In this document: positions 1 through 64,000 of the stretch, piece after piece
Layout: each line of letters starts with the position of its first letter
How positions within the stretch are numbered: position 1 is the stretch's first letter
Assembly: GCA_964642015.1 (NCBI GenBank)
Contig: CAZXLF010000004.1
Span: forward strand, 115,001-179,000
Direction: 5' to 3'
DNA: 64,000 nt
From: an uncultured Planctomycetia bacterium
Lineage (GTDB): Bacteria > Omnitrophota > Gorgyraeia > 2-02-FULL-51-18
The notes under the pieces: model-generated
What the model saw: only the letters and a program-made list of their open reading frames with translations
What the model was told of the DNA's origin: nothing
The model's database searches: none
Made by a program: the position numbers and the translations under genes

Positions 1-263
1 AAATGACTGAAAATAATAGTAGCGATCGCGGCGATGGCTGTATTCACAAGACTATTTCCCAACAAGATCGTGGCAATAAGCTTATCCATGCGCGAAACGA
101 GGCCATAAACACGTTGGGCGCCGCGCTTTTTATTCTCGACCAAGTGCCTTAATCTGATTTTATTCAACGCGATCAACGCAGCTTCAGAAGCGGAAAAGAA
201 AGCAGAAAGTAGAAAAAATATGAACAACACCGCAAGAAGAGTTGAGATAGGGATATCCATCAT
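1..263 (-). CDS. CNNM/DUF21-family (HlyC/CorC, TlyC-like) transporter, N-terminal fragment running off the left edge
   Basis: Reverse-complement translation from the ATG at 261-263 gives MMDIPISTLLAVLFIFFLLSAFFSASEAALIALNKIRLRHLVENKKRGAQRVYGLVSRMDKLIATILLGNSLVNTAIAAIATIIFSH. This matches the DUF21 transmembrane domain signature (SASEAAL ... LLGNSLVN). It is not in the ORF track because it is truncated by the window edge. Confidence 0.6.
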   Translation of the reverse strand, partial: MMDIPISTLLAVLFIFFLLSAFFSASEAALIALNKIRLRHLVENKKRGAQRVYGLVSRMDKLIATILLGNSLVNTAIAAIATIIFSH

Positions 264-463
264 AACGTTTGGTATATTATCTTATGGATTTAAATTAATC
301 AATATTTATCAAAAATCACTATCTATTAGTATAATTCGGCCTCTTTGAAGCACATCATTATTTAACCAAATCAAGCATTCTGACCTTCAAGTATTTTTAT
401 TAAACTGACTAAGACATTATATAAGTAATAGAAAACACCGCTGACAGTTTGTCGGGATAATAA

Positions 464-492
464 TTGACAAGGACACGTACGGTTACTAGAAT
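464..492 (+). promoter_or_regulatory. sigma70-like promoter, TTGACA-N17-TAGAAT, upstream of nuoJ
   Basis: TTGACA at 464-469 and TAGAAT at 487-492 with a 17-nt spacer. The region 264-503 is AT-rich. The predicted TSS lies only ~5 nt before the nuoJ ATG at 504, with no obvious SD. Confidence 0.4.
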
Positions 493-503
493 AAGCGAAT
501 TCT

Positions 504-998
504 ATGCTAGAAACCGTACTTTTTTACGTCATTTCTCTCTTCCTGATCGTATTTGCTATCGGTGTCGTGGCTGCGCGCTCGCCTATTTACAGCGTGCTGT
601 CGTTAGTAGCGGCGATGTGCATGATGGCGGGGCTATTCATTCTGCTAAAAGCGTTCCTTGTCGCTACGATCTTGGTCCTAGTGTATGCTGGCGCAATCCT
701 GGTCCTTTTCCTTTTCGTGGTGATGTTGACCGACACAAAGAAAATATCCGCCGCTTCACGCAAATATTCGCCGTCCCATTTTATATTCGCTTTAACGCTT
801 TCAGGGATCATTTTTTGGCAGATTTTTAACGTGATCCGCTCGGCTTCTACCGGTCGAACCACAGCCGTTGACGGAACAGCGCAAGCCATCGGCCGTTTGC
901 TATTCAATAATTACCTGCTACCTTTTGAATTAACTTCATTTTTGCTATTAGCGGCCGTTGTGAGCGTCGTTGTGCTTGCGAAGAAAGATGCGTCATGA
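504..998 (+). CDS. nuoJ: NADH-quinone oxidoreductase subunit J
   Basis: 164 aa polytopic protein. Conserved NuoJ core YAGAILVLFLFVVMLT. 4-nt overlap with nuoK. Confidence 0.85.
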   Translation: MLETVLFYVISLFLIVFAIGVVAARSPIYSVLSLVAAMCMMAGLFILLKAFLVATILVLVYAGAILVLFLFVVMLTDTKKISAASRKYSPSHFIFALTLSGIIFWQIFNVIRSASTGRTTAVDGTAQAIGRLLFNNYLLPFELTSFLLLAAVVSVVVLAKKDAS

Positions 999-1297
999 TA
1001 GGCCTGCATCATTATCTGGTCATTTCGGCCATTCTTTTTTCGATAGGCCTTTTCGGCATCTTTGTCCGCAAGAATATCTTGATGGTCCTGCTTTCGATCG
1101 AACTCATTCTCAACTCAGCAAATTTGTCGTTTGTCAGCTTTTCGTCATTCCTGGGAGATCTTTCAGGGCAAGTCGTGGTATTTTTTACCATGATCGTGGC
1201 AGCAGCGGAAGTCACGGTCGGCTTGGCGATCGTCGTTTTGCTTTTCAGAAAAAAAGAAACTACTGATATTGATGATCTGAACACTCTAAAATGGTAG
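995..1297 (+). CDS. nuoK: NADH-quinone oxidoreductase subunit K
   Basis: 100 aa. Strong similarity to NuoK (MIGLHHYLVISAILFSIGLFGI...LSIELILNSANLSFV...AAAEVTVGLAIVV). Confidence 0.9.
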   Translation: MIGLHHYLVISAILFSIGLFGIFVRKNILMVLLSIELILNSANLSFVSFSSFLGDLSGQVVVFFTMIVAAAEVTVGLAIVVLLFRKKETTDIDDLNTLKW

Positions 1298-3186
1298 ACT
1301 CGATCTTGAATCATATCCCTTCGCTTCCGTGGATCATCCTTTTTTCACCATTTATTTCTGCTATCCTCATTTGCATTTTTTTCATGAAATCGCCCAAAAC
1401 AGCAAGTACCATAGCTTTGGCCGGCATTTTAATATCGCTCGCCGGAAGCATTGCGCTTTTCCTATTCCATACGCACAACACTTTATTGCCCGCTGAATCC
1501 AGTTGGCCTTGGGTCCAGATCGCGGGTCTGAATATTGAATTCGGCTTTTTGATAGACCGTTTATCGATCTTGATGACGCTGATCGTCACCGGTGTCGGCT
1601 CTTGCATATTCTTTTATTCCGTCGGGTATATGCACGGAGATTCGAGTTTTCCGCGTTATTTTGCGTCGTTGTCTTTATTCGCATTCTCGATGCTCGGGAT
1701 CGTGCTCGCAAACAATTTTCTGATGCTTTTTATTTTTTGGGAATTGGTCGCAGTCAGCTCTTATTTGCTGATCGGCTTCTGGTTCGAGAAACCATCCGCT
1801 GCAGACGCCGGGAACAAAGCGTTCATTGTCAATCGCGTCGCAGATTTTGGATTCGTGCTTGGTATTCTTTATGTTTGGATGCTTTCGGGGGTCGGTGGAG
1901 AAAGAACTTTTGTTTTCTCAAAACTTTCCCAGATCCTGCCAGAAGCGGCGGCGAAAGGTATTTTATCCGAAAGATCTCTGGTCATCGCTTCACTATTGGT
2001 ATTTTGCGGAGTCGTCGGAAAATCTGCCCAATTTCCTTTGTACATTTGGCTTCCTGACGCGATGGAAGGCCCGACGCCTGTCAGCGCTCTGATCCACGCA
2101 GCCACAATGGTCGCGGCAGGTGTATATCTGATGAGTCGTTCATTCTTCCTGGTCAGCGGTTCACTGCCTGCGCTTGATACGATCGCAGTGATTGGCGGTA
2201 TCACCGCAATGCTCGCAGCAATATTGGCGACTGTCCAAAATGACATCAAAAAAATCCTTGCCTATTCCACGATCAGCCAATTGGGCTACATGGTCATGGC
2301 GTTAGGCTTAGGCAGCTCCACAGTCGCGATGTATCACCTGACGACGCACGCGTTTTTTAAAGCATTGCTTTTTCTTGGTGCCGGCGCAATGATCCACGGG
2401 CTTCATACGCAAGATATTTGGGAAATGGGTGGCTTGTTAAAACGTATGCCTGTTACCGCAGTCACTTTCCTTATCGGGACTCTGGCGCTTTGTGGAATTT
2501 ATCCGCTATCGGGATTTTTTTCAAAAGATGAGATCTTGGCTTTGGCTTTCGAGCATCATCGCCCGCTTTACATCGTGGCGCTTCTTACGGCGGGTTTGAC
2601 AGCTTTTTATATGAGTCGTGCTTGTTGGATCGCTGTTCTCGGTGAAAAAAGGGTCAATAAACATGCTCACGGTCACAACGACGTTCATGAAGCACCGCCG
2701 ATCATGAAGCTTCCTCTGATCGTTCTTGCGGTCTTTTCGGTTATAGGCGGTTTTATCGGCATCCCTCAATTTATCATGGGTCCGCAGGCACATGAATCAT
2801 CTTTGAACATGATCGTCGCGGCGACATCAACGATCGTCGCGCTTCTCGGGATCGGAATAGGTACTTTACTTTATGCAAAGTTGAAATCCAAAGAGGATCC
2901 TTTGAAAAAATTCCTGGGAGCCGCCTACAATTTTATCGTTAACAAATATTATCTCGATGAATTCTTTAGCGGGATCGCAGATTTCTTTCAAGATATCGTC
3001 GCGAAGGTCCTTTTCCGGTTCGACCGGGATGTGATCATTCAAAAAATGGTGAATGGTTCTGCAAAAGTTACTTCGGGCTTTGCATCGATCTTGAGACTTG
3101 TGCAAACAGGTTATGTGCAAACCTACGCCTCGGTTTTTGGACTGGGCATCGCAGTGATCGTTTACTTTATCATTATGAAAGGCTAA
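1291..3186 (+). CDS. nuoL: NADH-quinone oxidoreductase subunit L
   Basis: 631 aa. Mrp-antiporter-like fold with the long C-terminal amphipathic extension typical of NuoL. Overlaps the nuoK stop. Confidence 0.9.
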   Translation: MVDSILNHIPSLPWIILFSPFISAILICIFFMKSPKTASTIALAGILISLAGSIALFLFHTHNTLLPAESSWPWVQIAGLNIEFGFLIDRLSILMTLIVTGVGSCIFFYSVGYMHGDSSFPRYFASLSLFAFSMLGIVLANNFLMLFIFWELVAVSSYLLIGFWFEKPSAADAGNKAFIVNRVADFGFVLGILYVWMLSGVGGERTFVFSKLSQILPEAAAKGILSERSLVIASLLVFCGVVGKSAQFPLYIWLPDAMEGPTPVSALIHAATMVAAGVYLMSRSFFLVSGSLPALDTIAVIGGITAMLAAILATVQNDIKKILAYSTISQLGYMVMALGLGSSTVAMYHLTTHAFFKALLFLGAGAMIHGLHTQDIWEMGGLLKRMPVTAVTFLIGTLALCGIYPLSGFFSKDEILALAFEHHRPLYIVALLTAGLTAFYMSRACWIAVLGEKRVNKHAHGHNDVHEAPPIMKLPLIVLAVFSVIGGFIGIPQFIMGPQAHESSLNMIVAATSTIVALLGIGIGTLLYAKLKSKEDPLKKFLGAAYNFIVNKYYLDEFFSGIADFFQDIVAKVLFRFDRDVIIQKMVNGSAKVTSGFASILRLVQTGYVQTYASVFGLGIAVIVYFIIMKG

Positions 3187-3190
3187 AAAT

Positions 3191-4705
3191 TTGCCGCATT
3201 TAGGACCTATTTCGTGGATCTTGCTCTCGCCTGCCATCGGCGCATGCATTCTTTTTTTCATTCCCAAAGAAAGAACAGATTGGCTAAAAAAAATATCCGT
3301 CGCTTCGGTTTGCGTTTCTCTTTTCTTCGCGTGCTTTGCGTTTCTAAAATACGATCGTATAGCCGCCGGCTACCAGTTCGTCGATAAGATCGACTGGGTC
3401 AAATCACTCGGTATTTCGTACCACGTCGGCGTCGACGGCATCAATCTCGTTCTTCTGCTGATGACCTCGATCCTGGCATTTACAGGGGTCATTGTCTCCT
3501 GCAACGTCAAAGAGAAACTAAAAGAATATCTGATCTTTTACCTTTTTCTGATCGTAGGTTGTTTTGGGGTCTTGAGCTCGCTGGACATCTTCTTCATGTA
3601 CTTTTTCTACGAAACCGCCGTTGTACCGGTATTTCCGCTGATCGGCGTGTGGGGTTCCGGAAATAAAGAATATGCGACGATGAAACTAACGCTCTATCTT
3701 ACATTAGGAGCTGTTTTTGCACTGTTGGCGCTTTTATCGCTTTATTTTGTGACTGGACTCAATACTTTTGATCTGACCGTCATAGAAAAATCTGTTTCGA
3801 CCCATCCTTTACCGATCGCATTTCAGAAATGGGCATTTCCGATGATCATGGTGGGCTTCGGAGTCATTTTAACGCTTTGGCCTTTTCATACATGGTCGCC
3901 GATGGGTTATGCCGCGGCGCCCACTTCGGTCAGCATGCTGCATGCGGGCGTTCTAAAAAAACTCGGCGCTTATGCGATCATCCGTCTCGGCATCGGACTG
4001 ATGCCTGACGGTGCCAAAATTTGGATGCCTTATGTATCCTGGATCGCCATCATCAATATCGTTTACTGCGGACTTGTTGCGTTCACTCAAAAAGATCTGA
4101 AATTCATATTAGGTTATTCCAGCTGCAGCCATATGGGATATATTTTGCTTGGGCTTTCCTGCATGACCCCTATCGCGTTGAATGGCACGGTGTTCTTCAT
4201 GTTCGCGCACGGTATCATGGCGGCGCTTGGATTCTCTTTAGTAGGATTCATCTATGAGCAAGCTCATACACGCATGATCGATGATTGGGGAGGTTTTGGG
4301 AAAAAGATCCCGTTCATTGCGACTCTCTTCATCATGATGGCTATGGCTTCGGTTGGGCTTCCGGGATTCGCCAATTTTGTCGGTGAGATCATGATCCTTT
4401 TGGGAGCGTGGGACAAATACCGACTGCAAGCGATATTCGCAGTGTTGGGCCTTGTCATCACCGCGGGCTACATGCTTAAAACAGTCAGAGGCTCTATGCA
4501 AGGTCCGCTAAATACACACGGAAATTCTCTGAAAGATGCGTTAGGACTTCAAAAAACTCCTTATCTTTTATTGATAGTTGTTTTAATCCTAGTCGGCTTC
4601 TTTCCGTCAGTAATCCTTAAGCCAATATCTACGGGAACAAAATCTATCATAGACCGGATCCAAAATTCATCCTCAAATGCAGTCAAAGCCGATGAAAATG
4701 TATAG
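3191..4705 (+). CDS. nuoM: NADH-quinone oxidoreductase subunit M
   Basis: 504 aa antiporter-like subunit. Position between L and N. Confidence 0.85.
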   Translation: MPHLGPISWILLSPAIGACILFFIPKERTDWLKKISVASVCVSLFFACFAFLKYDRIAAGYQFVDKIDWVKSLGISYHVGVDGINLVLLLMTSILAFTGVIVSCNVKEKLKEYLIFYLFLIVGCFGVLSSLDIFFMYFFYETAVVPVFPLIGVWGSGNKEYATMKLTLYLTLGAVFALLALLSLYFVTGLNTFDLTVIEKSVSTHPLPIAFQKWAFPMIMVGFGVILTLWPFHTWSPMGYAAAPTSVSMLHAGVLKKLGAYAIIRLGIGLMPDGAKIWMPYVSWIAIINIVYCGLVAFTQKDLKFILGYSSCSHMGYILLGLSCMTPIALNGTVFFMFAHGIMAALGFSLVGFIYEQAHTRMIDDWGGFGKKIPFIATLFIMMAMASVGLPGFANFVGEIMILLGAWDKYRLQAIFAVLGLVITAGYMLKTVRGSMQGPLNTHGNSLKDALGLQKTPYLLLIVVLILVGFFPSVILKPISTGTKSIIDRIQNSSSNAVKADENV

Positions 4706-4743
4706 ATCGATGACAAAATCAAATTCAAACAAGAGACATATCC

Positions 4744-6192
4744 GTGGGATTTAATATTCACTTGTCTATTTTCCAAACCGAAATAGGGCTTACGTTTTTG
4801 GCGCTGGGTTGCCTTGCGCTTGATATTTTCCTAAAAAACAATGAGCGCCGCGGCAAGATCCTTGCGGATGCCGCGATGATCGGTGTGGCAATATTGTTCT
4901 TTAATCTCTGTTTCCAATGGGGAAAATTCGGCTCAAGCTTCAAAGGCTCATTCGTCCAAGATGGCGTGGCCTTTTACTTCAAGATCATATTTCTTTTGGC
5001 GGGTTTTTTCGCTCTTTTCATGGCAAGGGACTACAAAAATCAGCTGAAGCGCGGTTACGGTGAATTCACACTGCTGATCTTATTCAGTCTTATCGGCATG
5101 TCGTTCCTGGCATCAGCAAACGATTTTCTGCTGTTTTTTGTTTCGCTTGAAACGCTCACCGTCTCGCTTTACATCATGACTGCTTACCTTCGAGATAAGA
5201 ATACTTCAATTGAAGCTGGAGTGAAATATCTTATTCTGGGAGCTCTCTCTACTGCGACCTTCCTTTACGGCCTGAGTTTCGTTTATGGTGCTACAACTCA
5301 CACATCTTATTCGGGCATCCAGCAGGCATTATCCCAAGGGAATGTTCCGCCGCGGATCTTTACTTTCGGAGCGATCCTGATCATCTGCTCGCTTGGCTTC
5401 AAGATCGCCGCGGTGCCGTTCCAGCTTTGGGCTCCCGATATTTACGAAGGCGCGCCCACTCCAGTCACGGCGTATCTGGCGATCGGTTCAAAGGCTGCGG
5501 GATTTGCGGCTCTGGTTCGCCTGATGTTCACAGTTTTTTCGCCTCTACCTCCGAAAGATCTAATTTTACTTTTCAGCATTTTATCCGCTTTGACCATCCT
5601 TTACGGGAACTTAGGCGCTATCCCGCAAACAAATATTAAACGTCTATTGGGCTACTCAAGCATTGGCCATGCGGGCTATCTCTTAATAGGTCTCGCTGCG
5701 TTCCATTCATCGGGAGCAGAAGCTTTGCTGTATTATTTGCTCAGTTATCTTTTTAGCACCGGCGGTGCATTCCTGGTCATCCTGGCGTTATCAAATCAAC
5801 TGAAGTCCGATTCGATCTCTGAATTCGCCGGACTTTCGCAAAGATCGCCGCTTTTGGCGGCTGGGATGCTTTTATCTTTGCTATCGCTGGCCGGCGTGCC
5901 GCCTTTATCAGGATTTTTTGCGAAATTCTTCCTTTTATGGGCAGGTATTAAATCAGGCCTTCTGTGGCTTGCTTTAATAGGTGTACTGAACGTCATCACG
6001 TCACTTTACTATTACCTTAAAGTAGTTAAGGTCATGTATATCGACAAACCTACCGACCAAAATCCGATCACGGTCACTTTTGACCAGCGAGTCATGCAGT
6101 ATATTTCGATATTCGGGATACTTCTATTGGGAATTTACCAGGGGCCTTTCGTCCGGCTCGTCGAAGCCGCGGTCAAAAATCTTATCCGTTAG
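4744..6192 (+). CDS. nuoN: NADH-quinone oxidoreductase subunit N (GTG start)
   Basis: 482 aa antiporter-like subunit and last gene of the nuoJKLMN string. Converges on mgtE with a 4-nt overlap. Confidence 0.85.
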   Translation: MGFNIHLSIFQTEIGLTFLALGCLALDIFLKNNERRGKILADAAMIGVAILFFNLCFQWGKFGSSFKGSFVQDGVAFYFKIIFLLAGFFALFMARDYKNQLKRGYGEFTLLILFSLIGMSFLASANDFLLFFVSLETLTVSLYIMTAYLRDKNTSIEAGVKYLILGALSTATFLYGLSFVYGATTHTSYSGIQQALSQGNVPPRIFTFGAILIICSLGFKIAAVPFQLWAPDIYEGAPTPVTAYLAIGSKAAGFAALVRLMFTVFSPLPPKDLILLFSILSALTILYGNLGAIPQTNIKRLLGYSSIGHAGYLLIGLAAFHSSGAEALLYYLLSYLFSTGGAFLVILALSNQLKSDSISEFAGLSQRSPLLAAGMLLSLLSLAGVPPLSGFFAKFFLLWAGIKSGLLWLALIGVLNVITSLYYYLKVVKVMYIDKPTDQNPITVTFDQRVMQYISIFGILLLGIYQGPFVRLVEAAVKNLIR

Positions 6193-7433
6193 CGCTGTAC
6201 CAAAATAGCCGTCGATACGCTGAAATAGACCATTAAAGTCTGAAGATCGCAGATCGCAAGCACCAAAGGCCCTGATGCAATGGCCGGATCGATCTTAAAT
6301 CTTCGAAATAAAAGCGGTAGGGTCAATCCGATCAATCCGGAAAAAATAATAGCCAGCATCATGGAGCTGGCCAAAGCCACACCTAGTAAATTATTTTTCT
6401 GCCAAAAATAAGCAACCACACCAACGATCATTCCGCACGCAAAGCCTATTAAGACGCCGACAATCACTTCTCTGAAAAATAAAGCGCCGAGATCCTTTAA
6501 AGAAACATGTCCCAACGTAAGATTTCTGACCACGATCGTCGCACCCTGCACTCCGGTGCTTTCGGAAATACCCAACACAACCGGCACGAACAAAAATAAA
6601 ACCGCGATCGTCTGAAGACTATTCTGAAAAAGCCCCGAAATAAATGCGCAAAGAAGTCCGCTGGCAATGCTCACCATCAGCCATGGCAGTCTCAACTTCA
6701 TGATCGTCATGATAGATTTTGTTTTAACTTCCTCGGAGCCGGTGCCGACTATTTTAGCGATCGTATCAGTGGCTTTCTCTTCAACCGCCTCGAGCACACT
6801 GTCTGAACTGATGATCCCCACCAGCCGCTGTGATGGATCCACGACCGGCAAACCCAAATAACGATGACGCTGAAGCAGCTTGGCCACATCTTCCTGCGCC
6901 ATTCCTGTTTCAACCTGAACAACCGGACTATTTAAAATATCTTTGACCAGTGTCTCAGGTGAATGAAAAATAAGGTCGCGGATCTGAATAACGCCTATGA
7001 GGCAGCGTTCTTTGTCCACGACGTATATATAGGAAACTTTCCCCTTTCTGCGCTTGGGGACCCGCCTAAGATATTCGGTAGCCTGTTTGATCGTGCTGTC
7101 TATAGGTATATAGAGCACTTCTTTGGACATCATCGCGCCGGCTGTGCCAGGCGGATACGAAAGGATCTCCTGAATATCCGTCAAACAACTTGGCTTATCA
7201 GATCGGATCGCGGACAGAATCTTCTCACGAAAATCCTGAGGCAAACTTCTCAAAACTTCGGCTGAAGCCGCGGAATCAAGCTTGGAAATGACCTCTACCA
7301 TATAAGACACACCTAATTCCTCCGCGATCTCACCGGCTTTGGCCTTCGCTTCATCACCGATTGCACTGGCAGCCTGCGTCAAATCCTGATCAGCAAGCAA
7401 TTTCCATTTTTCGGCGTCGCTTAAATTTTTCAT
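6189..7433 (-). CDS. mgtE: Mg2+ transporter MgtE
   Basis: 414 aa. Cytosolic N-domain with tandem CBS domains, then a C-terminal 5-TM MgtE domain (…PLVLAICDLQTLMVYFSVSTAILV). Confidence 0.85.
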   Translation of the reverse strand: MKNLSDAEKWKLLADQDLTQAASAIGDEAKAKAGEIAEELGVSYMVEVISKLDSAASAEVLRSLPQDFREKILSAIRSDKPSCLTDIQEILSYPPGTAGAMMSKEVLYIPIDSTIKQATEYLRRVPKRRKGKVSYIYVVDKERCLIGVIQIRDLIFHSPETLVKDILNSPVVQVETGMAQEDVAKLLQRHRYLGLPVVDPSQRLVGIISSDSVLEAVEEKATDTIAKIVGTGSEEVKTKSIMTIMKLRLPWLMVSIASGLLCAFISGLFQNSLQTIAVLFLFVPVVLGISESTGVQGATIVVRNLTLGHVSLKDLGALFFREVIVGVLIGFACGMIVGVVAYFWQKNNLLGVALASSMMLAIIFSGLIGLTLPLLFRRFKIDPAIASGPLVLAICDLQTLMVYFSVSTAILVQR

Positions 7434-8482
7434 CGATCCTTGATCGTCTGGATGGCCGTTTTGGATATTTCAAGGCTACGGGTAGGATAAGGTATCTGAA
7501 TACCTTCCTCTGCGAACCGCGCATGAAGCGCTTTGACAAGTTCATGCTTGATAGGCGCCTGAGACGTAAAATCTTTGATTTTCAAAACTATCGTAAAATA
7601 AATACCCGAATCTCCGAACGTATGGAACCAGACCGCCGGTTTGAACGATCCGACCGCAGCCGGTGATTTTTTGATCACCTGTTCAGCGACTTCGTGAACG
7701 ATCTTTTCGACGCGGTCAAGGTCGCTTGCATAATGCACGCTAAGGTCCAAAGTCATCATCATTTCACTGCTAGGCAGAGAATAATTGGTGATGATGCTCC
7801 CCATTAATTTTGCGTTCGGAATGATCACGACGTTCTGCGCCGGAGTACTGAGACGCGCGCTTCTCCAACCGATCTCCGTGACAACTCCTTCACTGCCATT
7901 CTCCAACCTGACAAAATCCCCTACTTGGACAGGCCTGTCGATCGCAATATAAATTCCTGCGAAAAAATTAGACAACGTATCCTGCAACGCCAATGCCACA
8001 GCTAATGAACCAATGCCCAAAGACGCAAGGATCGGTGTGATAGAAATACCTAAAATATCCAAAAATATCAGAACACCTATTCCGATGACAAAACCGCGCA
8101 ACAGGCCTTTCAGCACAGTGTGAGAAATTTTGGCAAAAACACTTTTTGAGGCATACTGATCGACAAGAGTTTTAACAAAACTATCCAAAAAGAACACGAT
8201 CGAGAAAACGATACATCCTTGAAAGATCACCGTAGCGACCTTGTGCGCTTCCCGGGGCAATGTTAAAAGATTGATCAGGATCGCTAATCCAGAAGCCAGG
8301 ATCAGAAGATTGGCAGGCAAAGAAACGGCGCTTATAACGCTATCGGTCCAATGCTGAGAAGCTTTGGATGCCCATTTCTTCAAACGGCGCACAACGACGC
8401 GTTTGATCAGCCAAAGGAATAACACCCAGATAACAGCGAATATCGGGGCATAAAAAGATGTGGGTATGGTCAAATTGTCCAT
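7430..8482 (-). CDS. MscS-family mechanosensitive channel
   Basis: 350 aa. N-terminal TM helices followed by the conserved MscS beta-domain (…DRPVQVGDFVRLENGSEGVVTEIGWRSARL…). 4-nt overlap with mgtE, so the two are an operon. Confidence 0.8.
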   Translation of the reverse strand: MDNLTIPTSFYAPIFAVIWVLFLWLIKRVVVRRLKKWASKASQHWTDSVISAVSLPANLLILASGLAILINLLTLPREAHKVATVIFQGCIVFSIVFFLDSFVKTLVDQYASKSVFAKISHTVLKGLLRGFVIGIGVLIFLDILGISITPILASLGIGSLAVALALQDTLSNFFAGIYIAIDRPVQVGDFVRLENGSEGVVTEIGWRSARLSTPAQNVVIIPNAKLMGSIITNYSLPSSEMMMTLDLSVHYASDLDRVEKIVHEVAEQVIKKSPAAVGSFKPAVWFHTFGDSGIYFTIVLKIKDFTSQAPIKHELVKALHARFAEEGIQIPYPTRSLEISKTAIQTIKDR

Positions 8483-8588
8483 ATCGTCGTAATATTCATG
8501 GTTACTTGATTTTAGATTTTATACTCTCTATTATAAATGCACCTAAAAGTATCATAGCGTATGCTTAAATTATTTTAAATCCAAAAAT

Positions 8589-9434
8589 ATGACCATACAA
8601 CCAACATTGATCATTCATGGCGGCGCAGGTAAAAGCATCAAAGACGCACAACGCGCTGAAAGGATACGCGAAAAGATGTCCGTCATAGTTTCCGCAGCGT
8701 ACGAAACACTTCTGAAGTCAGGCGCGCTCGAGGCCGTGGTCCATGCTGTCAGGCTTCTCGAAGACGATCCTGAATTTAACGCCGGTACGGGTTCCCGAAT
8801 TCAATCCGACGGAGAGGCACGCCTGTCCGCTTCGATCATGGACGGTAAAAATGGGAAATTCGCGGGAGTACTTAATATAGAACGCATAAAAAATCCTATT
8901 TTAGTGGCGCGTGCGTTATTGGAAAAAGAGGACCGTGTTCTATCCGACCAAGGTGCTTTTGATTTTGCCCAGAAAATAGGGTTCAAATCGGAAGATCCGC
9001 GGACACCCGAAGCCATCGAGCGCTGGAAAAAATCAGACAAAAAAGGCTCGGACACCGTAGGCGCATGCGCTTTGGATACCAAAGGATATCTCGCAAGCGC
9101 TACTTCCACCGGCGGCAAGGGCATGGAAACTCCTGGGCGCGTCAGCGACAGCGGTATGCCGGTAGCGAATTTTGCAAACGACAAATGCGCTATTTCAGCA
9201 ACGGGTACAGGCGAAGAGATCATAGAAGAAGGTCTGGCAATCAAAATCGCGACGCGTGTAATCGACAGTATGAGCTTGAAAAAAGCGTTTCAAAAAAGTT
9301 TCAAGGAGGTGCGTGCGCACAAAAGAAACATGGGTGCGATCGGACTTAACAACCGCGGACAAATGGCTTGGGACACTTCAACAGAAAACCTATGCTACGC
9401 ATGGAAAAAAGGTGATAAAGCCGGGATTTTTTAG
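8589..9434 (+). CDS. isoaspartyl peptidase / L-asparaginase (Ntn-hydrolase, asparaginase_2 family)
   Basis: 281 aa. GGAGK N-terminus. Autoproteolytic Thr motif DTVGACALD and a GTGEEI motif. Confidence 0.75.
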   Translation: MTIQPTLIIHGGAGKSIKDAQRAERIREKMSVIVSAAYETLLKSGALEAVVHAVRLLEDDPEFNAGTGSRIQSDGEARLSASIMDGKNGKFAGVLNIERIKNPILVARALLEKEDRVLSDQGAFDFAQKIGFKSEDPRTPEAIERWKKSDKKGSDTVGACALDTKGYLASATSTGGKGMETPGRVSDSGMPVANFANDKCAISATGTGEEIIEEGLAIKIATRVIDSMSLKKAFQKSFKEVRAHKRNMGAIGLNNRGQMAWDTSTENLCYAWKKGDKAGIF

Positions 9435-10228
9435 TGATAAAAATATTTTTTAAAATTTTACTCGTTATTTTCATTGTTCAATTATCTTACACATCACCCG
9501 CGTCTGCTGAGAATATCCGCGAAACGCCGGTCGTTAAAGTAGTCAAAACCTGCGCGCCTTCCGTCGTAAATATCAGCACCGAACGGCTGATATTGCTTCG
9601 GCAAAATCCGTTCTGGGGTAATTTCGGTAATCAATATGATGATTTTTTCCAGGAATATTTCAGAAATAATTTTGGTGTGATGAAACAAAATAGCTTAGGA
9701 TCAGGCGTCATCGTATCAAAAGACGGTCTCATCGTAACAAATGCACATGTGATCCATATGGCAAGTAAGATCTATATCAAAATAAAAGATCAGGAAGCCC
9801 AAGAAGCTTCATTGATCGGCGTGGATAACATGAATGATCTGGCATTGATCAAAATAAACCCCGCACAACCTCTACAACCCATCCAATTCGCGGATGACGT
9901 GATGATCGGAGAAACGGCGATCACAATAGGAAATCCTTTAGGCCTTGAAAGTTCAGTATCGGTGGGCGTGATCAGCGGCACAAACCGCACGTCTTACATG
10001 AGTCAGGCCAACCATATTTTTTCGAACTTGATCCAGACCGATGCCTCGATGAATCCAGGTAATAGCGGAGGAGCACTTCTAAACCTTGAAGGAAAACTTA
10101 TTGGCATTAATCTTGCGATGATGCAAAACGCTCAGAATATCGGATTTGCGGTTTCTGCCGAAAAAGTCAAAAAAATGCTGATCGAATATGATAAAGTGAA
10201 AGCTAAATTAAGAAATGGCAACACTTAA
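9434..10228 (+). CDS. secreted trypsin-like (S1C) serine protease without PDZ domain
   Basis: Signal peptide (…SPASA). Catalytic His region TNAHVI and Ser motif GNSGGALLN. Confidence 0.7.
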   Translation: MIKIFFKILLVIFIVQLSYTSPASAENIRETPVVKVVKTCAPSVVNISTERLILLRQNPFWGNFGNQYDDFFQEYFRNNFGVMKQNSLGSGVIVSKDGLIVTNAHVIHMASKIYIKIKDQEAQEASLIGVDNMNDLALIKINPAQPLQPIQFADDVMIGETAITIGNPLGLESSVSVGVISGTNRTSYMSQANHIFSNLIQTDASMNPGNSGGALLNLEGKLIGINLAMMQNAQNIGFAVSAEKVKKMLIEYDKVKAKLRNGNT

Positions 10229-10386
10229 AACTGCCTCCGGAACAGCATTCGCCCCAAAGACCTTTCAATTGCAAACCGAATAGATAATTGTGGAAATTCT
10301 TTTATGCCTGATATAACATAAGTTTCCATTGCTGAGCCGTTTAGAGCTCTTTTAAACAACATAAAAAAATCATTATTCGAGGGTCT

Positions 10387-12840
10387 ATGAAAAAATTGTT
10401 CCGCTGGTTTATGGTCACGGCCACGCTTTTTACGGTCCAAGGGATTGCATTAGCAAACGATGCAGATCTTAAGATTCCCGATCTCCATGAGGGGCACTTC
10501 AACCTGTTCGGAGGACTCAGTGGTTTCCAGATCCTATTTTATGGGGCGATCGTGATTGTCGGGACGGCCGGGTTGTCCCTTTATCAATTCTTCGCGATCA
10601 AGGCTCTTCCCTCGCATCGTTCTATGCTCGACGTTGCAGAGACTATTTTTCAGACCTGCAAGACCTATCTCAAACAGCAGGTAAGATTCCTGGCGATGCT
10701 TTTCGGAATTATCGCGCTGGCCATGTCCTATTATTTTATCGCGCTTCAGCATGAATCCATAACAACACTGGGGCTCGTCTTATTCTTCTCTATCGTCGGC
10801 ATGACGGGTTCAACGCTCGTCGCGTTTTACGGGATCCGTGTGAATACCTATGCGAATGCTAGGACCGCTTTTGCCTCACTACGAGCCATACCCTGGGATG
10901 TTGTCAACATCCCTCTGCGTGCAGGCATGTCCGTGGGACTATTTCTTATCTCGATCGAACTTGTGATAATGGTAATCATACTTCTCTTTGTGCCGCGCGA
11001 CATTGTCGGATATTGCTTCCTTGGTTTTGCTATCGGTGAATCGCTTGCCGCGAGCGCGCTTCGTATAGCGGGAGGCATCTTCACCAAGATCGCCGATATC
11101 GGATCGGACCTCATGAAGATCGTCTTTCATGTCAAAGAAGACGATCCGCGCAATCCGGGCGTGATCGCTGACTGCGCGGGCGACAATGCAGGTGATTCGG
11201 TAGGCCCAACTGCTGACGGTTTCGAAACCTATGGCGTCACGGGAGTGGCGCTTATTTCTTTTATTACACTCGCGGTGAAAGAACCGAATCTCCAAGCCAA
11301 GCTCATCGTCTGGATATTTGCGATGCGCTTCCTGATGGATTTCATGTCGGGAACATCTTATTTCATAAACAAGGCTATTTCCGAAAACAAATACAAAGGC
11401 CTCAAAGAATTTAATTTCGAGGAGCCTCTTACGCGGCTCATCATGATCGCAACGGGACTTTGCATTTCCACGTCGTTCGGAATGTCTTATCTTCTCGTCG
11501 GAGACCTCCCCGATCCAACACTCTGGTGGAAGCTGGCCTCGATCATCACGTGCGGCACGCTGGCAGCCTTCCTCATTCCTGAATTCACCAAGATCTTTAC
11601 TTCCTCCCATTCTAAGCATGTCCACGAAATCGTCACAGCTTCACGCGAGGGAGGTCCTTCGCTGACCATCCTTTCGGGGATCGTGGCAGGTTCTTTCTCA
11701 GCTTTTTGGAAAGGCATCCTCATCGCAGCGCTCATGTTCGTGGCATATCTCATATCAGGCATGGGGCTGCAAAACATTATGCCTCATGCATCGGTCTTTG
11801 CTTTCGGACTTGTTGCCTACGGTTTTCTTTGTATGGGCCCTGTAAACATTGCGGTAGATTCCTATGGCCCTGTAACAGACAACGCCCAATCAATCTTTGA
11901 GCTGGCACAAACTGAGTCCATCCCAGGGATCCATAAGGAGATCGAGGACTCTTTCGGTTTTAAACCAGATTTCAAGGCAGGTAAACATTACCTAGAAGCC
12001 AATGACTCAGCCGGAAATACGTTCAAGGCCACCGCCAAGCCTGTTCTTATTGGAACGGCTGTCGCTGGAGCGACGACAATGATCTTTTCTATCATCCTAC
12101 TCCTCCAAGAACATCTTCGTTCTGCGGCTATAACCGCGGCGGCAGGCGCGCCGGTAGCCGAAAATATCGGAGAGATCCTTTTACACCAAAAGCTTTCGCT
12201 CACAGCGGCACCGGTCCTTCTAGGTTTTCTTTGCGGTGGAGCGGTGATCTACTGGTTCTGCGGGGCTTCAATACAAGCTGTCACAACCGGTGCTTACTCC
12301 GCCGTCGAGTACATCAAGAAAAACATGAAGCTTGATAAAAAAGAGGCTCACCGCGAAGATTCGATCACAGTCGTAAAGATCTGCACTGAATACGCGCAGA
12401 AAGGTATGTGGAACATCTTTCTGGGTCTACTCAGCTTTACGCTCGCGTTTGCGCTCTTCGATCCTTATTTCTTCATCGCTTATCTTTTGGCGATCGCGGT
12501 CTTCGGACTTTTTCAGGCAATGTATATGGCCAATGCGGGCGGCGCCTGGGACAATGCCAAGAAGCTGGTTGAGGTCGATTTTGGTGAGAAACACACACCC
12601 GTTCATGCCGCGACCGTCATCGGCGACACCGTGGGAGACCCTTTTAAAGACACGACCTCTGTTTCGCTTAATCCGATCATCAAATTCTCGACACTCTTCG
12701 GCATGCTCGCTGTTGAGATCGCGATCAAAATGGATCCGGCTGCAACGCGCATCGGCGGAGCCGCGTTCTTTCTGGTGGGATTATTCTTCGTCTGGAGATC
12801 CTTTTACCAGATGCGGATTCCGGAAAAGGTCAAAGCTTAG
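10387..12840 (+). CDS. hppA: membrane-bound proton/sodium-translocating pyrophosphatase (H+-PPase)
   Basis: 817 aa. Diagnostic motifs DCAGDNAGDSVGPTADGFETYG and TVIGDTVGDPFKDTTSVSLNPIIKF. It has an N-terminal signal-peptide-like extension. Confidence 0.9.
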   Translation: MKKLFRWFMVTATLFTVQGIALANDADLKIPDLHEGHFNLFGGLSGFQILFYGAIVIVGTAGLSLYQFFAIKALPSHRSMLDVAETIFQTCKTYLKQQVRFLAMLFGIIALAMSYYFIALQHESITTLGLVLFFSIVGMTGSTLVAFYGIRVNTYANARTAFASLRAIPWDVVNIPLRAGMSVGLFLISIELVIMVIILLFVPRDIVGYCFLGFAIGESLAASALRIAGGIFTKIADIGSDLMKIVFHVKEDDPRNPGVIADCAGDNAGDSVGPTADGFETYGVTGVALISFITLAVKEPNLQAKLIVWIFAMRFLMDFMSGTSYFINKAISENKYKGLKEFNFEEPLTRLIMIATGLCISTSFGMSYLLVGDLPDPTLWWKLASIITCGTLAAFLIPEFTKIFTSSHSKHVHEIVTASREGGPSLTILSGIVAGSFSAFWKGILIAALMFVAYLISGMGLQNIMPHASVFAFGLVAYGFLCMGPVNIAVDSYGPVTDNAQSIFELAQTESIPGIHKEIEDSFGFKPDFKAGKHYLEANDSAGNTFKATAKPVLIGTAVAGATTMIFSIILLLQEHLRSAAITAAAGAPVAENIGEILLHQKLSLTAAPVLLGFLCGGAVIYWFCGASIQAVTTGAYSAVEYIKKNMKLDKKEAHREDSITVVKICTEYAQKGMWNIFLGLLSFTLAFALFDPYFFIAYLLAIAVFGLFQAMYMANAGGAWDNAKKLVEVDFGEKHTPVHAATVIGDTVGDPFKDTTSVSLNPIIKFSTLFGMLAVEIAIKMDPAATRIGGAAFFLVGLFFVWRSFYQMRIPEKVKA

Positions 12841-13455
12841 TCATTTTTTCTTTAGAAAATCGACGTCCTTCTTTAATTGATAAATGCTTTGCGAATCTCC
12901 TGAATCATAATAGCCGCGCACCTGTCCTTTCTTGTCTATTAGAATGAATCGGGCGCTGTGCATGGTCGGCTCATCGATACGGCTCAGTTTAAGACTCTGG
13001 GCGATAAAGTTTATCTGTTCCATCCGCCCTGTTAAAAATTTCCATGTCCTCCGATCCGCGCCATAACCATCCGCATAGGCGGATAAAACTTCCGGCGTAT
13101 CAAATGAAGGGTCCACACTAAAAGACACAAAAAAAACATCCTTCATTTCTTTGCTAAACGCGCTCATCTTGCTCGTCATCATCGGACATTGCCCGGCGCA
13201 TCTTGTAAAAATAAAATCGGCTATCCATACTTTTCCCTCGAGATCTTTTTTAGAAACAGCTTTTCCGTTGCTGTCCGTCAGCCGAAAATCAGGGACCGGA
13301 TAATAAACGGGTAAAACCTTTTGATCATATCCAAAAAAACGGATACAAAAAACAAGGATCAACAGAACACCAAAAACAAGCTGGATATAAAGAAAAGAAT
13401 TTCTAGGGGAGGGCTTTGGCATTCGGATCGGCGAGATCTTTGATCTTCCTTGCAA
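12841..13455 (-). CDS. SCO1/SenC-family copper chaperone (thioredoxin fold)
   Basis: 204 aa. N-terminal membrane anchor. CxxxC motif in FTRCAGQCPMMTS, typical of SCO1. Confidence 0.7.
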   Translation of the reverse strand: MQGRSKISPIRMPKPSPRNSFLYIQLVFGVLLILVFCIRFFGYDQKVLPVYYPVPDFRLTDSNGKAVSKKDLEGKVWIADFIFTRCAGQCPMMTSKMSAFSKEMKDVFFVSFSVDPSFDTPEVLSAYADGYGADRRTWKFLTGRMEQINFIAQSLKLSRIDEPTMHSARFILIDKKGQVRGYYDSGDSQSIYQLKKDVDFLKKK

Positions 13456-14221
13456 TAGAGGATTTTAAATTAGGGTTTTCTTTGGCATCAAAAAATGTTA
13501 AAGCCTTTTGATACGCTTTCAGCGCCTGCGCTTTCGATGTTTGGCCCATATAAGATTCAGCGAGATAATAATAAACGTCACGCAGATCAACATTGCTTGC
13601 GTTGTCCTTGTTCATATGAGCAATAGAACTTTCGAAATAAACTGAGCTGGTCTTGAAATCTTTTTTGGATTTAAGATAATTCATCCCCAAATGATATTCG
13701 ATCTCCCAAGAATCGGGATTGTCTTTCAGCCCTTGCCTTAAAATTTCTATTGCTTCATCGGTTTTTTTAAAATAACTGTCCAACCAATAAGCCGTCGTCA
13801 ATATCGCCGGAACATTATAAGGATCGAGTTTTATCGCGGAAGCTAAAAGCGGGAGGATCTCTTTGCTTTGTTCTCCCTGCAAATGAATATGTTCCATAAC
13901 CTTCACGCGGCTATTGACCTGATAGACCCAATCAGTGTATTTTTTCTTGAACGATTCGTGGTTTTGCGATCCCCTGTCGCCGGTCTCAACCATTTCTTCA
14001 TGCTGCAAAAGGTCTGTGCTGACACCACCGTGGAGATAGGAATTCGCTTTCAAAAAAAAAGTGTCACCGATCGCCTCTTTTGCGCTTCCGAGAAATAAAT
14101 AAAGCGGGCCTTTCGAGTGTTCGACAAGACGGGGCTGGTGTTTTTCAATCTGCCAGGCCATCATCCCCAAAGCAAAGAACCAAATAAGCAAAAAAAATAA
14201 TGGGAAACGTTCGCTGTTCAT
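13403..14221 (-). CDS. membrane-anchored TPR-repeat protein
   Basis: 272 aa. N-terminal TM helix. Repeated Ala/Tyr-rich 34-residue helical pattern (…AQALKAYQKALTF…). Confidence 0.5.
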   Translation of the reverse strand: MNSERFPLFFLLIWFFALGMMAWQIEKHQPRLVEHSKGPLYLFLGSAKEAIGDTFFLKANSYLHGGVSTDLLQHEEMVETGDRGSQNHESFKKKYTDWVYQVNSRVKVMEHIHLQGEQSKEILPLLASAIKLDPYNVPAILTTAYWLDSYFKKTDEAIEILRQGLKDNPDSWEIEYHLGMNYLKSKKDFKTSSVYFESSIAHMNKDNASNVDLRDVYYYLAESYMGQTSKAQALKAYQKALTFFDAKENPNLKSSIARKIKDLADPNAKALP

Positions 14222-14988
14222 AGTGCCTTTTTGCGGAATTTGAACCAGCCGATCATCAAAAAGAACGCGGAATAAAACACCGCATATGCCGATAAAAATA
14301 AAACCAGTTTATTAGAAACCGGGCTCCATCCGTGAATAAGGCGCTGCCGGACATCAAAAAATTCAAAATGCGGCATCAGATAATAAAACGCCTGGGCGAT
14401 CCAACGGTTCAGCCAAAAGAAACCTTCGCTCGTTTCTTTCAGCGTCAAACCGTAAGTATTGATCAAAATATAGATCGCCAGAGAAATAGTGACATTGGCA
14501 GAAATCGTGAGACCATACGACAATCCGCTCGTCATTGCAGTGAGGATCATCAGATTCAGAAAAAAAAGATAATAAGTCTGAGCCGCCATAAGAAGCGACA
14601 GCTGATGGGCTTTTGAAACGGTAAACAGAATGAACGTCAAATAAAAAACCGAAAAACACAATGTCCCCGCCATTAAAGAACCGACGAATTTTCCAAGCAC
14701 ATAATGGAGTCTCGACAGCGGTTTGGCCATTAATACATGTAAAGTGCGGTTTTGAACTTCAGAAGGATATTGTCTTGCTGCGAGCGAAGTGGTCAGAATC
14801 GCCGAAAAAATAAAACACAAAGCCAGTCCGATCTCCATTAAATAACGATAAATATTTTCGACATTATAAAATTGGAGCTGTGAAGCATAGAAGAGAATGA
14901 CAACACTCAAGATCAGCGCGACATAAAAATCTTTTTTTCGGAATATCTCCTTGATCAAAAGGCTTGAAATTGCCAAGACTTGCCTCAT
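14218..14988 (-). CDS. ABC-2 type transporter permease
   Basis: 256 aa with 6 predicted TM segments. Overlaps the upstream ATPase gene by 4 nt. Confidence 0.55.
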   Translation of the reverse strand: MRQVLAISSLLIKEIFRKKDFYVALILSVVILFYASQLQFYNVENIYRYLMEIGLALCFIFSAILTTSLAARQYPSEVQNRTLHVLMAKPLSRLHYVLGKFVGSLMAGTLCFSVFYLTFILFTVSKAHQLSLLMAAQTYYLFFLNLMILTAMTSGLSYGLTISANVTISLAIYILINTYGLTLKETSEGFFWLNRWIAQAFYYLMPHFEFFDVRQRLIHGWSPVSNKLVLFLSAYAVFYSAFFLMIGWFKFRKKAL

Positions 14989-15710
14989 GAGGAGCTTCCT
15001 TTGATCGTTTGGATGAAAAAACGTTCCAAATGCTGATCATTCTTTCCCAGAATATCATTTAAAGACCCCGATCTCACAAGTTTACCGTCCTTAAGGATCG
15101 CGATGGAATCCGAAAGTAATTCCACTTCGGATAATTCATGCGAAGAAAAAAAGATCGTTTTCCCACGGTCTTTAAGATCTTTCAGTATCTTTCTTAGATC
15201 CATGCGTGAAATAGGATCAAGGCCGGAGGTGGGCTCATCCAATATCAACGTATCCGGTTCATGGATCAAAACCTGCGCAAGGCTGATCTTTTGCGTCATG
15301 CCTTTGGAAAAAGTTCCGATTTGTTTATTTTTTACATCAGATAAACCGACAAGCTCTAAAAGCTCCGGAATACGTTTCGCCATTACACTTCTCGACACTT
15401 CACAAATATGGCCGTAAAAATTCAGAATTTCGATTGGCGTCAGAAACCTATAATAATTAGCTTCTTCGGGAAGGAATCCTACTTTGCGTCTTGATTCAGG
15501 ATGACTCGGTGAAAGACCGTGCAAAACAACTTTGCCTGATGTCGGAAAAATAAGCCCCAACAACGCCTTGATCGTAGTGCTCTTGCCGGCACCGTTGGGG
15601 CCAATGAAACCGAATATCTCACCTTGCCGGACATTAAGAGACAGACCGTTCAATACGCGCTTATGCGCGTAATCGACGACCAGATCGTTGATCTCAATGA
15701 CCGGTGTCAC
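14985..15710 (-). CDS. ABC transporter ATP-binding protein
   Basis: Walker A GPNGAGKST. Signature-like FSKGMTQK. Walker B LILDEPTSGLD. Confidence 0.85.
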   Translation of the reverse strand: MTPVIEINDLVVDYAHKRVLNGLSLNVRQGEIFGFIGPNGAGKSTTIKALLGLIFPTSGKVVLHGLSPSHPESRRKVGFLPEEANYYRFLTPIEILNFYGHICEVSRSVMAKRIPELLELVGLSDVKNKQIGTFSKGMTQKISLAQVLIHEPDTLILDEPTSGLDPISRMDLRKILKDLKDRGKTIFFSSHELSEVELLSDSIAILKDGKLVRSGSLNDILGKNDQHLERFFIQTIKGSSS

Positions 15711-15716
15711 TAGTTT

Positions 15717-16376
15717 TTATTTTTGGAGAATGCCTTCGATCTCGAGCGTTATATCGACTTCATCTCCGACCAGAACTCCGCCTGTCTCAAGCGCTTCGTT
15801 CCAATTGAGGCCAAAGTCCTTGCGGTTTATCTTTGTGGTGGCTGTAAATCCGGCTCTCGTATTTCCCCAAGGATCTTTTCCGACCCCATGGATCTCGATA
15901 TCCAAAGTAACCGGTTTTTCGACGCCGTGTATCGTCAGAAGTCCTTCGAGCTTCGCGTTCGTTTCGGTCGCGGCGGCGACTTTTGTGCTCTTGAAGCTTA
16001 TCGCCGGATATTTTTCTACGTCAAAAAAATCAGCTGAGCGCAGATGCTTATCTCTTTCAGGAACATGCGTGTTGATGCTGGTCACGTCGATCGTACCACT
16101 GGTTTTCCATGTATCGGATTTACCGGGCTCATAATCGACAGTGCCGTCATATTTATCAAACCGTCCTTCGACCTTTGAAAAAAGATGGCGTATCTTGAAC
16201 GACACCGTTGAATGGTCTGGATCCACTTTATACGTGGCCGCCCAGGAAACCGTTGAATAAGAAAAAATGATCAATGCAACAAATACAAAATATTTGAAAA
16301 AACGCGCTATTTTAAACATTGCTCCCCCTTTTTTCTTTCTTTGCTGATCCGTTCTAGAACATCCAAACAACTTCAT
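15717..16376 (-). CDS. YceI-family periplasmic (polyisoprenoid-binding) protein
   Basis: 219 aa. Signal peptide. YKVDPDHSTVSFKIRHLFSKVEGRF is the YceI lipocalin-like signature. Confidence 0.75.
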   Translation of the reverse strand: MKLFGCSRTDQQRKKKGGAMFKIARFFKYFVFVALIIFSYSTVSWAATYKVDPDHSTVSFKIRHLFSKVEGRFDKYDGTVDYEPGKSDTWKTSGTIDVTSINTHVPERDKHLRSADFFDVEKYPAISFKSTKVAAATETNAKLEGLLTIHGVEKPVTLDIEIHGVGKDPWGNTRAGFTATTKINRKDFGLNWNEALETGGVLVGDEVDITLEIEGILQK

Positions 16377-16395
16377 AATGACACTTCATTCGAAA

Positions 16396-17103
16396 CTAAA
16401 GCATTTTCCGCAGCTCTTCCTTTTTGAGGATAGAGATCTGATGAGGCCTGATATCAATGAGTTTTTTCCTTTTAAGCTCGTAAAGCTGGCGCGCCACAGT
16501 TTCACGCGCAACGCCTATTCTTTGCGCAAGTTCCTCGCGCGTGAATGGCACAGAAAGAATATTATCAGATTCGGTTTTATTACCATTGGCTGCCTGCAGC
16601 ATATCCAGCAGGAATTTGATCAGTCTCTTTTTGCTATCCTTTAAAGAAACCTCTTCTATCAACTCGCTGAAACATTGAAGGCGGTTCGCGAATAAGTTAT
16701 TCAGTGTATGCGACAGCTTCGCGTTCTCTTGGACCAGCTTTACATAATGATCCCGGGAAAGGAACCAGACATTGCTCGGCTCCAATGCTTCTGCTGAAGA
16801 AAAACAGCTCCAGTTCGTCGATCCGGGGTTGCAGGCGCAGGTATCACCGGGACCCAAGGTTTCCAGAATCTGTTCCCGGCCGGCGGAAGAGGTACGGTAG
16901 ATCTTTACTCTTCCCGACCGAACAAAAAATATGCGCTCGCAGGATTTACCCTCAAAAAAAAGGGATTCGCCCTTTTTAAAGGCCTTTTCATTCAAACAAT
17001 TTTTTACTATTGTGAGCTCTTCTTTGGACAAGCTTTGGAAAAATGGGACATTCTCAACAGCTATTGGCATCATTTGCTTCTTCCGAAAGCAAATATGCCA
17101 CAA
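16396..17103 (-). CDS. Crp/Fnr-family transcriptional regulator
   Basis: cNMP-binding beta-roll (…FFEGKSCERIFFVRSGRVKIY…) plus a C-terminal HTH (RETVARQLYELKRKKLI). The true start is probably the internal MMPIAV. Confidence 0.8.
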   Translation of the reverse strand: MWHICFRKKQMMPIAVENVPFFQSLSKEELTIVKNCLNEKAFKKGESLFFEGKSCERIFFVRSGRVKIYRTSSAGREQILETLGPGDTCACNPGSTNWSCFSSAEALEPSNVWFLSRDHYVKLVQENAKLSHTLNNLFANRLQCFSELIEEVSLKDSKKRLIKFLLDMLQAANGNKTESDNILSVPFTREELAQRIGVARETVARQLYELKRKKLIDIRPHQISILKKEELRKML

Positions 17104-17153
17104 TATCTAAGTACACGCAACAGAATTTCTCACCAACGCCCTCTCAAACAATC

Positions 17154-17411
17154 TTAACAGGAAATAACACCTGCCCCTATGAGCGATAAACGATTGGGGC
17201 GATAGTTGAGTTCGAAACGGATCTTTCCTTCACGTGCCAACCAACCAATCGCCTGATGCAGAAGTGCCGGATCGTTCACTTGTATCTCTTTGGCCAGATC
17301 TTCCGTTGTTTTGTCACCTTTTTCCAAGGCCTTATAGATCTTCCCCGCTGTTTCTCCAATGGCCAGATATTGTTCCTGCACGCTGAACCCTCCTTTATTG
17401 TCAGAATTCAA
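17154..17411 (-). CDS. small winged-helix protein (DUF2582-like)
   Basis: 85 aa with a helix-turn-helix-like pattern (…TTEDLAKEIQVNDPALLHQAIGWLAREGKI…). Confidence 0.45.
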   Translation of the reverse strand: MNSDNKGGFSVQEQYLAIGETAGKIYKALEKGDKTTEDLAKEIQVNDPALLHQAIGWLAREGKIRFELNYRPNRLSLIGAGVISC

Positions 17412-17485
17412 TACTAACTAGATCTGAAAAAATTTGGATATCTTAAAACAAATTCTTCGATAACTAAAAACTTCTGCCATGCATT

Positions 17486-17653
17486 TTACCGATTTCTCAT
17501 TAGCTGCGGAGCATGCTCTCCCATATACCGTGCCCGGATGCTTGCTTTTGCATTAGCAAGGGTTTTTGAACTTCCGACGATCTCCCCTGTGCTTTGCTTC
17601 ATGATCTTATAAGGCCTTTCATCGTGTGGTTTTTTCACGATACGATATGGCAT
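17486..17653 (-). CDS. unannotated 55-aa small ORF translationally coupled to rubrerythrin
   Basis: Manual translation: MPYRIVKKPHDERPYKIMKQSTGEIVGSSKTLANAKASIRARYMGEHAPQLMRNR. The ATG immediately follows the rubrerythrin TAA (TAAATG). Below the 60-aa cutoff of the ORF track. Confidence 0.3.
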   Translation of the reverse strand: MPYRIVKKPHDERPYKIMKQSTGEIVGSSKTLANAKASIRARYMGEHAPQLMRNR

Positions 17654-18286
17654 TTAAGAGATCCTCCGAAATTTATCTCTGGACGACCCGCATGACGGAC
17701 ATTTTTCTTTCGGAAATGAACCAGTCACATAACCGCAAACCGAGCAGACAAAAAAAGCGCGTTTTCCGTCCTTCCATAATTCCAGATCTTTCAACGCCTC
17801 ACTGAACAACAACGCATGCTGGTTCTCGGCGCGCTGCGCATAAGTAAATGTGCGCACCGTGTCCAGCATATTCTCGTCTTTTGCGGTTTGAATGAACTTG
17901 GAATACAGTTTCTGCGCTTCAAAGAATTCGCCGCGACTGGCAGAAGTTAAATTCTCTTGGGTGGATTTTACATCCATCGCAATGCGATATGGTTTTAAAG
18001 TTCCACCGAGTTTTTTGATGATGGACGCATGATTTTTAGCATGCACCAGCTCTCCCATCGCCACCGCTCTAAACAGACTTCCTAACGCCGGATAACCTTC
18101 TTCATCGGCCCTGTTCGCATAGGCCCAATACCGGTCACTGACATTGATCTCATCCGTGTAGGCATAGGTGATATTCTTCAGTGTGTAGAAATTAGGCCCC
18201 TGTGCTAATTGCGCCTTGGCAATGCTGGCAAACATAAGCGCGCCGGCCAATACCGCGAAACTCACCGCTATTTTATTCTTCATCAT
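17654..18286 (-). CDS. rubrerythrin with N-terminal signal peptide (probably periplasmic)
   Basis: Two ExxH diiron motifs (GELVHAKNH; AENQHALLF). C-terminal rubredoxin-like CSVC…CPSC. AGGAGG RBS 7 nt before ATGATG at 18286; the track start at 18310 is probably too far upstream. Signal-like MKNKIAVSFAVLAGALMFASIAKA. Confidence 0.8.
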   Translation of the reverse strand: MMKNKIAVSFAVLAGALMFASIAKAQLAQGPNFYTLKNITYAYTDEINVSDRYWAYANRADEEGYPALGSLFRAVAMGELVHAKNHASIIKKLGGTLKPYRIAMDVKSTQENLTSASRGEFFEAQKLYSKFIQTAKDENMLDTVRTFTYAQRAENQHALLFSEALKDLELWKDGKRAFFVCSVCGYVTGSFPKEKCPSCGSSRDKFRRIS

Positions 18287-18314
18287 GACGTCACCCTCCT
18301 TCCGACGCACAGCC

Positions 18315-18812
18315 TTATTTTATTTCTTTCAAAGACCGCGCCTTCGAATAAGTATTCACAGCTCTCGTGCGGCATCTTTTGCTGATGACCTTCGCGGGAG
18401 GCGGAGTCAAGCCCGTGGAAGACGTTCGTTCAACTTTCATATGGTGAGGCTTAAAAATTGGGGCCTTTGATTCAAATTCCAAGAATTCCTTCAAAATCGA
18501 AGCCACAGACAGATCGGGATGTTTGGCCCCATATAACAACATCACATTCTGCCCGCGAGCTATTTTTGCCAACGGCATCCACGCATTCTTCTTTTTTTCG
18601 AGTTCGTTAAAGTACCTCGCGCGAAAAGCATCACGTTTATCGACATCATGACGGTACCAACGCTGCAATTTTTCACTTGGTGCTAAAGTCCTAAGCCAGT
18701 CGTCTATCTCGGGAGTACGCCGATGCACGCCCCGCGGCCAAACACGATCGACCAAAAAACGGGCTTCTTTCTTTTCATTGGGGAGATGATGAATGCTTTC
18801 TATCCTTATCAT
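18315..18812 (-). CDS. DUF488-family protein
   Basis: N-terminal two-thirds match the DUF488 pattern (RVWPRGV…DDWLRTLAPS…LQRWYRHD). C-terminal extension of ~45 aa. Confidence 0.6.
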   Translation of the reverse strand: MIRIESIHHLPNEKKEARFLVDRVWPRGVHRRTPEIDDWLRTLAPSEKLQRWYRHDVDKRDAFRARYFNELEKKKNAWMPLAKIARGQNVMLLYGAKHPDLSVASILKEFLEFESKAPIFKPHHMKVERTSSTGLTPPPAKVISKRCRTRAVNTYSKARSLKEIK

Positions 18813-18836
18813 GTCAAACGCCTCCCTTCTACAAGA

Positions 18837-19310
18837 TCAATGGATCATGACAGCGATATCACCTACAATGGGACTCACGATCTTTTCGTAATCTTTATAA
18901 GCCATCCTCATTGCTTCAGAGTGCGTCCCCGCATTAAAAACGATCGTATTGTTTTCCGCTAACGATAAATCAACAACAACCGGCACTCCGTAAAGCTCTC
19001 CAAATGGAGGCATCGCTCCGGGTTCGCAATCCTGAAATATAGAAACAAACTCTTCTTCCGCCTCCAGCCGGATATCCTCTGTACCAAAAAGATACCTCAC
19101 CTTTAACATATCGATCCGGTGAGTGGCGGGTACTACGGCCATGACGTTCATACCGTCAACGCTTAGCATCACGACCTTCGCTTCTTTTTTTCCTGAAATA
19201 TGTTCCATTTCTGCCGTTGTTTGAGCAGTAAATGCTACCGGATGATCAACCAGATCATACGGCATCCGCTTTTCAACTAACATGCTTTCCAATTTTTGCC
19301 TGACGTTCAT
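18837..19310 (-). CDS. YbaK/ProX-like aminoacyl-tRNA deacylase domain protein
   Basis: 157 aa. YbaK-like fold pattern (…HPVAFTAQTTAEMEHISGKKEAKVVMLSVDG…NAGTHSEAMRM…). Confidence 0.55.
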   Translation of the reverse strand: MNVRQKLESMLVEKRMPYDLVDHPVAFTAQTTAEMEHISGKKEAKVVMLSVDGMNVMAVVPATHRIDMLKVRYLFGTEDIRLEAEEEFVSIFQDCEPGAMPPFGELYGVPVVVDLSLAENNTIVFNAGTHSEAMRMAYKDYEKIVSPIVGDIAVMIH

Positions 19311-19344
19311 GTTGGCTCCCTCCCTTTTTCCCTAACCATAACGC

Positions 19345-19755
19345 TCACGCAGCCCCTAAACTCTGATAACGTTCATTTCTTGCCCGTTCTTCAAGCGCCT
19401 CATCCACTTCTTCAATCGCCTCAAGCACCAGCGGCAAATAACGATCCAATCCGCAATTAAGCGTATCACGCAGCTCACAGACATCATTCTTTTTCTGCGA
19501 ACGGCAAGACATGCAAATATTTTCGCGGACCGCTTTATTATATGATTCGATTTTCGGATCGTTGAGACGCTGGGCGAGGATCACAAGCTGAGGCAGATAA
19601 CGAAGAAGGGCACATCCGTTCGGATCTTTAGTATGACACACACCATCAGCGCCCATATCCATACACTTGCCGCATACATGACGCTTTACCGCTTCTTCAA
19701 ACTCGACTTTGTTCCAGAAGAAGTAATTATTCCGATTTTCGCTCATCGAAATCAC
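19345..19755 (-). CDS. hypothetical Cys-rich protein with internal duplication (two CxxC-x8-C-x8-C…RYLP modules)
   Basis: 136 aa. Module 1 CGKCMDMGADGVCHTKDPNGCALLRYLP. Module 2 CMSCRSQKKNDVCELRDTLNCGLDRYLP. I recognise no family. Confidence 0.5.
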   Translation of the reverse strand: MISMSENRNNYFFWNKVEFEEAVKRHVCGKCMDMGADGVCHTKDPNGCALLRYLPQLVILAQRLNDPKIESYNKAVRENICMSCRSQKKNDVCELRDTLNCGLDRYLPLVLEAIEEVDEALEERARNERYQSLGAA

Positions 19756-19810
19756 CCCCCTTGCTAGGGTTTTCTTCTTCTTTCACTTATAATATACAAC
19801 GGTCAAAAAA

Positions 19811-19838
19811 ATCATCTGTGACATATGTCACAGATGAT
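19811..19838. promoter_or_regulatory. perfect 28-bp palindrome containing a consensus CRP-type site TGTGA-N6-TCACA
   Basis: ATCATCTGTGACATATGTCACAGATGAT. Core TGTGA at 19817-19821 and TCACA at 19828-19832. Centred ~70 nt upstream of the Cys-rich gene start, in the dps to Cys-rich intergenic region. Confidence 0.55.
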
Positions 19839-19907
19839 CTAAAATAATTGGTTAATTCTTTATTTTATAAGTCCTTTATTTTAAGTAGTTTACAGAATCA
19901 ATACCAT

Positions 19908-20381
19908 CTATTCTAATGTGGCCCTTAACATCCACGCCATTTTTTCATGTTTCTCCATTAAGCCCGTCAAAAAATCACTTGTACCTGCGTCGCCATATTT
20001 TTCGTTACAGGTCACAAGGTCCTCACGTAGGATATTGATGATCTCCTCATGGTCTTCAAGCAGCTTTAAAACCATCGCCTTTGAACTCGGATAATCCTTC
20101 GGAAATTCTTTGAGTCTCGCACACTTCAAGAACTCACCCATTGTTCCGATCGATCTTCCCCCTAACGCTCTTACTCTCTCGGCTGTATCATCGATAATAT
20201 CATTGAGCTCTTCGTACTGCGACTCAAAGAATTTATGAAGATCATGGAAATTGGGTCCGACGACATTCCAGTGGTAATTCCGCGTCTTGGCGTACAATAC
20301 ATACTCATCCGCCAAAAGCTGGTTCAGAATGTCGGCGGACCCTTCACGTTTCTTATCGGGAATTCCTATATCAGTTCTCAT
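19908..20381 (-). CDS. dps: Dps (DNA protection during starvation) ferritin-like protein
   Basis: 157 aa. LLADEYVLYAKTRNYHWNVVGPNFHDLHKFFESQYEEL is the Dps ferroxidase-site region. Confidence 0.85.
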   Translation of the reverse strand: MRTDIGIPDKKREGSADILNQLLADEYVLYAKTRNYHWNVVGPNFHDLHKFFESQYEELNDIIDDTAERVRALGGRSIGTMGEFLKCARLKEFPKDYPSSKAMVLKLLEDHEEIINILREDLVTCNEKYGDAGTSDFLTGLMEKHEKMAWMLRATLE

Positions 20382-20409
20382 TACCGCTCCTTTCTTAAAG
20401 CAGTTTTGA

Positions 20410-20868
20410 CTATTGGATCTGGATCTTCACTTCTCTCGGCTTGGCGGTCGCATCCTTCGGAAGATGGATCTCCACGACACCATCCTTGTAAGATGCCTTG
20501 ACGTCGGTCGCTCTCACCTTCGACGGTAGCTCCACTGCCCTGGAGAAAGTACCGTGAAATCTCTCGGCGTAGTAATAATCTTTGCCCTTTTTCTCCTGTT
20601 CTTCTTTTCTTTCGCCTTTGACGGTGAGAATATCATCCTGCACACTGATATTCAATTCGTCTTTTTTAATGCCCGGTATATCAGCGCGGACAATAACTTC
20701 ATCTTTTTCATCCTTCACGTCAATATCGGGAGCAAAAAAAGTCTCTTCGCCTTTTAACAAGTGTGATGATCTCAACGGCCTTTCCATTAACCTGTCCATC
20801 TCTTCCTGTAAATTCCTCAGCGTTCCAAACGGTTCCCACAAATCCCCTCTCCTGATCAAATGATTCAT
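20410..20868 (-). CDS. Hsp20/alpha-crystallin small heat-shock protein
   Basis: 152 aa. Alpha-crystallin domain (…FAPDIDVKDEKDEVIVRADIPGIKKDELNISVQDDILTVKGER…GTFSRAVELP). Confidence 0.85.
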   Translation of the reverse strand: MNHLIRRGDLWEPFGTLRNLQEEMDRLMERPLRSSHLLKGEETFFAPDIDVKDEKDEVIVRADIPGIKKDELNISVQDDILTVKGERKEEQEKKGKDYYYAERFHGTFSRAVELPSKVRATDVKASYKDGVVEIHLPKDATAKPREVKIQIQ

Positions 20869-20936
20869 GGCCTGGCCCTCCTTTTAGTTCTTAACTCTGA
20901 TCCGTAATTATTTTATCAAGCAATACGTCGCTGAAA

Positions 20937-20952
20937 CTGTGACAAGCGTCAC
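20937..20952. promoter_or_regulatory. CRP-type half-palindromic site TGTGA-N6-TCACT upstream of hsp20
   Basis: TGTGACAAGCGTCACT, centred ~76 nt upstream of the Hsp20 start. Same spacing as the site at 19811-19838. Confidence 0.4.
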
Positions 20953-20967
20953 TAAAAAACGAATTTT

Positions 20968-21432
20968 TTAGGACTTGGCTTCGAGAGAGATTATTTTGTA
21001 GAAAAGAGCTGCCTCAAGGATCATCAGGACTCCGCTGGCAAAGATCAATAAGAGTCCGAATAAAAAGATCGAGACTGTAAAATGAAGTGGCTGAAAAGAA
21101 GAATATATATTAGAGAATATCAATATCGAGGTCATTGTAAAACACAGGATGGCTCCGTAAGTAAGCACGATCGCATTTTTTACATAAGTGGCGCGCCGCA
21201 TGAGATTACTGACTTGGACAATCAGACTCGATAATCGTGCCTGTTCTGCCGGATCTTTCGAGTTCTTTTGTGACAATAAACGTTTTTCATGATTTAAAGA
21301 CCGGAAGCGGCTGGCAAGGTTCGAGAATTTGTTCTGAAAACCTAATAATAACAGCGCCGAGCTTGAAACCATCACCGCCGGCGAAAGCACATATTGGATC
21401 TCCTGGGCAATTTTTGTAATATCCATCGGCAA
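20968..21432 (-). CDS. small membrane protein (DUF2721-like)
   Basis: 154 aa. Two to three TM helices flanking a charged loop. Weak family call. Confidence 0.35.
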   Translation of the reverse strand: MPMDITKIAQEIQYVLSPAVMVSSSALLLLGFQNKFSNLASRFRSLNHEKRLLSQKNSKDPAEQARLSSLIVQVSNLMRRATYVKNAIVLTYGAILCFTMTSILIFSNIYSSFQPLHFTVSIFLFGLLLIFASGVLMILEAALFYKIISLEAKS

Positions 21433-21443
21433 TCATCTCCTCA

Positions 21444-22547
21444 TTAACTTAAGCGTTTGTGGAATTTACGGATGCTCACGGTCAGGATCAATACAGCCAT
21501 CGCCGTCAACGGCACGATTTGAGGCCAAAGATCGTTCAGACCCAAACCTTTTAAGATGATCCCGCGCGCGATGACGAGAAAATAAGTCAACGGGATCAGA
21601 TGTGTAATCTGGAAAATAAAAAATGGCATCGCTTCTCTCGGAAAAATAAAACCTGACAATAAGATCGACGGCGCAGCGAAAAACATGATGATCTGTGAAG
21701 CCTGTTGTTGATTTTCAGCGATCGTCGACGCAAAAAGCCCGAGGCCCAGGCATACCGTAATAAATAAGATAGTTAACCCAAATAGAGTAATGGGATTACC
21801 TCTCACCGGTACACGAAATAAAAAATGCGCTGCGCCGACGACCATGAGCGCTATAAAGATCCCGATAAAAACGTATGGGATCAGTTTTCCAAAGATCAGC
21901 TGGTAAGGTTTTATCGGCGTTACCAAAAGCTGCTCAATGTTGCCTCTTTCCTTTTCTCTGACGATAGCCGTTGCTGTGATCATAGGCACCAATAACTGCA
22001 ATAATAGCCCCACAAGGCCTGGTATCATGAAAAACGAGCTTTTAAGATCAGGGTTATACCAAAGCCGCGGCCTGTAGTCGATCGGCAGCACCTGAGCGGG
22101 GACCAGACGTTCCCGTTGAACAAACGACAGCACGATAGATTGTCCAGTGTTCATCGCAGTATTTGCAGGATTAGAATCCGTCCCATCGATCAGCAATTGA
22201 ATGGAGGCGCCGCGCGAAGCCATTAAATTTTTTGTAAAATCAGGCGGAATATGTATGCCAACCTTAGCTTTGCCTCGATCCAATAGTTTCCGCATTTCAG
22301 TCGGTGAAGCCGTATGATATTTCATATCGAAATAAGCGGATTGTTCAAACGCCGACACAAGACGCCGGCTGAGCGGAGTCTGGTCTTCATCATAAAGCAC
22401 GGTCGAAATATGCTTCACATCCGTGTTAATCGCATAACCATAGATCGAAAGCTGGATCAACGGCATCATGACGATCAGGATCAGCGTCCGTTTATCACGC
22501 AAAATATGGAGTATTTCTTTTTGAATGATCGCTTTAATTGTTTGCAA
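21444..22547 (-). CDS. ABC-2 type exporter permease
   Basis: 367 aa. N-terminal TM helix, large periplasmic loop, then 5 C-terminal TM helices. Overlaps the ATPase gene. Confidence 0.65.
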   Translation of the reverse strand: MQTIKAIIQKEILHILRDKRTLILIVMMPLIQLSIYGYAINTDVKHISTVLYDEDQTPLSRRLVSAFEQSAYFDMKYHTASPTEMRKLLDRGKAKVGIHIPPDFTKNLMASRGASIQLLIDGTDSNPANTAMNTGQSIVLSFVQRERLVPAQVLPIDYRPRLWYNPDLKSSFFMIPGLVGLLLQLLVPMITATAIVREKERGNIEQLLVTPIKPYQLIFGKLIPYVFIGIFIALMVVGAAHFLFRVPVRGNPITLFGLTILFITVCLGLGLFASTIAENQQQASQIIMFFAAPSILLSGFIFPREAMPFFIFQITHLIPLTYFLVIARGIILKGLGLNDLWPQIVPLTAMAVLILTVSIRKFHKRLS

Positions 22548-23475
22548 CGTTTGCTCCTTCCCCTTGCAAAGTAGCGAACACGTCTTCCAGCGATGCGGAT
22601 ATCGGTTTTATGGAAGTTACCGTAATGCTTTCGTTTTTCGCGATCTGCTTGAGCCTTTCATCGATCGAAACGTCGCTTTTAACATTTAAATGAAGAGTGG
22701 TCCCATAGGCTGTAATACCAATGACTCCCTGGATATTTTGAAAAGCACTTGACGCTTTCATCAGCGGCCTGCATTCTACTTCGAGCACTTTTTCGTGCAC
22801 CTGGGCTTTTAATTCATTCGGCTGGCCGATGCGCAGGATCCTGCCTTGGGCCATGATCACAATATTGTTGCACCGTTCTGCTTCTTCCATATAGTGCGTT
22901 GTGACAAAAAGCGCGATCCCTTCGTCCGCTAATTTATACAACAGCTCCCATAATGCCCGGCGCGATAACGGATCGATCCCGGCAGTCGGTTCATCCAAAA
23001 AAAGGATGCGCGGTTTATGAAGGATCGCGTTGGCGACCGCGAGGCGTTGCTTCCATCCTCCCGAAAGATTGCCGGCCATTTGAGTTTTGTACTGGTCCAG
23101 TCCGGTTAATTTCATGACCTCTTCAATACGGTCTTTTAAAGCAGTCGAATAAAGTCCGTACACACGGCCGTAAAACTCCAGGTTTTCTTTGACTGATAGA
23201 TCAGAATAGAGACTGAATTTTTGGGAAACGTATCCTATCGCTTGTTTGATCTTTTCGGGATCTTTATTCACATCAAAACCGGCAACGGTAGCGGTACCGC
23301 CTGTAGGTGCCAAGATCCCGCAAAGCATGCGGATCGTGGTGCTCTTTCCGGCTCCGTTGGCTCCAAGATAACCAAAGATCTCTCCATAGTGGATTGAAAA
23401 ACTGACTTTATCTACCGCCACGAGAGCACCGAATTTGCGCGTGAGATCTTTTACTTCTATCGCAATATCGTTCAT
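22534..23475 (-). CDS. ABC transporter ATP-binding protein
   Basis: Walker A GANGAGKST. Signature LSGGWKQRL. Walker B LFLDEPTAGID. Confidence 0.85.
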   Translation of the reverse strand: MNDIAIEVKDLTRKFGALVAVDKVSFSIHYGEIFGYLGANGAGKSTTIRMLCGILAPTGGTATVAGFDVNKDPEKIKQAIGYVSQKFSLYSDLSVKENLEFYGRVYGLYSTALKDRIEEVMKLTGLDQYKTQMAGNLSGGWKQRLAVANAILHKPRILFLDEPTAGIDPLSRRALWELLYKLADEGIALFVTTHYMEEAERCNNIVIMAQGRILRIGQPNELKAQVHEKVLEVECRPLMKASSAFQNIQGVIGITAYGTTLHLNVKSDVSIDERLKQIAKNESITVTSIKPISASLEDVFATLQGEGANVANN

Positions 23476-24167
23476 GGCTTCTCCCTAAGATCTAGCTGCA
23501 CATCCGCATTTACACCGGGGCGAAGATAATCCGCAAGTTCATCCAAAGTGATCTTGACAGCAAAGGTTTGCGTGATACGCTCTTCCTGCGTCTGAACATT
23601 CCGCGGCGTGAACTCCGCCCTCGGCGCTATGAAACTGACATGTGCTTTAAAACTCTTTTTGATGCCATCAACTTTAAGCGTCGCGAGCTGATCGAGGCGG
23701 ACGCGATTGATCAATCCTTCAGGTATGTAGATCTTGACCCAAAGCTTGGACCTGTCCCCGATATCAACGACAGTCGAGCCGGCAGACAAGACTTCACCTT
23801 CTTCTCGCACTTTGAGAAGCACAACTCCATCCACAGGAGAAATGATTTCCTGATCTTCTAGGGCAAGCTCGGCTTGTTCGAGAGCTTGTTTGGACGCGCC
23901 GCCATCATTAAAGATCTGTGACATTCTGTCGTAATCTTTTTTTGCCTGATCATAGCGGTCAAGCACAGCGATAAGCTCGCCTTTTTTGACGATCTGCCCT
24001 TCATCGACCATTAATTTCGAGAGCCGTCCGGCTACCCGCGCGCCGACAGAATGCTCCGTAAGCTCCAGAGTCCCTGAAAGGTCCAAATGATGGCTCTTCC
24101 ATAGGTCCACACCAATAGAAAAAAGGATAAATATTAAAATACCGAAAAGAAATACCTTCTTTTTCAT
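23472..24167 (-). CDS. HlyD-family periplasmic adaptor (membrane fusion protein)
   Basis: 231 aa. N-terminal anchor. Coiled-coil and beta-barrel pattern. Sits between the TolC-like and ABC genes. Confidence 0.7.
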   Translation of the reverse strand: MKKKVFLFGILIFILFSIGVDLWKSHHLDLSGTLELTEHSVGARVAGRLSKLMVDEGQIVKKGELIAVLDRYDQAKKDYDRMSQIFNDGGASKQALEQAELALEDQEIISPVDGVVLLKVREEGEVLSAGSTVVDIGDRSKLWVKIYIPEGLINRVRLDQLATLKVDGIKKSFKAHVSFIAPRAEFTPRNVQTQEERITQTFAVKITLDELADYLRPGVNADVQLDLREKP

Positions 24168-25498
24168 TTTTTCTCCAAGCTTTCCGATAATTTTTCCATC
24201 TGGCCAAGCGAATGCACAAAATAGACCTGCGCGGTCTGATACATTGCGAGCGTTTCCTCGCGCTCATCAGCAGCCTGCGCTTCTTGGACCATAGCAACGA
24301 TCAGATCCATTTGGCTTGCGCTGCCGTTTTCAAACCGATGCGTTAAAAGATCCAGCTGTTGTTTGTAAGCGGCAAGGTTATCTTCTTTGGCCTTCATCAT
24401 TTTCCGCGCGTCCTTAAGGGACTCTTTGGCGTCAAGAGCCGATATTTGTTTTTGATTGGAAGTGTCATCAAGGTTCACTTGAGCTTCGCGGGACTTGCTT
24501 TGGCTTTCAGCGACACGCGCATTTCTCTCTCCGCCATCGAATAGATCCCATGACGCTTCAAGTCCGTAGGAATAAGTCGCTTCAGATCGGCTGGGTTGAT
24601 CAGCGCTGGCACCGTAATCGGCCTTGCCGCTCAACTTGGGCAGATATTCCGCTTTCTCCGAAGCTTCAAGCGCTTTGGTTTCACGCAATTTTTGTTCGGC
24701 AAGTTCTACTTCCGGATGTCTACCTGACGATCTTAAGATCTCGTCCCGTGTGGGGAAAATAGACCTTAAAGACACCGCTTCGCCGGGAAAAGATAAGTTT
24801 TGATTTTCAGGCAGACCCAAAGCGGCTTTTAGATCCAATTGACTGCGGAGCAGTTTAGATTTTGAAGCATGCCACCGAGAACGCGCGTCAGAAAGTTCAG
24901 TCCTCGCGTTCTTCAGGTCCAGATCGGAACCGGTCCCTAATTTCAAATAAGTCTCGGCCAAGCGGAATTTTTCTCTGGAAAGCCACAGCACCACCTTCGA
25001 AAATTGAAATTCGCTTTCAGCCCTTCTCGCTTCGATATAAAAAGAAGCGGTCATCGCCAAAATATCCTCTTTCACTTTTCTTGCTTCGGCGGTGGAAACA
25101 TCCTGCGCGATCCCGGCTGCTTCAAGCCGTTTGATCACTGACGGATCAAAAAGGACCTGGGTAAGCTTCACTCTGGCGTCAAACACGTTGAAAGGCCCCG
25201 TGACCGATGGAGCACCAACGGCAGTCTTGAAACCAAAAGTCTCCAGATTCTCAGTCTTCCGTGTCTCAGATAAAGTAGTTGAGACTTGAGGAAACATGGT
25301 GGAACGTGTTTGATTCAAGCGTTCAACGGCCTGTTTCACTCTCTCGTTGGCCATGATAACCGCCGGACTTTTTTGGCCGGCCATTCTAAGCGCATCCTGG
25401 AAACTCAAAGGCAAAACGGGCTGAACCGCGTCCGCCATCGTAAGTGACGGCAGAAAAAAACATGCCAAAAATAATATAATGATTTTCCGAGCGGCCAT
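24164..25498 (-). CDS. TolC-family outer-membrane efflux protein
   Basis: 444 aa. Signal peptide. Two-fold repeated coiled-coil/beta architecture. Operon context with the HlyD and ABC genes. Confidence 0.7.
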   Translation of the reverse strand: MAARKIIILFLACFFLPSLTMADAVQPVLPLSFQDALRMAGQKSPAVIMANERVKQAVERLNQTRSTMFPQVSTTLSETRKTENLETFGFKTAVGAPSVTGPFNVFDARVKLTQVLFDPSVIKRLEAAGIAQDVSTAEARKVKEDILAMTASFYIEARRAESEFQFSKVVLWLSREKFRLAETYLKLGTGSDLDLKNARTELSDARSRWHASKSKLLRSQLDLKAALGLPENQNLSFPGEAVSLRSIFPTRDEILRSSGRHPEVELAEQKLRETKALEASEKAEYLPKLSGKADYGASADQPSRSEATYSYGLEASWDLFDGGERNARVAESQSKSREAQVNLDDTSNQKQISALDAKESLKDARKMMKAKEDNLAAYKQQLDLLTHRFENGSASQMDLIVAMVQEAQAADEREETLAMYQTAQVYFVHSLGQMEKLSESLEKK

Positions 25499-25502
25499 AT
25501 GT

Positions 25503-25949
25503 TTATAACGAGCTTTTAAGGTTTTCTTTGAGCTTGTTTATCACTCCGTAAAATGCTTTCAGTTCATGGGGCTCAAGCGAGCGCAGCACTTCTTCCCATC
25601 GCCGGCGCATGACCATCTGGAATTCCAGGATGAATTTGCGCCCTTTGGGAGTGAGTTCCAACCAAACTGAGCGCCTGTCAGATGGCTCACTGAAACGCCT
25701 GACATAACCAACAGACGCCAACCGGTCCGCAAATCCTGTCGCCGTCGGCATTTTGATCCTCATTGCCCTCGACAACTCGCTCATGCGGCAGCGGCCAACA
25801 GCGTGGATCGCCACGACCATAATGAACTGCGCCTGCGTGATCGGTCTTCCCGCAAAAAAATCAAGCTGCACGCCTCGAATAATATTCGGCATGAGCTCAG
25901 CTATCGAAAGGCTGACATCCGTTACGCGTAGAGAACTAATTTTGTTCAT
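25503..25949 (-). CDS. MarR-family transcriptional regulator
   Basis: 148 aa. Winged HTH (…CRMSELSRAMRIKMPTATGFADRLASVGYVRR…). Confidence 0.7.
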   Translation of the reverse strand: MNKISSLRVTDVSLSIAELMPNIIRGVQLDFFAGRPITQAQFIMVVAIHAVGRCRMSELSRAMRIKMPTATGFADRLASVGYVRRFSEPSDRRSVWLELTPKGRKFILEFQMVMRRRWEEVLRSLEPHELKAFYGVINKLKENLKSSL

Positions 25950-26034
25950 ATAGGCTAAATATTAGCATAAATGAATAAAATGTCAATAGATGATTTTTGG
26001 AATTTTATAAGCTATTAAAAAGCGTGGTGAGCGG

Positions 26035-26424
26035 TTAAGCCCGCTCGAGGAAATCGGTGATCATTTGACGGAGTTTGTCCATCAGCGGAAAAGGTTTTTC
26101 AAGAAATTCGACATGTCCCAATGACAACGCCTCATTGCGCTTCTCCTCATTGGCATAACCAGTCATGAACATGATCGGAAGGTTCGGATAAACAGCGCGG
26201 ATCGCTCTGGCGAATGCTACGCCGTCGCCACTGGGCATCACGATATCGGTGATCAACAGATCATAGCGAACTGAGCCCATGATGATCGCATTCAGCGCTT
26301 CCGCTGAGTTCTGAAAAAAATCGGTATTCAGTTTCATCTGCTTCATCATCGAGGAAAAAACTTTTAGAATCACTTTGTCATCATCTACAACGGCGATCTT
26401 CAACTTTGTCAGGTCTATAGCCAT
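26035..26424 (-). CDS. single-domain response regulator (receiver only)
   Basis: 129 aa. DD…D phospho-acceptor pattern (VVDDDKVI…LLITDIVMP…K). Confidence 0.75.
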   Translation of the reverse strand: MAIDLTKLKIAVVDDDKVILKVFSSMMKQMKLNTDFFQNSAEALNAIIMGSVRYDLLITDIVMPSGDGVAFARAIRAVYPNLPIMFMTGYANEEKRNEALSLGHVEFLEKPFPLMDKLRQMITDFLERA

Positions 26425-26462
26425 ATCATGATCTCCTTAAGTAATTTATTGGGCATCCCATG

Positions 26463-28097
26463 CTATTTGTTCAAAGTTTTAGCGATCACAGCTGCAAATG
26501 TTGATATCGCATACGGTTTAGTAAGATAAGCAAGTGCCCCGTCGTGCATGAGATCCTCGCTAGTTCCCTCGGAAGTATAACCGCTGGACACAACAATCTT
26601 CGCATTCGGATTCACTTCTAAAATTTTTCTCAAGGTTTCACGGCCGGTCAATTTCGGCATCGTCATATCAAGAACCACCAAACGGATCTTTTGGTAGTTA
26701 TCTTTATAAACCCGCACCGCCTCCATTCCGTCTTTAGCCATGATAACTTGGTAACCTAATTTTTCCAAAAAAAGGCGCCCGACATTGCGCACATTCTCCT
26801 CGTCATCAGCAAAAAGGATCAACCCTTCTCCGCGCGGCAAAGCGGATGTTTCTTGACTGGGCCGTTGCTCCACCTTAGCGTCTGGTTTAGCCGGCAAATA
26901 GATAGTAAATACGCTGCCTTTGTCTACTTCGCTGGCCACATCGATCCAACCTTTGTGAGCGGTCACAATATTCAGCGCCATGGCCAGACCCAATCCGCTG
27001 CCGCCTTCCTTTCTCTTCGTGGTATAAAACGGCTCGAAAATATGCGGGAGAACATCCGGAAGGATTCCGCTCCCCGTATCTTGCACGCGTATAAAAATGT
27101 AATGATTTGAATGAGAGTGGTGCTGAAGTTGCTCCGCGGTCAACTGAGCATTGCCGGCCTCGATCAAAAGCTGCCCGCCGGTAGATAACATCGCATCCTT
27201 GGCGTTTGTCACCAGATTCATCAGCACCGTCTCTATTTCGCCTTCATTGCCATAGACGGGCCATAAGTCGTCATCGATGTAAACAGCCATCTCTATGGTC
27301 TTTGGCAACACCGTCTGAAAAAGGGTCCGGGTCTCATTAAGGATATTCTGAAGCTTGATCATCGATTTTTGATGGGATGACGGCCGGCTGACATCCTTGA
27401 TCTTCTTGACGATATCGACACAACGTTGCGCAGCCTGTTGCGCTTCCACCAATATATCTATATCCACCTCCTGCGAATTATCTTTATGCTCTCTGATAAA
27501 AATATCCAAATAGCCCAGAACAGGTGTCATCTGATTGTTCAGATCATGGGCAATACCTCCCGCGAGGGTCCCGATAAGTTCCATTTTTTGCGCCTGCAAA
27601 AGCTGCGCTTCCAACTTCTTCTTTTCCGTGATATCCAGCTTGATACCGAGCAAGCTCAACACTTTACCTTCACCGCTCAAAATCGGAACGATCGTGGCAG
27701 ATTCCCAGTAGAAGGTCCCGTTTTTATGCTTATTGTGAAATTCTCCGCGCCATTCGCGGCCGTTCAAAACCGTATCCCACAACTCCTGGAATATGGCCTG
27801 CGGCATTTCTCCTGATTTTAAAATACGGGGATTTTTGCCAAGCACCTCTACTGCGGAATAACCGCTGACCTCCTCAAAATTCTTGTTAACAAATTGAATG
27901 TTCCCTTTGGGATCCGTGATCATAATGCTTGCCGGTGTCTGCTCAACGGCCGTGGACAAACGCTGTAATTCGTTTTCCGTCGCTTTGTGTTCCGCTGTGC
28001 GCCGAGAAAGTTGGGCCCGTAAAATGATGGTCCATGCTGTTAGCAAAACCAAAATGGCCGCAAAAACCAAGCAGATGACCCAAAAGAAAGCGCTCAT
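26463..28097 (-). CDS. hybrid sensor histidine kinase (TM, PAS, HisKA, HATPase, C-terminal receiver)
   Basis: H-box AHDLNNQMTPVLGY. G-box GSGLGLAMALNIV. C-terminal receiver ILFADDEENV…VLDMTMP. Confidence 0.85.
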   Translation of the reverse strand: MSAFFWVICLVFAAILVLLTAWTIILRAQLSRRTAEHKATENELQRLSTAVEQTPASIMITDPKGNIQFVNKNFEEVSGYSAVEVLGKNPRILKSGEMPQAIFQELWDTVLNGREWRGEFHNKHKNGTFYWESATIVPILSGEGKVLSLLGIKLDITEKKKLEAQLLQAQKMELIGTLAGGIAHDLNNQMTPVLGYLDIFIREHKDNSQEVDIDILVEAQQAAQRCVDIVKKIKDVSRPSSHQKSMIKLQNILNETRTLFQTVLPKTIEMAVYIDDDLWPVYGNEGEIETVLMNLVTNAKDAMLSTGGQLLIEAGNAQLTAEQLQHHSHSNHYIFIRVQDTGSGILPDVLPHIFEPFYTTKRKEGGSGLGLAMALNIVTAHKGWIDVASEVDKGSVFTIYLPAKPDAKVEQRPSQETSALPRGEGLILFADDEENVRNVGRLFLEKLGYQVIMAKDGMEAVRVYKDNYQKIRLVVLDMTMPKLTGRETLRKILEVNPNAKIVVSSGYTSEGTSEDLMHDGALAYLTKPYAISTFAAVIAKTLNK

Positions 28098-28483
28098 TGT
28101 GAATGTCCGGGAAATTGGAGCAGAAGAATATTTCTCAAATAATCGAAATCGATCGGCTTAGTCACATAACCCCACGCGCCGAGATCGAACGCACGCCTAC
28201 CCTCTTCCTCATCGTGGCGACCTGTCACAATGATCACAGGTAAACCTGGTCTTACGGATTTAATTTTCTTTAGAATTTCCAGACCGCTCATATCAGGCAA
28301 GCCTAGATCGCAAAGGACAACAGAAACGCTTGTTTTTTTGATCCTTTCAAGCGCAGCGTTGCCAGTCGCTTCACCAATAACAGCATAACCCTCTGTCTCA
28401 AGATTCAATTTGATCAAATGAACTATAGAAGGCTCATCTTCAACAACTAAAATAACTATTGGGAAGGGCTTTTCTTGTGGCAT
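28094..28483 (-). CDS. single-domain response regulator (receiver only)
   Basis: 129 aa. VVEDEPSI…VLCDLGLPDMSG…K pattern. Confidence 0.75.
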   Translation of the reverse strand: MPQEKPFPIVILVVEDEPSIVHLIKLNLETEGYAVIGEATGNAALERIKKTSVSVVLCDLGLPDMSGLEILKKIKSVRPGLPVIIVTGRHDEEEGRRAFDLGAWGYVTKPIDFDYLRNILLLQFPGHSQ

Positions 28484-28556
28484 GAAAGCCTTGGCTAAAA
28501 TTATATATAAATATATAATAATTATACATCTTTATATATTTCTGTCAAAAAATAAC

Positions 28557-31145
28557 TCAATAACCGTATTTTTTGACGTACCATACCTTGACTATTTGCG
28601 CTATACCCAAATAGACCAAGGTTATTCCTGCCAAAGCTAACAACAAATTCAAAGGTGGGCGTACAAATCCAACATACTGATTGATAGGCGAAAATGGCAA
28701 GATCAAGCCTATTGAAAGAATAAAAAGAGACATCAGCACAAGGAACCTGCTGGGACGGCTTTCGATAAGTGGCAATTTTGAGGTGCGAATGACGTGAATG
28801 ACCAGCGTCTGCGTACACAAAGATTCTATGAACCAGCCTGTATGGAACAAGATCTCAGACGACTTGAAAAAAAACAAAAGAACTCCAAATGTAACAAAAT
28901 CAAAAAGGGAGCTGATAGGACCGAAGATCACCATGAACCGCCGAATCGCATCAATATTCCATGGTTTCGGTCTTTCAAGATATTCCGCATCGACTTGATC
29001 CGTAGGAATCGCAACTTGAGAAACATCGTACAAGAAATTATTCAGTAATATCTGGATCGGCGTCATTGGCAGAAATTTCAAGAAAAGGCTGGCGCCCGTC
29101 ATGCTGATCATGTTGCCCAGATTGGAACTTGCGCCCATTTTGATATACTTCATTGTATTTCCGAAGGTTTTGCGTCCCTCAAGCACGCCATGCTCTAAAA
29201 CCAATAGACTCTTTTCCAAAAGAATGATGTCGGCCGATTCTTTAGCAATGTCAACCGCATTATCCACCGAAATGCCGACATCTGAGGCTTTGAGCGAAGG
29301 CGCATCATTGATCCCGTCGCCCAGATAGCCAACAATATGGTTGTTCCGATGAAGCGCTCGGATCACTCGTTCCTTTTGTAAAGGTGCAAGTCTGGCGAAA
29401 ACACTCGTGGATTTCACAAGCTCCTGCAGTTCTTGATCATTCAAATTCTCTAAACGGTCACCCGTGATAATACTTTTAACGTCCAAACCGACGTCTCCGC
29501 ATATCTTTTTCGTAACAAGTTCATTATCGCCGGTCAGCACCATAAATCTGACGCCCAATTTTTGCAAATGGGCGATCGTTTTCTTGGCTGTGGGTTTAGG
29601 CGGGTCAAGGAACGCAAGATATCCTTTCAAGATCATCTGTTGCTCATCGTCTTTTGAATAAGCGTCTTTTTTAGTTGTGATATCCTTGTAAGATGTGGCT
29701 AAGACACGAAAACCATCAGCGCTCAACTGGTCATACTCTTCCTTAAGATCCGTGAGGATCAAGCTTTCCATTTCATAAATCTCTCCGTCGAGCTCATAAT
29801 GCGTGCACCGTTTAAATATCTCTTCAGGAGCTCCTTTGGAAATAAGCCGCTGTTTTCCTTCATTCTCGACGATCACAGACATGATCTTTCTCGAAAAATC
29901 AAACGGGATCTCATCGACCTTCTTATATTCTTTAACGATCAGCTTCTGATGTTTCAAAATAGCTTTATCGAGAAGGTTTTTTAGGCCCGTTTGATAGCAG
30001 CTATTAATATAAGCAAGTTTCAGCACTTCCTCGCTTTCATTCCTGACAACATCGCAATATTTTTCTAAAACCACTTTATCCATCGTGAGCGTACCGGTCT
30101 TATCCGTACAGAGCACATCCATCGCACCCAAATTCTGGATAGAGTTCAAGCGTTTCACGATGACTTTCTTTGTCGACATCGAAATAGCACCTTTGGAAAG
30201 ATTGATCGCAACGATCATAGGGAGCATTTCAGGGGTCAGGCCGACAGCCACCGCTAAGGAAAATAAGAACGCTTCGATCATATTTCCCTTCACAGCCGCA
30301 TTGATCGCAAAAATGATCACCACAAGCAACACCATGAAACGGATCATAAGCCATACGAATTTGTGGATCCCTTTATCAAAGCTGGATTCTGTAGTCATGG
30401 CAGCCAGCCGTTTGGATAATTCTCCGAATTGAGTGCGCACGCCGGTCTTGATCGCGATACCGAGCGCCGTACCGCTGACCACGCTCGATCCCATGAATGC
30501 CACATTGGACATCTCGGAGATCGATGATGATTTTGTCTGGATCGGATTTGGGAATTTTTCTATCGGAAATGATTCGCCCGTCAGGGATGCCTGGTTGATG
30601 AATAGATCCTTGCAGGAGAGAATGCGCAGGTCCGCCGGGATCATGTCGCCGGCATAAAGGTCGACGATATCTCCGGGCACAATGTTCCTCATTTTGATCT
30701 CACGTTTCTTCCCGTTGCGGATAAGCGTGGAGGTTGCACGTACCATTTCGCTTAATTTCTCAGCCTCTTTGCCTGAGCGGTATTCCTGAACAAAGGACAA
30801 GAGGACACTCATCAGGATCATCAGCAAAATAAGAAACGCCTCTATCTTTTCTCCGAAAAATAAAGAAAATGTACCAATGATCACCAACACAATGACTAAG
30901 GGATTCAAGAACTTGGAAAAAAATTGGATCAGGATCGTGCGCTTCTTTTTCTTGGCGGGTTCGTTAAAACCGTATTCCTTCAGGCGGGATTCGGCTTCAG
31001 TCTGAGAAAGGCCTTGCAAAGAAGTATTGAACTTCTCTAATAGATCATCCGCCGAAGTTTGGCAAAAATATTCCGATGCCGATACAGGTATCGTCTGATG
31101 AGAATTATTCTTACCGTTGGCAAGTTTGTCTTTTGTGGCCGGCAT
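28557..31145 (-). CDS. mgtA: Mg2+-importing P-type ATPase (MgtA/MgtB family)
   Basis: 862 aa. DKTGTLT phosphorylation site. TGDN and GDGINDAPSLK motifs. 10 TM helices. Confidence 0.9.
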   Translation of the reverse strand: MPATKDKLANGKNNSHQTIPVSASEYFCQTSADDLLEKFNTSLQGLSQTEAESRLKEYGFNEPAKKKKRTILIQFFSKFLNPLVIVLVIIGTFSLFFGEKIEAFLILLMILMSVLLSFVQEYRSGKEAEKLSEMVRATSTLIRNGKKREIKMRNIVPGDIVDLYAGDMIPADLRILSCKDLFINQASLTGESFPIEKFPNPIQTKSSSISEMSNVAFMGSSVVSGTALGIAIKTGVRTQFGELSKRLAAMTTESSFDKGIHKFVWLMIRFMVLLVVIIFAINAAVKGNMIEAFLFSLAVAVGLTPEMLPMIVAINLSKGAISMSTKKVIVKRLNSIQNLGAMDVLCTDKTGTLTMDKVVLEKYCDVVRNESEEVLKLAYINSCYQTGLKNLLDKAILKHQKLIVKEYKKVDEIPFDFSRKIMSVIVENEGKQRLISKGAPEEIFKRCTHYELDGEIYEMESLILTDLKEEYDQLSADGFRVLATSYKDITTKKDAYSKDDEQQMILKGYLAFLDPPKPTAKKTIAHLQKLGVRFMVLTGDNELVTKKICGDVGLDVKSIITGDRLENLNDQELQELVKSTSVFARLAPLQKERVIRALHRNNHIVGYLGDGINDAPSLKASDVGISVDNAVDIAKESADIILLEKSLLVLEHGVLEGRKTFGNTMKYIKMGASSNLGNMISMTGASLFLKFLPMTPIQILLNNFLYDVSQVAIPTDQVDAEYLERPKPWNIDAIRRFMVIFGPISSLFDFVTFGVLLFFFKSSEILFHTGWFIESLCTQTLVIHVIRTSKLPLIESRPSRFLVLMSLFILSIGLILPFSPINQYVGFVRPPLNLLLALAGITLVYLGIAQIVKVWYVKKYGY

Positions 31146-31188
31146 AATGAACGGCTATTATACAACGGGAAGCGGTTAAGACTAAGCC

Positions 31189-31242
31189 AAAAAATGACGC
31201 CGCAATAGCCGTTTCAAAACAAAAAGCATTAAAAGTGCGGCG
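31189..31242 (-). terminator. hairpin plus U-run just after the nitroreductase stop, inside the mgtA leader
   Basis: On the minus strand: TGCGGCG (31242→31236), a 31-nt loop, CGCCGCA (31204→31198), then TCATTTTTT. An alternative 10-bp pairing AACGGCTATT/AATAGCCGTT would occlude the mgtA start region. Confidence 0.35.
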
Positions 31243-31243
31243 A

Positions 31244-31882
31244 TCAGTTCTTTGCGACAACAACCTCCTGAGAGCTGAACCGGACCTTCTTTAGACTTGA
31301 ATAAGGGTCTTCGGAGGATCGATAGCCGACCGGGCATAACACGACCGATTCGATCCCTTCATCACCTAATTTTAAGATCTCGTCGAATTTTTTACTGTCG
31401 AAACCCTCCATTGGGCAGGAATCAATGTGGCGGTCACTGGCAGCGTAGATCAGAAACCCAAGCGCGAGATACACTTGTTTCTTCATCCATTCGGACAACC
31501 ATTCTTTAGTATGCCCCTTAACAAACCCCAGCATCATCTCTTCATAACTTTTAAGTGATTCAACGGATACACCGCGTTGGGAAGCAAGCTGTTTTATGAA
31601 CTGTTTGACATAAGCTTCATCTATGCTTTTGAGTGCGCACAAAACTATCAAATGCGATGCATCCGCCACCTGTGGCTGATTCCATGCGTGGGCCTGAAGC
31701 TCTTTTCTCAAAGCCGGATTGACGACGACCGCAAATTTCCACGGCTGCAGGCCAAAAGACGAGGGCGCCAGACGAAGCGCCTCGATCAGTTCTGTAAATT
31801 GGGATTCCGGTACTTTTTTTGAAGGATCGAATTTTTTCGTTGCATATCTCCATAACAAACTATTTCCATTTTGTGAACTCAT
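31244..31882 (-). CDS. nitroreductase-family NAD(P)H oxidoreductase
   Basis: 212 aa. Nitroreductase fold pattern (…RYATKKFDPSKKVPES…PSSFGLQPWKF…). Confidence 0.75.
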   Translation of the reverse strand: MSSQNGNSLLWRYATKKFDPSKKVPESQFTELIEALRLAPSSFGLQPWKFAVVVNPALRKELQAHAWNQPQVADASHLIVLCALKSIDEAYVKQFIKQLASQRGVSVESLKSYEEMMLGFVKGHTKEWLSEWMKKQVYLALGFLIYAASDRHIDSCPMEGFDSKKFDEILKLGDEGIESVVLCPVGYRSSEDPYSSLKKVRFSSQEVVVAKN

Positions 31883-31894
31883 ACGGACCTCCTA

Positions 31895-32887
31895 TTATTT
31901 TGAATGATCTCCGGATTCTTCAGGGACAATAAATAATGACATTTTTTTATAATTCCTTAAAAGGATAACTTCTACAGCCACGCCGAATTTTTTTTCCGTA
32001 AGCAGCCGGTGTAAATCGTCGACAGTCTGCACATTCTGATCCCCAAATCGTATTAAAATATCCCCTTCAACGATGCCTGCTTTTTCCGCGGGACTGTCTT
32101 CAGCAACAGAAATCACCAGTATCCCTTGATCTGAAACAAGGTTATTAAACCTAACTATCTGCCGGTGAAGCGGGACATTTTGCCCCATGATCCCCACATA
32201 ACCGCGGTTGATCTTGCCGTCTTTGATCAAACGGCCTGCCACATAAACAGCTGTATTACTGGCTATCGCAAAACTGATCCCTTGCGCCGGCGCAATGATC
32301 GCTGTATTCACGCCAACCACATTTCCGCTAGAAGTCACGAGCGGTCCGCCTGAATTTCCGGGATTCAGCGCCGCATCCGTTTGAATGATATTTTGGATCA
32401 GCCGGCCTGAACTCGAACGTAAAGACCTGCCCATCGCGCTAACCACCCCGGCCGTGACTGTATATTGAAAACCAAAAGGATTTCCGACAGCGATCACAAG
32501 CTGGCCGACTTTAAGCGCTTCGGAATCTCCGAAAACCGCGGATGAAAGCTTCGGCGCAGTAATACGGATAACTGCCAGATCCGTGTCAGGATCATCTCCG
32601 ACGAGATCGGCCCGGTAATCATTACCGTCGGAAAGAGTTACATGAATACTGTCAGAGCCGTGAACAACATGGCTATTCGTTAAAATGAACCCATCGCTTG
32701 TAAATATAAATCCCGAACCACCTCCCTTTGCAGGCTGCGATACACGCGAACCGCTGTTGTTTTTTATCACGTCGATATTAACAACGGACGGATTGATCTT
32801 TTCAGCGGCTGTAATAACAGTGTTGGAATAATCGTCCAGATCCTGTCCGTCTTGATGCCGAATTTCCCGCACTTCTTTTGACATCAT
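31895..32887 (-). CDS. HtrA/DegP-like serine protease with C-terminal PDZ domain
   Basis: Catalytic His in TNSHVVHG, catalytic Ser in GNSGGPLV, PDZ signature GIVEGDILIRFGDQNV. No obvious signal peptide. Confidence 0.75.
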   Translation of the reverse strand: MMSKEVREIRHQDGQDLDDYSNTVITAAEKINPSVVNIDVIKNNSGSRVSQPAKGGGSGFIFTSDGFILTNSHVVHGSDSIHVTLSDGNDYRADLVGDDPDTDLAVIRITAPKLSSAVFGDSEALKVGQLVIAVGNPFGFQYTVTAGVVSAMGRSLRSSSGRLIQNIIQTDAALNPGNSGGPLVTSSGNVVGVNTAIIAPAQGISFAIASNTAVYVAGRLIKDGKINRGYVGIMGQNVPLHRQIVRFNNLVSDQGILVISVAEDSPAEKAGIVEGDILIRFGDQNVQTVDDLHRLLTEKKFGVAVEVILLRNYKKMSLFIVPEESGDHSK

Positions 32888-32957
32888 GCACCTCGCTTTT
32901 TGAATGACAGTGATGAGAAAGGAACGCTCTGAAGCATCCCTTTCCCATCACAAAATA

Positions 32958-33278
32958 TTACTTCTTACCTTCCGTCATGATACGTGTTATTTTCTCCTTC
33001 AGATCCATCTTTGCTTTACCTTGCGCCAGCATGGATTCCCATTGCACTCCCATCGCTTCGATCACCGCATCAGCCATTTTATCCATCTTGGCCCCCCATG
33101 CCTTATGGATCTTCGCTTTTAAGACTTCCACATGAGCTTCCTTAATGGCTTGATGAAACGCACAACCCCACATCTCCGTGACCTTTTCTATAGGACAGCA
33201 AGTCGAGGACTGCGTCGAACAGCTCTGTTCTTCATGGGTATCGCATGAACCGGTTTGAGACGAACACTTATTTTCCAT
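32958..33278 (-). CDS. hypothetical small protein with Cys-rich N-terminus and helical C-terminus
   Basis: 106 aa. Seven Cys in the first 40 residues (CSSQTGSCDTHEEQSCSTQSSTCCPIEKVTEMWGC). Confidence 0.45.
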   Translation of the reverse strand: MENKCSSQTGSCDTHEEQSCSTQSSTCCPIEKVTEMWGCAFHQAIKEAHVEVLKAKIHKAWGAKMDKMADAVIEAMGVQWESMLAQGKAKMDLKEKITRIMTEGKK

Positions 33279-33333
33279 TGTAACGCTCCTTTGTTTTTAT
33301 CCGCCGAACCTCAGCAGATCGTTTTAATTTACA

Positions 33334-33352
33334 TTCCAACCAGTTGGTATGT
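33334..33352. promoter_or_regulatory. TetR-operator-like imperfect palindrome (site A) upstream of the Cys-rich gene
   Basis: TTCCAACCAGTTGGTAT shares the core CCAACCAGT(T/C)GGTA with site B. Confidence 0.35.
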
Positions 33353-33368
33353 AATTTGAGCAAAAAAA

Positions 33369-33980
33369 TTATTTTTTGAAAAGCGACCTTATATATTCCT
33401 TATAATGGATCAACCCATTCTGTCTTGCGGTTGAGTTTTGTTTTACTTTTGAGACTAATAAAGTGCCCTCCAGCACTACTACAAAATGGTCCGCCAGACT
33501 TGCCGGATCCCAATCCGCCTTCGGCGCATATTTTGCTTTGGCCTGCTGCAGGTCGGATTTTAGGACTTCGGACATTTCATGGAACGCATGGCCGCAAATC
33601 GACCGGATCTCAGGATGAGTATCTGAGAGTTCCTGCGCCATACTGCCGACTAAACATCCCCTGCCGTTATTTTTCTTCATTTTCTCTATCATAAAATCCA
33701 AAAATCCGTAAACTCTCTGCAAAGGATCTTTTTCCGCCAGACAACAGCCGGATCTCATAGCCTCTTTGTTATGAGAACAATAACGCCTGAGAAGTTCTAC
33801 ACCCAATTCTTCTTTACTGTCAAAATAATGAAAAAAACTTCCCTTGGTCAGCTTTGCCTTCCGGCATATATCATCGACCGTCGTGCCGGCAAAACCTTTC
33901 TCCAGGACCAGTCCTTGCGCGGTGTCCAAGAGTTTCTGCTTCGTTGGGTGATCTTCCATCAGGGTTTTCATACATACCAA
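33369..33980 (-). CDS. TetR/AcrR-family transcriptional regulator
   Basis: N-terminal HTH (GFAGTTVDDICRKAKLTKGSFFHYFDSKEELGVEL). The first ATG is at M4 (33969-33971); the track start at 33980 is a TTG. Confidence 0.8.
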   Translation of the reverse strand: MVCMKTLMEDHPTKQKLLDTAQGLVLEKGFAGTTVDDICRKAKLTKGSFFHYFDSKEELGVELLRRYCSHNKEAMRSGCCLAEKDPLQRVYGFLDFMIEKMKKNNGRGCLVGSMAQELSDTHPEIRSICGHAFHEMSEVLKSDLQQAKAKYAPKADWDPASLADHFVVVLEGTLLVSKVKQNSTARQNGLIHYKEYIRSLFKK

Positions 33981-33990
33981 CCAGTCGGTA
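33975..33990. promoter_or_regulatory. TetR-operator-like imperfect palindrome (site B) abutting the tetR start
   Basis: TACCAACCAGTCGGTA, 12 of 16 positions palindromic. Same core as site A. Confidence 0.35.
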
Positions 33991-34147
33991 CAATTATACT
34001 ATTTCGGCCAAGTTTGTCAAGTCTGCTGTCAACTCTTAGCGGTTCCTGATAATGCCCTCGTCAGACAAAAGCTGTTTGACCTTCTTAGCCTTATACAGTC
34101 AATATAAAAAGGGTCGCCGGTAACTCATGCACACCGCTTCTTTGAAA

Positions 34148-34537
34148 TCAATACTCCACCCATCGATCCATCTTACCGTCATAATCAGAATCTTTTTCGA
34201 CCTTCACCAGCTTGCCGTCTTTATAATAGCCGATCTCATCAACAACACCATCAAAATTAGTATCTGCCTCTGTCCGTACAATCTGACCATTCTCATAATA
34301 TTGCCACTGATCCGGCTTTCCATCGTGATTGGTATCCAACGCGATAACCTTTGGGGATGGAGCATTCCTCGAGGATTGGTCTTCGGCATAACTAGAATGA
34401 AAGCCACCGGCGATCATTACTATGGCAGCCAGCCCTGCGATTAAAATATACTTCGTAAATTTGTTTCTATTCTGATGTTTTAACAGCACTTTATACCTCC
34501 TGTTTTGAGCGTTATCGACCAAAACTGATATTTTCAT
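34148..34537 (-). CDS. membrane-anchored or secreted protein with three tandem DxNxDG (EF-hand-loop-like) repeats
   Basis: The three repeats are DTNHDGKPDQWQYYENGQIV, DTNFDGVVDEIGYYKDGKLV and DSDYDGKMDRWVEY. A hydrophobic N-terminal segment precedes them. Confidence 0.5.
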   Translation of the reverse strand: MKISVLVDNAQNRRYKVLLKHQNRNKFTKYILIAGLAAIVMIAGGFHSSYAEDQSSRNAPSPKVIALDTNHDGKPDQWQYYENGQIVRTEADTNFDGVVDEIGYYKDGKLVKVEKDSDYDGKMDRWVEY

Positions 34538-34626
34538 ACTTCAAACCTGACCATTATAAACCAGAAATAAATAAAGCCGTAGATTTTTTCTACGGCTTTA
34601 TTAGATCGCTTTGTTGAAAAATACCT

Positions 34627-34986
34627 TTATTCCAGTTCCACTGTCTTAACGAAAACCTTACCCTCTTTTTCGGTATGACGAACTTTCGCTTTATCGCCCA
34701 CTTTAATATCAGTCCAGGTGACCTGATTCCCGCCCCTCCAAATAGAACTGGAAGCAGTATCGATCATGATCACCCATTCTCTTCCGACGGCATCCTTGAT
34801 CTTAAGCCAAGGTGCAGTGACGCTTGTATTAACCGCAGAAACAGTGCCTTCGGAAGTGCTGATCACAGGAGTAGGCGCCGATGTCACCGCCGTAGATGCG
34901 GGAGGCGTTGTTTCGGCAAAACTCATGGCGGAAACACCGCAAAAAGCGATAGTCGACACCAAAGTTAACACCCGCTTTCTGTGCAT
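34627..34986 (-). CDS. hypothetical secreted protein
   Basis: 119 aa. Signal peptide, a Thr/Ser/Ala-rich linker, then a beta-rich C-terminal domain (…WRGGNQVTWTDIKVGDKAKV…). Confidence 0.45.
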   Translation of the reverse strand: MHRKRVLTLVSTIAFCGVSAMSFAETTPPASTAVTSAPTPVISTSEGTVSAVNTSVTAPWLKIKDAVGREWVIMIDTASSSIWRGGNQVTWTDIKVGDKAKVRHTEKEGKVFVKTVELE

Positions 34987-35017
34987 TCAGGATCTCCTTC
35001 TTACAAATTATAGTGAA

Positions 35018-35251
35018 TTAGGCAGCCGGTGATGCTGAACTCGCCGGAGCTGGTGAAGGTTTCGCTTTTTTCTTTTTAACACCCGGCTTTTTCTTCAGGT
35101 GTTTCTTTTTTTCGCCCTTCTCGCCCTTATCGGTTTTCTGATCCGTAGCAGTAGTGGTTTCCGCAGCAATGGCAGACGCCTGATAAACTAATGCCGCCCC
35201 AAAAAGAAACGCTAAGACTAATACCAATCCTTTTAATTTTTTCATGGTCAT
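35018..35251 (-). CDS. hypothetical small secreted Lys-rich protein
   Basis: 77 aa. Signal peptide followed by KGEKGEKKKHLKKKPGVKKKKAKP. Could be spurious. Confidence 0.3.
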   Translation of the reverse strand: MTMKKLKGLVLVLAFLFGAALVYQASAIAAETTTATDQKTDKGEKGEKKKHLKKKPGVKKKKAKPSPAPASSASPAA

Positions 35252-35307
35252 CTCTCCCTTTGCTTTCGATTTTATACTATTAAAATGACGTAGGGATGAA
35301 TTTAAGA

Positions 35308-36786
35308 TTACAAATCGTTCATCTGTATAATAGCGCCTTCCGGAGGGATCGCAGGAAACGAAATCAAGAAAGTCGCCCCCGGTCCGGAAGGATTCTGAAC
35401 TTCTATCCGCCCCTTATGCGATTCGGCGATCCATCGGCACAAACCCAAACCTAATCCAACACCCGAAGAGCTGCCGTTGTTTGGTTTTGTACGGCTGAAG
35501 AACTTATCAAATATCTTGGGCAATTCTTCCGCAGGAATCCCTGAGCCCGTATCTTGGACCACGATACATACTTCGCCGTTACGCCGAGCCACTTCAACAT
35601 GTATCTTTCCCTGTGCAGGCGTATGTTTGACGGCATTATCCAGGAAATTAGAGACCAAACGCTCCAGAAGTCTTTTTTCTCCCCGGATAAGAGAAACGTC
35701 ACGCTCCACAAAATCGATCGTGATCCCTTTAGCGGAAGCCACTTTCTGCCAAACATAAACCATCGGCCTGACCAGCTCTCCCAACTGAATATCTTTCCAC
35801 TCAATGGCCTCTTCGCCTTCTTCGGCATAGGCCAACGCCAGAAGCTGCTCCACGATATTCGCTAATTCGGTCAACACATCAAGCTGTGACCGCAGAAGCT
35901 CCCTGTATTCCTCATTATTCCGCGGTTTGCGCAACGTAACCTCAAGCTCCCCTTTCATGACACTGAGAGGAGTGCGCAATTCATGTGCCGCTGCCGCACT
36001 GAATTGACGTACGCGTTTGAAAGATCTATCCAATCTCGACAGCAGTCCATTGAAAGTTTCAGCCAATTGCTCCAATTCGTCATGTGTATTCGGTACTTCG
36101 ATACGCTCATGAAGACGCTGAATGCCGATCAACCGCACTTTCCTGATCATTCGATCCACGGGCCGCAAAGCCGCAGTGGCTAAAAACCATCCGATGGCAC
36201 TAGTGAACAAGGCCGTTAAAGGAACAAGCCAAAAAAGCCAGCTACGCAATTGTTCGAGCGAAGTTTCGGCCTGCCGGCGTGAAACGGCTATTTGTACAAT
36301 ATAAAGCAACTGCCCATCCTCAACGATCGGACGTGTAATCAGCTGAAATCCGCTTTTACCTTGTTTGAAAGTTTGGTAACTGGTGCGTTTTTTGAACGCT
36401 TTTTTTATGATCGATTCTTCAAGAGGCAGATTTAATTCAGAGAAATGGTCTGAAGCAGCTAAGACCGTTCCATCATGTCCGACCAGACGCAAGCTATGAT
36501 CTTCCAATTCGTTGGTTTCATTAGACCAGCGGTCGATCAAAGCTTGAAACCGCCCATACTTGATCTCTTTTTGGATCGTGTCCGTTTTGTAAACTTCGTG
36601 TTCGGCTTTCCAAAAAGCAAAGATATTATCCGCCGTCGCATCAGCTTGAGCGGCTAAAGTTTCATTAATATGACGGTTCAGATTTGACGAAACCTTCGAA
36701 TAAAGCGTGTAACTAAACAGGCAAAGGATGACCGTGAGGATCCCGATATACCATAAGGTCAGAACAAATCGGATCGAGCGGATCAC
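35308..36786 (-). CDS. sensor histidine kinase (2 TM helices, HAMP, HisKA, HATPase)
   Basis: H-box AAAHELRTPLS. N-box NFLDNAVKHT. G-boxes DTGSGIP and GVGLGLGL. Overlaps its response regulator by 4 nt. Confidence 0.85.
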   Translation of the reverse strand: MIRSIRFVLTLWYIGILTVILCLFSYTLYSKVSSNLNRHINETLAAQADATADNIFAFWKAEHEVYKTDTIQKEIKYGRFQALIDRWSNETNELEDHSLRLVGHDGTVLAASDHFSELNLPLEESIIKKAFKKRTSYQTFKQGKSGFQLITRPIVEDGQLLYIVQIAVSRRQAETSLEQLRSWLFWLVPLTALFTSAIGWFLATAALRPVDRMIRKVRLIGIQRLHERIEVPNTHDELEQLAETFNGLLSRLDRSFKRVRQFSAAAAHELRTPLSVMKGELEVTLRKPRNNEEYRELLRSQLDVLTELANIVEQLLALAYAEEGEEAIEWKDIQLGELVRPMVYVWQKVASAKGITIDFVERDVSLIRGEKRLLERLVSNFLDNAVKHTPAQGKIHVEVARRNGEVCIVVQDTGSGIPAEELPKIFDKFFSRTKPNNGSSSGVGLGLGLCRWIAESHKGRIEVQNPSGPGATFLISFPAIPPEGAIIQMNDL

Positions 36787-37463
36787 GATTTATCAGGTTC
36801 TTGCAAAATATAACCGCTGCCCCGGACAGTTTGCAGCAATCGAGGATGAAAATCGCCATCGATCTTCCGGCGCAAGCGGGCAACCAAAACATCGATCACA
36901 TTGGAGAAAGTATCAAAGTCGTGTTCCCATACTTTTTCAGCGAGAGCAGAACGTGTCACGACCTGATTCTTGTGGCGGATCATGAACTCCAGCAGAGAAT
37001 ATTCACGACTGGTCAAAAATATTTCCTTACCGGCACGCAAAACTTGACGTTTTAAAGTGTCGACCTGAAGATCCGCGACGCGAAGGACTGTTTCCAGAAG
37101 ATCGCCTCTTCGGCGAAGCAGCGCGCGCACGCGCGCCAAAAACTCCTCGAACGAAAACGGCTTCACCAAATAGTCATCGGCGCCCGAATCCAATCCTGTA
37201 GCTTTGTCCGACGGCTTATCTTTAGCCGTCAGGATCAAAACAGGCACGGTCACCCGTTCTCGGCGGAGATCCCTTAAAACTTCAAGACCGCTTTTTTTAG
37301 GCAACAACAAGTCTAGGATAATGAGATCGTAAGGATTAAGTTGGGCTAGGTAGAGCCCCTCTTCTCCGTTTTTCGCAAGATCAACCGTATAATTTTCTTC
37401 TTTCAATCCGCGGCGGATGAAACTTGCCATTCGCGCGTCATCTTCTACCAATAAAATGCGCAT
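36783..37463 (-). CDS. OmpR/PhoB-family response regulator
   Basis: Receiver domain (MRILLVEDD…DLIILDLLLP) and winged-helix DNA-binding domain (…LSRTEYSLLEFM…VRGSGY). Confidence 0.9.
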   Translation of the reverse strand: MRILLVEDDARMASFIRRGLKEENYTVDLAKNGEEGLYLAQLNPYDLIILDLLLPKKSGLEVLRDLRRERVTVPVLILTAKDKPSDKATGLDSGADDYLVKPFSFEEFLARVRALLRRRGDLLETVLRVADLQVDTLKRQVLRAGKEIFLTSREYSLLEFMIRHKNQVVTRSALAEKVWEHDFDTFSNVIDVLVARLRRKIDGDFHPRLLQTVRGSGYILQEPDKS

Positions 37464-37469
37464 ATCAAG

Positions 37470-37832
37470 TCAATCAGACTTATCCTTATTTTCAAGGAGA
37501 TCCAATTCTTGTTCCAATTTTTCAAACCCTACTTTACAGAGTTTTCCAAAAAAAGGTCCGAACAAAAATCCCAAAGCCGCTACAACAGATCCCACGGAGA
37601 CAAAAGCCATCAAAGACGCAAAGATCTTCCCTGCCACAGTGACTGGAGCCAATGCCGGCCCTTGGGCTGTCGCGATCATGCTCATAAAATAAAAAGCGTC
37701 TAAATAAGATAATTTTTCGAGATGATGCATGCCGACGGTCCCGACAAGCATCACCGAAGCAACTAAAACAAAAGACATGATGCCCCGCCGCGCGGCAGAA
37801 TGATAATGATGAAGTCTTCTTTGTTTATTCAT
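37470..37832 (-). CDS. minimal 2-TM ion-channel-like protein (K+-channel pore-loop-like)
   Basis: 120 aa. TM1, a pore-helix-like segment YLDAFYFMSMIATAQGP, then TM2. The stop is 7 nt before the response-regulator start. Confidence 0.4.
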   Translation of the reverse strand: MNKQRRLHHYHSAARRGIMSFVLVASVMLVGTVGMHHLEKLSYLDAFYFMSMIATAQGPALAPVTVAGKIFASLMAFVSVGSVVAALGFLFGPFFGKLCKVGFEKLEQELDLLENKDKSD

Positions 37833-37924
37833 TGATTTGGGTGATCCATTATTATATCAAATAAAAAGAGGTTGCGCGAAACCCTTCTTCCGCACAACCT
37901 CTAAAACATCTGTGGATCGGATAA

Positions 37925-38320
37925 TTACTGCTTTAAAACGCCTTTGAACCACGAATCGGTGGATTTGCCGTTCTCCTGGGAAATAAAAGTCCCCTCTATC
38001 TTGTCGCCTATCACCGCACCTTTCCAATCCATCTTTCCACCTGCAGCGTTGGTTATCTGGCTTTCAAAATTCACTGTTTTGCCCTGCGCCGTTGTCTGAT
38101 AATCTCCGCTGCCATAACCAAAGGTACTGCAAAGAGCCGAAACAAACTTCCCGTCCTTAAACACAAAATCATCCTTAGTGCCGGCAGCCTCACCTTTGTT
38201 GCCGAATTCTCCGGTAAAAATCTTACCATCCAAACTACCGGCGGCTGAAACCGGTCCGCACAACAGAATAAAAAAAGATATCACTAAAAACGATGGAAAC
38301 CATACTCTGGTCAATTTCAT
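37925..38320 (-). CDS. hypothetical secreted protein
   Basis: 131 aa. Signal peptide. Gly/Lys-rich and beta-rich. No family recognised. Confidence 0.4.
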   Translation of the reverse strand: MKLTRVWFPSFLVISFFILLCGPVSAAGSLDGKIFTGEFGNKGEAAGTKDDFVFKDGKFVSALCSTFGYGSGDYQTTAQGKTVNFESQITNAAGGKMDWKGAVIGDKIEGTFISQENGKSTDSWFKGVLKQ

Positions 38321-38351
38321 TTTAATTCCCTCATTTATAATTTTATCTGGC

Positions 38352-39113
38352 TTACTCCCAAACTTCCTCTTCCGATATCACATTGCCGTCGGAATCATAT
38401 TTACGAATGATCTTTTTCTTGGGCTGAGACGTCGTTGAACTACTCTGGTTCACATAACCCTGATTCTGATTTGAATATTGAGCAGGATACTGCTGATACT
38501 GCGGTGGTGGTGGCGCTTGCTGAACATACACCGTCTGAGGTCTCTGAGGTTGAGACGGCGTCGTCAGCGTATCTAATAAAGCGCCGCCGATCACATTGGT
38601 CCCCGCGCCGATCAATGCACCTTTTCCGGCATTTCCCCCGGATGCGCCGGCTGCAATAGCACCCGTGCCCGCACCGAGCAGACCTTGCTTCAATATTTTT
38701 TTATTGGGATCTTCTTGAGGAGGAGGTTCATAAGCAGGCGCTTGCTGGACATAGACCGGTTGAGACTCTGCAGGATAATAACCTCCTTGTTGAGGCGCAG
38801 AGTAAGATTGAACATACTGTGGTTGCTGCTGAACATAAACCACTTGCTGAGGTTGTTGTTGCGGCTGAGAAGGCCCGGTCAAAGTATCCAAAAGCGCACC
38901 TCCAATGATATTGGTCCCCGCGCCGATCAAGGCTCCTTTTCCGGCTTTGCCGCCTGAAGCGCTCGCCGCGATCGCGCCGGTACCTGCGCCGAGCAAGCCT
39001 TGTTTCAAAATATTTCTCGAACTGTCATCATCAGCATGCACTTTAGGCATTGACCATAAAACCGTCATTGCAGCAACAATTAAAACGATACTTGGATTTT
39101 TTATTGATCTCAT
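38352..39113 (-). CDS. secreted glycine-zipper protein with internal tandem duplication
   Basis: 253 aa. ILKQGLLGAGTGAIAA(S/G)ASGG(K/N)AGKGALIGAGTN(I/V)IGGALLDTLT occurs twice, each copy followed by a Q/P/Y-rich linker. Confidence 0.55.
   Translation of the reverse strand: MRSIKNPSIVLIVAAMTVLWSMPKVHADDDSSRNILKQGLLGAGTGAIAASASGGKAGKGALIGAGTNIIGGALLDTLTGPSQPQQQPQQVVYVQQQPQYVQSYSAPQQGGYYPAESQPVYVQQAPAYEPPPQEDPNKKILKQGLLGAGTGAIAAGASGGNAGKGALIGAGTNVIGGALLDTLTTPSQPQRPQTVYVQQAPPPPQYQQYPAQYSNQNQGYVNQSSSTTSQPKKKIIRKYDSDGNVISEEEVWE
38440..39020. repeat. ~315-bp tandem duplication inside the glycine-zipper gene
   Basis: The DNA segment 38569-38703 is ~85% identical to 38884-39018. The flanking Q/P-rich coding linkers are also duplicated. 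Confidence 0.6.
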
Positions 39114-39146
39114 TGCTTTGCTCCTTCAAGTCCTTTCATTTGTTTC

Positions 39147-39413
39147 TCAACCAACCTTAACTTCGACCGTATCAGCCACATTGCTTCCCGGTTTCAGGGA
39201 CGCTTTCACGACAGTGCCGTTCTGCAACGTTGCAATGATCTTCGGATGAACGATGACGGCTTTGTCGGTCCCCGTTTCTTTATTCTTCACAACGATCTCA
39301 TTCTTGGTCTTATCGATAGATTCTATCGGTCCTTGGACCACTTCGGCATAGCTTGAAACAGCAAGTCCTGCGAATATCAATACCGCAAAAATCGAAGATG
39401 TTATTTTCTTCAT
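39147..39413 (-). CDS. hypothetical small secreted protein
   Basis: 88 aa. Signal peptide plus a small beta-rich domain (…VVKNKETGTDKAVIVHPKIIATLQNGTVVKASLKPGSNV…). Confidence 0.45.
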   Translation of the reverse strand: MKKITSSIFAVLIFAGLAVSSYAEVVQGPIESIDKTKNEIVVKNKETGTDKAVIVHPKIIATLQNGTVVKASLKPGSNVADTVEVKVG

Positions 39414-39495
39414 TTCTATTCTCCTTCCGCTAGATCAAACTTTGATTATACTCAAATTTTACATTACACAACATAACAAAAAGATTAATTTAAAA

Positions 39496-41289
39496 TTACA
39501 AATCATTCATCTGGGACCACTTTTTCAGAGCGTTGAAGAATATGAAGAGCGTGCTGCCGACCATCACACAGATCAACGCCACATTCAGATGGACAATGAA
39601 CGCGGTTGCGGATTTGGGCCAATAATGTTTTAGGATCATTTCTGAAGCGGCTGTCACTGTGGTCACTGCGACAAAGCTCACCGGCAAAACAGTCGTCCAA
39701 ATATACCGGCTCTTTTTCATCCGGATAAGGATCGTGGTACCGATGATCAGCGCAATAACAGCCAGTAATTGATTGGCGATCCCGAACATCGGCCAGATCG
39801 TGCTGATGCTGGCATTCCATATCAAATATCCCCACGACAACACTACGACAAGGCTCGCCAAAATATTGCCAGGGAGCCAATCTGGTTTTCTAAAGGGCGC
39901 ATAAATTCTTCCCAAAAATTCCTGCAGAATGAAACGTGCTATCCTTGTGCCTGCGTCGATCGTTGTCAGGATAAAAAGCGCCTCGAACATGATCGCAAAA
40001 TGGTACCAATATTTCATCAGACCTTTGAGTCCGGGGATTGCGCTGAAGATCTGTGCCATTCCAACAGCCAAAGTTACGGCGCCGCCGGTACGGCCCGCCA
40101 GATTTTTTTCACCCACCTGTTGCGTTAGCTCGGCCAGATTAACGGGTTGATTTAATCCGCCTCCGAGCGTCTGATAGACAGCCGGCGGTACATTAATCGC
40201 ATAATAATCAGCCGGCTGCAGCGAACAAACCGCGATCAGACACACAACAGCTACAAGGGACTCCAGAAGCATGCAGCCATAGCCGATCGAGCGTGCATGG
40301 CATTCGTTCGAGATCATCTTCGGCGTCGTCCCAGACGAAACTAACGCGTGAAATCCGGATATCGCGCCGCACATGATCGTGATGAAGCAAAATGGCCACA
40401 CTTTTCCCGGTACGATCGGTCCACCGCCGTGAATATACGGCGTGATCGCGGGAAAATGAAGTTTCGGATTCACAAAACAAATACCGGCGATCAGAAAAAA
40501 AATAGTTCCAAGTTTCATGTATGAACTTAAGTAATCACGCGGCGCAAGTAAAAGCCACACAGGCAGTACGGAAGCAAAAAAACCGTAAACCGCGATCGCA
40601 ATAATAATGGCTCGCTTATCCATCAAAAAAAAGTGATTCAGCCAGGAAATATCCGGCACGAACCGCCCGAAGACGACCGCCGCCAAAAGTGCGCCAACCC
40701 CCAAAATACTGGCGATGCGGATCGCTTGATGCGATCCTTTGTTCACCGCAAATACATAAAATCCCATGACCATCGCGATCGGAATGCTCATCGCGATAGT
40801 GAAAGTACCCCAGGAGCTTTCTGCTAATGCGTTGACAACCACAAAGCCAAGACCCGCAAGGGCCACGATCACAATAAAAAGGATCGCCACTGCACAAGCC
40901 AATCCTGTAGATGTATTTATTTCTTCCTTTGCGATCTCCGCAAGCGAGCGACCTTCGCGTCTCGTCGACGCGACCAATATCACGAAATCCTGTACAGCAC
41001 CGCCGAGAACCGCGCCCACCACGATCCAAATCAACCCCGGTAAATAGCCAAACTGCGCTGCCAGCACAGGTCCGATCAACGGGCCCGCACCTGAGATCGC
41101 AGCAAAATGATGTCCAAAAAGGACCCATTTATTCATCGGATAATAATTCTGTTCGTCGCGGTGAGTATAAGCAGGCGTCGTCCGATCTTTGTCCAATACA
41201 AAAACTTTGGCGGCAAGAAATGCGCTGTAATAACGATATCCAAGCGTGAAGATCCCTAATGTCAGGATCATGATAGGCAAGGCAAACAT
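39496..41289 (-). CDS. cstA: carbon starvation protein A (peptide/pyruvate transporter)
   Basis: 597 aa. N-terminus [66 protein letters not shown] is the CstA signature. Confidence 0.9.
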
Positions 41290-41303
41290 TATAATATCGG
41301 CTC

Positions 41304-41345
41304 CCTAAAAAAACTCCTGCGACGCACGATATGCGTGGCAGGAGT
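41304..41345 (-). terminator. Rho-independent terminator after the 116-aa secreted-protein gene
   Basis: Minus strand: ACTCCTGC, a 17-nt loop, GCAGGAGT, then TTTTTTT. Located 29 nt after the stop at 41374 and upstream of the cstA start. Confidence 0.55.
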
Positions 41346-41373
41346 CTGTATCAAGACAAAAAACCGTTATAGA

Positions 41374-41724
41374 TCAACTTGTCGTTGTCGGTGATGCCTC
41401 CGGCTTAGCTGTCCTTTTATTATGCTTCTTTCTGTAGATCTTCCGGCTATCTCTATTTTCTTCGTGGTTTAATTTCCTTCTTTCCTTCGGTGTTATTTTC
41501 CCATCTGCCAAAGCCGCTTGTCTATCTGCCTCGAGTTTGTCTTCTCTTTTCTCGAGATTGGCGGATTCTTTAGACGTTAATTGACCTGACTGTATCCCTT
41601 GGTCGATACGATCTTGCTGCCGCTCTTCTCTATTCTGTACTTCACCCGCAAATGCCAATGGAGCCATAGAGATAAGGGCTAAAGACAAAGCCAAACCACT
41701 TACTAATGTAGAACGATTTCTCAT
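41374..41724 (-). CDS. hypothetical secreted, highly charged helical protein
   Basis: 116 aa. Signal peptide (…APLAFA). Glu/Arg/Lys/Gln-rich helical region. Own terminator. Confidence 0.45.
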   Translation of the reverse strand: MRNRSTLVSGLALSLALISMAPLAFAGEVQNREERQQDRIDQGIQSGQLTSKESANLEKREDKLEADRQAALADGKITPKERRKLNHEENRDSRKIYRKKHNKRTAKPEASPTTTS

Positions 41725-41816
41725 TGATCTCTCCTTTTTAAAAAAAGCAATAGATTGTTGTTATTGTACCCTATTAGACGTAAAAAACCAGAAAAGGTTT
41801 AATAGGGAAAACCACA

Positions 41817-42821
41817 TTATGATGCGGGTCTCTTCGATGGGATTGAAGAAAAACCGTCATACGCAATATTGGATAATCCTTCGATCACCTGTTCCAAGTG
41901 TTCAAAGTCTTGTCCTCTTGTCATGATACATATCAGATAAGGATGCTCTGGGAAATAAACAATGCCGCAGTCGTGAAGCTGCACTTCTCGCCCAAGCTCT
42001 CCGCTTTCGCCGAACTTATGGGCAACTACAGTATTTCTTGGAAGACCACCGACGATCCCTTTATTAAATTCGGACTCTGTCAATAATCCTAGCGCCTTCT
42101 CCGAAAGCTCTCTATTCAAATAGGTCGCTCGGTAAAGCATCCTAAAAAAACTTGAATAATCTTTGGCCGATATTTGATAGTCTCCTTGACCTTTTTGTGG
42201 GATTGGCAATTGCAACTGCGCCAAAAGAAGATTCGCAATGCCAAGATCGATGTCTTGGTCATAACCAAGAAGCAATAATGAAATATTATCAGAGTAAACA
42301 ATCATATTATGCACCAATTCATCAACGGTATATTCTTGGCCTAATTGTAATCGAGCTTGAGGCGCATGAACCTGATATCTCGGGCTTTCTATCGGAACAG
42401 CGTACCTGATCTTCTTATGAAGAAGTCCCGGATCGCTTTGTGCTTTGAGGTAAATGGTGAACATCAAGGGTACCTTGCCCAGACTTGCTGATGAATATTT
42501 GGCATCTTCATTTATGCCTACCCAGTTCGCCTTGTTAAAATCCCTCAAATAAACCGAGACTTTGATCGCGCTCCCGTTAGCTATCGACTTCTGGATGTAG
42601 CTCTCCATTTCTTTTTTAATCCCTTCCAGCTGCGTATCACGCGCCTGCTGGAACTCATCTTGTATGATCGGATCGATCAAATGTCCGCCTGCGGGATAAT
42701 AGTGTAATCGGTTTAAAGGTCCGACATTATTGCTTTTTTGGAAATATGGTAAACTGGTGCCAAACCACCCGACGGCAATACCGAGAAGAAAAACAATAAT
42801 AAATAGTAGTATTTTTTTCAT
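41817..42821 (-). CDS. membrane-anchored serine hydrolase of the class-A beta-lactamase family
   Basis: SxxK (SLGK), SDN (IVYSDNISL) and a K(F)G triad-like HKFGESG. Confidence 0.6.
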   Translation of the reverse strand: MKKILLFIIVFLLGIAVGWFGTSLPYFQKSNNVGPLNRLHYYPAGGHLIDPIIQDEFQQARDTQLEGIKKEMESYIQKSIANGSAIKVSVYLRDFNKANWVGINEDAKYSSASLGKVPLMFTIYLKAQSDPGLLHKKIRYAVPIESPRYQVHAPQARLQLGQEYTVDELVHNMIVYSDNISLLLLGYDQDIDLGIANLLLAQLQLPIPQKGQGDYQISAKDYSSFFRMLYRATYLNRELSEKALGLLTESEFNKGIVGGLPRNTVVAHKFGESGELGREVQLHDCGIVYFPEHPYLICIMTRGQDFEHLEQVIEGLSNIAYDGFSSIPSKRPAS

Positions 42822-42975
42822 GTAACCTGCAAAAAGCTATTATTAGACTATAGTCATTGGTACTAAAAAGATACTATCTTATACAGTATTAGACGATTAC
42901 TAACCCTAAAAAGTGTCAATGTATTATTTTAATAATTATATCATAAGTAATTTATTTATTTAAACTTATAAAACA

Positions 42976-44127
42976 TTAAGAACAAAGATTAATAATTCTG
43001 ATGAGACTTCTATATGCTCGACGCGGGGTTGGCTCCTCTTTACATAGCTTAAGAACTGCGAAAAGGATTTCGCGCTTTAGGGATCTTGCAACTTTGGACG
43101 AAGAGGATAACTTATGAAGTTCCGCTGAAAATATACGCTGGTCGATCAAGTTGCCTACTTTATAATATGGGTATTCAACCATTGTCCGAACAATTATTCG
43201 TTCCTCTGCAGAGAACGGACGTGGATCGTCAAGCTCGGCAAGAGCGCGAAGATCGTTCATGGCTTCTTGAACTAAAATCTTGTTCGCCATGATCACAAGA
43301 CGTTGAAGCAGTGCCTGCCGTTTGTTATGGCTGTTCAAGTTATTTGAGGGGAGATACTTTTCCAATGGATACTCCCGGTAAATTCTACGGAAGATAAATT
43401 GATCGTATTCCAACCATTTGGACAGCCGCTGATTGGAAGAGAAACGGTCTTTAAGATTGCCACGTATGCCATCGTGCTGCCGATAATGGAACGTTGCGCT
43501 CCCTGGCACACGGACGCCGGTGAATCGTTCGGCAAGCCTGATAGCCATCTCATAATCTTGCGAACGCAAAAGTCTGGGATCAAACAGGCCGACTGCTTTA
43601 TAACAAGATGTTCGTGCAAATAAAGCCGCTCCGCCTAAAAAATTGTTTTCCAGCAACGGGATCAAAAATCCTCTTTTTTCCAAGTCCGGAATTTTTAACT
43701 CATACAAAACCTTTCCGATCCGATTGTTATTTAGCTCATTGGCTGTAACAAAAAATGTGCTATGGCTGAAACCATGCTGAGGCATTTGTTCCAGCGGCTC
43801 AACAAATCGCTCCAGCGCATCCGAAAGGGCCACATCATCATCGTCAAAGATCCAGAGGTAGTCTCCTTTGACTCTTTCCAAACCATGATTGATCGCGCTC
43901 GGCTTCCCGATCTGGTTCGTTTCAAAATAATCGATACGGTCCATGTAAGGCTCTAAGATATGGCGAGTGCGGTCGGTGGAACCGTCATTGACGACGATCA
44001 CTTGGAACGCCGGAAGCGTCTGGGACAAGATACTGTCCAAACATTCCGCAATATATTCAGCCCGATTAAAAGTCGGAATAAGAACAGTGATCTTAGGGTT
44101 GCTTGACATTTTGGTTTTGACGAACAA
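42976..44127 (-). CDS. family-2 glycosyltransferase
   Basis: VLIPTFNRAEYIAECLDSILSQT…VIVVNDGSTD…IFDDDD are GT-A fold motifs. Confidence 0.75.
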   Translation of the reverse strand: MFVKTKMSSNPKITVLIPTFNRAEYIAECLDSILSQTLPAFQVIVVNDGSTDRTRHILEPYMDRIDYFETNQIGKPSAINHGLERVKGDYLWIFDDDDVALSDALERFVEPLEQMPQHGFSHSTFFVTANELNNNRIGKVLYELKIPDLEKRGFLIPLLENNFLGGAALFARTSCYKAVGLFDPRLLRSQDYEMAIRLAERFTGVRVPGSATFHYRQHDGIRGNLKDRFSSNQRLSKWLEYDQFIFRRIYREYPLEKYLPSNNLNSHNKRQALLQRLVIMANKILVQEAMNDLRALAELDDPRPFSAEERIIVRTMVEYPYYKVGNLIDQRIFSAELHKLSSSSKVARSLKREILFAVLKLCKEEPTPRRAYRSLIRIINLCS

Positions 44128-45031
44128 AACTGCTTCCGATCACAAAAAAGGGATAAAAAAGCTGTCGTAACGGCACAAGAATCGCGCTTTGAAGCGTCGC
44201 TTTCTTTTCAACCGGAAAATCGGTATCTGCAATTCCTGTCGTGGGATATTCATCGGATGTTTCCCATTGCGTACCAAAAAGGCGGTCCCAGAATGAAAAC
44301 ATCACGCCAAAATTTCTATCGTGATGACGTTCTTCAACAGAGTGATGAATTCGGTGTGATTGGGGTGTCACAAAAATATAACGCAAGAAACCCAGGTCAG
44401 ACCTGATATTGGCATGATAAAATCGCGTTTGCCATGTGGCAAATACATTGAACAAAGCAATGGTGGGAACATCCACTCCTAGTGCCATCATCGGGACCAT
44501 CACAATAGGCCGCGAAATGATATATTCAAAAAAATGGAACCGGAAATCGGTGAACAAATTGATCTCATGCTGAGAATGATGTACGGCGTGGATCTGCCAG
44601 AACCACGGCACTTTATGCTTCAACCAGTGCTGAAACCAGGCCAAAAAATCGGCCCCCAATATTCCAATGACGAAAGAAACGGTTTGGGGAAGATATTTGC
44701 TCTGTTTTAATGTCAAAAAACTCAAATGCGCATCATAAAAACTTTTAAACCAGTGAACATACTCATTCACCACGATCGCCACAAAAGACAAGGCCAGCAC
44801 GAGCCAAACGCAATCATGTAAAAAACCTACGCTGAACGTTTTTTGTCTGGGATCAACTGGCCATATTCGTTCCAACAGCAAAATAAACACCACTGCAACA
44901 ATAAAGACAGGGCTTAAAACTGTTTTTTTAAGAATGGCTTCTATGCCATGCGATAAAAGCCATAACATTTGAGAAAGCAAGGTTATTTCACTTTTCTGAA
45001 TAGAACACGAAAAAATACCCATTAAACGCAA
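44093..45031 (-). CDS. sterol-desaturase / fatty-acid-hydroxylase superfamily membrane enzyme (copy 1)
   Basis: Histidine boxes HWLKH, HAVHHS and HRIHHS. 4 TM helices. Confidence 0.75.
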   Translation of the reverse strand: MRLMGIFSCSIQKSEITLLSQMLWLLSHGIEAILKKTVLSPVFIVAVVFILLLERIWPVDPRQKTFSVGFLHDCVWLVLALSFVAIVVNEYVHWFKSFYDAHLSFLTLKQSKYLPQTVSFVIGILGADFLAWFQHWLKHKVPWFWQIHAVHHSQHEINLFTDFRFHFFEYIISRPIVMVPMMALGVDVPTIALFNVFATWQTRFYHANIRSDLGFLRYIFVTPQSHRIHHSVEERHHDRNFGVMFSFWDRLFGTQWETSDEYPTTGIADTDFPVEKKATLQSAILVPLRQLFYPFFVIGSSFVRQNQNVKQP

Positions 45032-45102
45032 GACAAAAATTAGCTAGTTCAAATGTATTCGGAATATTTCGATCCTTTTCGCTTAGTTTATCTCAACAGA
45101 CA

Positions 45103-45987
45103 TCAAAGTCTATTCATCGAGCCTTTGGTTCTAAAATCCCTAGCGATCGCATAAAATGGATAAAAAAGCTGGCGTAATGGCATGATAAATAAATCCAAAA
45201 AACTTGTCTTCCTCTCCAAAGGAAATTGACCGTCTTTAATCCCTGTATCCGGATATTCATTAATAATATCAGACTGCGTATTAAAGATCCTGTCCCAAAA
45301 TGAGAACATGATGCCAAAATTTTTTTCCTGAAATTGACGTTCAAAAGAATGGTGAAGTCTATGCGACTGAGGGGTGACAAAGATATGACGTAAAAAACCC
45401 AAGTTTGATTTAATGTTGGAATGATAAAAACGGACTTGCCATGTTGAAAAGATCCCAAAAGCAATGATATTAGGCATATCGACCGCCAAAATCATCATCG
45501 GAATCAAAACAATGGGTCGTGAAACGATATATTCAATAAAATGAAAACGCTCATTAGTGAACATGTTGAGCTGACGTTGCGAATGGTGGACTGCATGAAA
45601 CTGCCAGAGCCAAGGGACCTTATGCATAAGCCAATGTTTGAACCATTGCAAAAGGTCGGATAAAACCACGCCTATCATGAAGGACACAATTTGAGGCAGA
45701 TGACCTTTCCATGGCACTGTCAAAAAACTAAAATATTTATTATAAAGAAATGTGAAAGCTTTCACATACACGGCCACCACTGTACTTACAAACAGCAGGG
45801 CCATTAGCAACCAGACGCTATCATGAAGAAATCCGATGCTCAATGTTTCCTGTTTGGGGTCGACGGGGAATAAGCGCTCTAAAATCAGGATGATCGTCAC
45901 AGCAATAATAAAAATAGGGCTGTAAACAGTCTCTTGAAGTACAGACGTGATCCCATGAATTAAAAATAGATATAATCGATTATACAT
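45103..45987 (-). CDS. sterol-desaturase / fatty-acid-hydroxylase superfamily membrane enzyme (copy 2, tandem paralog)
   Basis: ~60% identical to copy 1 over the full length, with the same histidine boxes (HWLMH, HAVHHS, HRLHHS). Confidence 0.75.
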   Translation of the reverse strand: MYNRLYLFLIHGITSVLQETVYSPIFIIAVTIILILERLFPVDPKQETLSIGFLHDSVWLLMALLFVSTVVAVYVKAFTFLYNKYFSFLTVPWKGHLPQIVSFMIGVVLSDLLQWFKHWLMHKVPWLWQFHAVHHSQRQLNMFTNERFHFIEYIVSRPIVLIPMMILAVDMPNIIAFGIFSTWQVRFYHSNIKSNLGFLRHIFVTPQSHRLHHSFERQFQEKNFGIMFSFWDRIFNTQSDIINEYPDTGIKDGQFPLERKTSFLDLFIMPLRQLFYPFYAIARDFRTKGSMNRL

Positions 45988-46063
45988 TTATGAATCAATC
46001 TTACCGTGTGAAACGTCTAAATAATACCAAAATTTTATTACATGGAGCGTCCCAAGAATATAT

Positions 46064-47146
46064 TTACAAGATGGGGATGTCCCTTGAGGAAGGATTGTGT
46101 CCGGATCTAACACCTATATTATCGGCTTTATCGCCGTGTGAATCATAGATCTTTCTGGATTCGCTTGATCCCCTGAAGAAGGCATCAACAACATCGGGAT
46201 CAAAATGCTCACCCTTGCCTTGCTCGATAATTCCCATGGACCTTTCCCACGAATAAGCCGTTTTGTAAGGCCGGTTGGAAGTCAAGGCATCAAAAACATC
46301 GACTACCGCAACGATCCTGCCGGCGATCGGTATTTCTTTCCCTTTCCTTCCGAAAGGATATCCTGAACCATTCCATTTTTCATGATGAGATAAGGCGATT
46401 TCGCACCCCATTTTGATCATGCGGGACGTCCCCTTTTGCAAAATGCTAGCACCGATCAAGGTGTGGGTTTTCATGATCGCAAATTCCCCGTTTGTGAGTT
46501 TACCCGGTTTAAGCAATATGCTGTCGGGAATACCGATCTTACCTATATCGTGGACCGGACCGGCTTCTTCAATAGTTTCCATGAATCTTGTGCCAAATCC
46601 CAAGTATCCGGCTATCAAACGACTGTACTGCCCCACACGAACGATATGACGTCCCGTCTGATCATCCCGATATTCGGAAGCCATCAAAAGCCGGTGAACC
46701 ATTTCGTGGTTGGCTTCCGCTAATTTTTGAAATGTATGCCTAAGTCGGCGGGCACGGTACTCCGCGCGATGTTTGGCGGATTTTTGAAATTCTCTGAGTT
46801 TTAATAAATTTCTAACACGGAGCAAAAGTTCTTCGGGCACCAGCGGCTGTGAAACAAACTCATCCACCCCGCTTTCGATCCCTCCAACGACGGATCTTCT
46901 ATCTCCAAAGCCGGTGAGAAAAATTATTGGAACATCCTTTAACCTTTTGACACCTTTTGCCGTTTCAAAACCGATAAGCTTAGACATGATCACATCCATC
47001 AGCACAAGATCAACATCCTTATACTTTACCGCCGAAAGCGTTTCTTCACCATCTGTCGCGGTCAAAACTTCGTAACCTTGCGCATGGAACAGTGATTCCA
47101 GGAAATGTAAGTTGTGGATGTTATCGTCGGCCAATAAAAGTCTCAA
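46064..47146 (-). CDS. response regulator with HD-GYP c-di-GMP phosphodiesterase domain
   Basis: Receiver domain (MRLLLADDN…LVLMDVIM). HD motif HDIGKIGIP. HHEKWNGSGYP (GYP motif). Confidence 0.85.
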   Translation of the reverse strand: MRLLLADDNIHNLHFLESLFHAQGYEVLTATDGEETLSAVKYKDVDLVLMDVIMSKLIGFETAKGVKRLKDVPIIFLTGFGDRRSVVGGIESGVDEFVSQPLVPEELLLRVRNLLKLREFQKSAKHRAEYRARRLRHTFQKLAEANHEMVHRLLMASEYRDDQTGRHIVRVGQYSRLIAGYLGFGTRFMETIEEAGPVHDIGKIGIPDSILLKPGKLTNGEFAIMKTHTLIGASILQKGTSRMIKMGCEIALSHHEKWNGSGYPFGRKGKEIPIAGRIVAVVDVFDALTSNRPYKTAYSWERSMGIIEQGKGEHFDPDVVDAFFRGSSESRKIYDSHGDKADNIGVRSGHNPSSRDIPIL

Positions 47147-47387
47147 AGGAACTCTCTCCCGTGATTGACTTTATTGAGGAACTGTAAAAGAAAAGTTTAT
47201 ATTGAAAGTATCATACTGGCAGCTTTTGTATTTTACTTAAAATAATCGATCTTTACAAGTGCAAAATAACATATAAATGAATAAACTTAATTATGCTTAT
47301 AAGAATACTATTTTTGATAAGAATAATATGCCCTATTGCACCTGTCTAAGGGTTTAAAAGGGGTGGGCGTACGGCATTCTGAGCTTG

Positions 47388-48185
47388 TTAAGGCATCGCG
47401 AAAAACGTGTCCTTGCCGGATCTTTTCGCCTGAAACATATTTTGGTCGATCTTCTCAATAAATTGCGCTGCATCTAAGGTGCTCGCGTCTTCAAAAGAAA
47501 AAAGGCCAATGCTCACCGTAAGCGAAATATAATCTCTAGCCGTCTTAAAACGGTGCTGCCTCACGTTCTGCAAAATCCTTTTGGAAACAACTTCTGACGA
47601 TTTTAGATCTGCCTCCGGAAGAATAGCAATGAACTCATCTCCTCCATATCGGCCTATAATATCGATCTTACGGATGCTTTGCCTCAAAACAAGCGCCATT
47701 TCCCTTAAAATATAATTACCGACGGGATGGCCATAAAGTTCATTGATATTTTTAAATCCATCGACATCCACCATCATGCCTGACAAAACATGATTGTATC
47801 TTTTGGATCTCTCGACTTCTTTTTCTATTTCTTCCATCAGATGCCGATGGTTGTAGATCCCCGTCACGTCGTCCATCATGGACTGAGATTCTAAAACGTG
47901 CATCATGCTTTCCAAGGATTTATTCTGCGCGCGGATTTTATCGTTCAAATTTCCCAGATAAGCACCGAAAACACCGAAGACGAACGGCGTAAGAAGCATC
48001 ATGTAAGAATAAAAAAAGAGATGCCGGTGAACATCCTGGCTGATCCAAATGTAGTCGATCCGGCCGGCCAGGACCGATCTAAACAAAATACTGCCAGCCG
48101 GAGCTCCAAGGCCCAATATCGCGCCCGTCAACATTCCAAATTGTTTGAAATTCTTATCCGGAGATAACATCAAAGGCTCGGCCAA
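47388..48185 (-). CDS. membrane-anchored diguanylate cyclase (GGDEF)
   Basis: Two N-terminal TM helices. RYGGDEF active-site motif. Confidence 0.8.
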   Translation of the reverse strand: MAEPLMLSPDKNFKQFGMLTGAILGLGAPAGSILFRSVLAGRIDYIWISQDVHRHLFFYSYMMLLTPFVFGVFGAYLGNLNDKIRAQNKSLESMMHVLESQSMMDDVTGIYNHRHLMEEIEKEVERSKRYNHVLSGMMVDVDGFKNINELYGHPVGNYILREMALVLRQSIRKIDIIGRYGGDEFIAILPEADLKSSEVVSKRILQNVRQHRFKTARDYISLTVSIGLFSFEDASTLDAAQFIEKIDQNMFQAKRSGKDTFFAMP

Positions 48186-48209
48186 TTTAAGGGTTTATTT
48201 TTACCGACA

Positions 48210-48962
48210 TCAATAGACTTTTGCAGGTATTGACGCATAGGATTGAAGTTGATCGGCAATATGTTGCAATTTATCTTTACCGACAGGCAAGATACCCTGC
48301 TCTTGAGTGGTACGATCAACCGTATAAATTTGCACTTTTATGGGACGGATAAAGGATATGGCCTCGATCCAATTTTTTATATCGCGTTCGCTAATATTTT
48401 TAATATTACCAGTAACGAACATACTTTGTATAGTCGTATCTTGCAAGTCACGCAGACCGACAAGCATGCTGTCCCAATCAAGTTTCGCGATCGGGCGGTT
48501 AATATATTGACATAGGTAACGGTTGCCTGCATCCAATTTCATAAAGCGTCCATCCAGCTTCGAAAGTGCGATGTGGATCTCTTTTTTCTGGCATGTCGAG
48601 GAATTGGAAAGAATGCCGAGCGGCTTGTTTGGAAAAAAGAGGTTCCGCAATGTCGTCAAACCATCTACGATTTCCGGAAATTGAGGATGAAGCGTCGGTT
48701 CTCCGTTGCCGGACAGCATAAGCCAATCTATTTCTGTGCCCATATCTCTGATCCTCTCAAAATCCGATGAAAGCTGAGCGTAAATATCACCAAAACCGGG
48801 GAAATGCTCGTTACCGATACCGGCTGTGTACTGACAATAAATGCAATCAAATGAGCAGGTCCGCCGATCTATAGGCAAGATATTGATGCCGAGAGATTTA
48901 CCAAATCGCCTTGAGTCCACAGGACCGTAAACCATACGAGATTGAAGTTGTACCGTCTTCAT
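48210..48962 (-). CDS. radical SAM protein (COG0731-like)
   Basis: N-terminal YGPVDSRRFGKSLGINILP followed by the CxxxCxxC cluster CSFDCIYCQ. Confidence 0.7.
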   Translation of the reverse strand: MKTVQLQSRMVYGPVDSRRFGKSLGINILPIDRRTCSFDCIYCQYTAGIGNEHFPGFGDIYAQLSSDFERIRDMGTEIDWLMLSGNGEPTLHPQFPEIVDGLTTLRNLFFPNKPLGILSNSSTCQKKEIHIALSKLDGRFMKLDAGNRYLCQYINRPIAKLDWDSMLVGLRDLQDTTIQSMFVTGNIKNISERDIKNWIEAISFIRPIKVQIYTVDRTTQEQGILPVGKDKLQHIADQLQSYASIPAKVY

Positions 48963-49465
48963 TTGCTAGCCTTTTTGACGCACTCGATTAGCTGTTTTTT
49001 TTCATCGGGGCGCAATTCATCCTCAGCGATCCGGTAAAGAACTTGGGTCTCCACTTGCATATGGCCCCTAAGAAAGCAAATAAGATAGGTGAACTGTTCG
49101 TTGATCTTGTAGATCAGAAATGCCCTGTCCGCGGCAGGTTTTTGAGCTTTCGACAAAGAGGATTTTAATTTGTTCATGCTGTCCCTGAAATCGCTATGTT
49201 CGGAATTCAAAAGGCCGATCATCGGCTTTAGCTTCGGAATATGCCGTGCTAAGAAAGGGAACAATATCTTCTCCTCTTCTATCATGTGGCTTTCAAAATC
49301 TTTTTTAAAATTCGACACGAACTCTTGAGCATGTTTCAAATTCTTACTCAGATTTTGTTTGCCTTCAAAGCGGAGTTTTTCAAGAACGCTGTAGAATTGA
49401 TTCAGATCACGCGCGGTTTGCCTATGATCCCGTTCGAACATCTCAGAAAGGCTTCTAGTTGACAT
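48959..49465 (-). CDS. hemerythrin-like (HHE cation-binding) domain protein
   Basis: Spaced H/HxxxE motifs (ERDHRQ; HMIEEE; SEHSDF; HMQVE). Confidence 0.5.
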   Translation of the reverse strand: MSTRSLSEMFERDHRQTARDLNQFYSVLEKLRFEGKQNLSKNLKHAQEFVSNFKKDFESHMIEEEKILFPFLARHIPKLKPMIGLLNSEHSDFRDSMNKLKSSLSKAQKPAADRAFLIYKINEQFTYLICFLRGHMQVETQVLYRIAEDELRPDEKKQLIECVKKASK

Positions 49466-49557
49466 AGTTTACACCCCTTCTTTCTGAAATAAATTAAACT
49501 ATATAACGCCATAATAATCTGTGATGTCCGTCACTGATATTGGAAAACCATAAAAAT

Positions 49558-51219
49558 TCAGCCGGAAGTCGTCGGACCCACCAGTTGGTCGGCTCTGTCC
49601 AAAGCATCTTTCATATTAGAAAAAACATTATCCTCGCCGATCAGGTCATACAGATCTGACTTGATCATCTGATCAAGCGGCTGGACATGGAGCCCTGTGA
49701 CAATAAGTTGGATGTGGCTTTTTTTGCATTTTTCGTAAAAACTTCTGAGCGCATGCAGGCCTGTTGAATCAATAAATGAAACATTTCGAAACCTTAAGAT
49801 CCTGACCTTCGGTTTAGCGCTGACGATCCGGTCCGCTTCGTCAAACTGGCTCGCCGCTCCGAAAAAAAGCGGGCCGTTCACCTCAAAGATCTGAACTCCT
49901 TCCGGAACACTGAAATGCATTAAACCGTTTTCTTCTTCTTTTTGATCATCCTGGATCTGCTGAGTGATCAGCTTTACGCATTGCACATCGGACATTCTTT
50001 TGATAAAAATAAACGCGGACAAGACCATTCCCAGTTCTATAGCGACGGTCAGGTCAATCATGACCGTGACCAAAAACGTGGTCAAAAGAACAACGATCCC
50101 GCCTTTCGTTCCATGCAACAGTTCACGGAACGAACGCCACTCGCTCATATGATAAGCCACGACCGCCAAAATCCCGGCCAGACACGATAAAGGCACAAGC
50201 TTGATCCATTTACCGAAAAAGAACATCGCTAAAAATAAAGTAAGCGCATGGATCATTCCGGCAACCGGAGTTCTTCCGCCGTTCTTGATATTGGTGACTG
50301 TCCGAGCGATCGCCCCCGTAGCGGGAATGCCTCCGAAAATGGACGAACCGATGTTAGCAATGCCCTGACCGATCAATTCCGTATTCGAGCGGTGATGACC
50401 TCCAATCATTCCGTCGGAAACAACCGCCGATAGAAGCGATTCGATAGCGCCCAGAAGAGCGATCGTAAAAGCCGGCTGGTAAAGGTATTGGATCTTTTGA
50501 AGATCGAAGGACGGGATCTGAGGCATCGGAAGCGTATGAGGCAATTCACCAAAACGGCTCCCGATCGTCTCAACCGGCAAATGAAAATAAACCGCAATAG
50601 CCGATGTCACAAATAAAGCAACGAATGAACCCGGTATTTTTCTTGATATTCTAGGCCAGATCGCGATTGTCACGATCGTCAATAGTGCAAGCAATAGCGC
50701 GCTGTGATTGATCGTATGGAAATTTTCTATCAAAACGCGCCATTTACCAAAAAATTCTGCCGGAAGTTTGCCGGTCTTCAGACCCAAAAGATCCTTTATC
50801 TGTGAAGAAAAAATAACGACCGCAATGCCGCTGGTGAATCCGACAATGACCGAATGAGGGATGAATTTGATCACCGATCCGAAACGCGCAAAGCCCATGA
50901 TCACCAGAAGAATACCCGCCAAAAAAGTAGCGGTCACAAGTCCATCGATCCCGTATTTTTGTACAATGCCATAGACAATAACAACGAACGCGCCCGTTGG
51001 ACCGCCTATTTGAACTCGACTGCCTCCAAAAAAAGATATTAAAAACCCTGCGATGACCGCTGTGTAAAGCCCTTTATCAGGAGATACGCCGGAAGCAATT
51101 GCAAATGCTATAGCCAAAGGGATCGCCACGATCCCTACAATGACACCGGCAATGGCGTCTGACAGGAACTGGCTTGTTGAATATTCCGACAAGGTGGTAA
51201 AAAGTTTGGGGCGGAACAT
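49558..51219 (-). CDS. SulP-family anion permease with C-terminal STAS domain
   Basis: 553 aa. ~11 TM helices plus a STAS domain (…VRILRFRNVSFIDSTGLHAL…). Confidence 0.85.
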   Translation of the reverse strand: MFRPKLFTTLSEYSTSQFLSDAIAGVIVGIVAIPLAIAFAIASGVSPDKGLYTAVIAGFLISFFGGSRVQIGGPTGAFVVIVYGIVQKYGIDGLVTATFLAGILLVIMGFARFGSVIKFIPHSVIVGFTSGIAVVIFSSQIKDLLGLKTGKLPAEFFGKWRVLIENFHTINHSALLLALLTIVTIAIWPRISRKIPGSFVALFVTSAIAVYFHLPVETIGSRFGELPHTLPMPQIPSFDLQKIQYLYQPAFTIALLGAIESLLSAVVSDGMIGGHHRSNTELIGQGIANIGSSIFGGIPATGAIARTVTNIKNGGRTPVAGMIHALTLFLAMFFFGKWIKLVPLSCLAGILAVVAYHMSEWRSFRELLHGTKGGIVVLLTTFLVTVMIDLTVAIELGMVLSAFIFIKRMSDVQCVKLITQQIQDDQKEEENGLMHFSVPEGVQIFEVNGPLFFGAASQFDEADRIVSAKPKVRILRFRNVSFIDSTGLHALRSFYEKCKKSHIQLIVTGLHVQPLDQMIKSDLYDLIGEDNVFSNMKDALDRADQLVGPTTSG

Positions 51220-51290
51220 ATCGTTAGTGTATCACCATAAAAAATCGTATGACCATATATCCGGTTTCTGGGTAATTTTCACAAAGCCCT

Positions 51291-52775
51291 TTATGCGCCG
51301 CTATGACAATCCGAGCAGTTTGTCTCATTCCACCCTTCGATTTCTACAGGATGTTTAAAATCAAGTCCATTTATATTTTTTTCTATGGATCCCTTTGGTC
51401 CTTGCTCTATGATCAGATGGCATGCTTTGCAGTCTTTTGTGATCGTTGCTCCTTGAACAGTTTTATGTTCTCCATCGTGGCATCGAAAACATCCCGGTGT
51501 GTAAAGATGCCCGATATTTTCAGGATGCGTGTCCCACCGAACTTTCATTTCGGGGAACATGTTATTTTGGAACATCACTTTGACGGCTTCCGCCGCTTTT
51601 TCTATCGCATCTTTGTGAGCCGCATAAAAATCCGGCATTTTTTCTTTATAATAATTTTCTAATGAGTTCTTTATCGTGTCAAGCGCTTCATCAGTCGATT
51701 TATATTCCTTCGAAAGAACCTCCATGCCTTTTTCCCTGATCTTCGGGATCAACGCATCAATATCCCCTCTTTGCATCGCCTCATCCATCAAGCGGTAAGG
51801 AGGTTCAAAGCGGTGTGTCGGACGATTATGGCAGTCAATACAATCCATTTTCCTTACCAATGACGCTGGGGGCTCAGTGTCTTTATACTTGGAGCTCGAA
51901 GTTGTATATATTGTCTCTTTTCCGTCTTTATCTACTGTTTTTATCCAGCTTATCTTCTGTCTTTTTTCATCATCGGCTACATAGTAGAGGTCTTGATCGA
52001 TATTCATATGAGCGTGGACACCGCGGGTCTGTCCGTGACCTGCGCCCACATTCATCAGCATGCGCAGATGCCATTCCGAGTTTTTATTGTCAGATAAAAA
52101 ATATGTGCGGTTAAAGTCCATCGTACTGAAAAGTTTTCCGGGCCAGTGGCATTGTTTGCACGTTTCTTCGGCAGGCCGCAGATCCTTAACCGGAGTTTGT
52201 ACCGGTTTTTTATAAGTATTGGACAAATATTTGATCACCTGACGCGCGCCGGAGATCTTAGAATGCACATACCAGTCCGCTCCGGCACCGATATGGCATT
52301 CGACGCATTTAACGCGGCCATGCGGTGAATTTTTATAAGTTGTGAATTCCGGTGTCATAACCCCATGACATAAGACACCGCAAAACTGGACGGATTCCGT
52401 ATAGTGGAAGGCTTTATAAGCGCCGATCACTGACATCAATATTAAAAGTGAAGTGCCTGTAATAAAAACAAGTAGCATGTTTCGATGCTGCGAAATAGAA
52501 AGATCGATACGGAACCTTTGGAGCTCTATGACCGGAAGGCCCTTTGCGATACGGTTCTTCTTCCAGAAATAGCCGATAGGGATCAACAAAAGCCCCAAAA
52601 TCAAGAACGCCGGCAGGATCAGGTAAGTGATCAGTCCTAGATATAAATTCTTGCCATGATCAAAGAAATCCAGCGCAAAAAGGAAAACTTCTATCGAAGC
52701 GACGGTAATGCTGATCATCACGCCGAGGTAGGTGATCACATTGTAAAACAAAGATGAGAATTTTTTGTCGCTCAA
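51291..52775 (-). CDS. membrane-anchored multiheme c-type cytochrome (7 haem motifs; NapC/NirT-related, ImcH/CymA-like)
   Basis: 2-3 N-terminal TM helices, then an atypical CGVLCH (CX3CH) and six CxxCH motifs (CVECH, CKQCH, CIDCH, CFRCH, CKACH, CSDCH). 494 aa. Confidence 0.7.
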   Translation of the reverse strand: MSDKKFSSLFYNVITYLGVMISITVASIEVFLFALDFFDHGKNLYLGLITYLILPAFLILGLLLIPIGYFWKKNRIAKGLPVIELQRFRIDLSISQHRNMLLVFITGTSLLILMSVIGAYKAFHYTESVQFCGVLCHGVMTPEFTTYKNSPHGRVKCVECHIGAGADWYVHSKISGARQVIKYLSNTYKKPVQTPVKDLRPAEETCKQCHWPGKLFSTMDFNRTYFLSDNKNSEWHLRMLMNVGAGHGQTRGVHAHMNIDQDLYYVADDEKRQKISWIKTVDKDGKETIYTTSSSKYKDTEPPASLVRKMDCIDCHNRPTHRFEPPYRLMDEAMQRGDIDALIPKIREKGMEVLSKEYKSTDEALDTIKNSLENYYKEKMPDFYAAHKDAIEKAAEAVKVMFQNNMFPEMKVRWDTHPENIGHLYTPGCFRCHDGEHKTVQGATITKDCKACHLIIEQGPKGSIEKNINGLDFKHPVEIEGWNETNCSDCHSGA

Positions 52776-52868
52776 TGCGTTATCCTTCTTTGATCACAAA
52801 TAAAAAAGCGCCGGATATCCGATCCAACGCTTTTTCATCAAGTGTTTCGGCCTTTAAACCGGCAACGA

Positions 52869-53147
52869 TCATCCGGCCGCCGGGGCTTTCCCTGCCGCTT
52901 TGTATGTTTCGGTATCGGGTGTTTCTTTTATCTTTCTGACTTTTTGCCCGTATTCATTCCAGTCATGCTTACCATCATCTTTCTTTGGAATTTTGTCAAC
53001 ATGGCAAGCGGTGCATTTGGGTTTTTCTTCATCGGGAAACGCCGCCTTGTAGATCTTGGCCTGTTCAAGATTGGCTAACGCAATTCCCGTTGAGCAGAAA
53101 CCCACGATGACCAGTGCAATGGTCTTTGTTAATTTTTTCATACGCAT
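52869..53147 (-). CDS. periplasmic monohaem cytochrome c (MtoD-like by position)
   Basis: 92 aa. Signal peptide. Single CTACH. Confidence 0.65.
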   Translation of the reverse strand: MRMKKLTKTIALVIVGFCSTGIALANLEQAKIYKAAFPDEEKPKCTACHVDKIPKKDDGKHDWNEYGQKVRKIKETPDTETYKAAGKAPAAG

Positions 53148-53181
53148 ATTTCTCCAAGTTAGTTATATGCCACAAATACCG

Positions 53182-55293
53182 TCAGCCCCAATTGATCTTT
53201 GCTTCAAGCCAAAACGTATGGGCGTTGTAACTGCCTATTTCAGCCTCATTGGCGCTGTACTGATACCATGAATATTTCGGCTCGAGCGACAGATCTTTGT
53301 TCAGCTTCCAGGAACAGCCTAACGTTAGATCCACCTGATGAAAATCAGCGCCATAGGGCATTCCAATGATACTAAAATCTTGAAAGTTAGCCGCGCGAAT
53401 ATAATCCGCAGTGCCGGTCAGGATAATATCCTTTGTCAAAGCATACTCGGCACTGAACAGCGTGGTATAAGAGTCGAAATTAAATGTCGGGATAGCTGAC
53501 GCCAGACCCGTGGAACGATCAGGAGTAATGATCTTTCCGTCTTGAAAAGAAAATGATGCCGTCAGCAAAAGATCGTCCACCGGCTGGCTTGATAAATCCC
53601 AAGTATATATATTTGAAATAAGTGCCGTACCTACACTCACATCGTCATTGGGCAGACCCCACGCGGTGTACCGCTTATCCTGGAGCTGATAGCGAAAAGT
53701 TGGCTGAAACCAGCGGACAGGTTTCCAGCTGACGCGAGTTTCAAATTCATCCGTCGCCGTGGACTGTTTATCAATAAATGTAAGCGAAGTATCGCCACCG
53801 TTATTGAATAGATGATTGTAATGAATATCATCCAGTTTATGACGGACTTGAGCCGTTAATGTAACGTGATTCAATGGAAAAATCTGCGCGCCAAGCGTGC
53901 CGGAACCCCTGTACATATGGTCAAGTTCCTGGCGGTTTAAAGTGGTAGCTGCACTGGCACTTGTCAGGTTCATATAAAGGTCGTCCCTGACTTGTTGAAA
54001 ATCATAATCGTTATAAATGGAAACATGCGGAATCCCGCCATAGCGAAACGATACGCTTTCACCATAGCTCATCCTCTTGTCCTGGTTGTTGGCCACATCG
54101 ATCTGATCAATGGATCCGTCCGGCACCGCAGGAGAAATATCCTGAGGCGTTGTAGATTCGCTTCGGCGGTTGATAGCTTCGACCTTAAACCTTGTAATGG
54201 CCGTTATCGGGTTAAGCAATGTCGTCATGAAACTCATCACGCCTGTTTGCGATATGTAATGATTATCCGCAAACGCATTCACCCACTGCTTTGGATTGGC
54301 AAAATTATGGAGCACTCCATTGCCTGTCAACTCATTCAAATTATCCAATTCATGGCTATCGACCTGCGAAAAACGATAGTCGCCGGACACATAGATTTTC
54401 TCTTTCCAAAACCACCGGTTCACACCCAAGAGTGTGGTAAGCAAATCCGTGCGCGGAGACTGATACAGGTCGCGGATCTTGGCATTCGCGTCAGGTGAGC
54501 CGGACACCACTGTATCAAGTTGTTTTTCTTCGCGCATATCATTAGCACGCGTAAATTCCCATCTTTGCTCCGCATTCCAATTAAAACCGGCGACCGTGTC
54601 ATCCAGCTTAGCGCCAAATGAATCAGTTATTTCGTCGATCTGCTGCCACGAGGGAGCGATCTTTCTAACCGTCGATGCGCCAACCCCCGGCGCATTATCG
54701 GTTACACTCGCCCACGATAAGCGCGACTTTGTACCCTCCTTAAAATCACGCTCATAGTCTAACGTGATATCAGGCATATTTTTGATTGAAAGCCCTGCCT
54801 CGACGCCGAACTTTCCAATATTAAGCGCCAATTCTTTATCTGTGTAATTTTGCGCAAGATTAACAAAAGGCCGATATAATCCGCCTGCGTTGCTGTAATA
54901 TTTACGAAACTCGCTATAATCAAAATTAAGATATGCGATGTCATCCTTTTTAAAATGGGCCGATCCGCTGTAATCTCCGTCTTCGGGTATGACATGGCCT
55001 TCTGATTCCAGCGATACATCATTTGAAAATTCCTTATTCAGCTTAAAATCTTTTACACCAAACGCAAAACCGTCATCCATCCAGTGAAGTGCACGGAACT
55101 TGCTCGAATCCCCATCGATAAAAGTGTATCGAGCAGGATCGGCCGTAAGAGAAAAATCTATAGGGTCGGTCTTCGTCTCGGCCGAGTCGCCGGCTAGCAA
55201 AGAATTGGACAATGATAACATCAACAAAAAACCGGACGACACTGCGATAAAATTTTTATAATCCATTTTGCGCATGAATAGCTCCTTAATCAA
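53182..55293 (-). CDS. large outer-membrane beta-barrel protein (MtrB/MtoB/PioB-like porin candidate)
   Basis: 703 aa. Signal peptide. Alternating hydrophobic/polar beta-strand pattern throughout, rich in Tyr/Asn/Asp/Gly. Overlaps the upstream cytochrome gene by 4 nt. Confidence 0.55.
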   Translation of the reverse strand: MIKELFMRKMDYKNFIAVSSGFLLMLSLSNSLLAGDSAETKTDPIDFSLTADPARYTFIDGDSSKFRALHWMDDGFAFGVKDFKLNKEFSNDVSLESEGHVIPEDGDYSGSAHFKKDDIAYLNFDYSEFRKYYSNAGGLYRPFVNLAQNYTDKELALNIGKFGVEAGLSIKNMPDITLDYERDFKEGTKSRLSWASVTDNAPGVGASTVRKIAPSWQQIDEITDSFGAKLDDTVAGFNWNAEQRWEFTRANDMREEKQLDTVVSGSPDANAKIRDLYQSPRTDLLTTLLGVNRWFWKEKIYVSGDYRFSQVDSHELDNLNELTGNGVLHNFANPKQWVNAFADNHYISQTGVMSFMTTLLNPITAITRFKVEAINRRSESTTPQDISPAVPDGSIDQIDVANNQDKRMSYGESVSFRYGGIPHVSIYNDYDFQQVRDDLYMNLTSASAATTLNRQELDHMYRGSGTLGAQIFPLNHVTLTAQVRHKLDDIHYNHLFNNGGDTSLTFIDKQSTATDEFETRVSWKPVRWFQPTFRYQLQDKRYTAWGLPNDDVSVGTALISNIYTWDLSSQPVDDLLLTASFSFQDGKIITPDRSTGLASAIPTFNFDSYTTLFSAEYALTKDIILTGTADYIRAANFQDFSIIGMPYGADFHQVDLTLGCSWKLNKDLSLEPKYSWYQYSANEAEIGSYNAHTFWLEAKINWG

Positions 55294-56114
55294 TATCGGA
55301 GTTTATCGCTAAAATTTGAACCATGCACCGCCGTATGGCATCCTGCGCTCCAACAGGTGCCTTCACTCCATTGGCCTGTCGCGGCGCCTCCGCCGTGATT
55401 ATGCGCGCCGATGATCGGGACATTCAGTTCAGTGTGGCAACGCAAACAAAGGTTATGATCGCGTGCGATCAGCATCTTTTCATGGATCGAGCCATGGACT
55501 TTATGGCAAGTCTGGCATCCTTCGCGCAACGCTTCATGTTCCCACGCAAACGGGCCCCGCTTGTCCTTATGGCACTTGAAACAGGCTTCATTGACATCGC
55601 GCATCGTCGTCGCAGACCAAGGTCTGACTTCTTCTCCATGCGGGGAATGGCAATCTGCGCAACTCATTTTGCCTTCAAGCACCGGATGATGATACGGCAA
55701 ACGGAATTCCATTTTTTTATCGGTATGACAAGCAAAACAAGCGGAAGGATCCTTCTTCGGATTGATAATATTTCCTCGCCCGCCGCCCGCATCGACGTGA
55801 ATGCTCGCCGGGCCGTGGCACATTTCACAATCTTTCACGTCGCCATCTTTGACGCTGATCCGGGCATGCGTAGACAAACGAAATTCCTTCTCTTCTTTCT
55901 CGTGGCACGACGCGCAGGTATCCGAACCGACATATTTAGCCCCTTTAAAAGCCAAAAGTTTTGCTAACGAGCCCTCATTGTTATCCACATTGACAACATT
56001 TTTATCCTCTGCCTGAACTGCGCCGGAAACAAAAAATAGAATGATAACTAAGGCAAAAAATTTGGCCGGCTTTTTAATGCGAAAAAAATTTGAAAAATCC
56101 TTTTGTTTTATCAT
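55290..56114 (-). CDS. periplasmic multihaem c-type cytochrome (7 CxxCH plus 1 possible CX4CH; MtrA/MtoA/OmaB-like)
   Basis: 274 aa. Signal peptide. CASCH, CEMCH, CFACH, CADCH, CFKCH, CQTCH, CLRCH and a terminal CWSAGCH. Very high haem density, about one per 34 aa. Confidence 0.8.
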   Translation of the reverse strand: MIKQKDFSNFFRIKKPAKFFALVIILFFVSGAVQAEDKNVVNVDNNEGSLAKLLAFKGAKYVGSDTCASCHEKEEKEFRLSTHARISVKDGDVKDCEMCHGPASIHVDAGGGRGNIINPKKDPSACFACHTDKKMEFRLPYHHPVLEGKMSCADCHSPHGEEVRPWSATTMRDVNEACFKCHKDKRGPFAWEHEALREGCQTCHKVHGSIHEKMLIARDHNLCLRCHTELNVPIIGAHNHGGGAATGQWSEGTCWSAGCHTAVHGSNFSDKLRY

Positions 56115-56230
56115 CGCCGACGCAACTATTCTAAATTTCCGATTTAAGTATCAATATTAAAAGTTATAAAAATATAATTAATTTTGACTTATATTAACAT
56201 ATTTTTGATTTATAGTTCAACCTAAACTGC

Positions 56231-56278
56231 TTTTAGACTAGCAAATAGTCTAAGAGCAGTCTGTGACAAATGTCACTT
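56231..56278. promoter_or_regulatory. 8-bp inverted repeat (TTAGACTA-N5-TAGTCTAA) next to a CRP-type site TGTGA-N6-TCACT in the cytochrome/ccsBA divergent region
   Basis: TTTTAGACTAGCAAATAGTCTAAGAGCAGTCTGTGACAAATGTCACTTAA. The CRP-like core is at 56263-56278. Confidence 0.4.
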
Positions 56279-56441
56279 AATCTAACCTCTCGGCATTTCA
56301 TGCAACAGGCTAGATCGAATCTGCGCTTAAAACCATCACACGCAAATCACGAATGGACGAACATAAATTGTGCCAACCGACAACATTCGTTGAACAACTC
56401 AGTTTATGTTAGAATAACCGGATCCTTTTGATTAAAAGAAT

Positions 56442-58220
56442 ATGCGCCATACTAAAAAAAATAAAAAAACCTCTTTCTGGCAATCGCTTATTGACGCGTT
56501 GGGTTCTGTCTACTTCGCAGTATTCTTGATCGCAGCGCTCGCCGCGATTCTGATCTCATCGACATTCTTGGAATCCAAATACGGTACTCCATTCGCGCAG
56601 AAGTTCTTTTATCAGGCAGATTGGTTCGACATCATTCTGTCCTTGATCTGGATAAACATGTTCCTAGCGGTCGTCAAACGTTTTCCATTAAAAAAGTATC
56701 ACACGGGATTCGTCGTAACGCACATCGGTATATTGCTCCTTTTAATTGGAGCTCTTTTATCCAGAATGATCGGCATGAACGGTCAGATGGTCTTGCGTGA
56801 AGGTCAAAAACTGGATTATGTGACGCTGGAGACCTATCAGCTGGCAGCGCATACTTCAAATGGCAAGGCCGCAGCATTTAGTTTGAAGCCTAAAATAAAC
56901 GGGACTTTTTCACGTGATCTTGGAAATGGGTTCAAATTAACGGTCGATCGGATCATTGAATCGGCCAAAATATCGAGTGAAGTCGAAGATGACCAAAATT
57001 CCTCATCCAACGCTGCGATTCATTTTTTTCTTCGGAGCGAACGCGCAGGGTTCGAAAATTCCTTCTGGCTTGTCGAGCATGGTGAAGATCCGGGACCAAC
57101 AATGGATCTGGGTATGGCCAATTTCGAACTAAAAAGAGGTACGGCCTCCTACCACAAATCATCCGCTGCAGCTGACATCGCCGGACCAATGATCAAAATC
57201 ACTATGGGAGAGCTGTCTCAAACGCAAACCGTAGAAGTGACACCGGCCATCGGCAAAGAAATCCCGCTTGGCGATGGCAAGTTTAAAATGATCGATTTGA
57301 TCTACTATCCGGATGCGCGTGTCGGCGACGGCAACAAACTTGTGAACGTTTCCGATGTTCCCAATAATCCCGCCGTGGAATTCGACATTGCGAATTCAAA
57401 AGGCATCATACGGCATTTCACAAAATTCGCTTTATTTCCCGATTTTGAATCCATGCACGGCAAAAAAGAGGACGAAGGGCTCAATATCGAAGCCGAATTA
57501 CTTGCTGGATCAGAAACAAAAACTCCGGAAATGCATGGAGCTGCCAGTCTCACCTTTTATGCACCGATCAATCCTGCAGACCCATGGACCTATGAATCGC
57601 ACACGCGCCATGGGGATGGCGCGCATGGAGTCATTGAGCAAGGGAAAAATTATCCGGCCGGATGGATGGATTTTTCTATCAGCATCGATAAATTATTGCG
57701 CAGAGCAGTGATTACGCAGAAAGTCGAACCTTTGCCGTTCGGAGCCAAAGGTGAATTTGTGGTACAAACGTCCCTTTCCAAGAACGGAAAAGATCTGGGA
57801 ACTCAGTGGCTGGCCGAAGGAGGCACTGCTTTTTTTGACTCACCGGATGGGCCGGTCCTTGTAGCATTGGGGCGTAAATCCGAAAAGGTGCCCTTTATGC
57901 TTGGTCTTAAAGACTTCCGCAAAGTGGACTATCCGGGGACGGCACAGCCTTCTTCATTTGAAAGCGATGTCAAACTGGAGGACGCCGATGCGGGTATCAC
58001 GATCGACAAAACGATTAAAATGAACAAACCGCTCGATTACAAAGGCTACCGGATCTTCCAGTCCTCTTATGCTCAAGATGAGGAAGGAGAAACATCTATC
58101 TTCACGGTGGCAAAAAATCCTGGTATTATCTTCATTTATTCCGGAGCGGTGATCATGTTCGCCGGCGTGATCATGCTTTTTTATTTGAAACCATTCTCTT
58201 CTTTCCACGAAAGGAAATAG
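56442..58220 (+). CDS. ccsB: system II cytochrome c biogenesis protein CcsB/ResB
   Basis: 592 aa. N-terminal ResB pattern (FWQSLIDALGSVYFAVFLIAALAAILISSTFLESKYG). Large periplasmic domain. C-terminal TM helix. Confidence 0.8.
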   Translation: MRHTKKNKKTSFWQSLIDALGSVYFAVFLIAALAAILISSTFLESKYGTPFAQKFFYQADWFDIILSLIWINMFLAVVKRFPLKKYHTGFVVTHIGILLLLIGALLSRMIGMNGQMVLREGQKLDYVTLETYQLAAHTSNGKAAAFSLKPKINGTFSRDLGNGFKLTVDRIIESAKISSEVEDDQNSSSNAAIHFFLRSERAGFENSFWLVEHGEDPGPTMDLGMANFELKRGTASYHKSSAAADIAGPMIKITMGELSQTQTVEVTPAIGKEIPLGDGKFKMIDLIYYPDARVGDGNKLVNVSDVPNNPAVEFDIANSKGIIRHFTKFALFPDFESMHGKKEDEGLNIEAELLAGSETKTPEMHGAASLTFYAPINPADPWTYESHTRHGDGAHGVIEQGKNYPAGWMDFSISIDKLLRRAVITQKVEPLPFGAKGEFVVQTSLSKNGKDLGTQWLAEGGTAFFDSPDGPVLVALGRKSEKVPFMLGLKDFRKVDYPGTAQPSSFESDVKLEDADAGITIDKTIKMNKPLDYKGYRIFQSSYAQDEEGETSIFTVAKNPGIIFIYSGAVIMFAGVIMLFYLKPFSSFHERK

Positions 58221-58221
58221 T

Positions 58222-59820
58222 ATGGCGCCTCACAAGAACGAATTAGTAAGAAGCATTCTCTTTGGTGCCGTATTATTCTCGCTGATCCTATTCGGCTCTA
58301 AACCCTCTCTTAAAGACCCGTCACTCGGCATCGCAATCCAGCACAACGGGCAAGTAAAATCTTTTGACGCCTTTTGTCGAGAGACAGTTCAAACTATCAC
58401 AGGGAAACAAAAATGGGATCATCGTTCTCCGGAATCCGCGGTTTTTCGGGTCCTGCGGGATAACAATGCGGCCGGTGATCTTAAATGGATCCGCATTGAT
58501 CTGCCTGAACTCATTTCTAAAATTGGTCTTGTACAAGGTCAGGTCTTTTATTCCTACAACCAGGTCATCCCATCTATCGGCGAGGTACAATGGCTCGTTC
58601 AAGAGGCGCGAAATAAACGCGACAAAGACTTGAGGCCTACGAAATTGGAGCAAGCGGCGGAAACTCTTTATGGAAAACTTTCAATAGCAAAAGACCTGAT
58701 GAGCGGCGATTCTATCAACGTCATCCCTCCGAAAGAAGGCAAGGTCTGGTCTTCTCCGTATGCCAGCGAAGGTTCGCGAAGCGACGAATTCAGAAAACTC
58801 GTGTCATTGTCAGCTCCGGGAAAAGAAAATGACTTTCGAGAAGGCTGCAAAAAATGGATCGAACAGACGAACCATGATACGGCGTCGGCATTCCGAGCTA
58901 AGATCAAGCGGGAACTCATTTATTTTAGCCTTCGCCCTTTTCAATGGGCATGGATCCTTTATTTAGTATCCTTCATCTTCCTTTCTTTTTTTAAAAAAAA
59001 GAACTTTGGCATTTTAATCGGTTTAGCCAGTGTTTTTTGCGCGTTCGCTCTCCATACTGACGGACTCATTCTAAGGGTACTCATTCTCGGACGACCGCCT
59101 GTTTCAAATATGTACGAATCCATGATCTACATGAGCTGGGTCGTTATGGCCGTCGCGGTCATCTTTTCTTTGACCAACAAAAATCTCGTTTTCATATCGT
59201 CTGCTTCGATGATCAGCGCTCTAGTCGTCATCTATGGAAATCTTTTGCCGTTGGATCCCAGTCTGGAAGTATTAGTGCCTGTTTTACGCAGCAATTATTG
59301 GCTTACGATCCATGTTCTGACGATCGTTTCAAGTTACGGCGTGTTCGGAGTCGCAATGGCGCTAGGCCATCGGCATCTGATCCTCTCCATGTTAGGCAAA
59401 CTGCCCAAATCTGCGGAACAAACTTCCGCTCAGCTTATTTACCGCGTGATCCAACTGGGCGTACTTTTGATCGGCATCGGCACCACGCTCGGAGGCGTCT
59501 GGGCCAATGAATCCTGGGGAAGATTCTGGGGCTGGGATCCCAAGGAAACCTGGGCTCTGATCACGCTCTTAGGTTACTTAGTGGTGATTCATCTAAAATA
59601 TTCTAAACTGATTTCAAATTTCTGGCTTGCGATGAGCGCAGTGCTCGGATTCTTACTGGTGCTTATGACATGGTACGGCGTGAATTTTGTGCTCGGACGA
59701 GGACTTCACAGCTACGGATTCGGCTCAGGCGGGATCGTTTGGATATTTTATTATCTCGGTTTTGAATTTATCTTCGTCACAGCTGTATTTTACAGAAATT
59801 TTTCGCATAAAAATGCTTAA
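58222..59820 (+). CDS. ccsA: system II cytochrome c biogenesis protein CcsA/ResC with a long N-terminal periplasmic extension
   Basis: Trp-rich haem-handling motif WGRFWGWDPKETWA with conserved His residues. 532 aa. The first ~230 aa form an extra domain. Confidence 0.85.
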   Translation: MAPHKNELVRSILFGAVLFSLILFGSKPSLKDPSLGIAIQHNGQVKSFDAFCRETVQTITGKQKWDHRSPESAVFRVLRDNNAAGDLKWIRIDLPELISKIGLVQGQVFYSYNQVIPSIGEVQWLVQEARNKRDKDLRPTKLEQAAETLYGKLSIAKDLMSGDSINVIPPKEGKVWSSPYASEGSRSDEFRKLVSLSAPGKENDFREGCKKWIEQTNHDTASAFRAKIKRELIYFSLRPFQWAWILYLVSFIFLSFFKKKNFGILIGLASVFCAFALHTDGLILRVLILGRPPVSNMYESMIYMSWVVMAVAVIFSLTNKNLVFISSASMISALVVIYGNLLPLDPSLEVLVPVLRSNYWLTIHVLTIVSSYGVFGVAMALGHRHLILSMLGKLPKSAEQTSAQLIYRVIQLGVLLIGIGTTLGGVWANESWGRFWGWDPKETWALITLLGYLVVIHLKYSKLISNFWLAMSAVLGFLLVLMTWYGVNFVLGRGLHSYGFGSGGIVWIFYYLGFEFIFVTAVFYRNFSHKNA

Positions 59821-60041
59821 TCCGTCTGGCGGTTCAGAATATCGATAAGTTCCTGCACAAGAACAGCGTGGCGTTTCTCGTCCGACACCAACTTTTCCAA
59901 TTGATGCTGAACTTCATGATTTTCATGATTTTTCTTGCATTCCTCCAACAAAGCCGTGTATGAGTCGACGCTCTTTACTTCGAGATCGAGCATTTTTTTG
60001 AACCGGATAGCCCAGAGTTCTTTGTAAAATTTCCTTTCCAT
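59817..60041 (-). CDS. hypothetical small helical protein with ExxH motif (downstream member of a coupled pair)
   Basis: 74 aa. …LEKLVSDEKRHAVLVQELI…. 1-nt stop/start overlap with the upstream 74-aa ORF. Confidence 0.4.
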   Translation of the reverse strand: MERKFYKELWAIRFKKMLDLEVKSVDSYTALLEECKKNHENHEVQHQLEKLVSDEKRHAVLVQELIDILNRQTD

Positions 60042-60265
60042 CAGCGTGAGCCCAATTCAACTATAAGTTTAAGAAGTTCTGTATGCTGTTTAGTATCGTT
60101 TATCAAGATCTTAAAGATCTCTTTCACCCGGTCCCGATCGACCTCATTAAAATAGCCAATATCTTCGCTGCTGATCATATAAAGCGTCATGGTATAGATG
60201 TCTATTTCTTCATCCTGCAGAGACATCGCGATCTTTTTCATGAATTCGGTGGAAAGAATTTTCAT
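60041..60265 (-). CDS. hypothetical small helical protein (upstream member of a coupled pair)
   Basis: 74 aa. Same length and predicted helical character as its partner. No family recognised. Confidence 0.4.
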   Translation of the reverse strand: MKILSTEFMKKIAMSLQDEEIDIYTMTLYMISSEDIGYFNEVDRDRVKEIFKILINDTKQHTELLKLIVELGSR

Positions 60266-60399
60266 CGGTCTCTCACGCGCTTAAAAACTAAACGTTTAAA
60301 TATCAGTCTTTACTGATTCAATTATTGACAAGATGCCAGAGTTAGTCAATTTAAATATGCCTGCGATGAAAAATGAAAACGGCGGATCCGAACTTTGTA

Positions 60400-61122
60400 T
60401 CAGGATTTATGCTTAGGATGGATATTTTTGTCCATCCAACACTGAAATAGGACACCATAGGTTTCGATCGCCTGTCCCCAAGTGATCTTTTTACCCTCTT
60501 CCCGACTGCGGGCTTTATATTCTATCGGGATCTCCGTGATCTTAAAACCCGCGTTAAGCGCCTTGGCTGTGAATTCTGTATCAAAACAGAAGCGCTCGGA
60601 CTTCAAAGAAATCTTATCCAAGACACTCCGTCTGAATACCTTGAAGCAGGTGTGAAAATCCGTGATATTCGTTCCGTAAAGCAGATTGATAGTTCTGACA
60701 GACAGCCGATTTGCTAATGAATTGATCAATTTCATATCTTTAGCCGTCCCTAAAAAACGCGAGCCAAAAACTATTTCTGATCTATTTTGGAGGATCGGTT
60801 CGAGCAGCTTGACATAGTGTTTCGGATGATATTCCAGGTCCGCATCCTGAACTAAAAAAATGTCGCCTCTTGCATGCTCTATAGCGGTTCGAACAGCACC
60901 CGACTTTCCCTGGTTCTTGGGATGAAAAACGGCTTTGACGCGAGGGTCGGAGATGCCTTTCAAAATATCACGGCTACCGTCAGCGGAAGCGTCATCCACC
61001 ACAACAAGTTCCCGTTCGCACGAGGAAGGCAATTGAGCATTCAGCGCTTCTTTGACAATAGTCGCAAGAGTTCTCTCTTCATTATAAACGGGTATCAAAA
61101 TAGATACGGTCAATAGGCTCAT
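60400..61122 (-). CDS. GT2 polyprenyl-phosphate glycosyltransferase (DPM1/GtrB/ArnC-like)
   Basis: SILIPVYNEERTLATIV…VVVDDASADGS…LVQDADLEYHP. 240 aa, soluble. Confidence 0.8.
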   Translation of the reverse strand: MSLLTVSILIPVYNEERTLATIVKEALNAQLPSSCERELVVVDDASADGSRDILKGISDPRVKAVFHPKNQGKSGAVRTAIEHARGDIFLVQDADLEYHPKHYVKLLEPILQNRSEIVFGSRFLGTAKDMKLINSLANRLSVRTINLLYGTNITDFHTCFKVFRRSVLDKISLKSERFCFDTEFTAKALNAGFKITEIPIEYKARSREEGKKITWGQAIETYGVLFQCWMDKNIHPKHKS

Positions 61123-61131
61123 GGTTTCTCT

Positions 61132-63000
61132 TTACGTCGATACGTTCTTATCTTTTGAAAGGATTTTTTTAATCTGCGATTTTAACAAATGAATGCGCCC
61201 TTTATCCGGTTCAATTTTCGCGGCTTCCTTCTCTTCCGATTGAGCAGCTTTCTCATACCCAAGCTCTCTCAATAAAAGCGCGCGTTCATTATACATGATC
61301 CTCGCGTCAATGAACTTTTTGAACGCTTCCGGCATAGGTTCCGTTCTCCACCGGAAAAGATCTAAAGCGCACTTTTTGATCACACCTTGGTACTGGGGTA
61401 TATTTTTCAAAAAAATAACGCCGTCATAATCCAAATAAACAAGTTTCCACTCCGGGCTTTGATAAAGATTGAGAAGGAATTGATGTGGCGGTACCGGTTC
61501 TGCCGCAGGGCTTATGAAAACGCCAGTGATATTATATTTTTTCACCTGGGCTTGAAATACCTCCCAATCTCCCTCATTCATGATCTTCAGGTAGTCATCG
61601 TATATCTGCTTGCTGAAGATTTCCACGCGTCCATCGAAAAATACGCGGATATTTGGAGCCGTTCGGTATATTAGATACATACCTTGGCTCAGAGGGTTAA
61701 AAAAATCGCCGTGAATGTCATTGGCTATCAAAAAGTCTGTTGCCTTCTTGGCAAAGGCCCGGTGCTCTGAAAAATGACCATATCCGCTTTTCACCTGCCT
61801 GGACGCAAAATCGGGATATTGCCAACGATGGATCTGAGAACGCAGGCATGATAGGGCCAAAATGATCATGGCTATCTGAATCATATGAATGATCCACGCT
61901 CCTATCACTCGACACCAGGACGGCCATGTCCATGAATAATGTCCGCGAATCTGCGAATAATTCAAAACAATGGCCAGATAAGCCGGCGGACCAAAAAAGA
62001 AAATGGTCCTAATCGTTCTCATACAAAAAAAGGCTATAATGAGACACAAAATGAGCAGTTTGAGATCCAACCGTCTGTAATTGATCAAAAAACTCACGGC
62101 TGAACATACCAGCAAGAATTTAAATGCAAACCAGTCTTTTAAATCAAAAAAACGTGACAAAATATGAGGGGAAGCGAGTTCGCTTACGTAAAGATACAAG
62201 TGTTTGGTGTTATTGCCCGCGTCCGATAAAACGCCCAAGGGATAAATGGCGCCTTTGATGAACTGCGGATTAAGAAAACACGCCAAGATCGAAAGCGGTA
62301 CGATCCATGTCAATCTCTTCAACTCATTATCATTCAATCTTTCCGATTGGCTCCATTCCCACGGCAGAGTCCACTTGCGCTTAAGAAATTCAACGGACCA
62401 AAATACAAGAACAGCGAGAGGGCCAGCGATAAAAAAACCGTGCACATTAACCCAAATAACCTGGATCAAAAAAAGAGCCGCTACGGACCATCGTTTATTC
62501 AAACCCTTGTACAGAAGGATGCAAGTGATCAAAAAAAACAATAAACTGACTACATCCGGACGGATATAATTCCTGTAAACATCGATCAATGCAGCGGCCA
62601 GCAGTAAACTTGATATAAGCCAGAGCGGGGCTTTCTTTATTCCTATAAAAAGCATGATCCCAGTTATCGATAAAATGATCAGAGATTGAACGCAGATAAT
62701 GCTTTTTTCTCCAAAAGCAGAATAAAGCTTATATAAAAAAACTTGCCAAAGCCATTCGTGGACTTTCCAAGTTTGACCCGCCGCCGTGAAACTATAAACG
62801 TCCGCTGTGGGAATACCATGCTGGAGGATATAAGCGCCGTTCTTGATATGATAAACGGTATCTTCGCTTATTATATTTTGCTGGGAACGTAAAAAGGCCA
62901 TTGCCACAAATAGCACGATAAAAATCACGTCCAATAAGCGTAAAAAACCGAATGCAGTTCGTTTGTTTTGTATCATAACGGTTATAATTCTTAATCGCAT
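61132..63000 (-). CDS. large polytopic membrane protein with C-terminal soluble domain; possible GT-C-type glycosyltransferase partner of the GT2 enzyme
   Basis: 622 aa. ~11 TM helices in the first ~390 aa, then a ~230-aa soluble domain. Immediately upstream of, and co-directional with, the GtrB-like gene. Confidence 0.4.
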   Translation of the reverse strand: MRLRIITVMIQNKRTAFGFLRLLDVIFIVLFVAMAFLRSQQNIISEDTVYHIKNGAYILQHGIPTADVYSFTAAGQTWKVHEWLWQVFLYKLYSAFGEKSIICVQSLIILSITGIMLFIGIKKAPLWLISSLLLAAALIDVYRNYIRPDVVSLLFFLITCILLYKGLNKRWSVAALFLIQVIWVNVHGFFIAGPLAVLVFWSVEFLKRKWTLPWEWSQSERLNDNELKRLTWIVPLSILACFLNPQFIKGAIYPLGVLSDAGNNTKHLYLYVSELASPHILSRFFDLKDWFAFKFLLVCSAVSFLINYRRLDLKLLILCLIIAFFCMRTIRTIFFFGPPAYLAIVLNYSQIRGHYSWTWPSWCRVIGAWIIHMIQIAMIILALSCLRSQIHRWQYPDFASRQVKSGYGHFSEHRAFAKKATDFLIANDIHGDFFNPLSQGMYLIYRTAPNIRVFFDGRVEIFSKQIYDDYLKIMNEGDWEVFQAQVKKYNITGVFISPAAEPVPPHQFLLNLYQSPEWKLVYLDYDGVIFLKNIPQYQGVIKKCALDLFRWRTEPMPEAFKKFIDARIMYNERALLLRELGYEKAAQSEEKEAAKIEPDKGRIHLLKSQIKKILSKDKNVST

Positions 63001-63139
63001 TGATCCGCTTTAGGCGGAGTAACCTCTTTTACTTGAAGACTTCGTACAGGCCCGCGTCGAAGGTAGGTAAAAGTGAGCGCTATTCTATCACACGGCATGG
63101 CTGAAGCGCTAATCAAGCCGGTCCGATTCGAATTTAGTA

Positions 63140-64000
63140 TCAGATCCGCTTTTCGGCCGGAACGCCGCTGGTTTTTACTTCAGAATTCCATTTCCATATC
63201 TTGTATATCGGCGGGTAAACCAACAATTCCATCATGAAACTCGTGAGGAGTCCTCCGATCATTGGAGCCGCGATGCGTTTCATCATGTCCGCGCCGGCCC
63301 CCATCGACCACATGATAGGCAAAAGCCCTATCATCGCAGCAAAAACCGTCATCATTTTAGGCCGAATGCGTCTGACCGCACCATGAATGATAGCTTCATC
63401 CAGATCATTGATATTTTTCATTTTCCCTTCTTTAACCGCATCTTTGTAGGCCAGGTCCAGGTAAAGCAACATGAAAACACCGGTCTCTGCATCCAATCCC
63501 ATCAAAGCGATCATACCGACCCATGTTGCGGTAGAGACATTGTAGCCAAGCAAATACAAAAACCAGACAGCGCCGATCAGAGAAAAAGGCACAGCAAGAA
63601 GAACGATGCCTGTTTTGATCCACGATTTCGTGTTCATATAGAGCAGCAACATGATCAAAAGGATCGTCGCGGGTATCAGCGTCGCAAGTCTCTTGTTAGC
63701 ACGGAGCATGTTCTCGTATTGTCCACTCCATGCGATCGAGTAGCCCTGCGTGACATGGACTTTTTCGGCGACTATCCGTTTGGCTTCCGTCACAAAACCT
63801 CCGATGTCGCGGCCTACAACATCAATGTAGACATATCCGGTGAGGCGGCCATTTTCATCGCGGATCATCGAAGGACCGTGAACGATTTTTATGTCGGCGA
63901 TCTGGGAAACAGGAACGTTCTCACCTCCGGGTGCACGCAAAAGGATCTGCTTCAATGCTTCTGGGTCATCACGGTATTCGCGTCCGTAACGCACCTGGAT
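63140..64000 (-). CDS. RND-family efflux transporter, C-terminal part (CusA/CzcA-like), partial at the window edge
   Basis: The last ~285 aa of an RND pump: …VPFSLIGAVWFLYLLGYNVSTATWVGMIALMGLDAETGVFML… with C-terminal TM10-12. The gene continues beyond position 64000. Confidence 0.8.
   Translation of the reverse strand: MQVRYGREYRDDPEALKQILLRAPGGENVPVSQIADIKIVHGPSMIRDENGRLTGYVYIDVVGRDIGGFVTEAKRIVAEKVHVTQGYSIAWSGQYENMLRANKRLATLIPATILLIMLLLYMNTKSWIKTGIVLLAVPFSLIGAVWFLYLLGYNVSTATWVGMIALMGLDAETGVFMLLYLDLAYKDAVKEGKMKNINDLDEAIIHGAVRRIRPKMMTVFAAMIGLLPIMWSMGAGADMMKRIAAPMIGGLLTSFMMELLVYPPIYKIWKWNSEVKTSGVPAEKRI

Follow-up and report, generated by a model that had tools for sequence, protein, structure and literature searches.

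Does a two-component system surrounded by seven small exported proteins form one regulon, or have unrelated genes come to lie side by side? The question is raised by a locus within 64,000 nucleotides of DNA (the window, that is, the whole stretch analysed) from the Omnitrophota, which are uncultivated and for which, to our knowledge, almost nothing is known of how the envelope or the surroundings are sensed. A first-pass annotation had read the locus as a single island, resembling an envelope-stress or ion-sensing regulon with its effectors.

The minus strand carries all nine ORFs, each where that annotation had placed it, and homologues exist for every one of the seven small genes around the sensor histidine kinase (HK) and response regulator (RR). 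In the four that can be compared with the sister genome (sec88, Gzip253, Krich77 and sec119), pN lies well below pS, with synonymous sites saturated. Given the homologues for each and the purifying selection on these four, the seven small genes are real. An N-terminal hydrophobic segment is present in all seven proteins, in agreement with the signal peptides or anchors ascribed to them, and chan120 possesses two TM segments. The statement that none has a clear family assignment holds for curated libraries, with the exceptions of chan120, which reaches Ion_trans_2, and of sub-threshold glycine-zipper matches; it does not hold more widely, as each protein falls in a detectable sequence family. 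Neither GC content nor skew stands out along the island. In the window, no tRNA or tmRNA genes were found, and hence no hallmark of island integration, nor were paralogues of the island proteins found elsewhere in it. An Rfam scan of the whole 64 kb at the gathering threshold gave no match, so that neither the island nor mgtA has an M-box or any other riboswitch close by.

Table 1. Features of the locus, in order of transcription (positions in the window).
Feature	Position	Strand	Basis or remark
P1 candidate response-regulator box, ATGAAT-N3-TTGTAAT-N4-AATTAAT-N6-GTTAT	39473..39510	-	pattern match; sister copy
sec88, small secreted β protein of 88 aa, opens the P1 unit	39147..39413	-	ORF with RBS GGAAGGAG
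Gzip253, secreted, 253 aa, two glycine-zipper modules	38352..39113	-	ORF; sub-threshold Pfam matches
sec131, secreted 8-stranded β-barrel protein, 131 aa	37925..38320	-	inserted relative to sister genome
Intrinsic terminator behind sec131 (15-bp stem, T-run)	37867..37902	-	terminator prediction/sequence
Extended -10 (TGATATAAT), 18 nt upstream of chan120 start codon	37851..37859	-	read from sequence
chan120, 2-TM pore-only cation-channel homologue (NaK/MthK-like), 120 aa	37470..37832	-	motif FYFMSMIATAQGP
Response regulator, OmpR/PhoB family	36783..37463	-	Response_reg + Trans_reg_C
Sensor histidine kinase	35308..36786	-	TM1, ~145-aa periplasmic domain, TM2, HAMP, HisKA, HATPase
P2 candidate box, ATGAAC-N3-TTGTAAT-N4-AATTCAT-N6-GTCAT	35285..35322	-	second copy; sister copy
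Krich77, secreted, strongly basic, low-complexity, 77 aa	35018..35251	-	ORF; sister orthologue
sec119, secreted, Thr/Ser/Pro/Ala-rich linker + C-terminal OB-fold domain	34627..34986	-	invariant motif KVRHT
Intrinsic terminator after sec119, end of TCS module	34570..34602	-	terminator prediction
DxN protein, secreted, three EF-hand-like D-x-[ND]-x-D-G loops	34148..34489	-	RBS before GTG start

The HK/RR pair, whose genes overlap by 4 nt, is an OmpR/PhoB-family two-component system (TCS): the Pfam scores for Response_reg (98.8 bits), Trans_reg_C (89.5), HisKA (46.7), HATPase_c (97.9) and HAMP (31.2) are all above their cutoffs. The best NCBIfam models for both proteins belong to the heavy-metal subfamily and match at full length, namely cztS_silS_copS (TIGR01386) for the HK, where protein residues 6-478 align with positions 5-457 of the 457 in the profile, and cztR_silR_copR (TIGR01387) for the RR. 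These matches raise the question as to whether the locus encodes a Cu/Ag/Zn/Cd resistance sensor of the CusRS, SilRS or CzcRS kind, its small periplasmic proteins serving as metal chaperones or sponges, with sec119 and sec88 as CusF/SilF-like OB-fold binders and Krich77 as a counterpart of SilE/PcoE, a reading to which a distant relative locus with a CDF transporter and His-rich small peptides also lends itself. However, both scores remain below the curated cutoffs (287.4 vs 292.55 bits for the HK, 259.0 vs 279.2 for the RR). The periplasmic domain of CusS bears Met/His (or Cys) metal ligands, and in the OB-fold proteins CusF and SilF Cu(I)/Ag(I) is bound by His/Met/Met(/Trp). The periplasmic domain of the present HK contains neither Met nor Cys; its five His residues are shared by the sister protein but not by those of L003 or L004, and His is not conserved in a relative at 50% identity. 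Similarly, sec119 has no Met/His cluster, with SSB and aaRS OB folds outscoring SilF, while Krich77 is Lys-rich with a single His, and neither protein displays a metal-ligand motif. Unlike in the CusRS, SilRS and PcoRS systems, no RND, CopA-type or multicopper-oxidase gene and no efflux pump or copper ATPase lies nearby, and the neighbouring P-type ATPase is of the Mg type. A heavy-metal resistance sensor is thus considered unlikely. The sensor domain itself has almost no invariant residues across the clade, and its comparison with PDB sequences gave no meaningful match, with CusS, PhoQ and other sensor domains not recovered; our best guess for the stimulus is cation- or metal-linked envelope stress.

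In the sister genome, whose HK is 77-79% identical, the gene order is sec82-Gzip-RR-HK-Krich-sec110-mgtA, and the core order common to both genomes is sec88–Gzip–RR–HK–Krich77–sec119. Two further, more distant relatives retain RR–HK–basic peptide–sec119 as a minimal unit, which persists down to 50% HK identity. On the P0006 contig the order is RR-HK-82 aa-sec122, the 82-aa gene occupying the position of Krich77, and in L003 it is RR-HK-150 aa basic secreted protein-sec124. In the loci compared, sec119-type genes are always neighbours of this TCS, and of the relatives only the sister genome has the sec88-Gzip pair upstream of the HK/RR genes. The single seven-gene island was not borne out, as chan120 and sec131 are missing from the sister locus and the DxN gene belongs to a separate block. 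Conservation of the island in relatives extends to the four small genes that accompany the sensor, and not to chan120, sec131 or the DxN protein. The cluster is therefore a mosaic around a conserved envelope-signalling module rather than one unit.

Mosaic gene content of this sort could also arise if there were no regulon, and the small genes were unrelated neighbours in a variable region. Close relatives vary independently in whether they carry chan120, sec131, the DxN-TetR-HtrA block or an RR-PAS-HK-RR trio, and homologues of chan120 occur elsewhere in unrelated contexts without a TCS. Any DNA element shared within the locus would then be a promoter- or terminator-proximal motif unlinked to the RR. 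Against this stand the retention of the minimal unit noted above, and the properties of one such element.

This element, the likely response-regulator box, spans 29-38 bp and consists of tandem hexamers at 11 bp spacing (…TTGTAAT-N4-AATTCAT-N6-GTCAT). At P1 it overlaps the stop codon of CstA, is followed by a -10-like TAAAAT/TATAAT and precedes the sec88 start codon by 88 nt; at P2 it overlaps the HK stop codon, with a -10-like TAAAAT at 35274-35269, and lies 62 nt upstream of Krich77. Because the stop codons that it overlaps belong to two unrelated ORFs, the box is conserved as DNA and not as protein, and hexamers phased at 11 bp, with a -10 element immediately downstream, are what is expected of an OmpR/PhoB-family site. 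Two matches at ≤2 mismatches occur in the 64 kb window against 0.11 expected, both at predicted promoters, a count to be read with the knowledge that the pattern was derived from these same two sites; independent support comes from orthologous and distant loci, themselves AT-rich intergenic DNA. Both boxes recur at orthologous positions in the sister genome. Furthermore, a degenerate box (hexamer TT[CT]TAAT) is found no more than 50 nt behind the HK stop codon in six of 11 distant loci (L003, L005, L006, L009, L014 and L043; ≤3 mismatches, background 0.0016 per 110 nt), and this position relative to the HK stop is retained even at 27-30% HK identity. In L004, the box is followed by a 58-aa secreted ORF and then by RR-HK. 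In distant TCS relatives, the gene products behind the box include HtrA, a CDF transporter, a receiver protein, an exported Hsp20 and a small secreted protein or peptide that is basic or His/Lys-rich, which fits an envelope or cation stress theme. No box was found upstream of chan120, sec131, DxN, TetR, cys106, HtrA or mgtA, and a 3-mismatch match inside the coding region of the sister mgtA was treated as chance.

A comparable arrangement is known from PmrA, whose box comprises head-to-tail CTTAAT and CCTAAG half-sites (PMC3973317) and, in passages of PMC10570014, is described as replacing the -35 element. Like PmrA/PhoB-type promoters, the candidate box has tandem hexamers at 11-bp spacing and ends ~11 nt before a -10-like TAnAAT; its hexamers, however, differ in sequence (TTGTAAT, AATTCAT, GTCAT) and number three to four, not two. 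With the OmpR/PhoB-family phasing and the retained position behind the HK, a chance assembly of neighbours without a regulon is judged very unlikely. Of the regulon first proposed, what stands is a conserved regulon-like unit with a shared box, which does not take in all seven genes, and the locus is a plausible envelope or cation-stress regulon.

The two inserted genes bear on how this unit would be transcribed. Terminators are located exactly after sec131 and after sec119, and sec131 is probably co-transcribed from P1. A word-based homology search with sec131 returned only the protein itself, its family emerging from an exhaustive search; no Pfam model covers it, and its fold is that of a calycin- or avidin-like barrel. 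The extended -10 element downstream of the first terminator is, from its sequence, likely the promoter of chan120-RR-HK. The stop codon of chan120 lies 6 nt before the RR start codon, confirming the direct coupling to the RR that had been described for this channel-like protein.

The Pfam Ion_trans_2 model (PF07885) is passed by chan120 by a small margin (22.8 bits vs a cutoff of 22.5). Its family profile matches NaK with an E of 2.7e-8, and the alignment to the NaK and MthK pores covers the entire pore module, from TM1 through pore helix and filter to TM2. Unlike NaK and MthK, it has no gating domain, carries a conserved N-terminal HHYHSP motif and belongs to an unusually conserved family (60-76% identity, hundreds of clusters). 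Moreover, the selectivity-filter position is occupied by T-A-Q-G-P, invariant in 22 family members, instead of TVGDG or the K+-selective T-V-G-Y-G. No curated name or paper covers TAQGP mini-channels, and a literature search on the chan120 motif and on Omnitrophota two-component systems found nothing relevant. It could be imagined that ion flux or co-sensing by chan120 feeds two-component signalling and the expression of the exported effectors, sec131 being a new periplasmic calycin-like ligand-binding family of the same regulon, although we regard this as highly doubtful. The case for chan120 as an active partner would draw on a putative single transcript with RR-HK in this genome and on a widespread conserved family of ~115 aa. 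Three families merit description in their own right: the TCS-linked sec119 OB-fold proteins, the sec131 β-barrels (689 homologues) and the T-A-Q-G-P mini-channels (at least 528 clusters).

The genes, synteny, selection, protein folds and motif positions and conservation observed here tip the balance, if modestly, towards a model of regulator binding, operon structure, effector roles and stimulus in which a conserved TCS module controls exported effectors through the hexamer box at P1 and P2, and in which an insertion has rewired the window copy. The periplasm-sensing HK and the OmpR/PhoB-type RR would form its centre, and the phosphorylated RR would most likely bind the 11-bp-phased box, standing in for a -35 element, at both promoters. 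P1 would serve sec88, Gzip253 and, in this genome, the inserted sec131, while P2, inside the 3' end of the HK gene, would serve Krich77 and sec119 up to the terminator. By analogy rather than homology, Gzip253 may stabilise the membrane or outer membrane, Krich77 may act as a disordered basic peptide that buffers polyanions or cations, and the OB-fold proteins may bind ligands or partners; feedback of the exported effectors onto the HK is possible. In the sister genome P1 would also transcribe RR-HK, so that the TCS would autoregulate positively. In the window, that link would have been severed by an insert comprising sec131, a terminator, a promoter and the mini-channel, leaving RR-HK co-transcribed with chan120 from an apparently constitutive extended -10 promoter. 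The locus thus offers an apparent case of promoter rewiring by gene insertion, in which TCS genes are split from their autoregulated promoter, and a circuit, comprising a candidate box at two promoters together with four exported targets that are conserved, which lends itself to reconstitution in a heterologous host. The pairing of a TCS with small periplasmic effectors encoded beside it follows a well-known logic, and the cluster, which overturns no current understanding, is a useful but fairly ordinary envelope-stress locus.

Within the P2 unit, Krich77 carries a net charge of +12, as befits the Lys-rich peptide first described, and its sister orthologue is 58% identical (pN 0.25 vs pS 0.67). 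Analogous small basic secreted proteins are encoded in L003, L006 and L007. For sec119, a signal peptide is accompanied by a confident OB-fold model, yet no BOF model matched in Pfam or NCBIfam at E up to 1, and in Pfam the sequence matched neither the BOF nor the CusF family. There is precedent for control of a periplasmic OB-fold (BOF) protein by a TCS (PMC5636140), and BOF-linked systems are tied to envelope and antimicrobial-peptide responses (PMC5636140; see also PMC4660874 and PMC5053249). Both ygiW(visP)-qseBC and V. cholerae VC1638/39-VCA0732 likewise pair an OmpR-family TCS with a small secreted OB-fold protein. In contrast to YgiW and VCA0732, sec119 lacks a BOF sequence match, has a long Thr/Ser/Pro/Ala-rich linker and its own KVRHT motif, and is encoded downstream of the HK, behind an internal promoter and together with a basic peptide.

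Within the P1 unit, the sister orthologue of sec88 is 57-61% identical, lies upstream of the glycine-zipper gene (pN 0.21 vs pS 0.75) and shows weak DUF5666 and PilY2 matches that remain under the Pfam gathering score. A comparison of sec88 with sec119 as possible paralogues gave an hhalign probability of 28%, partly driven by the signal peptide. The duplication noted earlier in Gzip253 is evident as two near-identical ~50-aa modules, each followed by a Q/P/Y-rich tract, and a GxxxG-type zipper can be read in two places; the sister orthologue is 71-77% identical. Of the Pfam models tested (PF13436 and PF13441 among them), Gly-zipper_OmpA reached 22.4 against a cutoff of 27 and Gly-zipper_YMGG 15.2 against 28.9. 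With no lipobox Cys, Gzip253 is not a lipoprotein. Among the relatives, sec88-Gzip accompanies the TCS only in the sister, and a 66% identical Gzip253 homologue in L067 has other neighbours, adjoining an MprF-C-like gene.

SlyB, a glycine-zipper protein, is part of the envelope-stress response of PhoPQ, whose regulon in Enterobacteria likewise unites a glycine-zipper envelope protein and an Mg2+ P-type ATPase with a cation/envelope-stress TCS. Could the present system be a functional counterpart of PhoPQ, responding to limiting Mg2+/Ca2+, with Gzip253 as a SlyB-like stabiliser and MgtA and a Ca-loop protein next door? The neighbouring ATPase gene is indeed mgtA (TIGR01524, 1034.2 bits vs a cutoff of 610.75), follows sec110 directly in the sister genome, where it is 83% identical to the window copy, and the DxN protein has EF-hand-like D-x-N-x-D-G loops. 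Yet mgtA, in either genome, is preceded by a promoter-like TATAAT of its own and by no box, a terminator-like hairpin follows sec110 in the sister, and five genes separate sec119 from mgtA in the window. In addition, the HK is not PhoQ-like, its sensor domain having no detectable similarity to that of PhoQ, and Gzip253 differs in its missing lipobox Cys, its tandem duplication with Q/P/Y tracts and its scores below the Pfam cutoffs. The DxN gene, moreover, lies in a different conserved block. A PhoPQ analogue is accordingly rated quite unlikely, and the box-controlled TCS module remains the preferred reading.

The DxN protein is part of a neighbouring module, separate from the TCS unit. Its gene is preceded by a terminator and has its own -10-like TATAAT upstream, and the DxN-TetR-cys106-HtrA block is conserved elsewhere without the TCS (L067). 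The ORF extends from 34148 to 34537, and the likelier start, from two gene callers, is the GTG at 34489 after an AGGAGG, which gives 113 aa. Of the three DxNxDG repeats reported for it, two have that form and one is DxDxDG. Homologues are 46-83% identical, and no match to PDB sequences was found. While the window protein itself does not match DUF6802 at E up to 1, a 243-aa repeat relative in L068, 55% identical to it over 62 aa, does so with 38.3 bits against a cutoff of 27.

The stretch 34148-39413 contains nine genes, all on the minus strand in the same orientation and listed in transcription order at the head of the table below. Apart from small details, the nine ORFs are those reported by the first-pass annotation. 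A hydrophobic segment is present at the N-terminus of every small product, and chan120, the channel-like protein of 120 aa, has two transmembrane segments. The product thought to have three DxNxDG repeats (DxN) is indeed a repeat protein, but its third motif is DxDxDG and its size is probably 113 aa. Identical proteins are present in public assemblies, and Candidatus Omnitrophota metagenome-assembled genomes are the source of all the closest loci.

Features of the two-component locus and its surroundings (window coordinates)
Feature	Position	Strand	Remark
sec88, small secreted protein	39147-39413	-	
253-aa protein, two glycine-zipper modules	38352-39113	-	
sec131, small secreted protein	37925-38320	-	
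chan120	37470-37832	-	
OmpR-type response regulator	36783-37463	-	
Histidine kinase	35308-36786	-	
77-aa Lys-rich peptide	35018-35251	-	
sec119, secreted OB-fold protein	34627-34986	-	
DxN-repeat protein	34148-34537	-	GTG at 34489 likelier start, AGGAGG ahead
Intrinsic terminator, strong	37902-37867	-	directly after sec131
Intrinsic terminator, strong	34602-34570	-	directly after sec119
Extended -10 (TGATATAAT)	37859-37851	-	upstream of channel gene
Candidate box core, P1	39501-39473		upstream of sec88
Candidate box core, P2	35313-35285		upstream of Lys-rich gene
CstA C-terminus	39496-39510	-	...QMNDL*
Kinase C-terminus	35308-35322	-	...QMNDL*
TetR gene	33369-33980	-	
Sigma-70 promoter of TetR gene	34020-33993		TTGACA-16-TATAAT
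Stretch with inverted repeat, TetR start	33985-34020	-	TACCRAC-TG-GTTGGWA
Stretch with inverted repeat, cys106 start	33279-33390	-	TACCRAC-TG-GTTGGWA
cys106, Cys-rich protein	32958-33278	-	
HtrA-like protease	31895-32887	-	
mgtA upstream stretch with TATAAT	31146-31243	-	
Receiver - PAS hybrid histidine kinase - receiver trio	26035-28483	-	between mgtA and MarR

The small ORFs are genuine genes. Relative to the sister genome (L002, L061-L066; kinase identity 77-79%), synonymous sites are saturated (pS 0.56-0.77), whereas pN is low, at 0.21 for sec88, 0.15 for the glycine-zipper protein, 0.25 for the Lys-rich peptide and 0.28 for sec119. Homologues of chan120 fall into at least 528 clusters at 60-76% identity, and those of the DxN protein are 83%, 56% and 46% identical. 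For sec131, which a word-indexed search had made look like an orphan, an exhaustive search recovered 689 representatives.

The small genes do not form the single seven-gene island that had been proposed, and comparison with relatives divides the locus into modules. The order in the sister genome is sec82 (counterpart of sec88), Gzip253 (the glycine-zipper protein), regulator, kinase, an 81-aa basic peptide, sec110 (counterpart of sec119), mgtA, MarR and OEP, without sec131 and the channel gene between Gzip253 and regulator, and without DxN, TetR, cys106, HtrA and a nitroreductase between sec110 and mgtA. A contig encoding a protein 51% identical to sec119 (P0006) carries a 42-aa ORF, regulator, kinase, an 82-aa product and sec122, and in L003 (kinase identity 50%) a glycosyltransferase gene is followed by regulator, kinase, a 150-aa Ala/Lys-rich secreted protein and sec124. 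The minimal conserved unit is therefore regulator, kinase, basic peptide and sec119, while sec88 and the glycine-zipper gene are joined upstream of the two-component system in the closest relative. In L067, the order is a Gzip homologue (66%), an MprF-C-like gene, DxN (83%), TetR (73%), cys106 (75%) and HtrA (74%), with no two-component system between the Gzip homologue and DxN. Channel homologues in three other lineages adjoin lipases, pirins and transporters, and none of those examined there lies beside a two-component system. Judged from gene order, sec131 and the channel gene are lineage-specific insertions, and DxN is part of the neighbouring DxN-TetR-cys106-HtrA block. The receiver-kinase-receiver trio is missing from the sister genome, which marks it as another such insertion in the same region.

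A credible case exists for a small regulon that groups exported proteins with the two-component system, and the earlier interpretation is partly supported: the regulon takes in four of the seven genes, and sec131 through insertion into the P1 unit, but the channel gene and DxN are separate modules. The arrangement is a familiar one, met here in a new form in a phylum that has received little study; its by-products are a defined candidate operator and three protein families that lack curation.

That candidate operator is an element found upstream of both sec88 and the Lys-rich gene, ATGAAY-N3-TTGTAAT-N4-AATTMAT-N6-GTYAT, in which four hexamers are phased at ~11 bp and end ~11 nt upstream of a TAnAAT -10-like hexamer. 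With up to two mismatches, its 29-bp core pattern has exactly two matches in the 64-kb window against 0.11 expected; since the pattern was built from these two sites, what is informative is the absence of a third copy from the window at that threshold, together with conservation elsewhere. Both sites are kept at orthologous positions in the sister genome despite the saturated synonymous divergence. In the window the CstA and kinase stop codons both lie within the box, and this accounts for the QMNDL ending that the two proteins share; both frames enter the shared element (CAGATGAAYGATTTGTAAT), with the stop codon within a predicted regulator half-site. The corresponding DNA of the sister genome is not part of the ORFs, and the element is therefore conserved as DNA rather than as protein.

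The box also recurs in more distant relatives. It lies 17 nt past the kinase stop codon in L003, and degenerate versions (TTCTAAT-N4-TTTTAAT-N4-TTTTAAT) lie 13-50 nt past it in L005, L006, L009, L014 and L043 (kinase identity 27-30%). In all, 6 of 11 loci have a post-kinase box, compared with a background rate of 0.0016 hits per 110 nt, but the DNA in question is AT-rich. In L004, the box stands ahead of a secreted 58-aa ORF, after which come regulator and kinase. OmpR/PhoB-family activators such as PmrA use head-to-tail hexamers in place of the -35 element (PMC3973317; PMC10570014). Because the candidate box has this same layout, we infer that it is the site of the present regulator.

Position and conservation predict four transcription units, namely P1 driving sec88, the glycine-zipper gene and sec131; a constitutive-looking promoter driving the channel gene, regulator and kinase; P2 driving the Lys-rich peptide and sec119; and DxN alone. 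The channel gene stops 6 nt short of the regulator start. A generic promoter scan of the region returned 8 sites against 7.7 expected, none statistically outstanding. No terminator separates Gzip253 from the regulator in the sister genome, so that P1 would also autoregulate the two-component system there; in the present genome the insertion appears to have cut this loop.

Among the families tested, membership was found only for the OmpR-type two-component system, Ion_trans_2 and MgtA. The kinase comprises TM1, a ~145-aa periplasmic domain, TM2, HAMP, HisKA and HATPase. The best subfamily models for kinase and regulator are heavy-metal ones, matched over the full length at scores below the curated cutoffs (287.4 vs 292.55 and 259.0 vs 279.2, respectively). 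Met and Cys are absent from the sensor domain, in which hardly any residue is invariant across the clade, and no solved relative of it was found by sequence. The protein sec88 may share the OB fold of sec119, and its sister orthologue has weak DUF5666 and PilY2 matches; a profile-profile comparison of sec88 with sec119 reached a probability of 28%, to which the signal peptides contributed. The glycine-zipper protein scores under the Pfam cutoffs, with two zipper modules visible and a Q/P/Y-rich tract after each.

Alignment of chan120 with NaK and MthK extends across the whole pore module (E 2.7e-8). Its family (P0010-P0128) consists of pore-only NaK-like proteins of ~115 aa with an invariant FYFMSMIATAQGP motif, in which T-A-Q-G-P replaces TVGDG/TVGYG at the filter position. 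HHYHSP is conserved at the N-terminus, a part that one public 102-aa gene call drops. No curated name for the family was found, nor did the literature search return a paper with its motif. The sec131 family (P0130-P0279), for which there is no Pfam model, is mostly secreted and ~130 aa long, some members having two or three tandem copies, with the motif LDGKTF.G...D.F.F.dG.F.S..C..yGF...Y...W.G.v.G; a confident AF2 model predicts an eight-stranded avidin- or calycin-like barrel. The repeats of DxN are similar to the Ca loops of EF-hand or dockerin domains, and a longer relative matches DUF6802. This 243-aa protein of L068 (2093-7896) has ~nine DxNxDG-type repeats and is flanked by ExbB/ExbD/TonB-like genes and a TonB-dependent receptor, a setting that hints at a periplasmic role for DxN-repeat proteins alongside TonB systems.

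The post-kinase box of distant relatives is followed by genes for single-domain receivers, small secreted proteins rich in His/Lys, secreted Hsp20 proteins, CDF or MFS transporters, or HtrA/DegP proteases. Together with the sister MgtA, they point to a theme of envelope protein and cation homeostasis. The envelope- or ion-stress reading of the first-pass annotation is consistent with these genes and, by resemblance, with known systems: the glycine-zipper protein SlyB is under PhoPQ, and a two-component system governs periplasmic OB-fold proteins (PMC5636140), both being likenesses in working and not family membership. Our best guess for the sensed signal is cation- or metal-linked envelope stress. 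The receiver, His/Lys-rich peptide and an Hsp20 with a signal peptide (an exported alpha-crystallin), with CDF, MFS transporter or HtrA next, recur as a set at kinase identities of 28-30% in L006 (7547-9947; unclassified uncultured bacterium), L007 (7804-9130; Omnitrophota) and L014 (7580-9509; delta-proteobacterial MAG).

The sister MgtA (TIGR01524, 1034 bits) comes directly after sec110; its gene has its own TATAAT motif, preceded by a terminator-like hairpin, and no box upstream. Rfam detected no M-box at mgtA. Placed much alike in the two genomes (L061 7995-8079 in the sister), the TATAAT is only ~12 nt upstream of the mgtA start, and the transcript would thus be near-leaderless, with no room for a Mg2+-sensing leader or mgtL-type peptide.

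The promoter of the TetR gene matches sigma-70 perfectly, at 12/12 positions. An inverted repeat just upstream of the TetR start, and of the cys106 start, probably serves as operator for TetR, in which case cys106 (and HtrA) would be TetR targets. The 106-aa cytoplasmic cys106 has a Cys-rich N-terminus (C5, C12, C20, C27, C28) and no family match, and the HtrA-like protease lacks any N-terminal signal or anchor. The two are kept together in L067 (3256-4633), with cys106 at 75% identity, and under a TetR regulator they make an unusual pairing.

Follow-up and report, generated by a model that had tools for sequence, protein, structure and literature searches.

Does the group of cytochrome and outer-membrane protein genes found in this Omnitrophota genome encode a route by which electrons cross the whole cell envelope? 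The question was addressed in a 64,000-nt stretch of contig CAZXLF010000004.1 (assembly GCA_964642015.1, positions 115,001-179,000 of the forward strand), hereafter the window. The initial annotation had described three cytochrome genes and a barrel gene divergent from the cytochrome c biogenesis genes ccsBA, and all six open reading frames are present where it had located them (Table 1). The haem motif counts of the 274-, 92- and 494-aa proteins and the absence of a haem site from the 703-aa frame agree with that description, as do the hydropathy profiles, which show signal-like segments, transmembrane (TM) helices and an additional domain in CcsA. Only three open reading frames of at least 60 aa in the entire window bear a CXXCH motif, and all three fall in this one cluster, so that their clustering is not due to chance. 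GC content is even throughout the region, which thus lacks any sign of recent import. From homology, fold and synteny we infer that the region probably encodes, as one self-contained unit, a porin-cytochrome pathway of the Mtr/Mto kind for electron transfer through the envelope, a divergent and previously unnamed relative of the Shewanella Mtr and Sideroxydans Mto systems. Respiratory electrons would most likely leave the inner membrane through its haem proteins and barrel and so reach the cell exterior.

Table 1. Features of the electron-transfer module and the adjoining ccsBA genes (window coordinates).
Feature	Position	Strand	Basis or remark
imcH-type inner-membrane heptahaem cytochrome, 494 aa	51291..52775	-	haem motifs, TM segments, NapC/NirT match
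Hairpin with U-run, terminator- or attenuator-like, between cyt92 and imcH	52799..52839	-	fold energy compared with shuffles
cyt92, small secreted monohaem cytochrome c, 92 aa (~66 aa mature)	52869..53147	-	one CTACH, N-terminal hydrophobic segment
Outer-membrane beta-barrel (porin), ~26 strands, MtrB-like fold, 697 aa	53182..55275	-	start at ATG 55275
cytA, periplasmic octahaem MtrA-like cytochrome, 274 aa	55290..56114	-	haem motifs, MtrA match, DmsE-family model
Imperfect 15-nt inverted repeat beside the palindrome	56226-56260		
CRP/FNR-type palindrome TGTGACAAATGTCACT	56262..56277		within the 327-bp divergent intergenic region 56115-56441
ccsB (ResB-type), system II cytochrome c biogenesis protein, long form, 592 aa	56442..58220	+	Pfam ResB, 96.8 bits
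ccsA (ResC-type), haem lyase, long form, 532 aa	58222..59820	+	Pfam Cytochrom_C_asm, 111 bits, residues 294-491

The cytA product has a single hydrophobic, signal-like segment at its N-terminus, followed by seven CXXCH motifs and one CX4CH motif (CWSAGCH). Its proposed kinship with MtoA/MtrA is borne out by a match to the MtrA chain in the MtrCAB structure (PDB 6r2q_A, E 3.2e-35) and by a score of 162 bits against the DmsE/MtrA decahaem family model, although this score lies below the curated cut-off of 192. In the alignment to MtrA, the haem sites of CytA correspond to haems 1, 2, (3/5), (4/6) and 7-10. Judged from its sequence, CytA is a clear MtrA homologue minus one di-haem unit, with 8 haems rather than 10, as the initial annotation had noticed, and with a shorter haem chain. 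The CX4CH motif at the last haem, another difference from MtrA, is family-wide (119 of 120 relatives among the matches listed) and is a new point; this haem would be the equivalent of the surface-exposed haem 10 of MtrA. Structure prediction for CytA gave an unusable model (pLDDT 49.9).

For the porin, the list of open reading frames gave 703 aa from TTG 55293, which overlaps cytA by 4 nt. A strong AAGGAG lies seven nucleotides before ATG 55275, the most likely start, and the database copy of the protein is 697 aa long. With this start a 14-nt gap follows the cytA stop codon, so the overlap is probably a start-codon artefact; in relatives the two genes are separated by gaps of 12-23 nt. The 703-aa frame contains one Cys, and a single hydrophobic, signal-like segment stands at its N-terminus. 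The structure model (pLDDT 82) is a confidently predicted, plug-less barrel of ~26 strands and not a soluble protein. In a Foldseek comparison MtrB was its distinct best structural match (TM 0.62-0.66), with all receptors at 0.46 or below. The resemblance of the porin to MtrB thus lies in the fold and not in the sequence, since similarity to MtrB or PioB was undetectable with the Pfam/NCBIfam MtrB_PioB models and in a profile search of the PDB. Shewanella MtrB also has an N-terminal CXXC, which the module porin lacks.

This dissimilarity, together with weak matches of the module cytochromes to NrfH/NrfB models, would be compatible with an ordinary periplasmic chain of a NapC/NrfH-like quinol dehydrogenase and soluble cytochromes, in which case there would be no conduit across the outer membrane and the barrel would be an unrelated channel for the uptake of solutes or of iron/haem. 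We regard such an arrangement as very improbable. TonB-dependent receptors have 22 strands, whereas the porin model has ~26, with only ~45 residues ahead of the first strand and no plug domain, and Foldseek sets MtrB apart from all receptors. The cytA gene lies directly upstream of the porin gene in every related locus whose contig reaches upstream of the porin, and this adjacency holds down to 29-36% porin identity. We also rejected an Nrf or sulfite-reductase subunit identity of the cytochromes, given the MtrA and DmsE/MtrA matches of CytA and the finding that none of the neighboring genes scanned in the window encodes a catalytic haem or molybdenum partner. Finally, in distant porin relatives the barrel is extended at its N-terminus by one or two fused monohaem cytochrome c domains. 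Among 30 long porins of the family, which extends to Verrucomicrobiota (Roseibacillus), 27 bear a haem site in an N-terminal extension, and the fused domain was a PSCyt1 cytochrome c in all five haem-bearing long porins scanned. In locus L016 the fused porin is still preceded by an octahaem cytA. These fusions are evidence, at the level of gene architecture, for a partnership between barrel and cytochrome. They resemble the fused cytochrome-porin iron oxidase Cyc2 but differ from it in the PSCyt1 type of the domain, in a ~26-strand rather than a small barrel and in the continued pairing with CytA; the porin of the window is unfused. In the conduit that we favor, CytA would be threaded into the plug-less barrel and form a wire across the outer membrane.

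The 494-aa protein had been described as ImcH-CymA-like, of which the ImcH part was retained and the CymA part was not. Hydropathy places TM segments at residues 10-28, 47-65 and 100-118; a CX3CH motif (CGVLCH) at residue 132 adjoins the third of these, and CXXCH motifs follow at 157, 206, 312, 429, 449 and 487. Sideroxydans CymA, in contrast, has four haems and one TM helix. In Geobacter sulfurreducens, ImcH (GSU3259) is an inner-membrane cytochrome required for high-potential extracellular acceptors. The two proteins, compared here by architecture and motif spacing, share a length of ~500 aa, three N-terminal TM helices, a CX3CH by TM3, six CXXCH motifs and an identical haem spacing of 49/106/117/20/38 (Table S3 of PMC6295460), and the CX3CH plus six CXXCH pattern is kept in 120 of 120 relatives among the matches listed. 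On these grounds the protein is assigned to the ImcH type. A match to the Pfam NapC/NirT N-terminal region (38 bits) is limited to residues 99-191, and a NapC/NirT-like segment around TM3 and the first haems is a known part of ImcH (PMC6295460). The NrfH match of the protein is likewise confined to this N-terminal part, and an NrfH identity was therefore rejected. The imcH start is a TTG with AAGGA upstream, whereas a 486-aa start is called in database copies. The ImcH-type protein would sit in the inner membrane by its three helices and exchange electrons with the quinone pool, whose existence is implied by complex I subunits of the NuoL/M/N type encoded in the window. In Mtr/Mto/Pio-type systems the inner-membrane partner is CymA or MtoC/MtrH. 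A 2018 survey of imcH found no adjoining mtrAB/mtoAB genes (PMC6295460), whereas in the module and at least 10 related loci imcH follows the MtrA-like/MtrB-like pair, and this adjacency is a new point.

The identification of the 92-aa cytochrome as MtoD-like was not upheld: the protein is much smaller than MtoD, similarity to MtoD was undetectable, and neither solved cytochromes nor any other entries in Pfam, NCBIfam and PDB matched it. A second His, set in G-x-H-D, is conserved and the mature protein is devoid of Met; Cyt92 is probably bis-His ligated. Its metagenomic relatives number 67, and among the best 23 of these, 22 are encoded beside cytA, porin or imcH genes. Cyt92 is thus a conserved module member and at most a functional analogue of MtoD; being very small and soluble, it may serve as an electron carrier across the periplasm. 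The hairpin between cyt92 and imcH has a fold energy of -24.9 kcal/mol compared with -9.7 +/- 2.4 in shuffles (z = -6.4). Because it is followed by a U-run, the four genes may not form one uninterrupted transcript, and this terminator-like element weakens the single-operon picture.

The extra periplasmic domain reported for the long CcsA was confirmed as ~210 hydrophilic residues that follow a TM segment at 8-26 and precede eight further TM segments, as deduced from hydropathy; the tryptophan-rich motif reads WGRFWGWD. The long CcsA of L008 is 54% identical to that of the window over 499 aa, including the N-terminal domain. Long-form ccsB and ccsA adjoin the module in the window and in L003, L006, L008, L009 and L011; in L035 and L036 only a long ccsA is adjacent. 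In L024, L027, L032 and L085 ccs genes lie in the same locus several kb from the module, with a partial ccsB ~5 kb upstream in L024. CcsBA may attach haem to the module cytochromes and may be adapted to haem attachment at CX3CH and CX4CH; that it is possibly dedicated to the module is a new point.

Co-conservation of the module genes in relatives is strong, as the initial annotation would predict. The cytA-porin pair is constant wherever the contig reaches upstream of the porin, and its commonest conserved neighbors are ImcH, Cyt92 and long CcsBA rather than enzymes. The imcH gene follows the porin, or porin and cyt92, in L003, L006, L008, L019, L024-L026, L029, L040 and L085, and in L021 it is located a few kb downstream of the porin, behind a second cyt92 copy. 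Other partners vary widely between loci. In L009 the pair directly precedes genes for a 776-aa molybdopterin oxidoreductase and a NapB-like tetrahaem cytochrome, with a second molybdoenzyme, an Fe-S protein and a NarJ-like chaperone upstream, and in L007 it lies beside molybdenum-cofactor biosynthesis genes. Haem-copper oxidase and Rieske/cytochrome b genes flank the module in L003 and a multicopper oxidase gene flanks it in L086, whereas L085 has an additional CbcL-like multihaem/cytochrome b protein and a Rieske/cytochrome b pair. This variety fits several uses of the pair. The molybdoenzyme loci in particular would be in keeping with a general outer-membrane socket that does not itself act on metals or humics but passes electrons to a terminal reductase, secreted or exposed at the surface, on the model of Shewanella DmsEF and DmsAB; the partner enzyme of the present module would then be encoded elsewhere in the genome. 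For the window we consider this unlikely, since none of the genes scanned, up to ~10 kb to each side of the module, encodes a reductase and the usual neighbors of the pair are not enzymes.

As a porin-cytochrome conduit, the module shares with MtrAB, MtoAB, PioAB and DmsEF a periplasmic multihaem cytochrome gene immediately before a large outer-membrane barrel gene, and it matches Shewanella MtrAB (MtrCAB, PDB 6R2Q) in the homology of CytA and the fold of the barrel. The initial annotation had likened it to the Sideroxydans mto cluster, and the four-part content of this comparison stood: a small periplasmic monohaem cytochrome, a periplasmic multihaem cytochrome, a porin and a NapC/NirT-related quinone-linked cytochrome. 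The order did not, since S. lithotrophicus ES-1 has mtoD (Slit_2498), mtoA (2497), mtoB (2496) and cymA/imoA (2495), followed by a monohaem cytochrome gene (Slit_2494), whereas in the window cyt92 comes after the porin; the commonest order in relatives, cyt92-cytA-porin-imcH, does equal that of Sideroxydans. Iron oxidation is a feature of Sideroxydans, to which the module is likened by its genes. Geobacter complexes (OmaB/OmbB/OmcB and the Ext clusters) are similar in layout, with an octahaem periplasmic cytochrome, a porin conduit and ImcH and CbcL as inner-membrane entry points. They need a surface lipoprotein cytochrome (OmcB, ExtC and others), which the module lacks, and smaller porins, of ~20 strands against ~26, are predicted for them. 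Omnitrophota belong to the same PVC superphylum as Verrucomicrobia. Putative porin-multihaem cytochrome clusters, with proposed electron transfer to humics, were outlined in freshwater Verrucomicrobia (He et al., 2017, PMC5615132) and in peat (10.64898/2026.05.27.727921). By description these share with the module a sequence-divergent porin beside a periplasmic cytochrome with eight conserved haem sites, but often include an extracellular multihaem cytochrome; ImcH, a small monohaem cytochrome, CX4CH and CcsBA linkage do not figure in these outlines.

Regarding the direction of flow, we somewhat favor the outward one, in which oxidation of quinol would be coupled to reduction of an extracellular acceptor such as Fe(III) or humics. 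The only role attributed to ImcH to date is quinol oxidation, with homologues found only in Fe(III) reducers (PMC6295460), and in L085 it is paired with the CbcL-like protein, as in Geobacter reducers. The same conduit could run inward. Its electron source would be Fe(II) outside the cell, a reduced mineral or humic substance, or a partner cell, and the electrons would pass via Cyt92 to a terminal oxidase and via reversed ImcH to the quinone pool. We hold this to be possible but the less probable course. The module includes no gene for a surface lipoprotein cytochrome like MtrC or OmcB, which points to a two-component conduit like MtoAB/PioAB of iron oxidisers and leaves contact with solid acceptors unaccounted for. 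The parallel with the Sideroxydans gene content, including a small periplasmic monohaem cytochrome, the oxidase genes beside the module in L003 and L086 and a window gene for SCO1/SenC, a copper chaperone that typically serves in the assembly of oxidases, also agree with inward flow, and Omnitrophica MAGs have been scored with both iron-oxidation and iron-reduction genes (PMC8478452). However, the window itself has no carbon-fixation or oxidase genes, and a bis-His Cyt92 would presumably be low-potential, unlike typical oxidase donors.

Expression of the module is probably controlled by a Crp/Fnr-family regulator, as suggested by the palindrome in the divergent promoter region. The pattern TGTGA-N6-TCAC occurs at five distinct sites in the window (seven matches on both strands) compared with 0.38 expected. 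The promoter site is conserved in L006, L020 and L086, being perfect and at the same position in L006. A Crp-family gene is present in the window at 16396-17103, and such a gene adjoins the module in L003 and L086.

The best-supported reading of the module is a predicted two-component conduit of the Mtr/Mto type, wired via a small soluble cytochrome to an ImcH-type quinone-linked cytochrome and accompanied by its own haem-attachment genes. The layout described in the initial annotation, with four co-directional minus-strand genes and ccsB and ccsA on the plus strand, was borne out by the ORF list (see table). The haem counts also stood: the periplasmic MtrA-like cytochrome (cytA) carries seven CXXCH motifs and one CWSAGCH (CX4CH), the small secreted cytochrome (cyt92) a single CXXCH, and the inner-membrane cytochrome (the imcH product) one CGVLCH (CX3CH) and six CXXCH. 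No CXXCH occurred in any other ORF of 60 aa or longer across the 64-kb window, so the genes for these three haem proteins form a genuine island; GC content was flat throughout the module region. The previously annotated 4-nt overlap between the cytochrome and the outer-membrane barrel (porin) is probably not real, since AAGGAG lies 7 nt before an in-frame ATG at 55275, the database copies of the porin start at the position of this ATG (697 aa), and the cytA-porin gaps in relatives measure 12-23 nt; the TTG start would overlap the cytA stop.

Genes of the module and its neighborhood, with related loci from other genomes
Feature	Position	Strand	Length	Porin identity	Gene content
imcH-type inner-membrane cytochrome ORF	51291-52775	minus	494 aa		
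Small cytochrome cyt92 ORF	52869-53147	minus	92 aa		
Porin ORF	53182-55293	minus	703 aa		
Periplasmic cytochrome cytA ORF	55290-56114	minus	274 aa		
ccsB	56442-58220	plus			
ccsA	58222-59820	plus			
Crp/Fnr-family regulator gene	16396-17103	minus			
L006				45%	six genes as in window
L003-L005				36%	cytA(9 haems)-porin-imcH, then Rieske/cytochrome b, membrane-anchored 9-haem cytochrome, long ccsBA
L008	1185-6217 and 9227-17339			38%	two cytA-porin pairs
L007				55%	cytA-porin alone
L009				46%	cytA-porin, then molybdopterin oxidoreductase and NapB-like cytochrome
L085	8682-18792				cyt91-cytA-porin-imcH, then CbcL-like multihaem/cytochrome b fusion, then Rieske/cytochrome b
L086					crp-hemerythrin-membrane protein-cytA-porin; multicopper oxidase downstream

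Folding of the region between cyt92 and imcH revealed a hairpin followed by a U-run (52799-52839, minus strand; -24.9 kcal/mol, z = -6.4) in an A-tract/hairpin/U-tract arrangement. This strong hairpin could act as a terminator or attenuator, setting how much of the outer-membrane parts is made relative to ImcH, and may partly uncouple the transcription of imcH from that of cyt92, porin, and cytA. A promoter/terminator consensus scan of the 50.9-60.4 kb region returned counts at shuffle level and missed the cyt92/imcH hairpin. At the opposite end of the region, two tandem 74-aa ORFs (59817-60041 and 60041-60265, minus strand), opposite in orientation to ccsA, overlap its final 4 nt. Both contain an E-x-x-H-like motif (DEKRH in one, DTKQH in the other) and neither matched Pfam; they might be the halves of a four-helix-bundle di-iron protein.

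The MtoA/MtrA-like identity assigned to the 274-aa protein was confirmed as homology by its match to MtrA in the solved Mtr complex of Shewanella (6r2q_A; E 3.2e-35, 125 bits). The haem sites of cytA align with MtrA haems 1, 2, 3 or 5, 4 or 6, and 7-10, and cytA thus corresponds to MtrA minus one di-haem unit. Against TIGR03508, the model of the MtrA/DmsE/MtoA/PioA decahaem family, it matched in two stretches and scored 162.3 bits, below the family cut-off of 192.2 bits, and its seven CXXCH and one CX4CH motifs fall short of the ten CXXCH sites of that family. Judged by sequence, cytA is a homologue of the DmsE/MtrA family, yet no member of it by the curators' rule. The N-terminal hydrophobic segment (residues 17-35) and a signal region without Cys are those of a secreted protein that is not a lipoprotein. 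The octahaem cytochrome family comprises more than 2,000 cluster representatives; among the 120 cytA relatives listed, all have eight or nine haem sites and 119 end in the motif C[FWY][ST][AG]GCH. The CX4CH of cytA occupies the alignment position of the CXXCH that binds MtrA haem 10, a haem that faces the cell surface in the Mtr complex (PDB 6R2Q). The cytA monomer model, built from a 26-sequence alignment, had a pLDDT of 49.9, too low for use in a fold search or a chain-length estimate.

The porin had no Pfam or NCBIfam match at E <= 0.01, including the MtrB/PioB models PF11854 and TIGR03509, and PF11854 was also unmatched in ten distant members of the porin family. A search of PDB sequences with an 18-sequence porin profile gave chance matches only and did not find MtrB at E <= 10, so homology to MtrB is claimed at the fold level. 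The AlphaFold2 model (pLDDT 81.6, pTM 0.71) showed approximately 26 long strands in a continuous run after the signal peptide and no plug, and Foldseek retrieved MtrB (E 3e-13, TM 0.62/0.66) as the clearly separated best match, all others having TM-scores of 0.46 or lower. The MtrB-like outer-membrane beta-barrel proposed in the initial annotation is therefore upheld by the model, which predicts the 26-strand plug-less barrel fold of the MtrB/PioB family. We propose that cytA would be housed inside this barrel, as in MtrB. Assignment of the porin as a TonB-dependent receptor was rejected, given the lack of a plug and of a TonB box region, the approximately 26 strands, and the lower TM-score.

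A word-indexed search identified 20 relatives of the porin, mostly in Omnitrophota MAGs, and an exhaustive HMM search yielded 868 cluster representatives, of which 369 had E <= 1e-30; the six loci obtained by scanning the genome collection with a 6-sequence porin alignment are an undercount relative to the latter. Among the best 150 matches, 27 of the 30 long porins (740 aa or more) carry a haem site within an N-terminal extension, and a Pfam scan of five such haem-extended porins detected the PSCyt1 ('Planctomycete cytochrome c') domain in all of them. One or two N-terminal PSCyt1 domains are present in the fused porins P0238, P0279, P0287, P0222, and P0259 (790-914 aa) and in the fused porin of the related locus L016 (6672-9098), where an octahaem cytA with CWSAGCH still precedes the porin; one PSCyt1-fused porin cluster originates from Roseibacillus (Verrucomicrobiota). 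These proteins represent a large-barrel counterpart of the Cyc2 idea, and the cytochrome domain fused at the barrel's periplasmic end independently supports the view that the porin family works with cytochromes. Together with the MtrB-like fold and the adjacency of cytA and porin, such fusions make it unlikely that the barrel is a channel unrelated to the cytochromes. The predicted conduit differs from the Geobacter Pcc complex (OmaB-OmbB-OmcB) in lacking the third component, a surface lipoprotein multihaem cytochrome, as none of the three haem proteins in the 64 kb has a lipobox Cys.

The 92-aa cytochrome was originally described as MtoD-like. Its sequence similarity to MtoD, a class I monohaem cytochrome c shuttle, could not be substantiated: cyt92 matched no family in Pfam or NCBIfam, and no cytochrome in PDB at E < 0.9. 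The description of a secreted monohaem cytochrome within the cluster stood, as cyt92 has one CXXCH and a signal-like N-terminus. The metagenome scan detected 67 relatives, and 22 of the 23 closest adjoin cytA, porin, or imcH, most commonly in the order cyt92-cytA-porin-imcH, which is the same as the Sideroxydans order mtoD-mtoA-mtoB-cymA. We concluded that cyt92 is a real component of the module. A conserved second His (G-x-H-D) and the absence of Met from the mature part suggest that its haem may be bis-His ligated. The reading of cyt92 as a free-standing counterpart of the PSCyt1 domain fused to distant porins was not adopted, as hhalign gave the pair a probability of 48% in an alignment that spanned 38 columns surrounding the haem site.

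For the inner-membrane cytochrome, labeled ImcH/CymA-like in the initial annotation, the ImcH part was retained and the CymA part dropped: the protein has three TM segments and seven haem sites, as opposed to the single TM segment and four haems of the CymA type of NapC/NirT quinol dehydrogenases. ImcH is defined by three N-terminal TM helices, an adjoining atypical CX3CH, and six CXXCH (Zhong and Shi, PMC6295460). In the Geobacter protein GSU3259, the haem sites lie at 132, 156, 205, 311, 428, 448, and 486 and the TM helices at 13-35, 45-67, and 100-122 (PMC6295460 Table S3). The 494-aa protein has its sites at 132 (CX3CH), 157, 206, 312, 429, 449, and 487 and hydrophobic segments at 10-28, 47-65, and 100-118 by hydropathy, the haem-site spacing of the two proteins being identical over 355 residues. 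By architecture and motif spacing, it is thus an ImcH-type cytochrome, and the same pattern is kept in all 120 relatives listed from a family of more than 5,600 matches. Residues 99-191 matched the Pfam NapC/NirT N-terminal region (PF03264; 38 bits). The NrfH model scored 55 bits against a cut-off of 134, and NrfH was the sole solved relative (E 1e-4). A module for an Nrf-type nitrite reductase or a sulfite reductase was rejected: a CXXCK haem is absent, NrfA-like and sirohaem genes are missing from the vicinity, and the NrfH and NrfB models scored well below their cut-offs. The accessions of the three Omnitrophica ImcH homologues (PMC6295460) occurred in none of the ten clusters looked up.

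Co-conservation of the module was supported for its core. In the window and in every related locus with a contig extending upstream of the porin, cytA is located directly upstream of porin; ImcH, cyt92, and the long CcsBA are frequent accessories. In related modules, a nine-haem cytochrome of approximately 415-427 aa that has a signal peptide and is anchored to the membrane at its C-terminus (L003 15159-16427; L008 6227-7474; many of L020-L039) is often encoded after imcH or together with Rieske/cytochrome b. The window lacks this gene and hence represents a minimal version of the module. The L009 locus, from an Omnitrophota groundwater MAG, encodes a molybdopterin oxidoreductase of 776 aa and a NapB-like tetrahaem cytochrome after cytA-porin (9195-14915), with a second molybdoenzyme, an Fe-S protein, and a NarJ-like chaperone upstream, a layout that resembles Shewanella dmsEFAB. 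In the L085 locus, the CbcL-like protein combines a multihaem part with a Ni_hydr_CYTB cytochrome b, so that both Geobacter-type inner-membrane entry points (ImcH and CbcL-like) lie beside one Mtr-like conduit. ImcH itself and this CbcL-like neighbor favor an outward flow of electrons. The opposite, inward direction is favored by the MtrC-less layout, the Mto-like gene content, and the oxidase neighbors found in some relatives, such as the haem-copper oxidase genes near the L003-L005 modules. The window also encodes three NuoL/M/N-type subunits, a membrane H+-pyrophosphatase, and a SCO1/SenC copper chaperone (1291-6192 and 10387-12840, plus strand; 12841-13455, minus strand), which make a quinone-linked respiratory chain plausible and point to a copper oxidase that is probably present in the organism.

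The maturation genes belong to system II, with a ResB match (PF05140) of 96.8 bits, a CcsA match (PF01578) of 111 bits, and a tryptophan-rich WWD motif that reads WGRFWGWD. CcsA scored 161.6 against the equivalog cut-off of 187.6, which fits a divergent long form; its hydropathy layout comprises one TM helix, approximately 210 hydrophilic residues, and eight TM helices. Over the whole protein, including the extra domain, it is 54% identical to the long CcsA adjoining the module in L008. In that locus, the long CcsBA adjoins a cytA with CX4CH and an ImcH with CX3CH, and a short standard CcsBA (443 + 266 aa) adjoins a cytA paralogue without CX4CH (ECIDHH instead of CxSAGCH). The pairing of long and short CcsBA with the presence and absence of CX4CH fits the idea of a specialised lyase, and this single case suggests a dedicated haem lyase role of the long CcsBA. 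Taken jointly, the module could be the minimal form of a separate Mtr-type lineage that is widespread in the PVC superphylum, from Omnitrophota to Verrucomicrobiota, and has dedicated maturation machinery, a reading that we consider rather unlikely as a whole. Under it, the long CcsBA with its extra domain of approximately 210 aa would act as a haem lyase specialised for the non-canonical CX4CH of cytA and the CX3CH of ImcH, and the CX4CH haem would be the surface-facing terminal haem. If this were true, an MtrC-less conduit would link very small cells electrically to humics, minerals, and even partner or host cells. In any case, the conservation of the CX4CH terminal haem and the co-occurrence of the long CcsBA make substrate specificity of system II haem lyases open to a concrete test.

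The energy metabolism of Omnitrophota, bacteria that are abundant and for the most part uncultured in groundwater, sediments, and peat, is poorly known; with a complete compact route of extracellular electron transfer, they would become candidates for a part in iron and humic cycling. Earlier sources propose divergent porin-octahaem clusters in Verrucomicrobia (PMC5615132; 10.64898/2026.05.27.727921). A FeGenie-based analysis has assigned iron genes to Omnitrophica MAGs (PMC8478452), and a 2018 survey counted Omnitrophica homologues of ImcH and CbcL and explicitly found no linkage of imcH to an Mtr-type conduit (PMC6295460). In the literature searched, the module in Omnitrophota, including its imcH linkage, was undescribed, as were the conservation of CX4CH, the family of the small cytochrome, the fusions of PSCyt1 to porins, and the association of the long CcsBA with the module; judging by this literature, the physical link between ImcH and an outer-membrane conduit of the Mtr type is the first of its kind. 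Standard markers miss this large family, since both the MtrB/PioB profiles and the DmsE-family cut-off fail here. The small four-gene cassette with its own maturation genes is amenable to heterologous testing.

The window contains five distinct sites (19817, 20938, 45751, 49520, and 56262) with the palindrome TGTGA-N6-TCAC, compared to 0.38 matches expected. The sites lie in the cytA/ccsB divergent region, upstream of a hemerythrin gene two genes beyond imcH, and upstream of hsp20 and of a gene for a Cys-rich protein (two sites) within a rubrerythrin-Dps-Hsp20 stress cluster; one site is intragenic. A Crp/Fnr-family regulator gene is also present in the window. Matching sites in relatives were found upstream of cytA (L006 and L020) and of crp and hemerythrin (L086), amounting to four in 10.8 kb compared to approximately 0.5 expected. 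These motif matches suggest a putative redox or stress regulon that would take in the conduit. In the divergent region, an imperfect 15-nt inverted repeat (56226-56260; ACTGCTTTTAGACTA / TAGTCTAAGAGCAGT, 93% complementary, 5-nt spacer) adjoins the CRP-like site. The Cys-rich protein is cytoplasmic, 108-136 aa in length, and has two Cys clusters and no Pfam family; it is encoded in the window (19345-19755, minus strand), in L009 (2615-2977), and in L008 (13666-13992), the window and L009 copies being 55% identical. Its gene adjoins the long ccsBA and the conduit in L008 and L009, and in the window it lies at a distance of 36 kb from them and is preceded by a perfect CRP-like palindrome.
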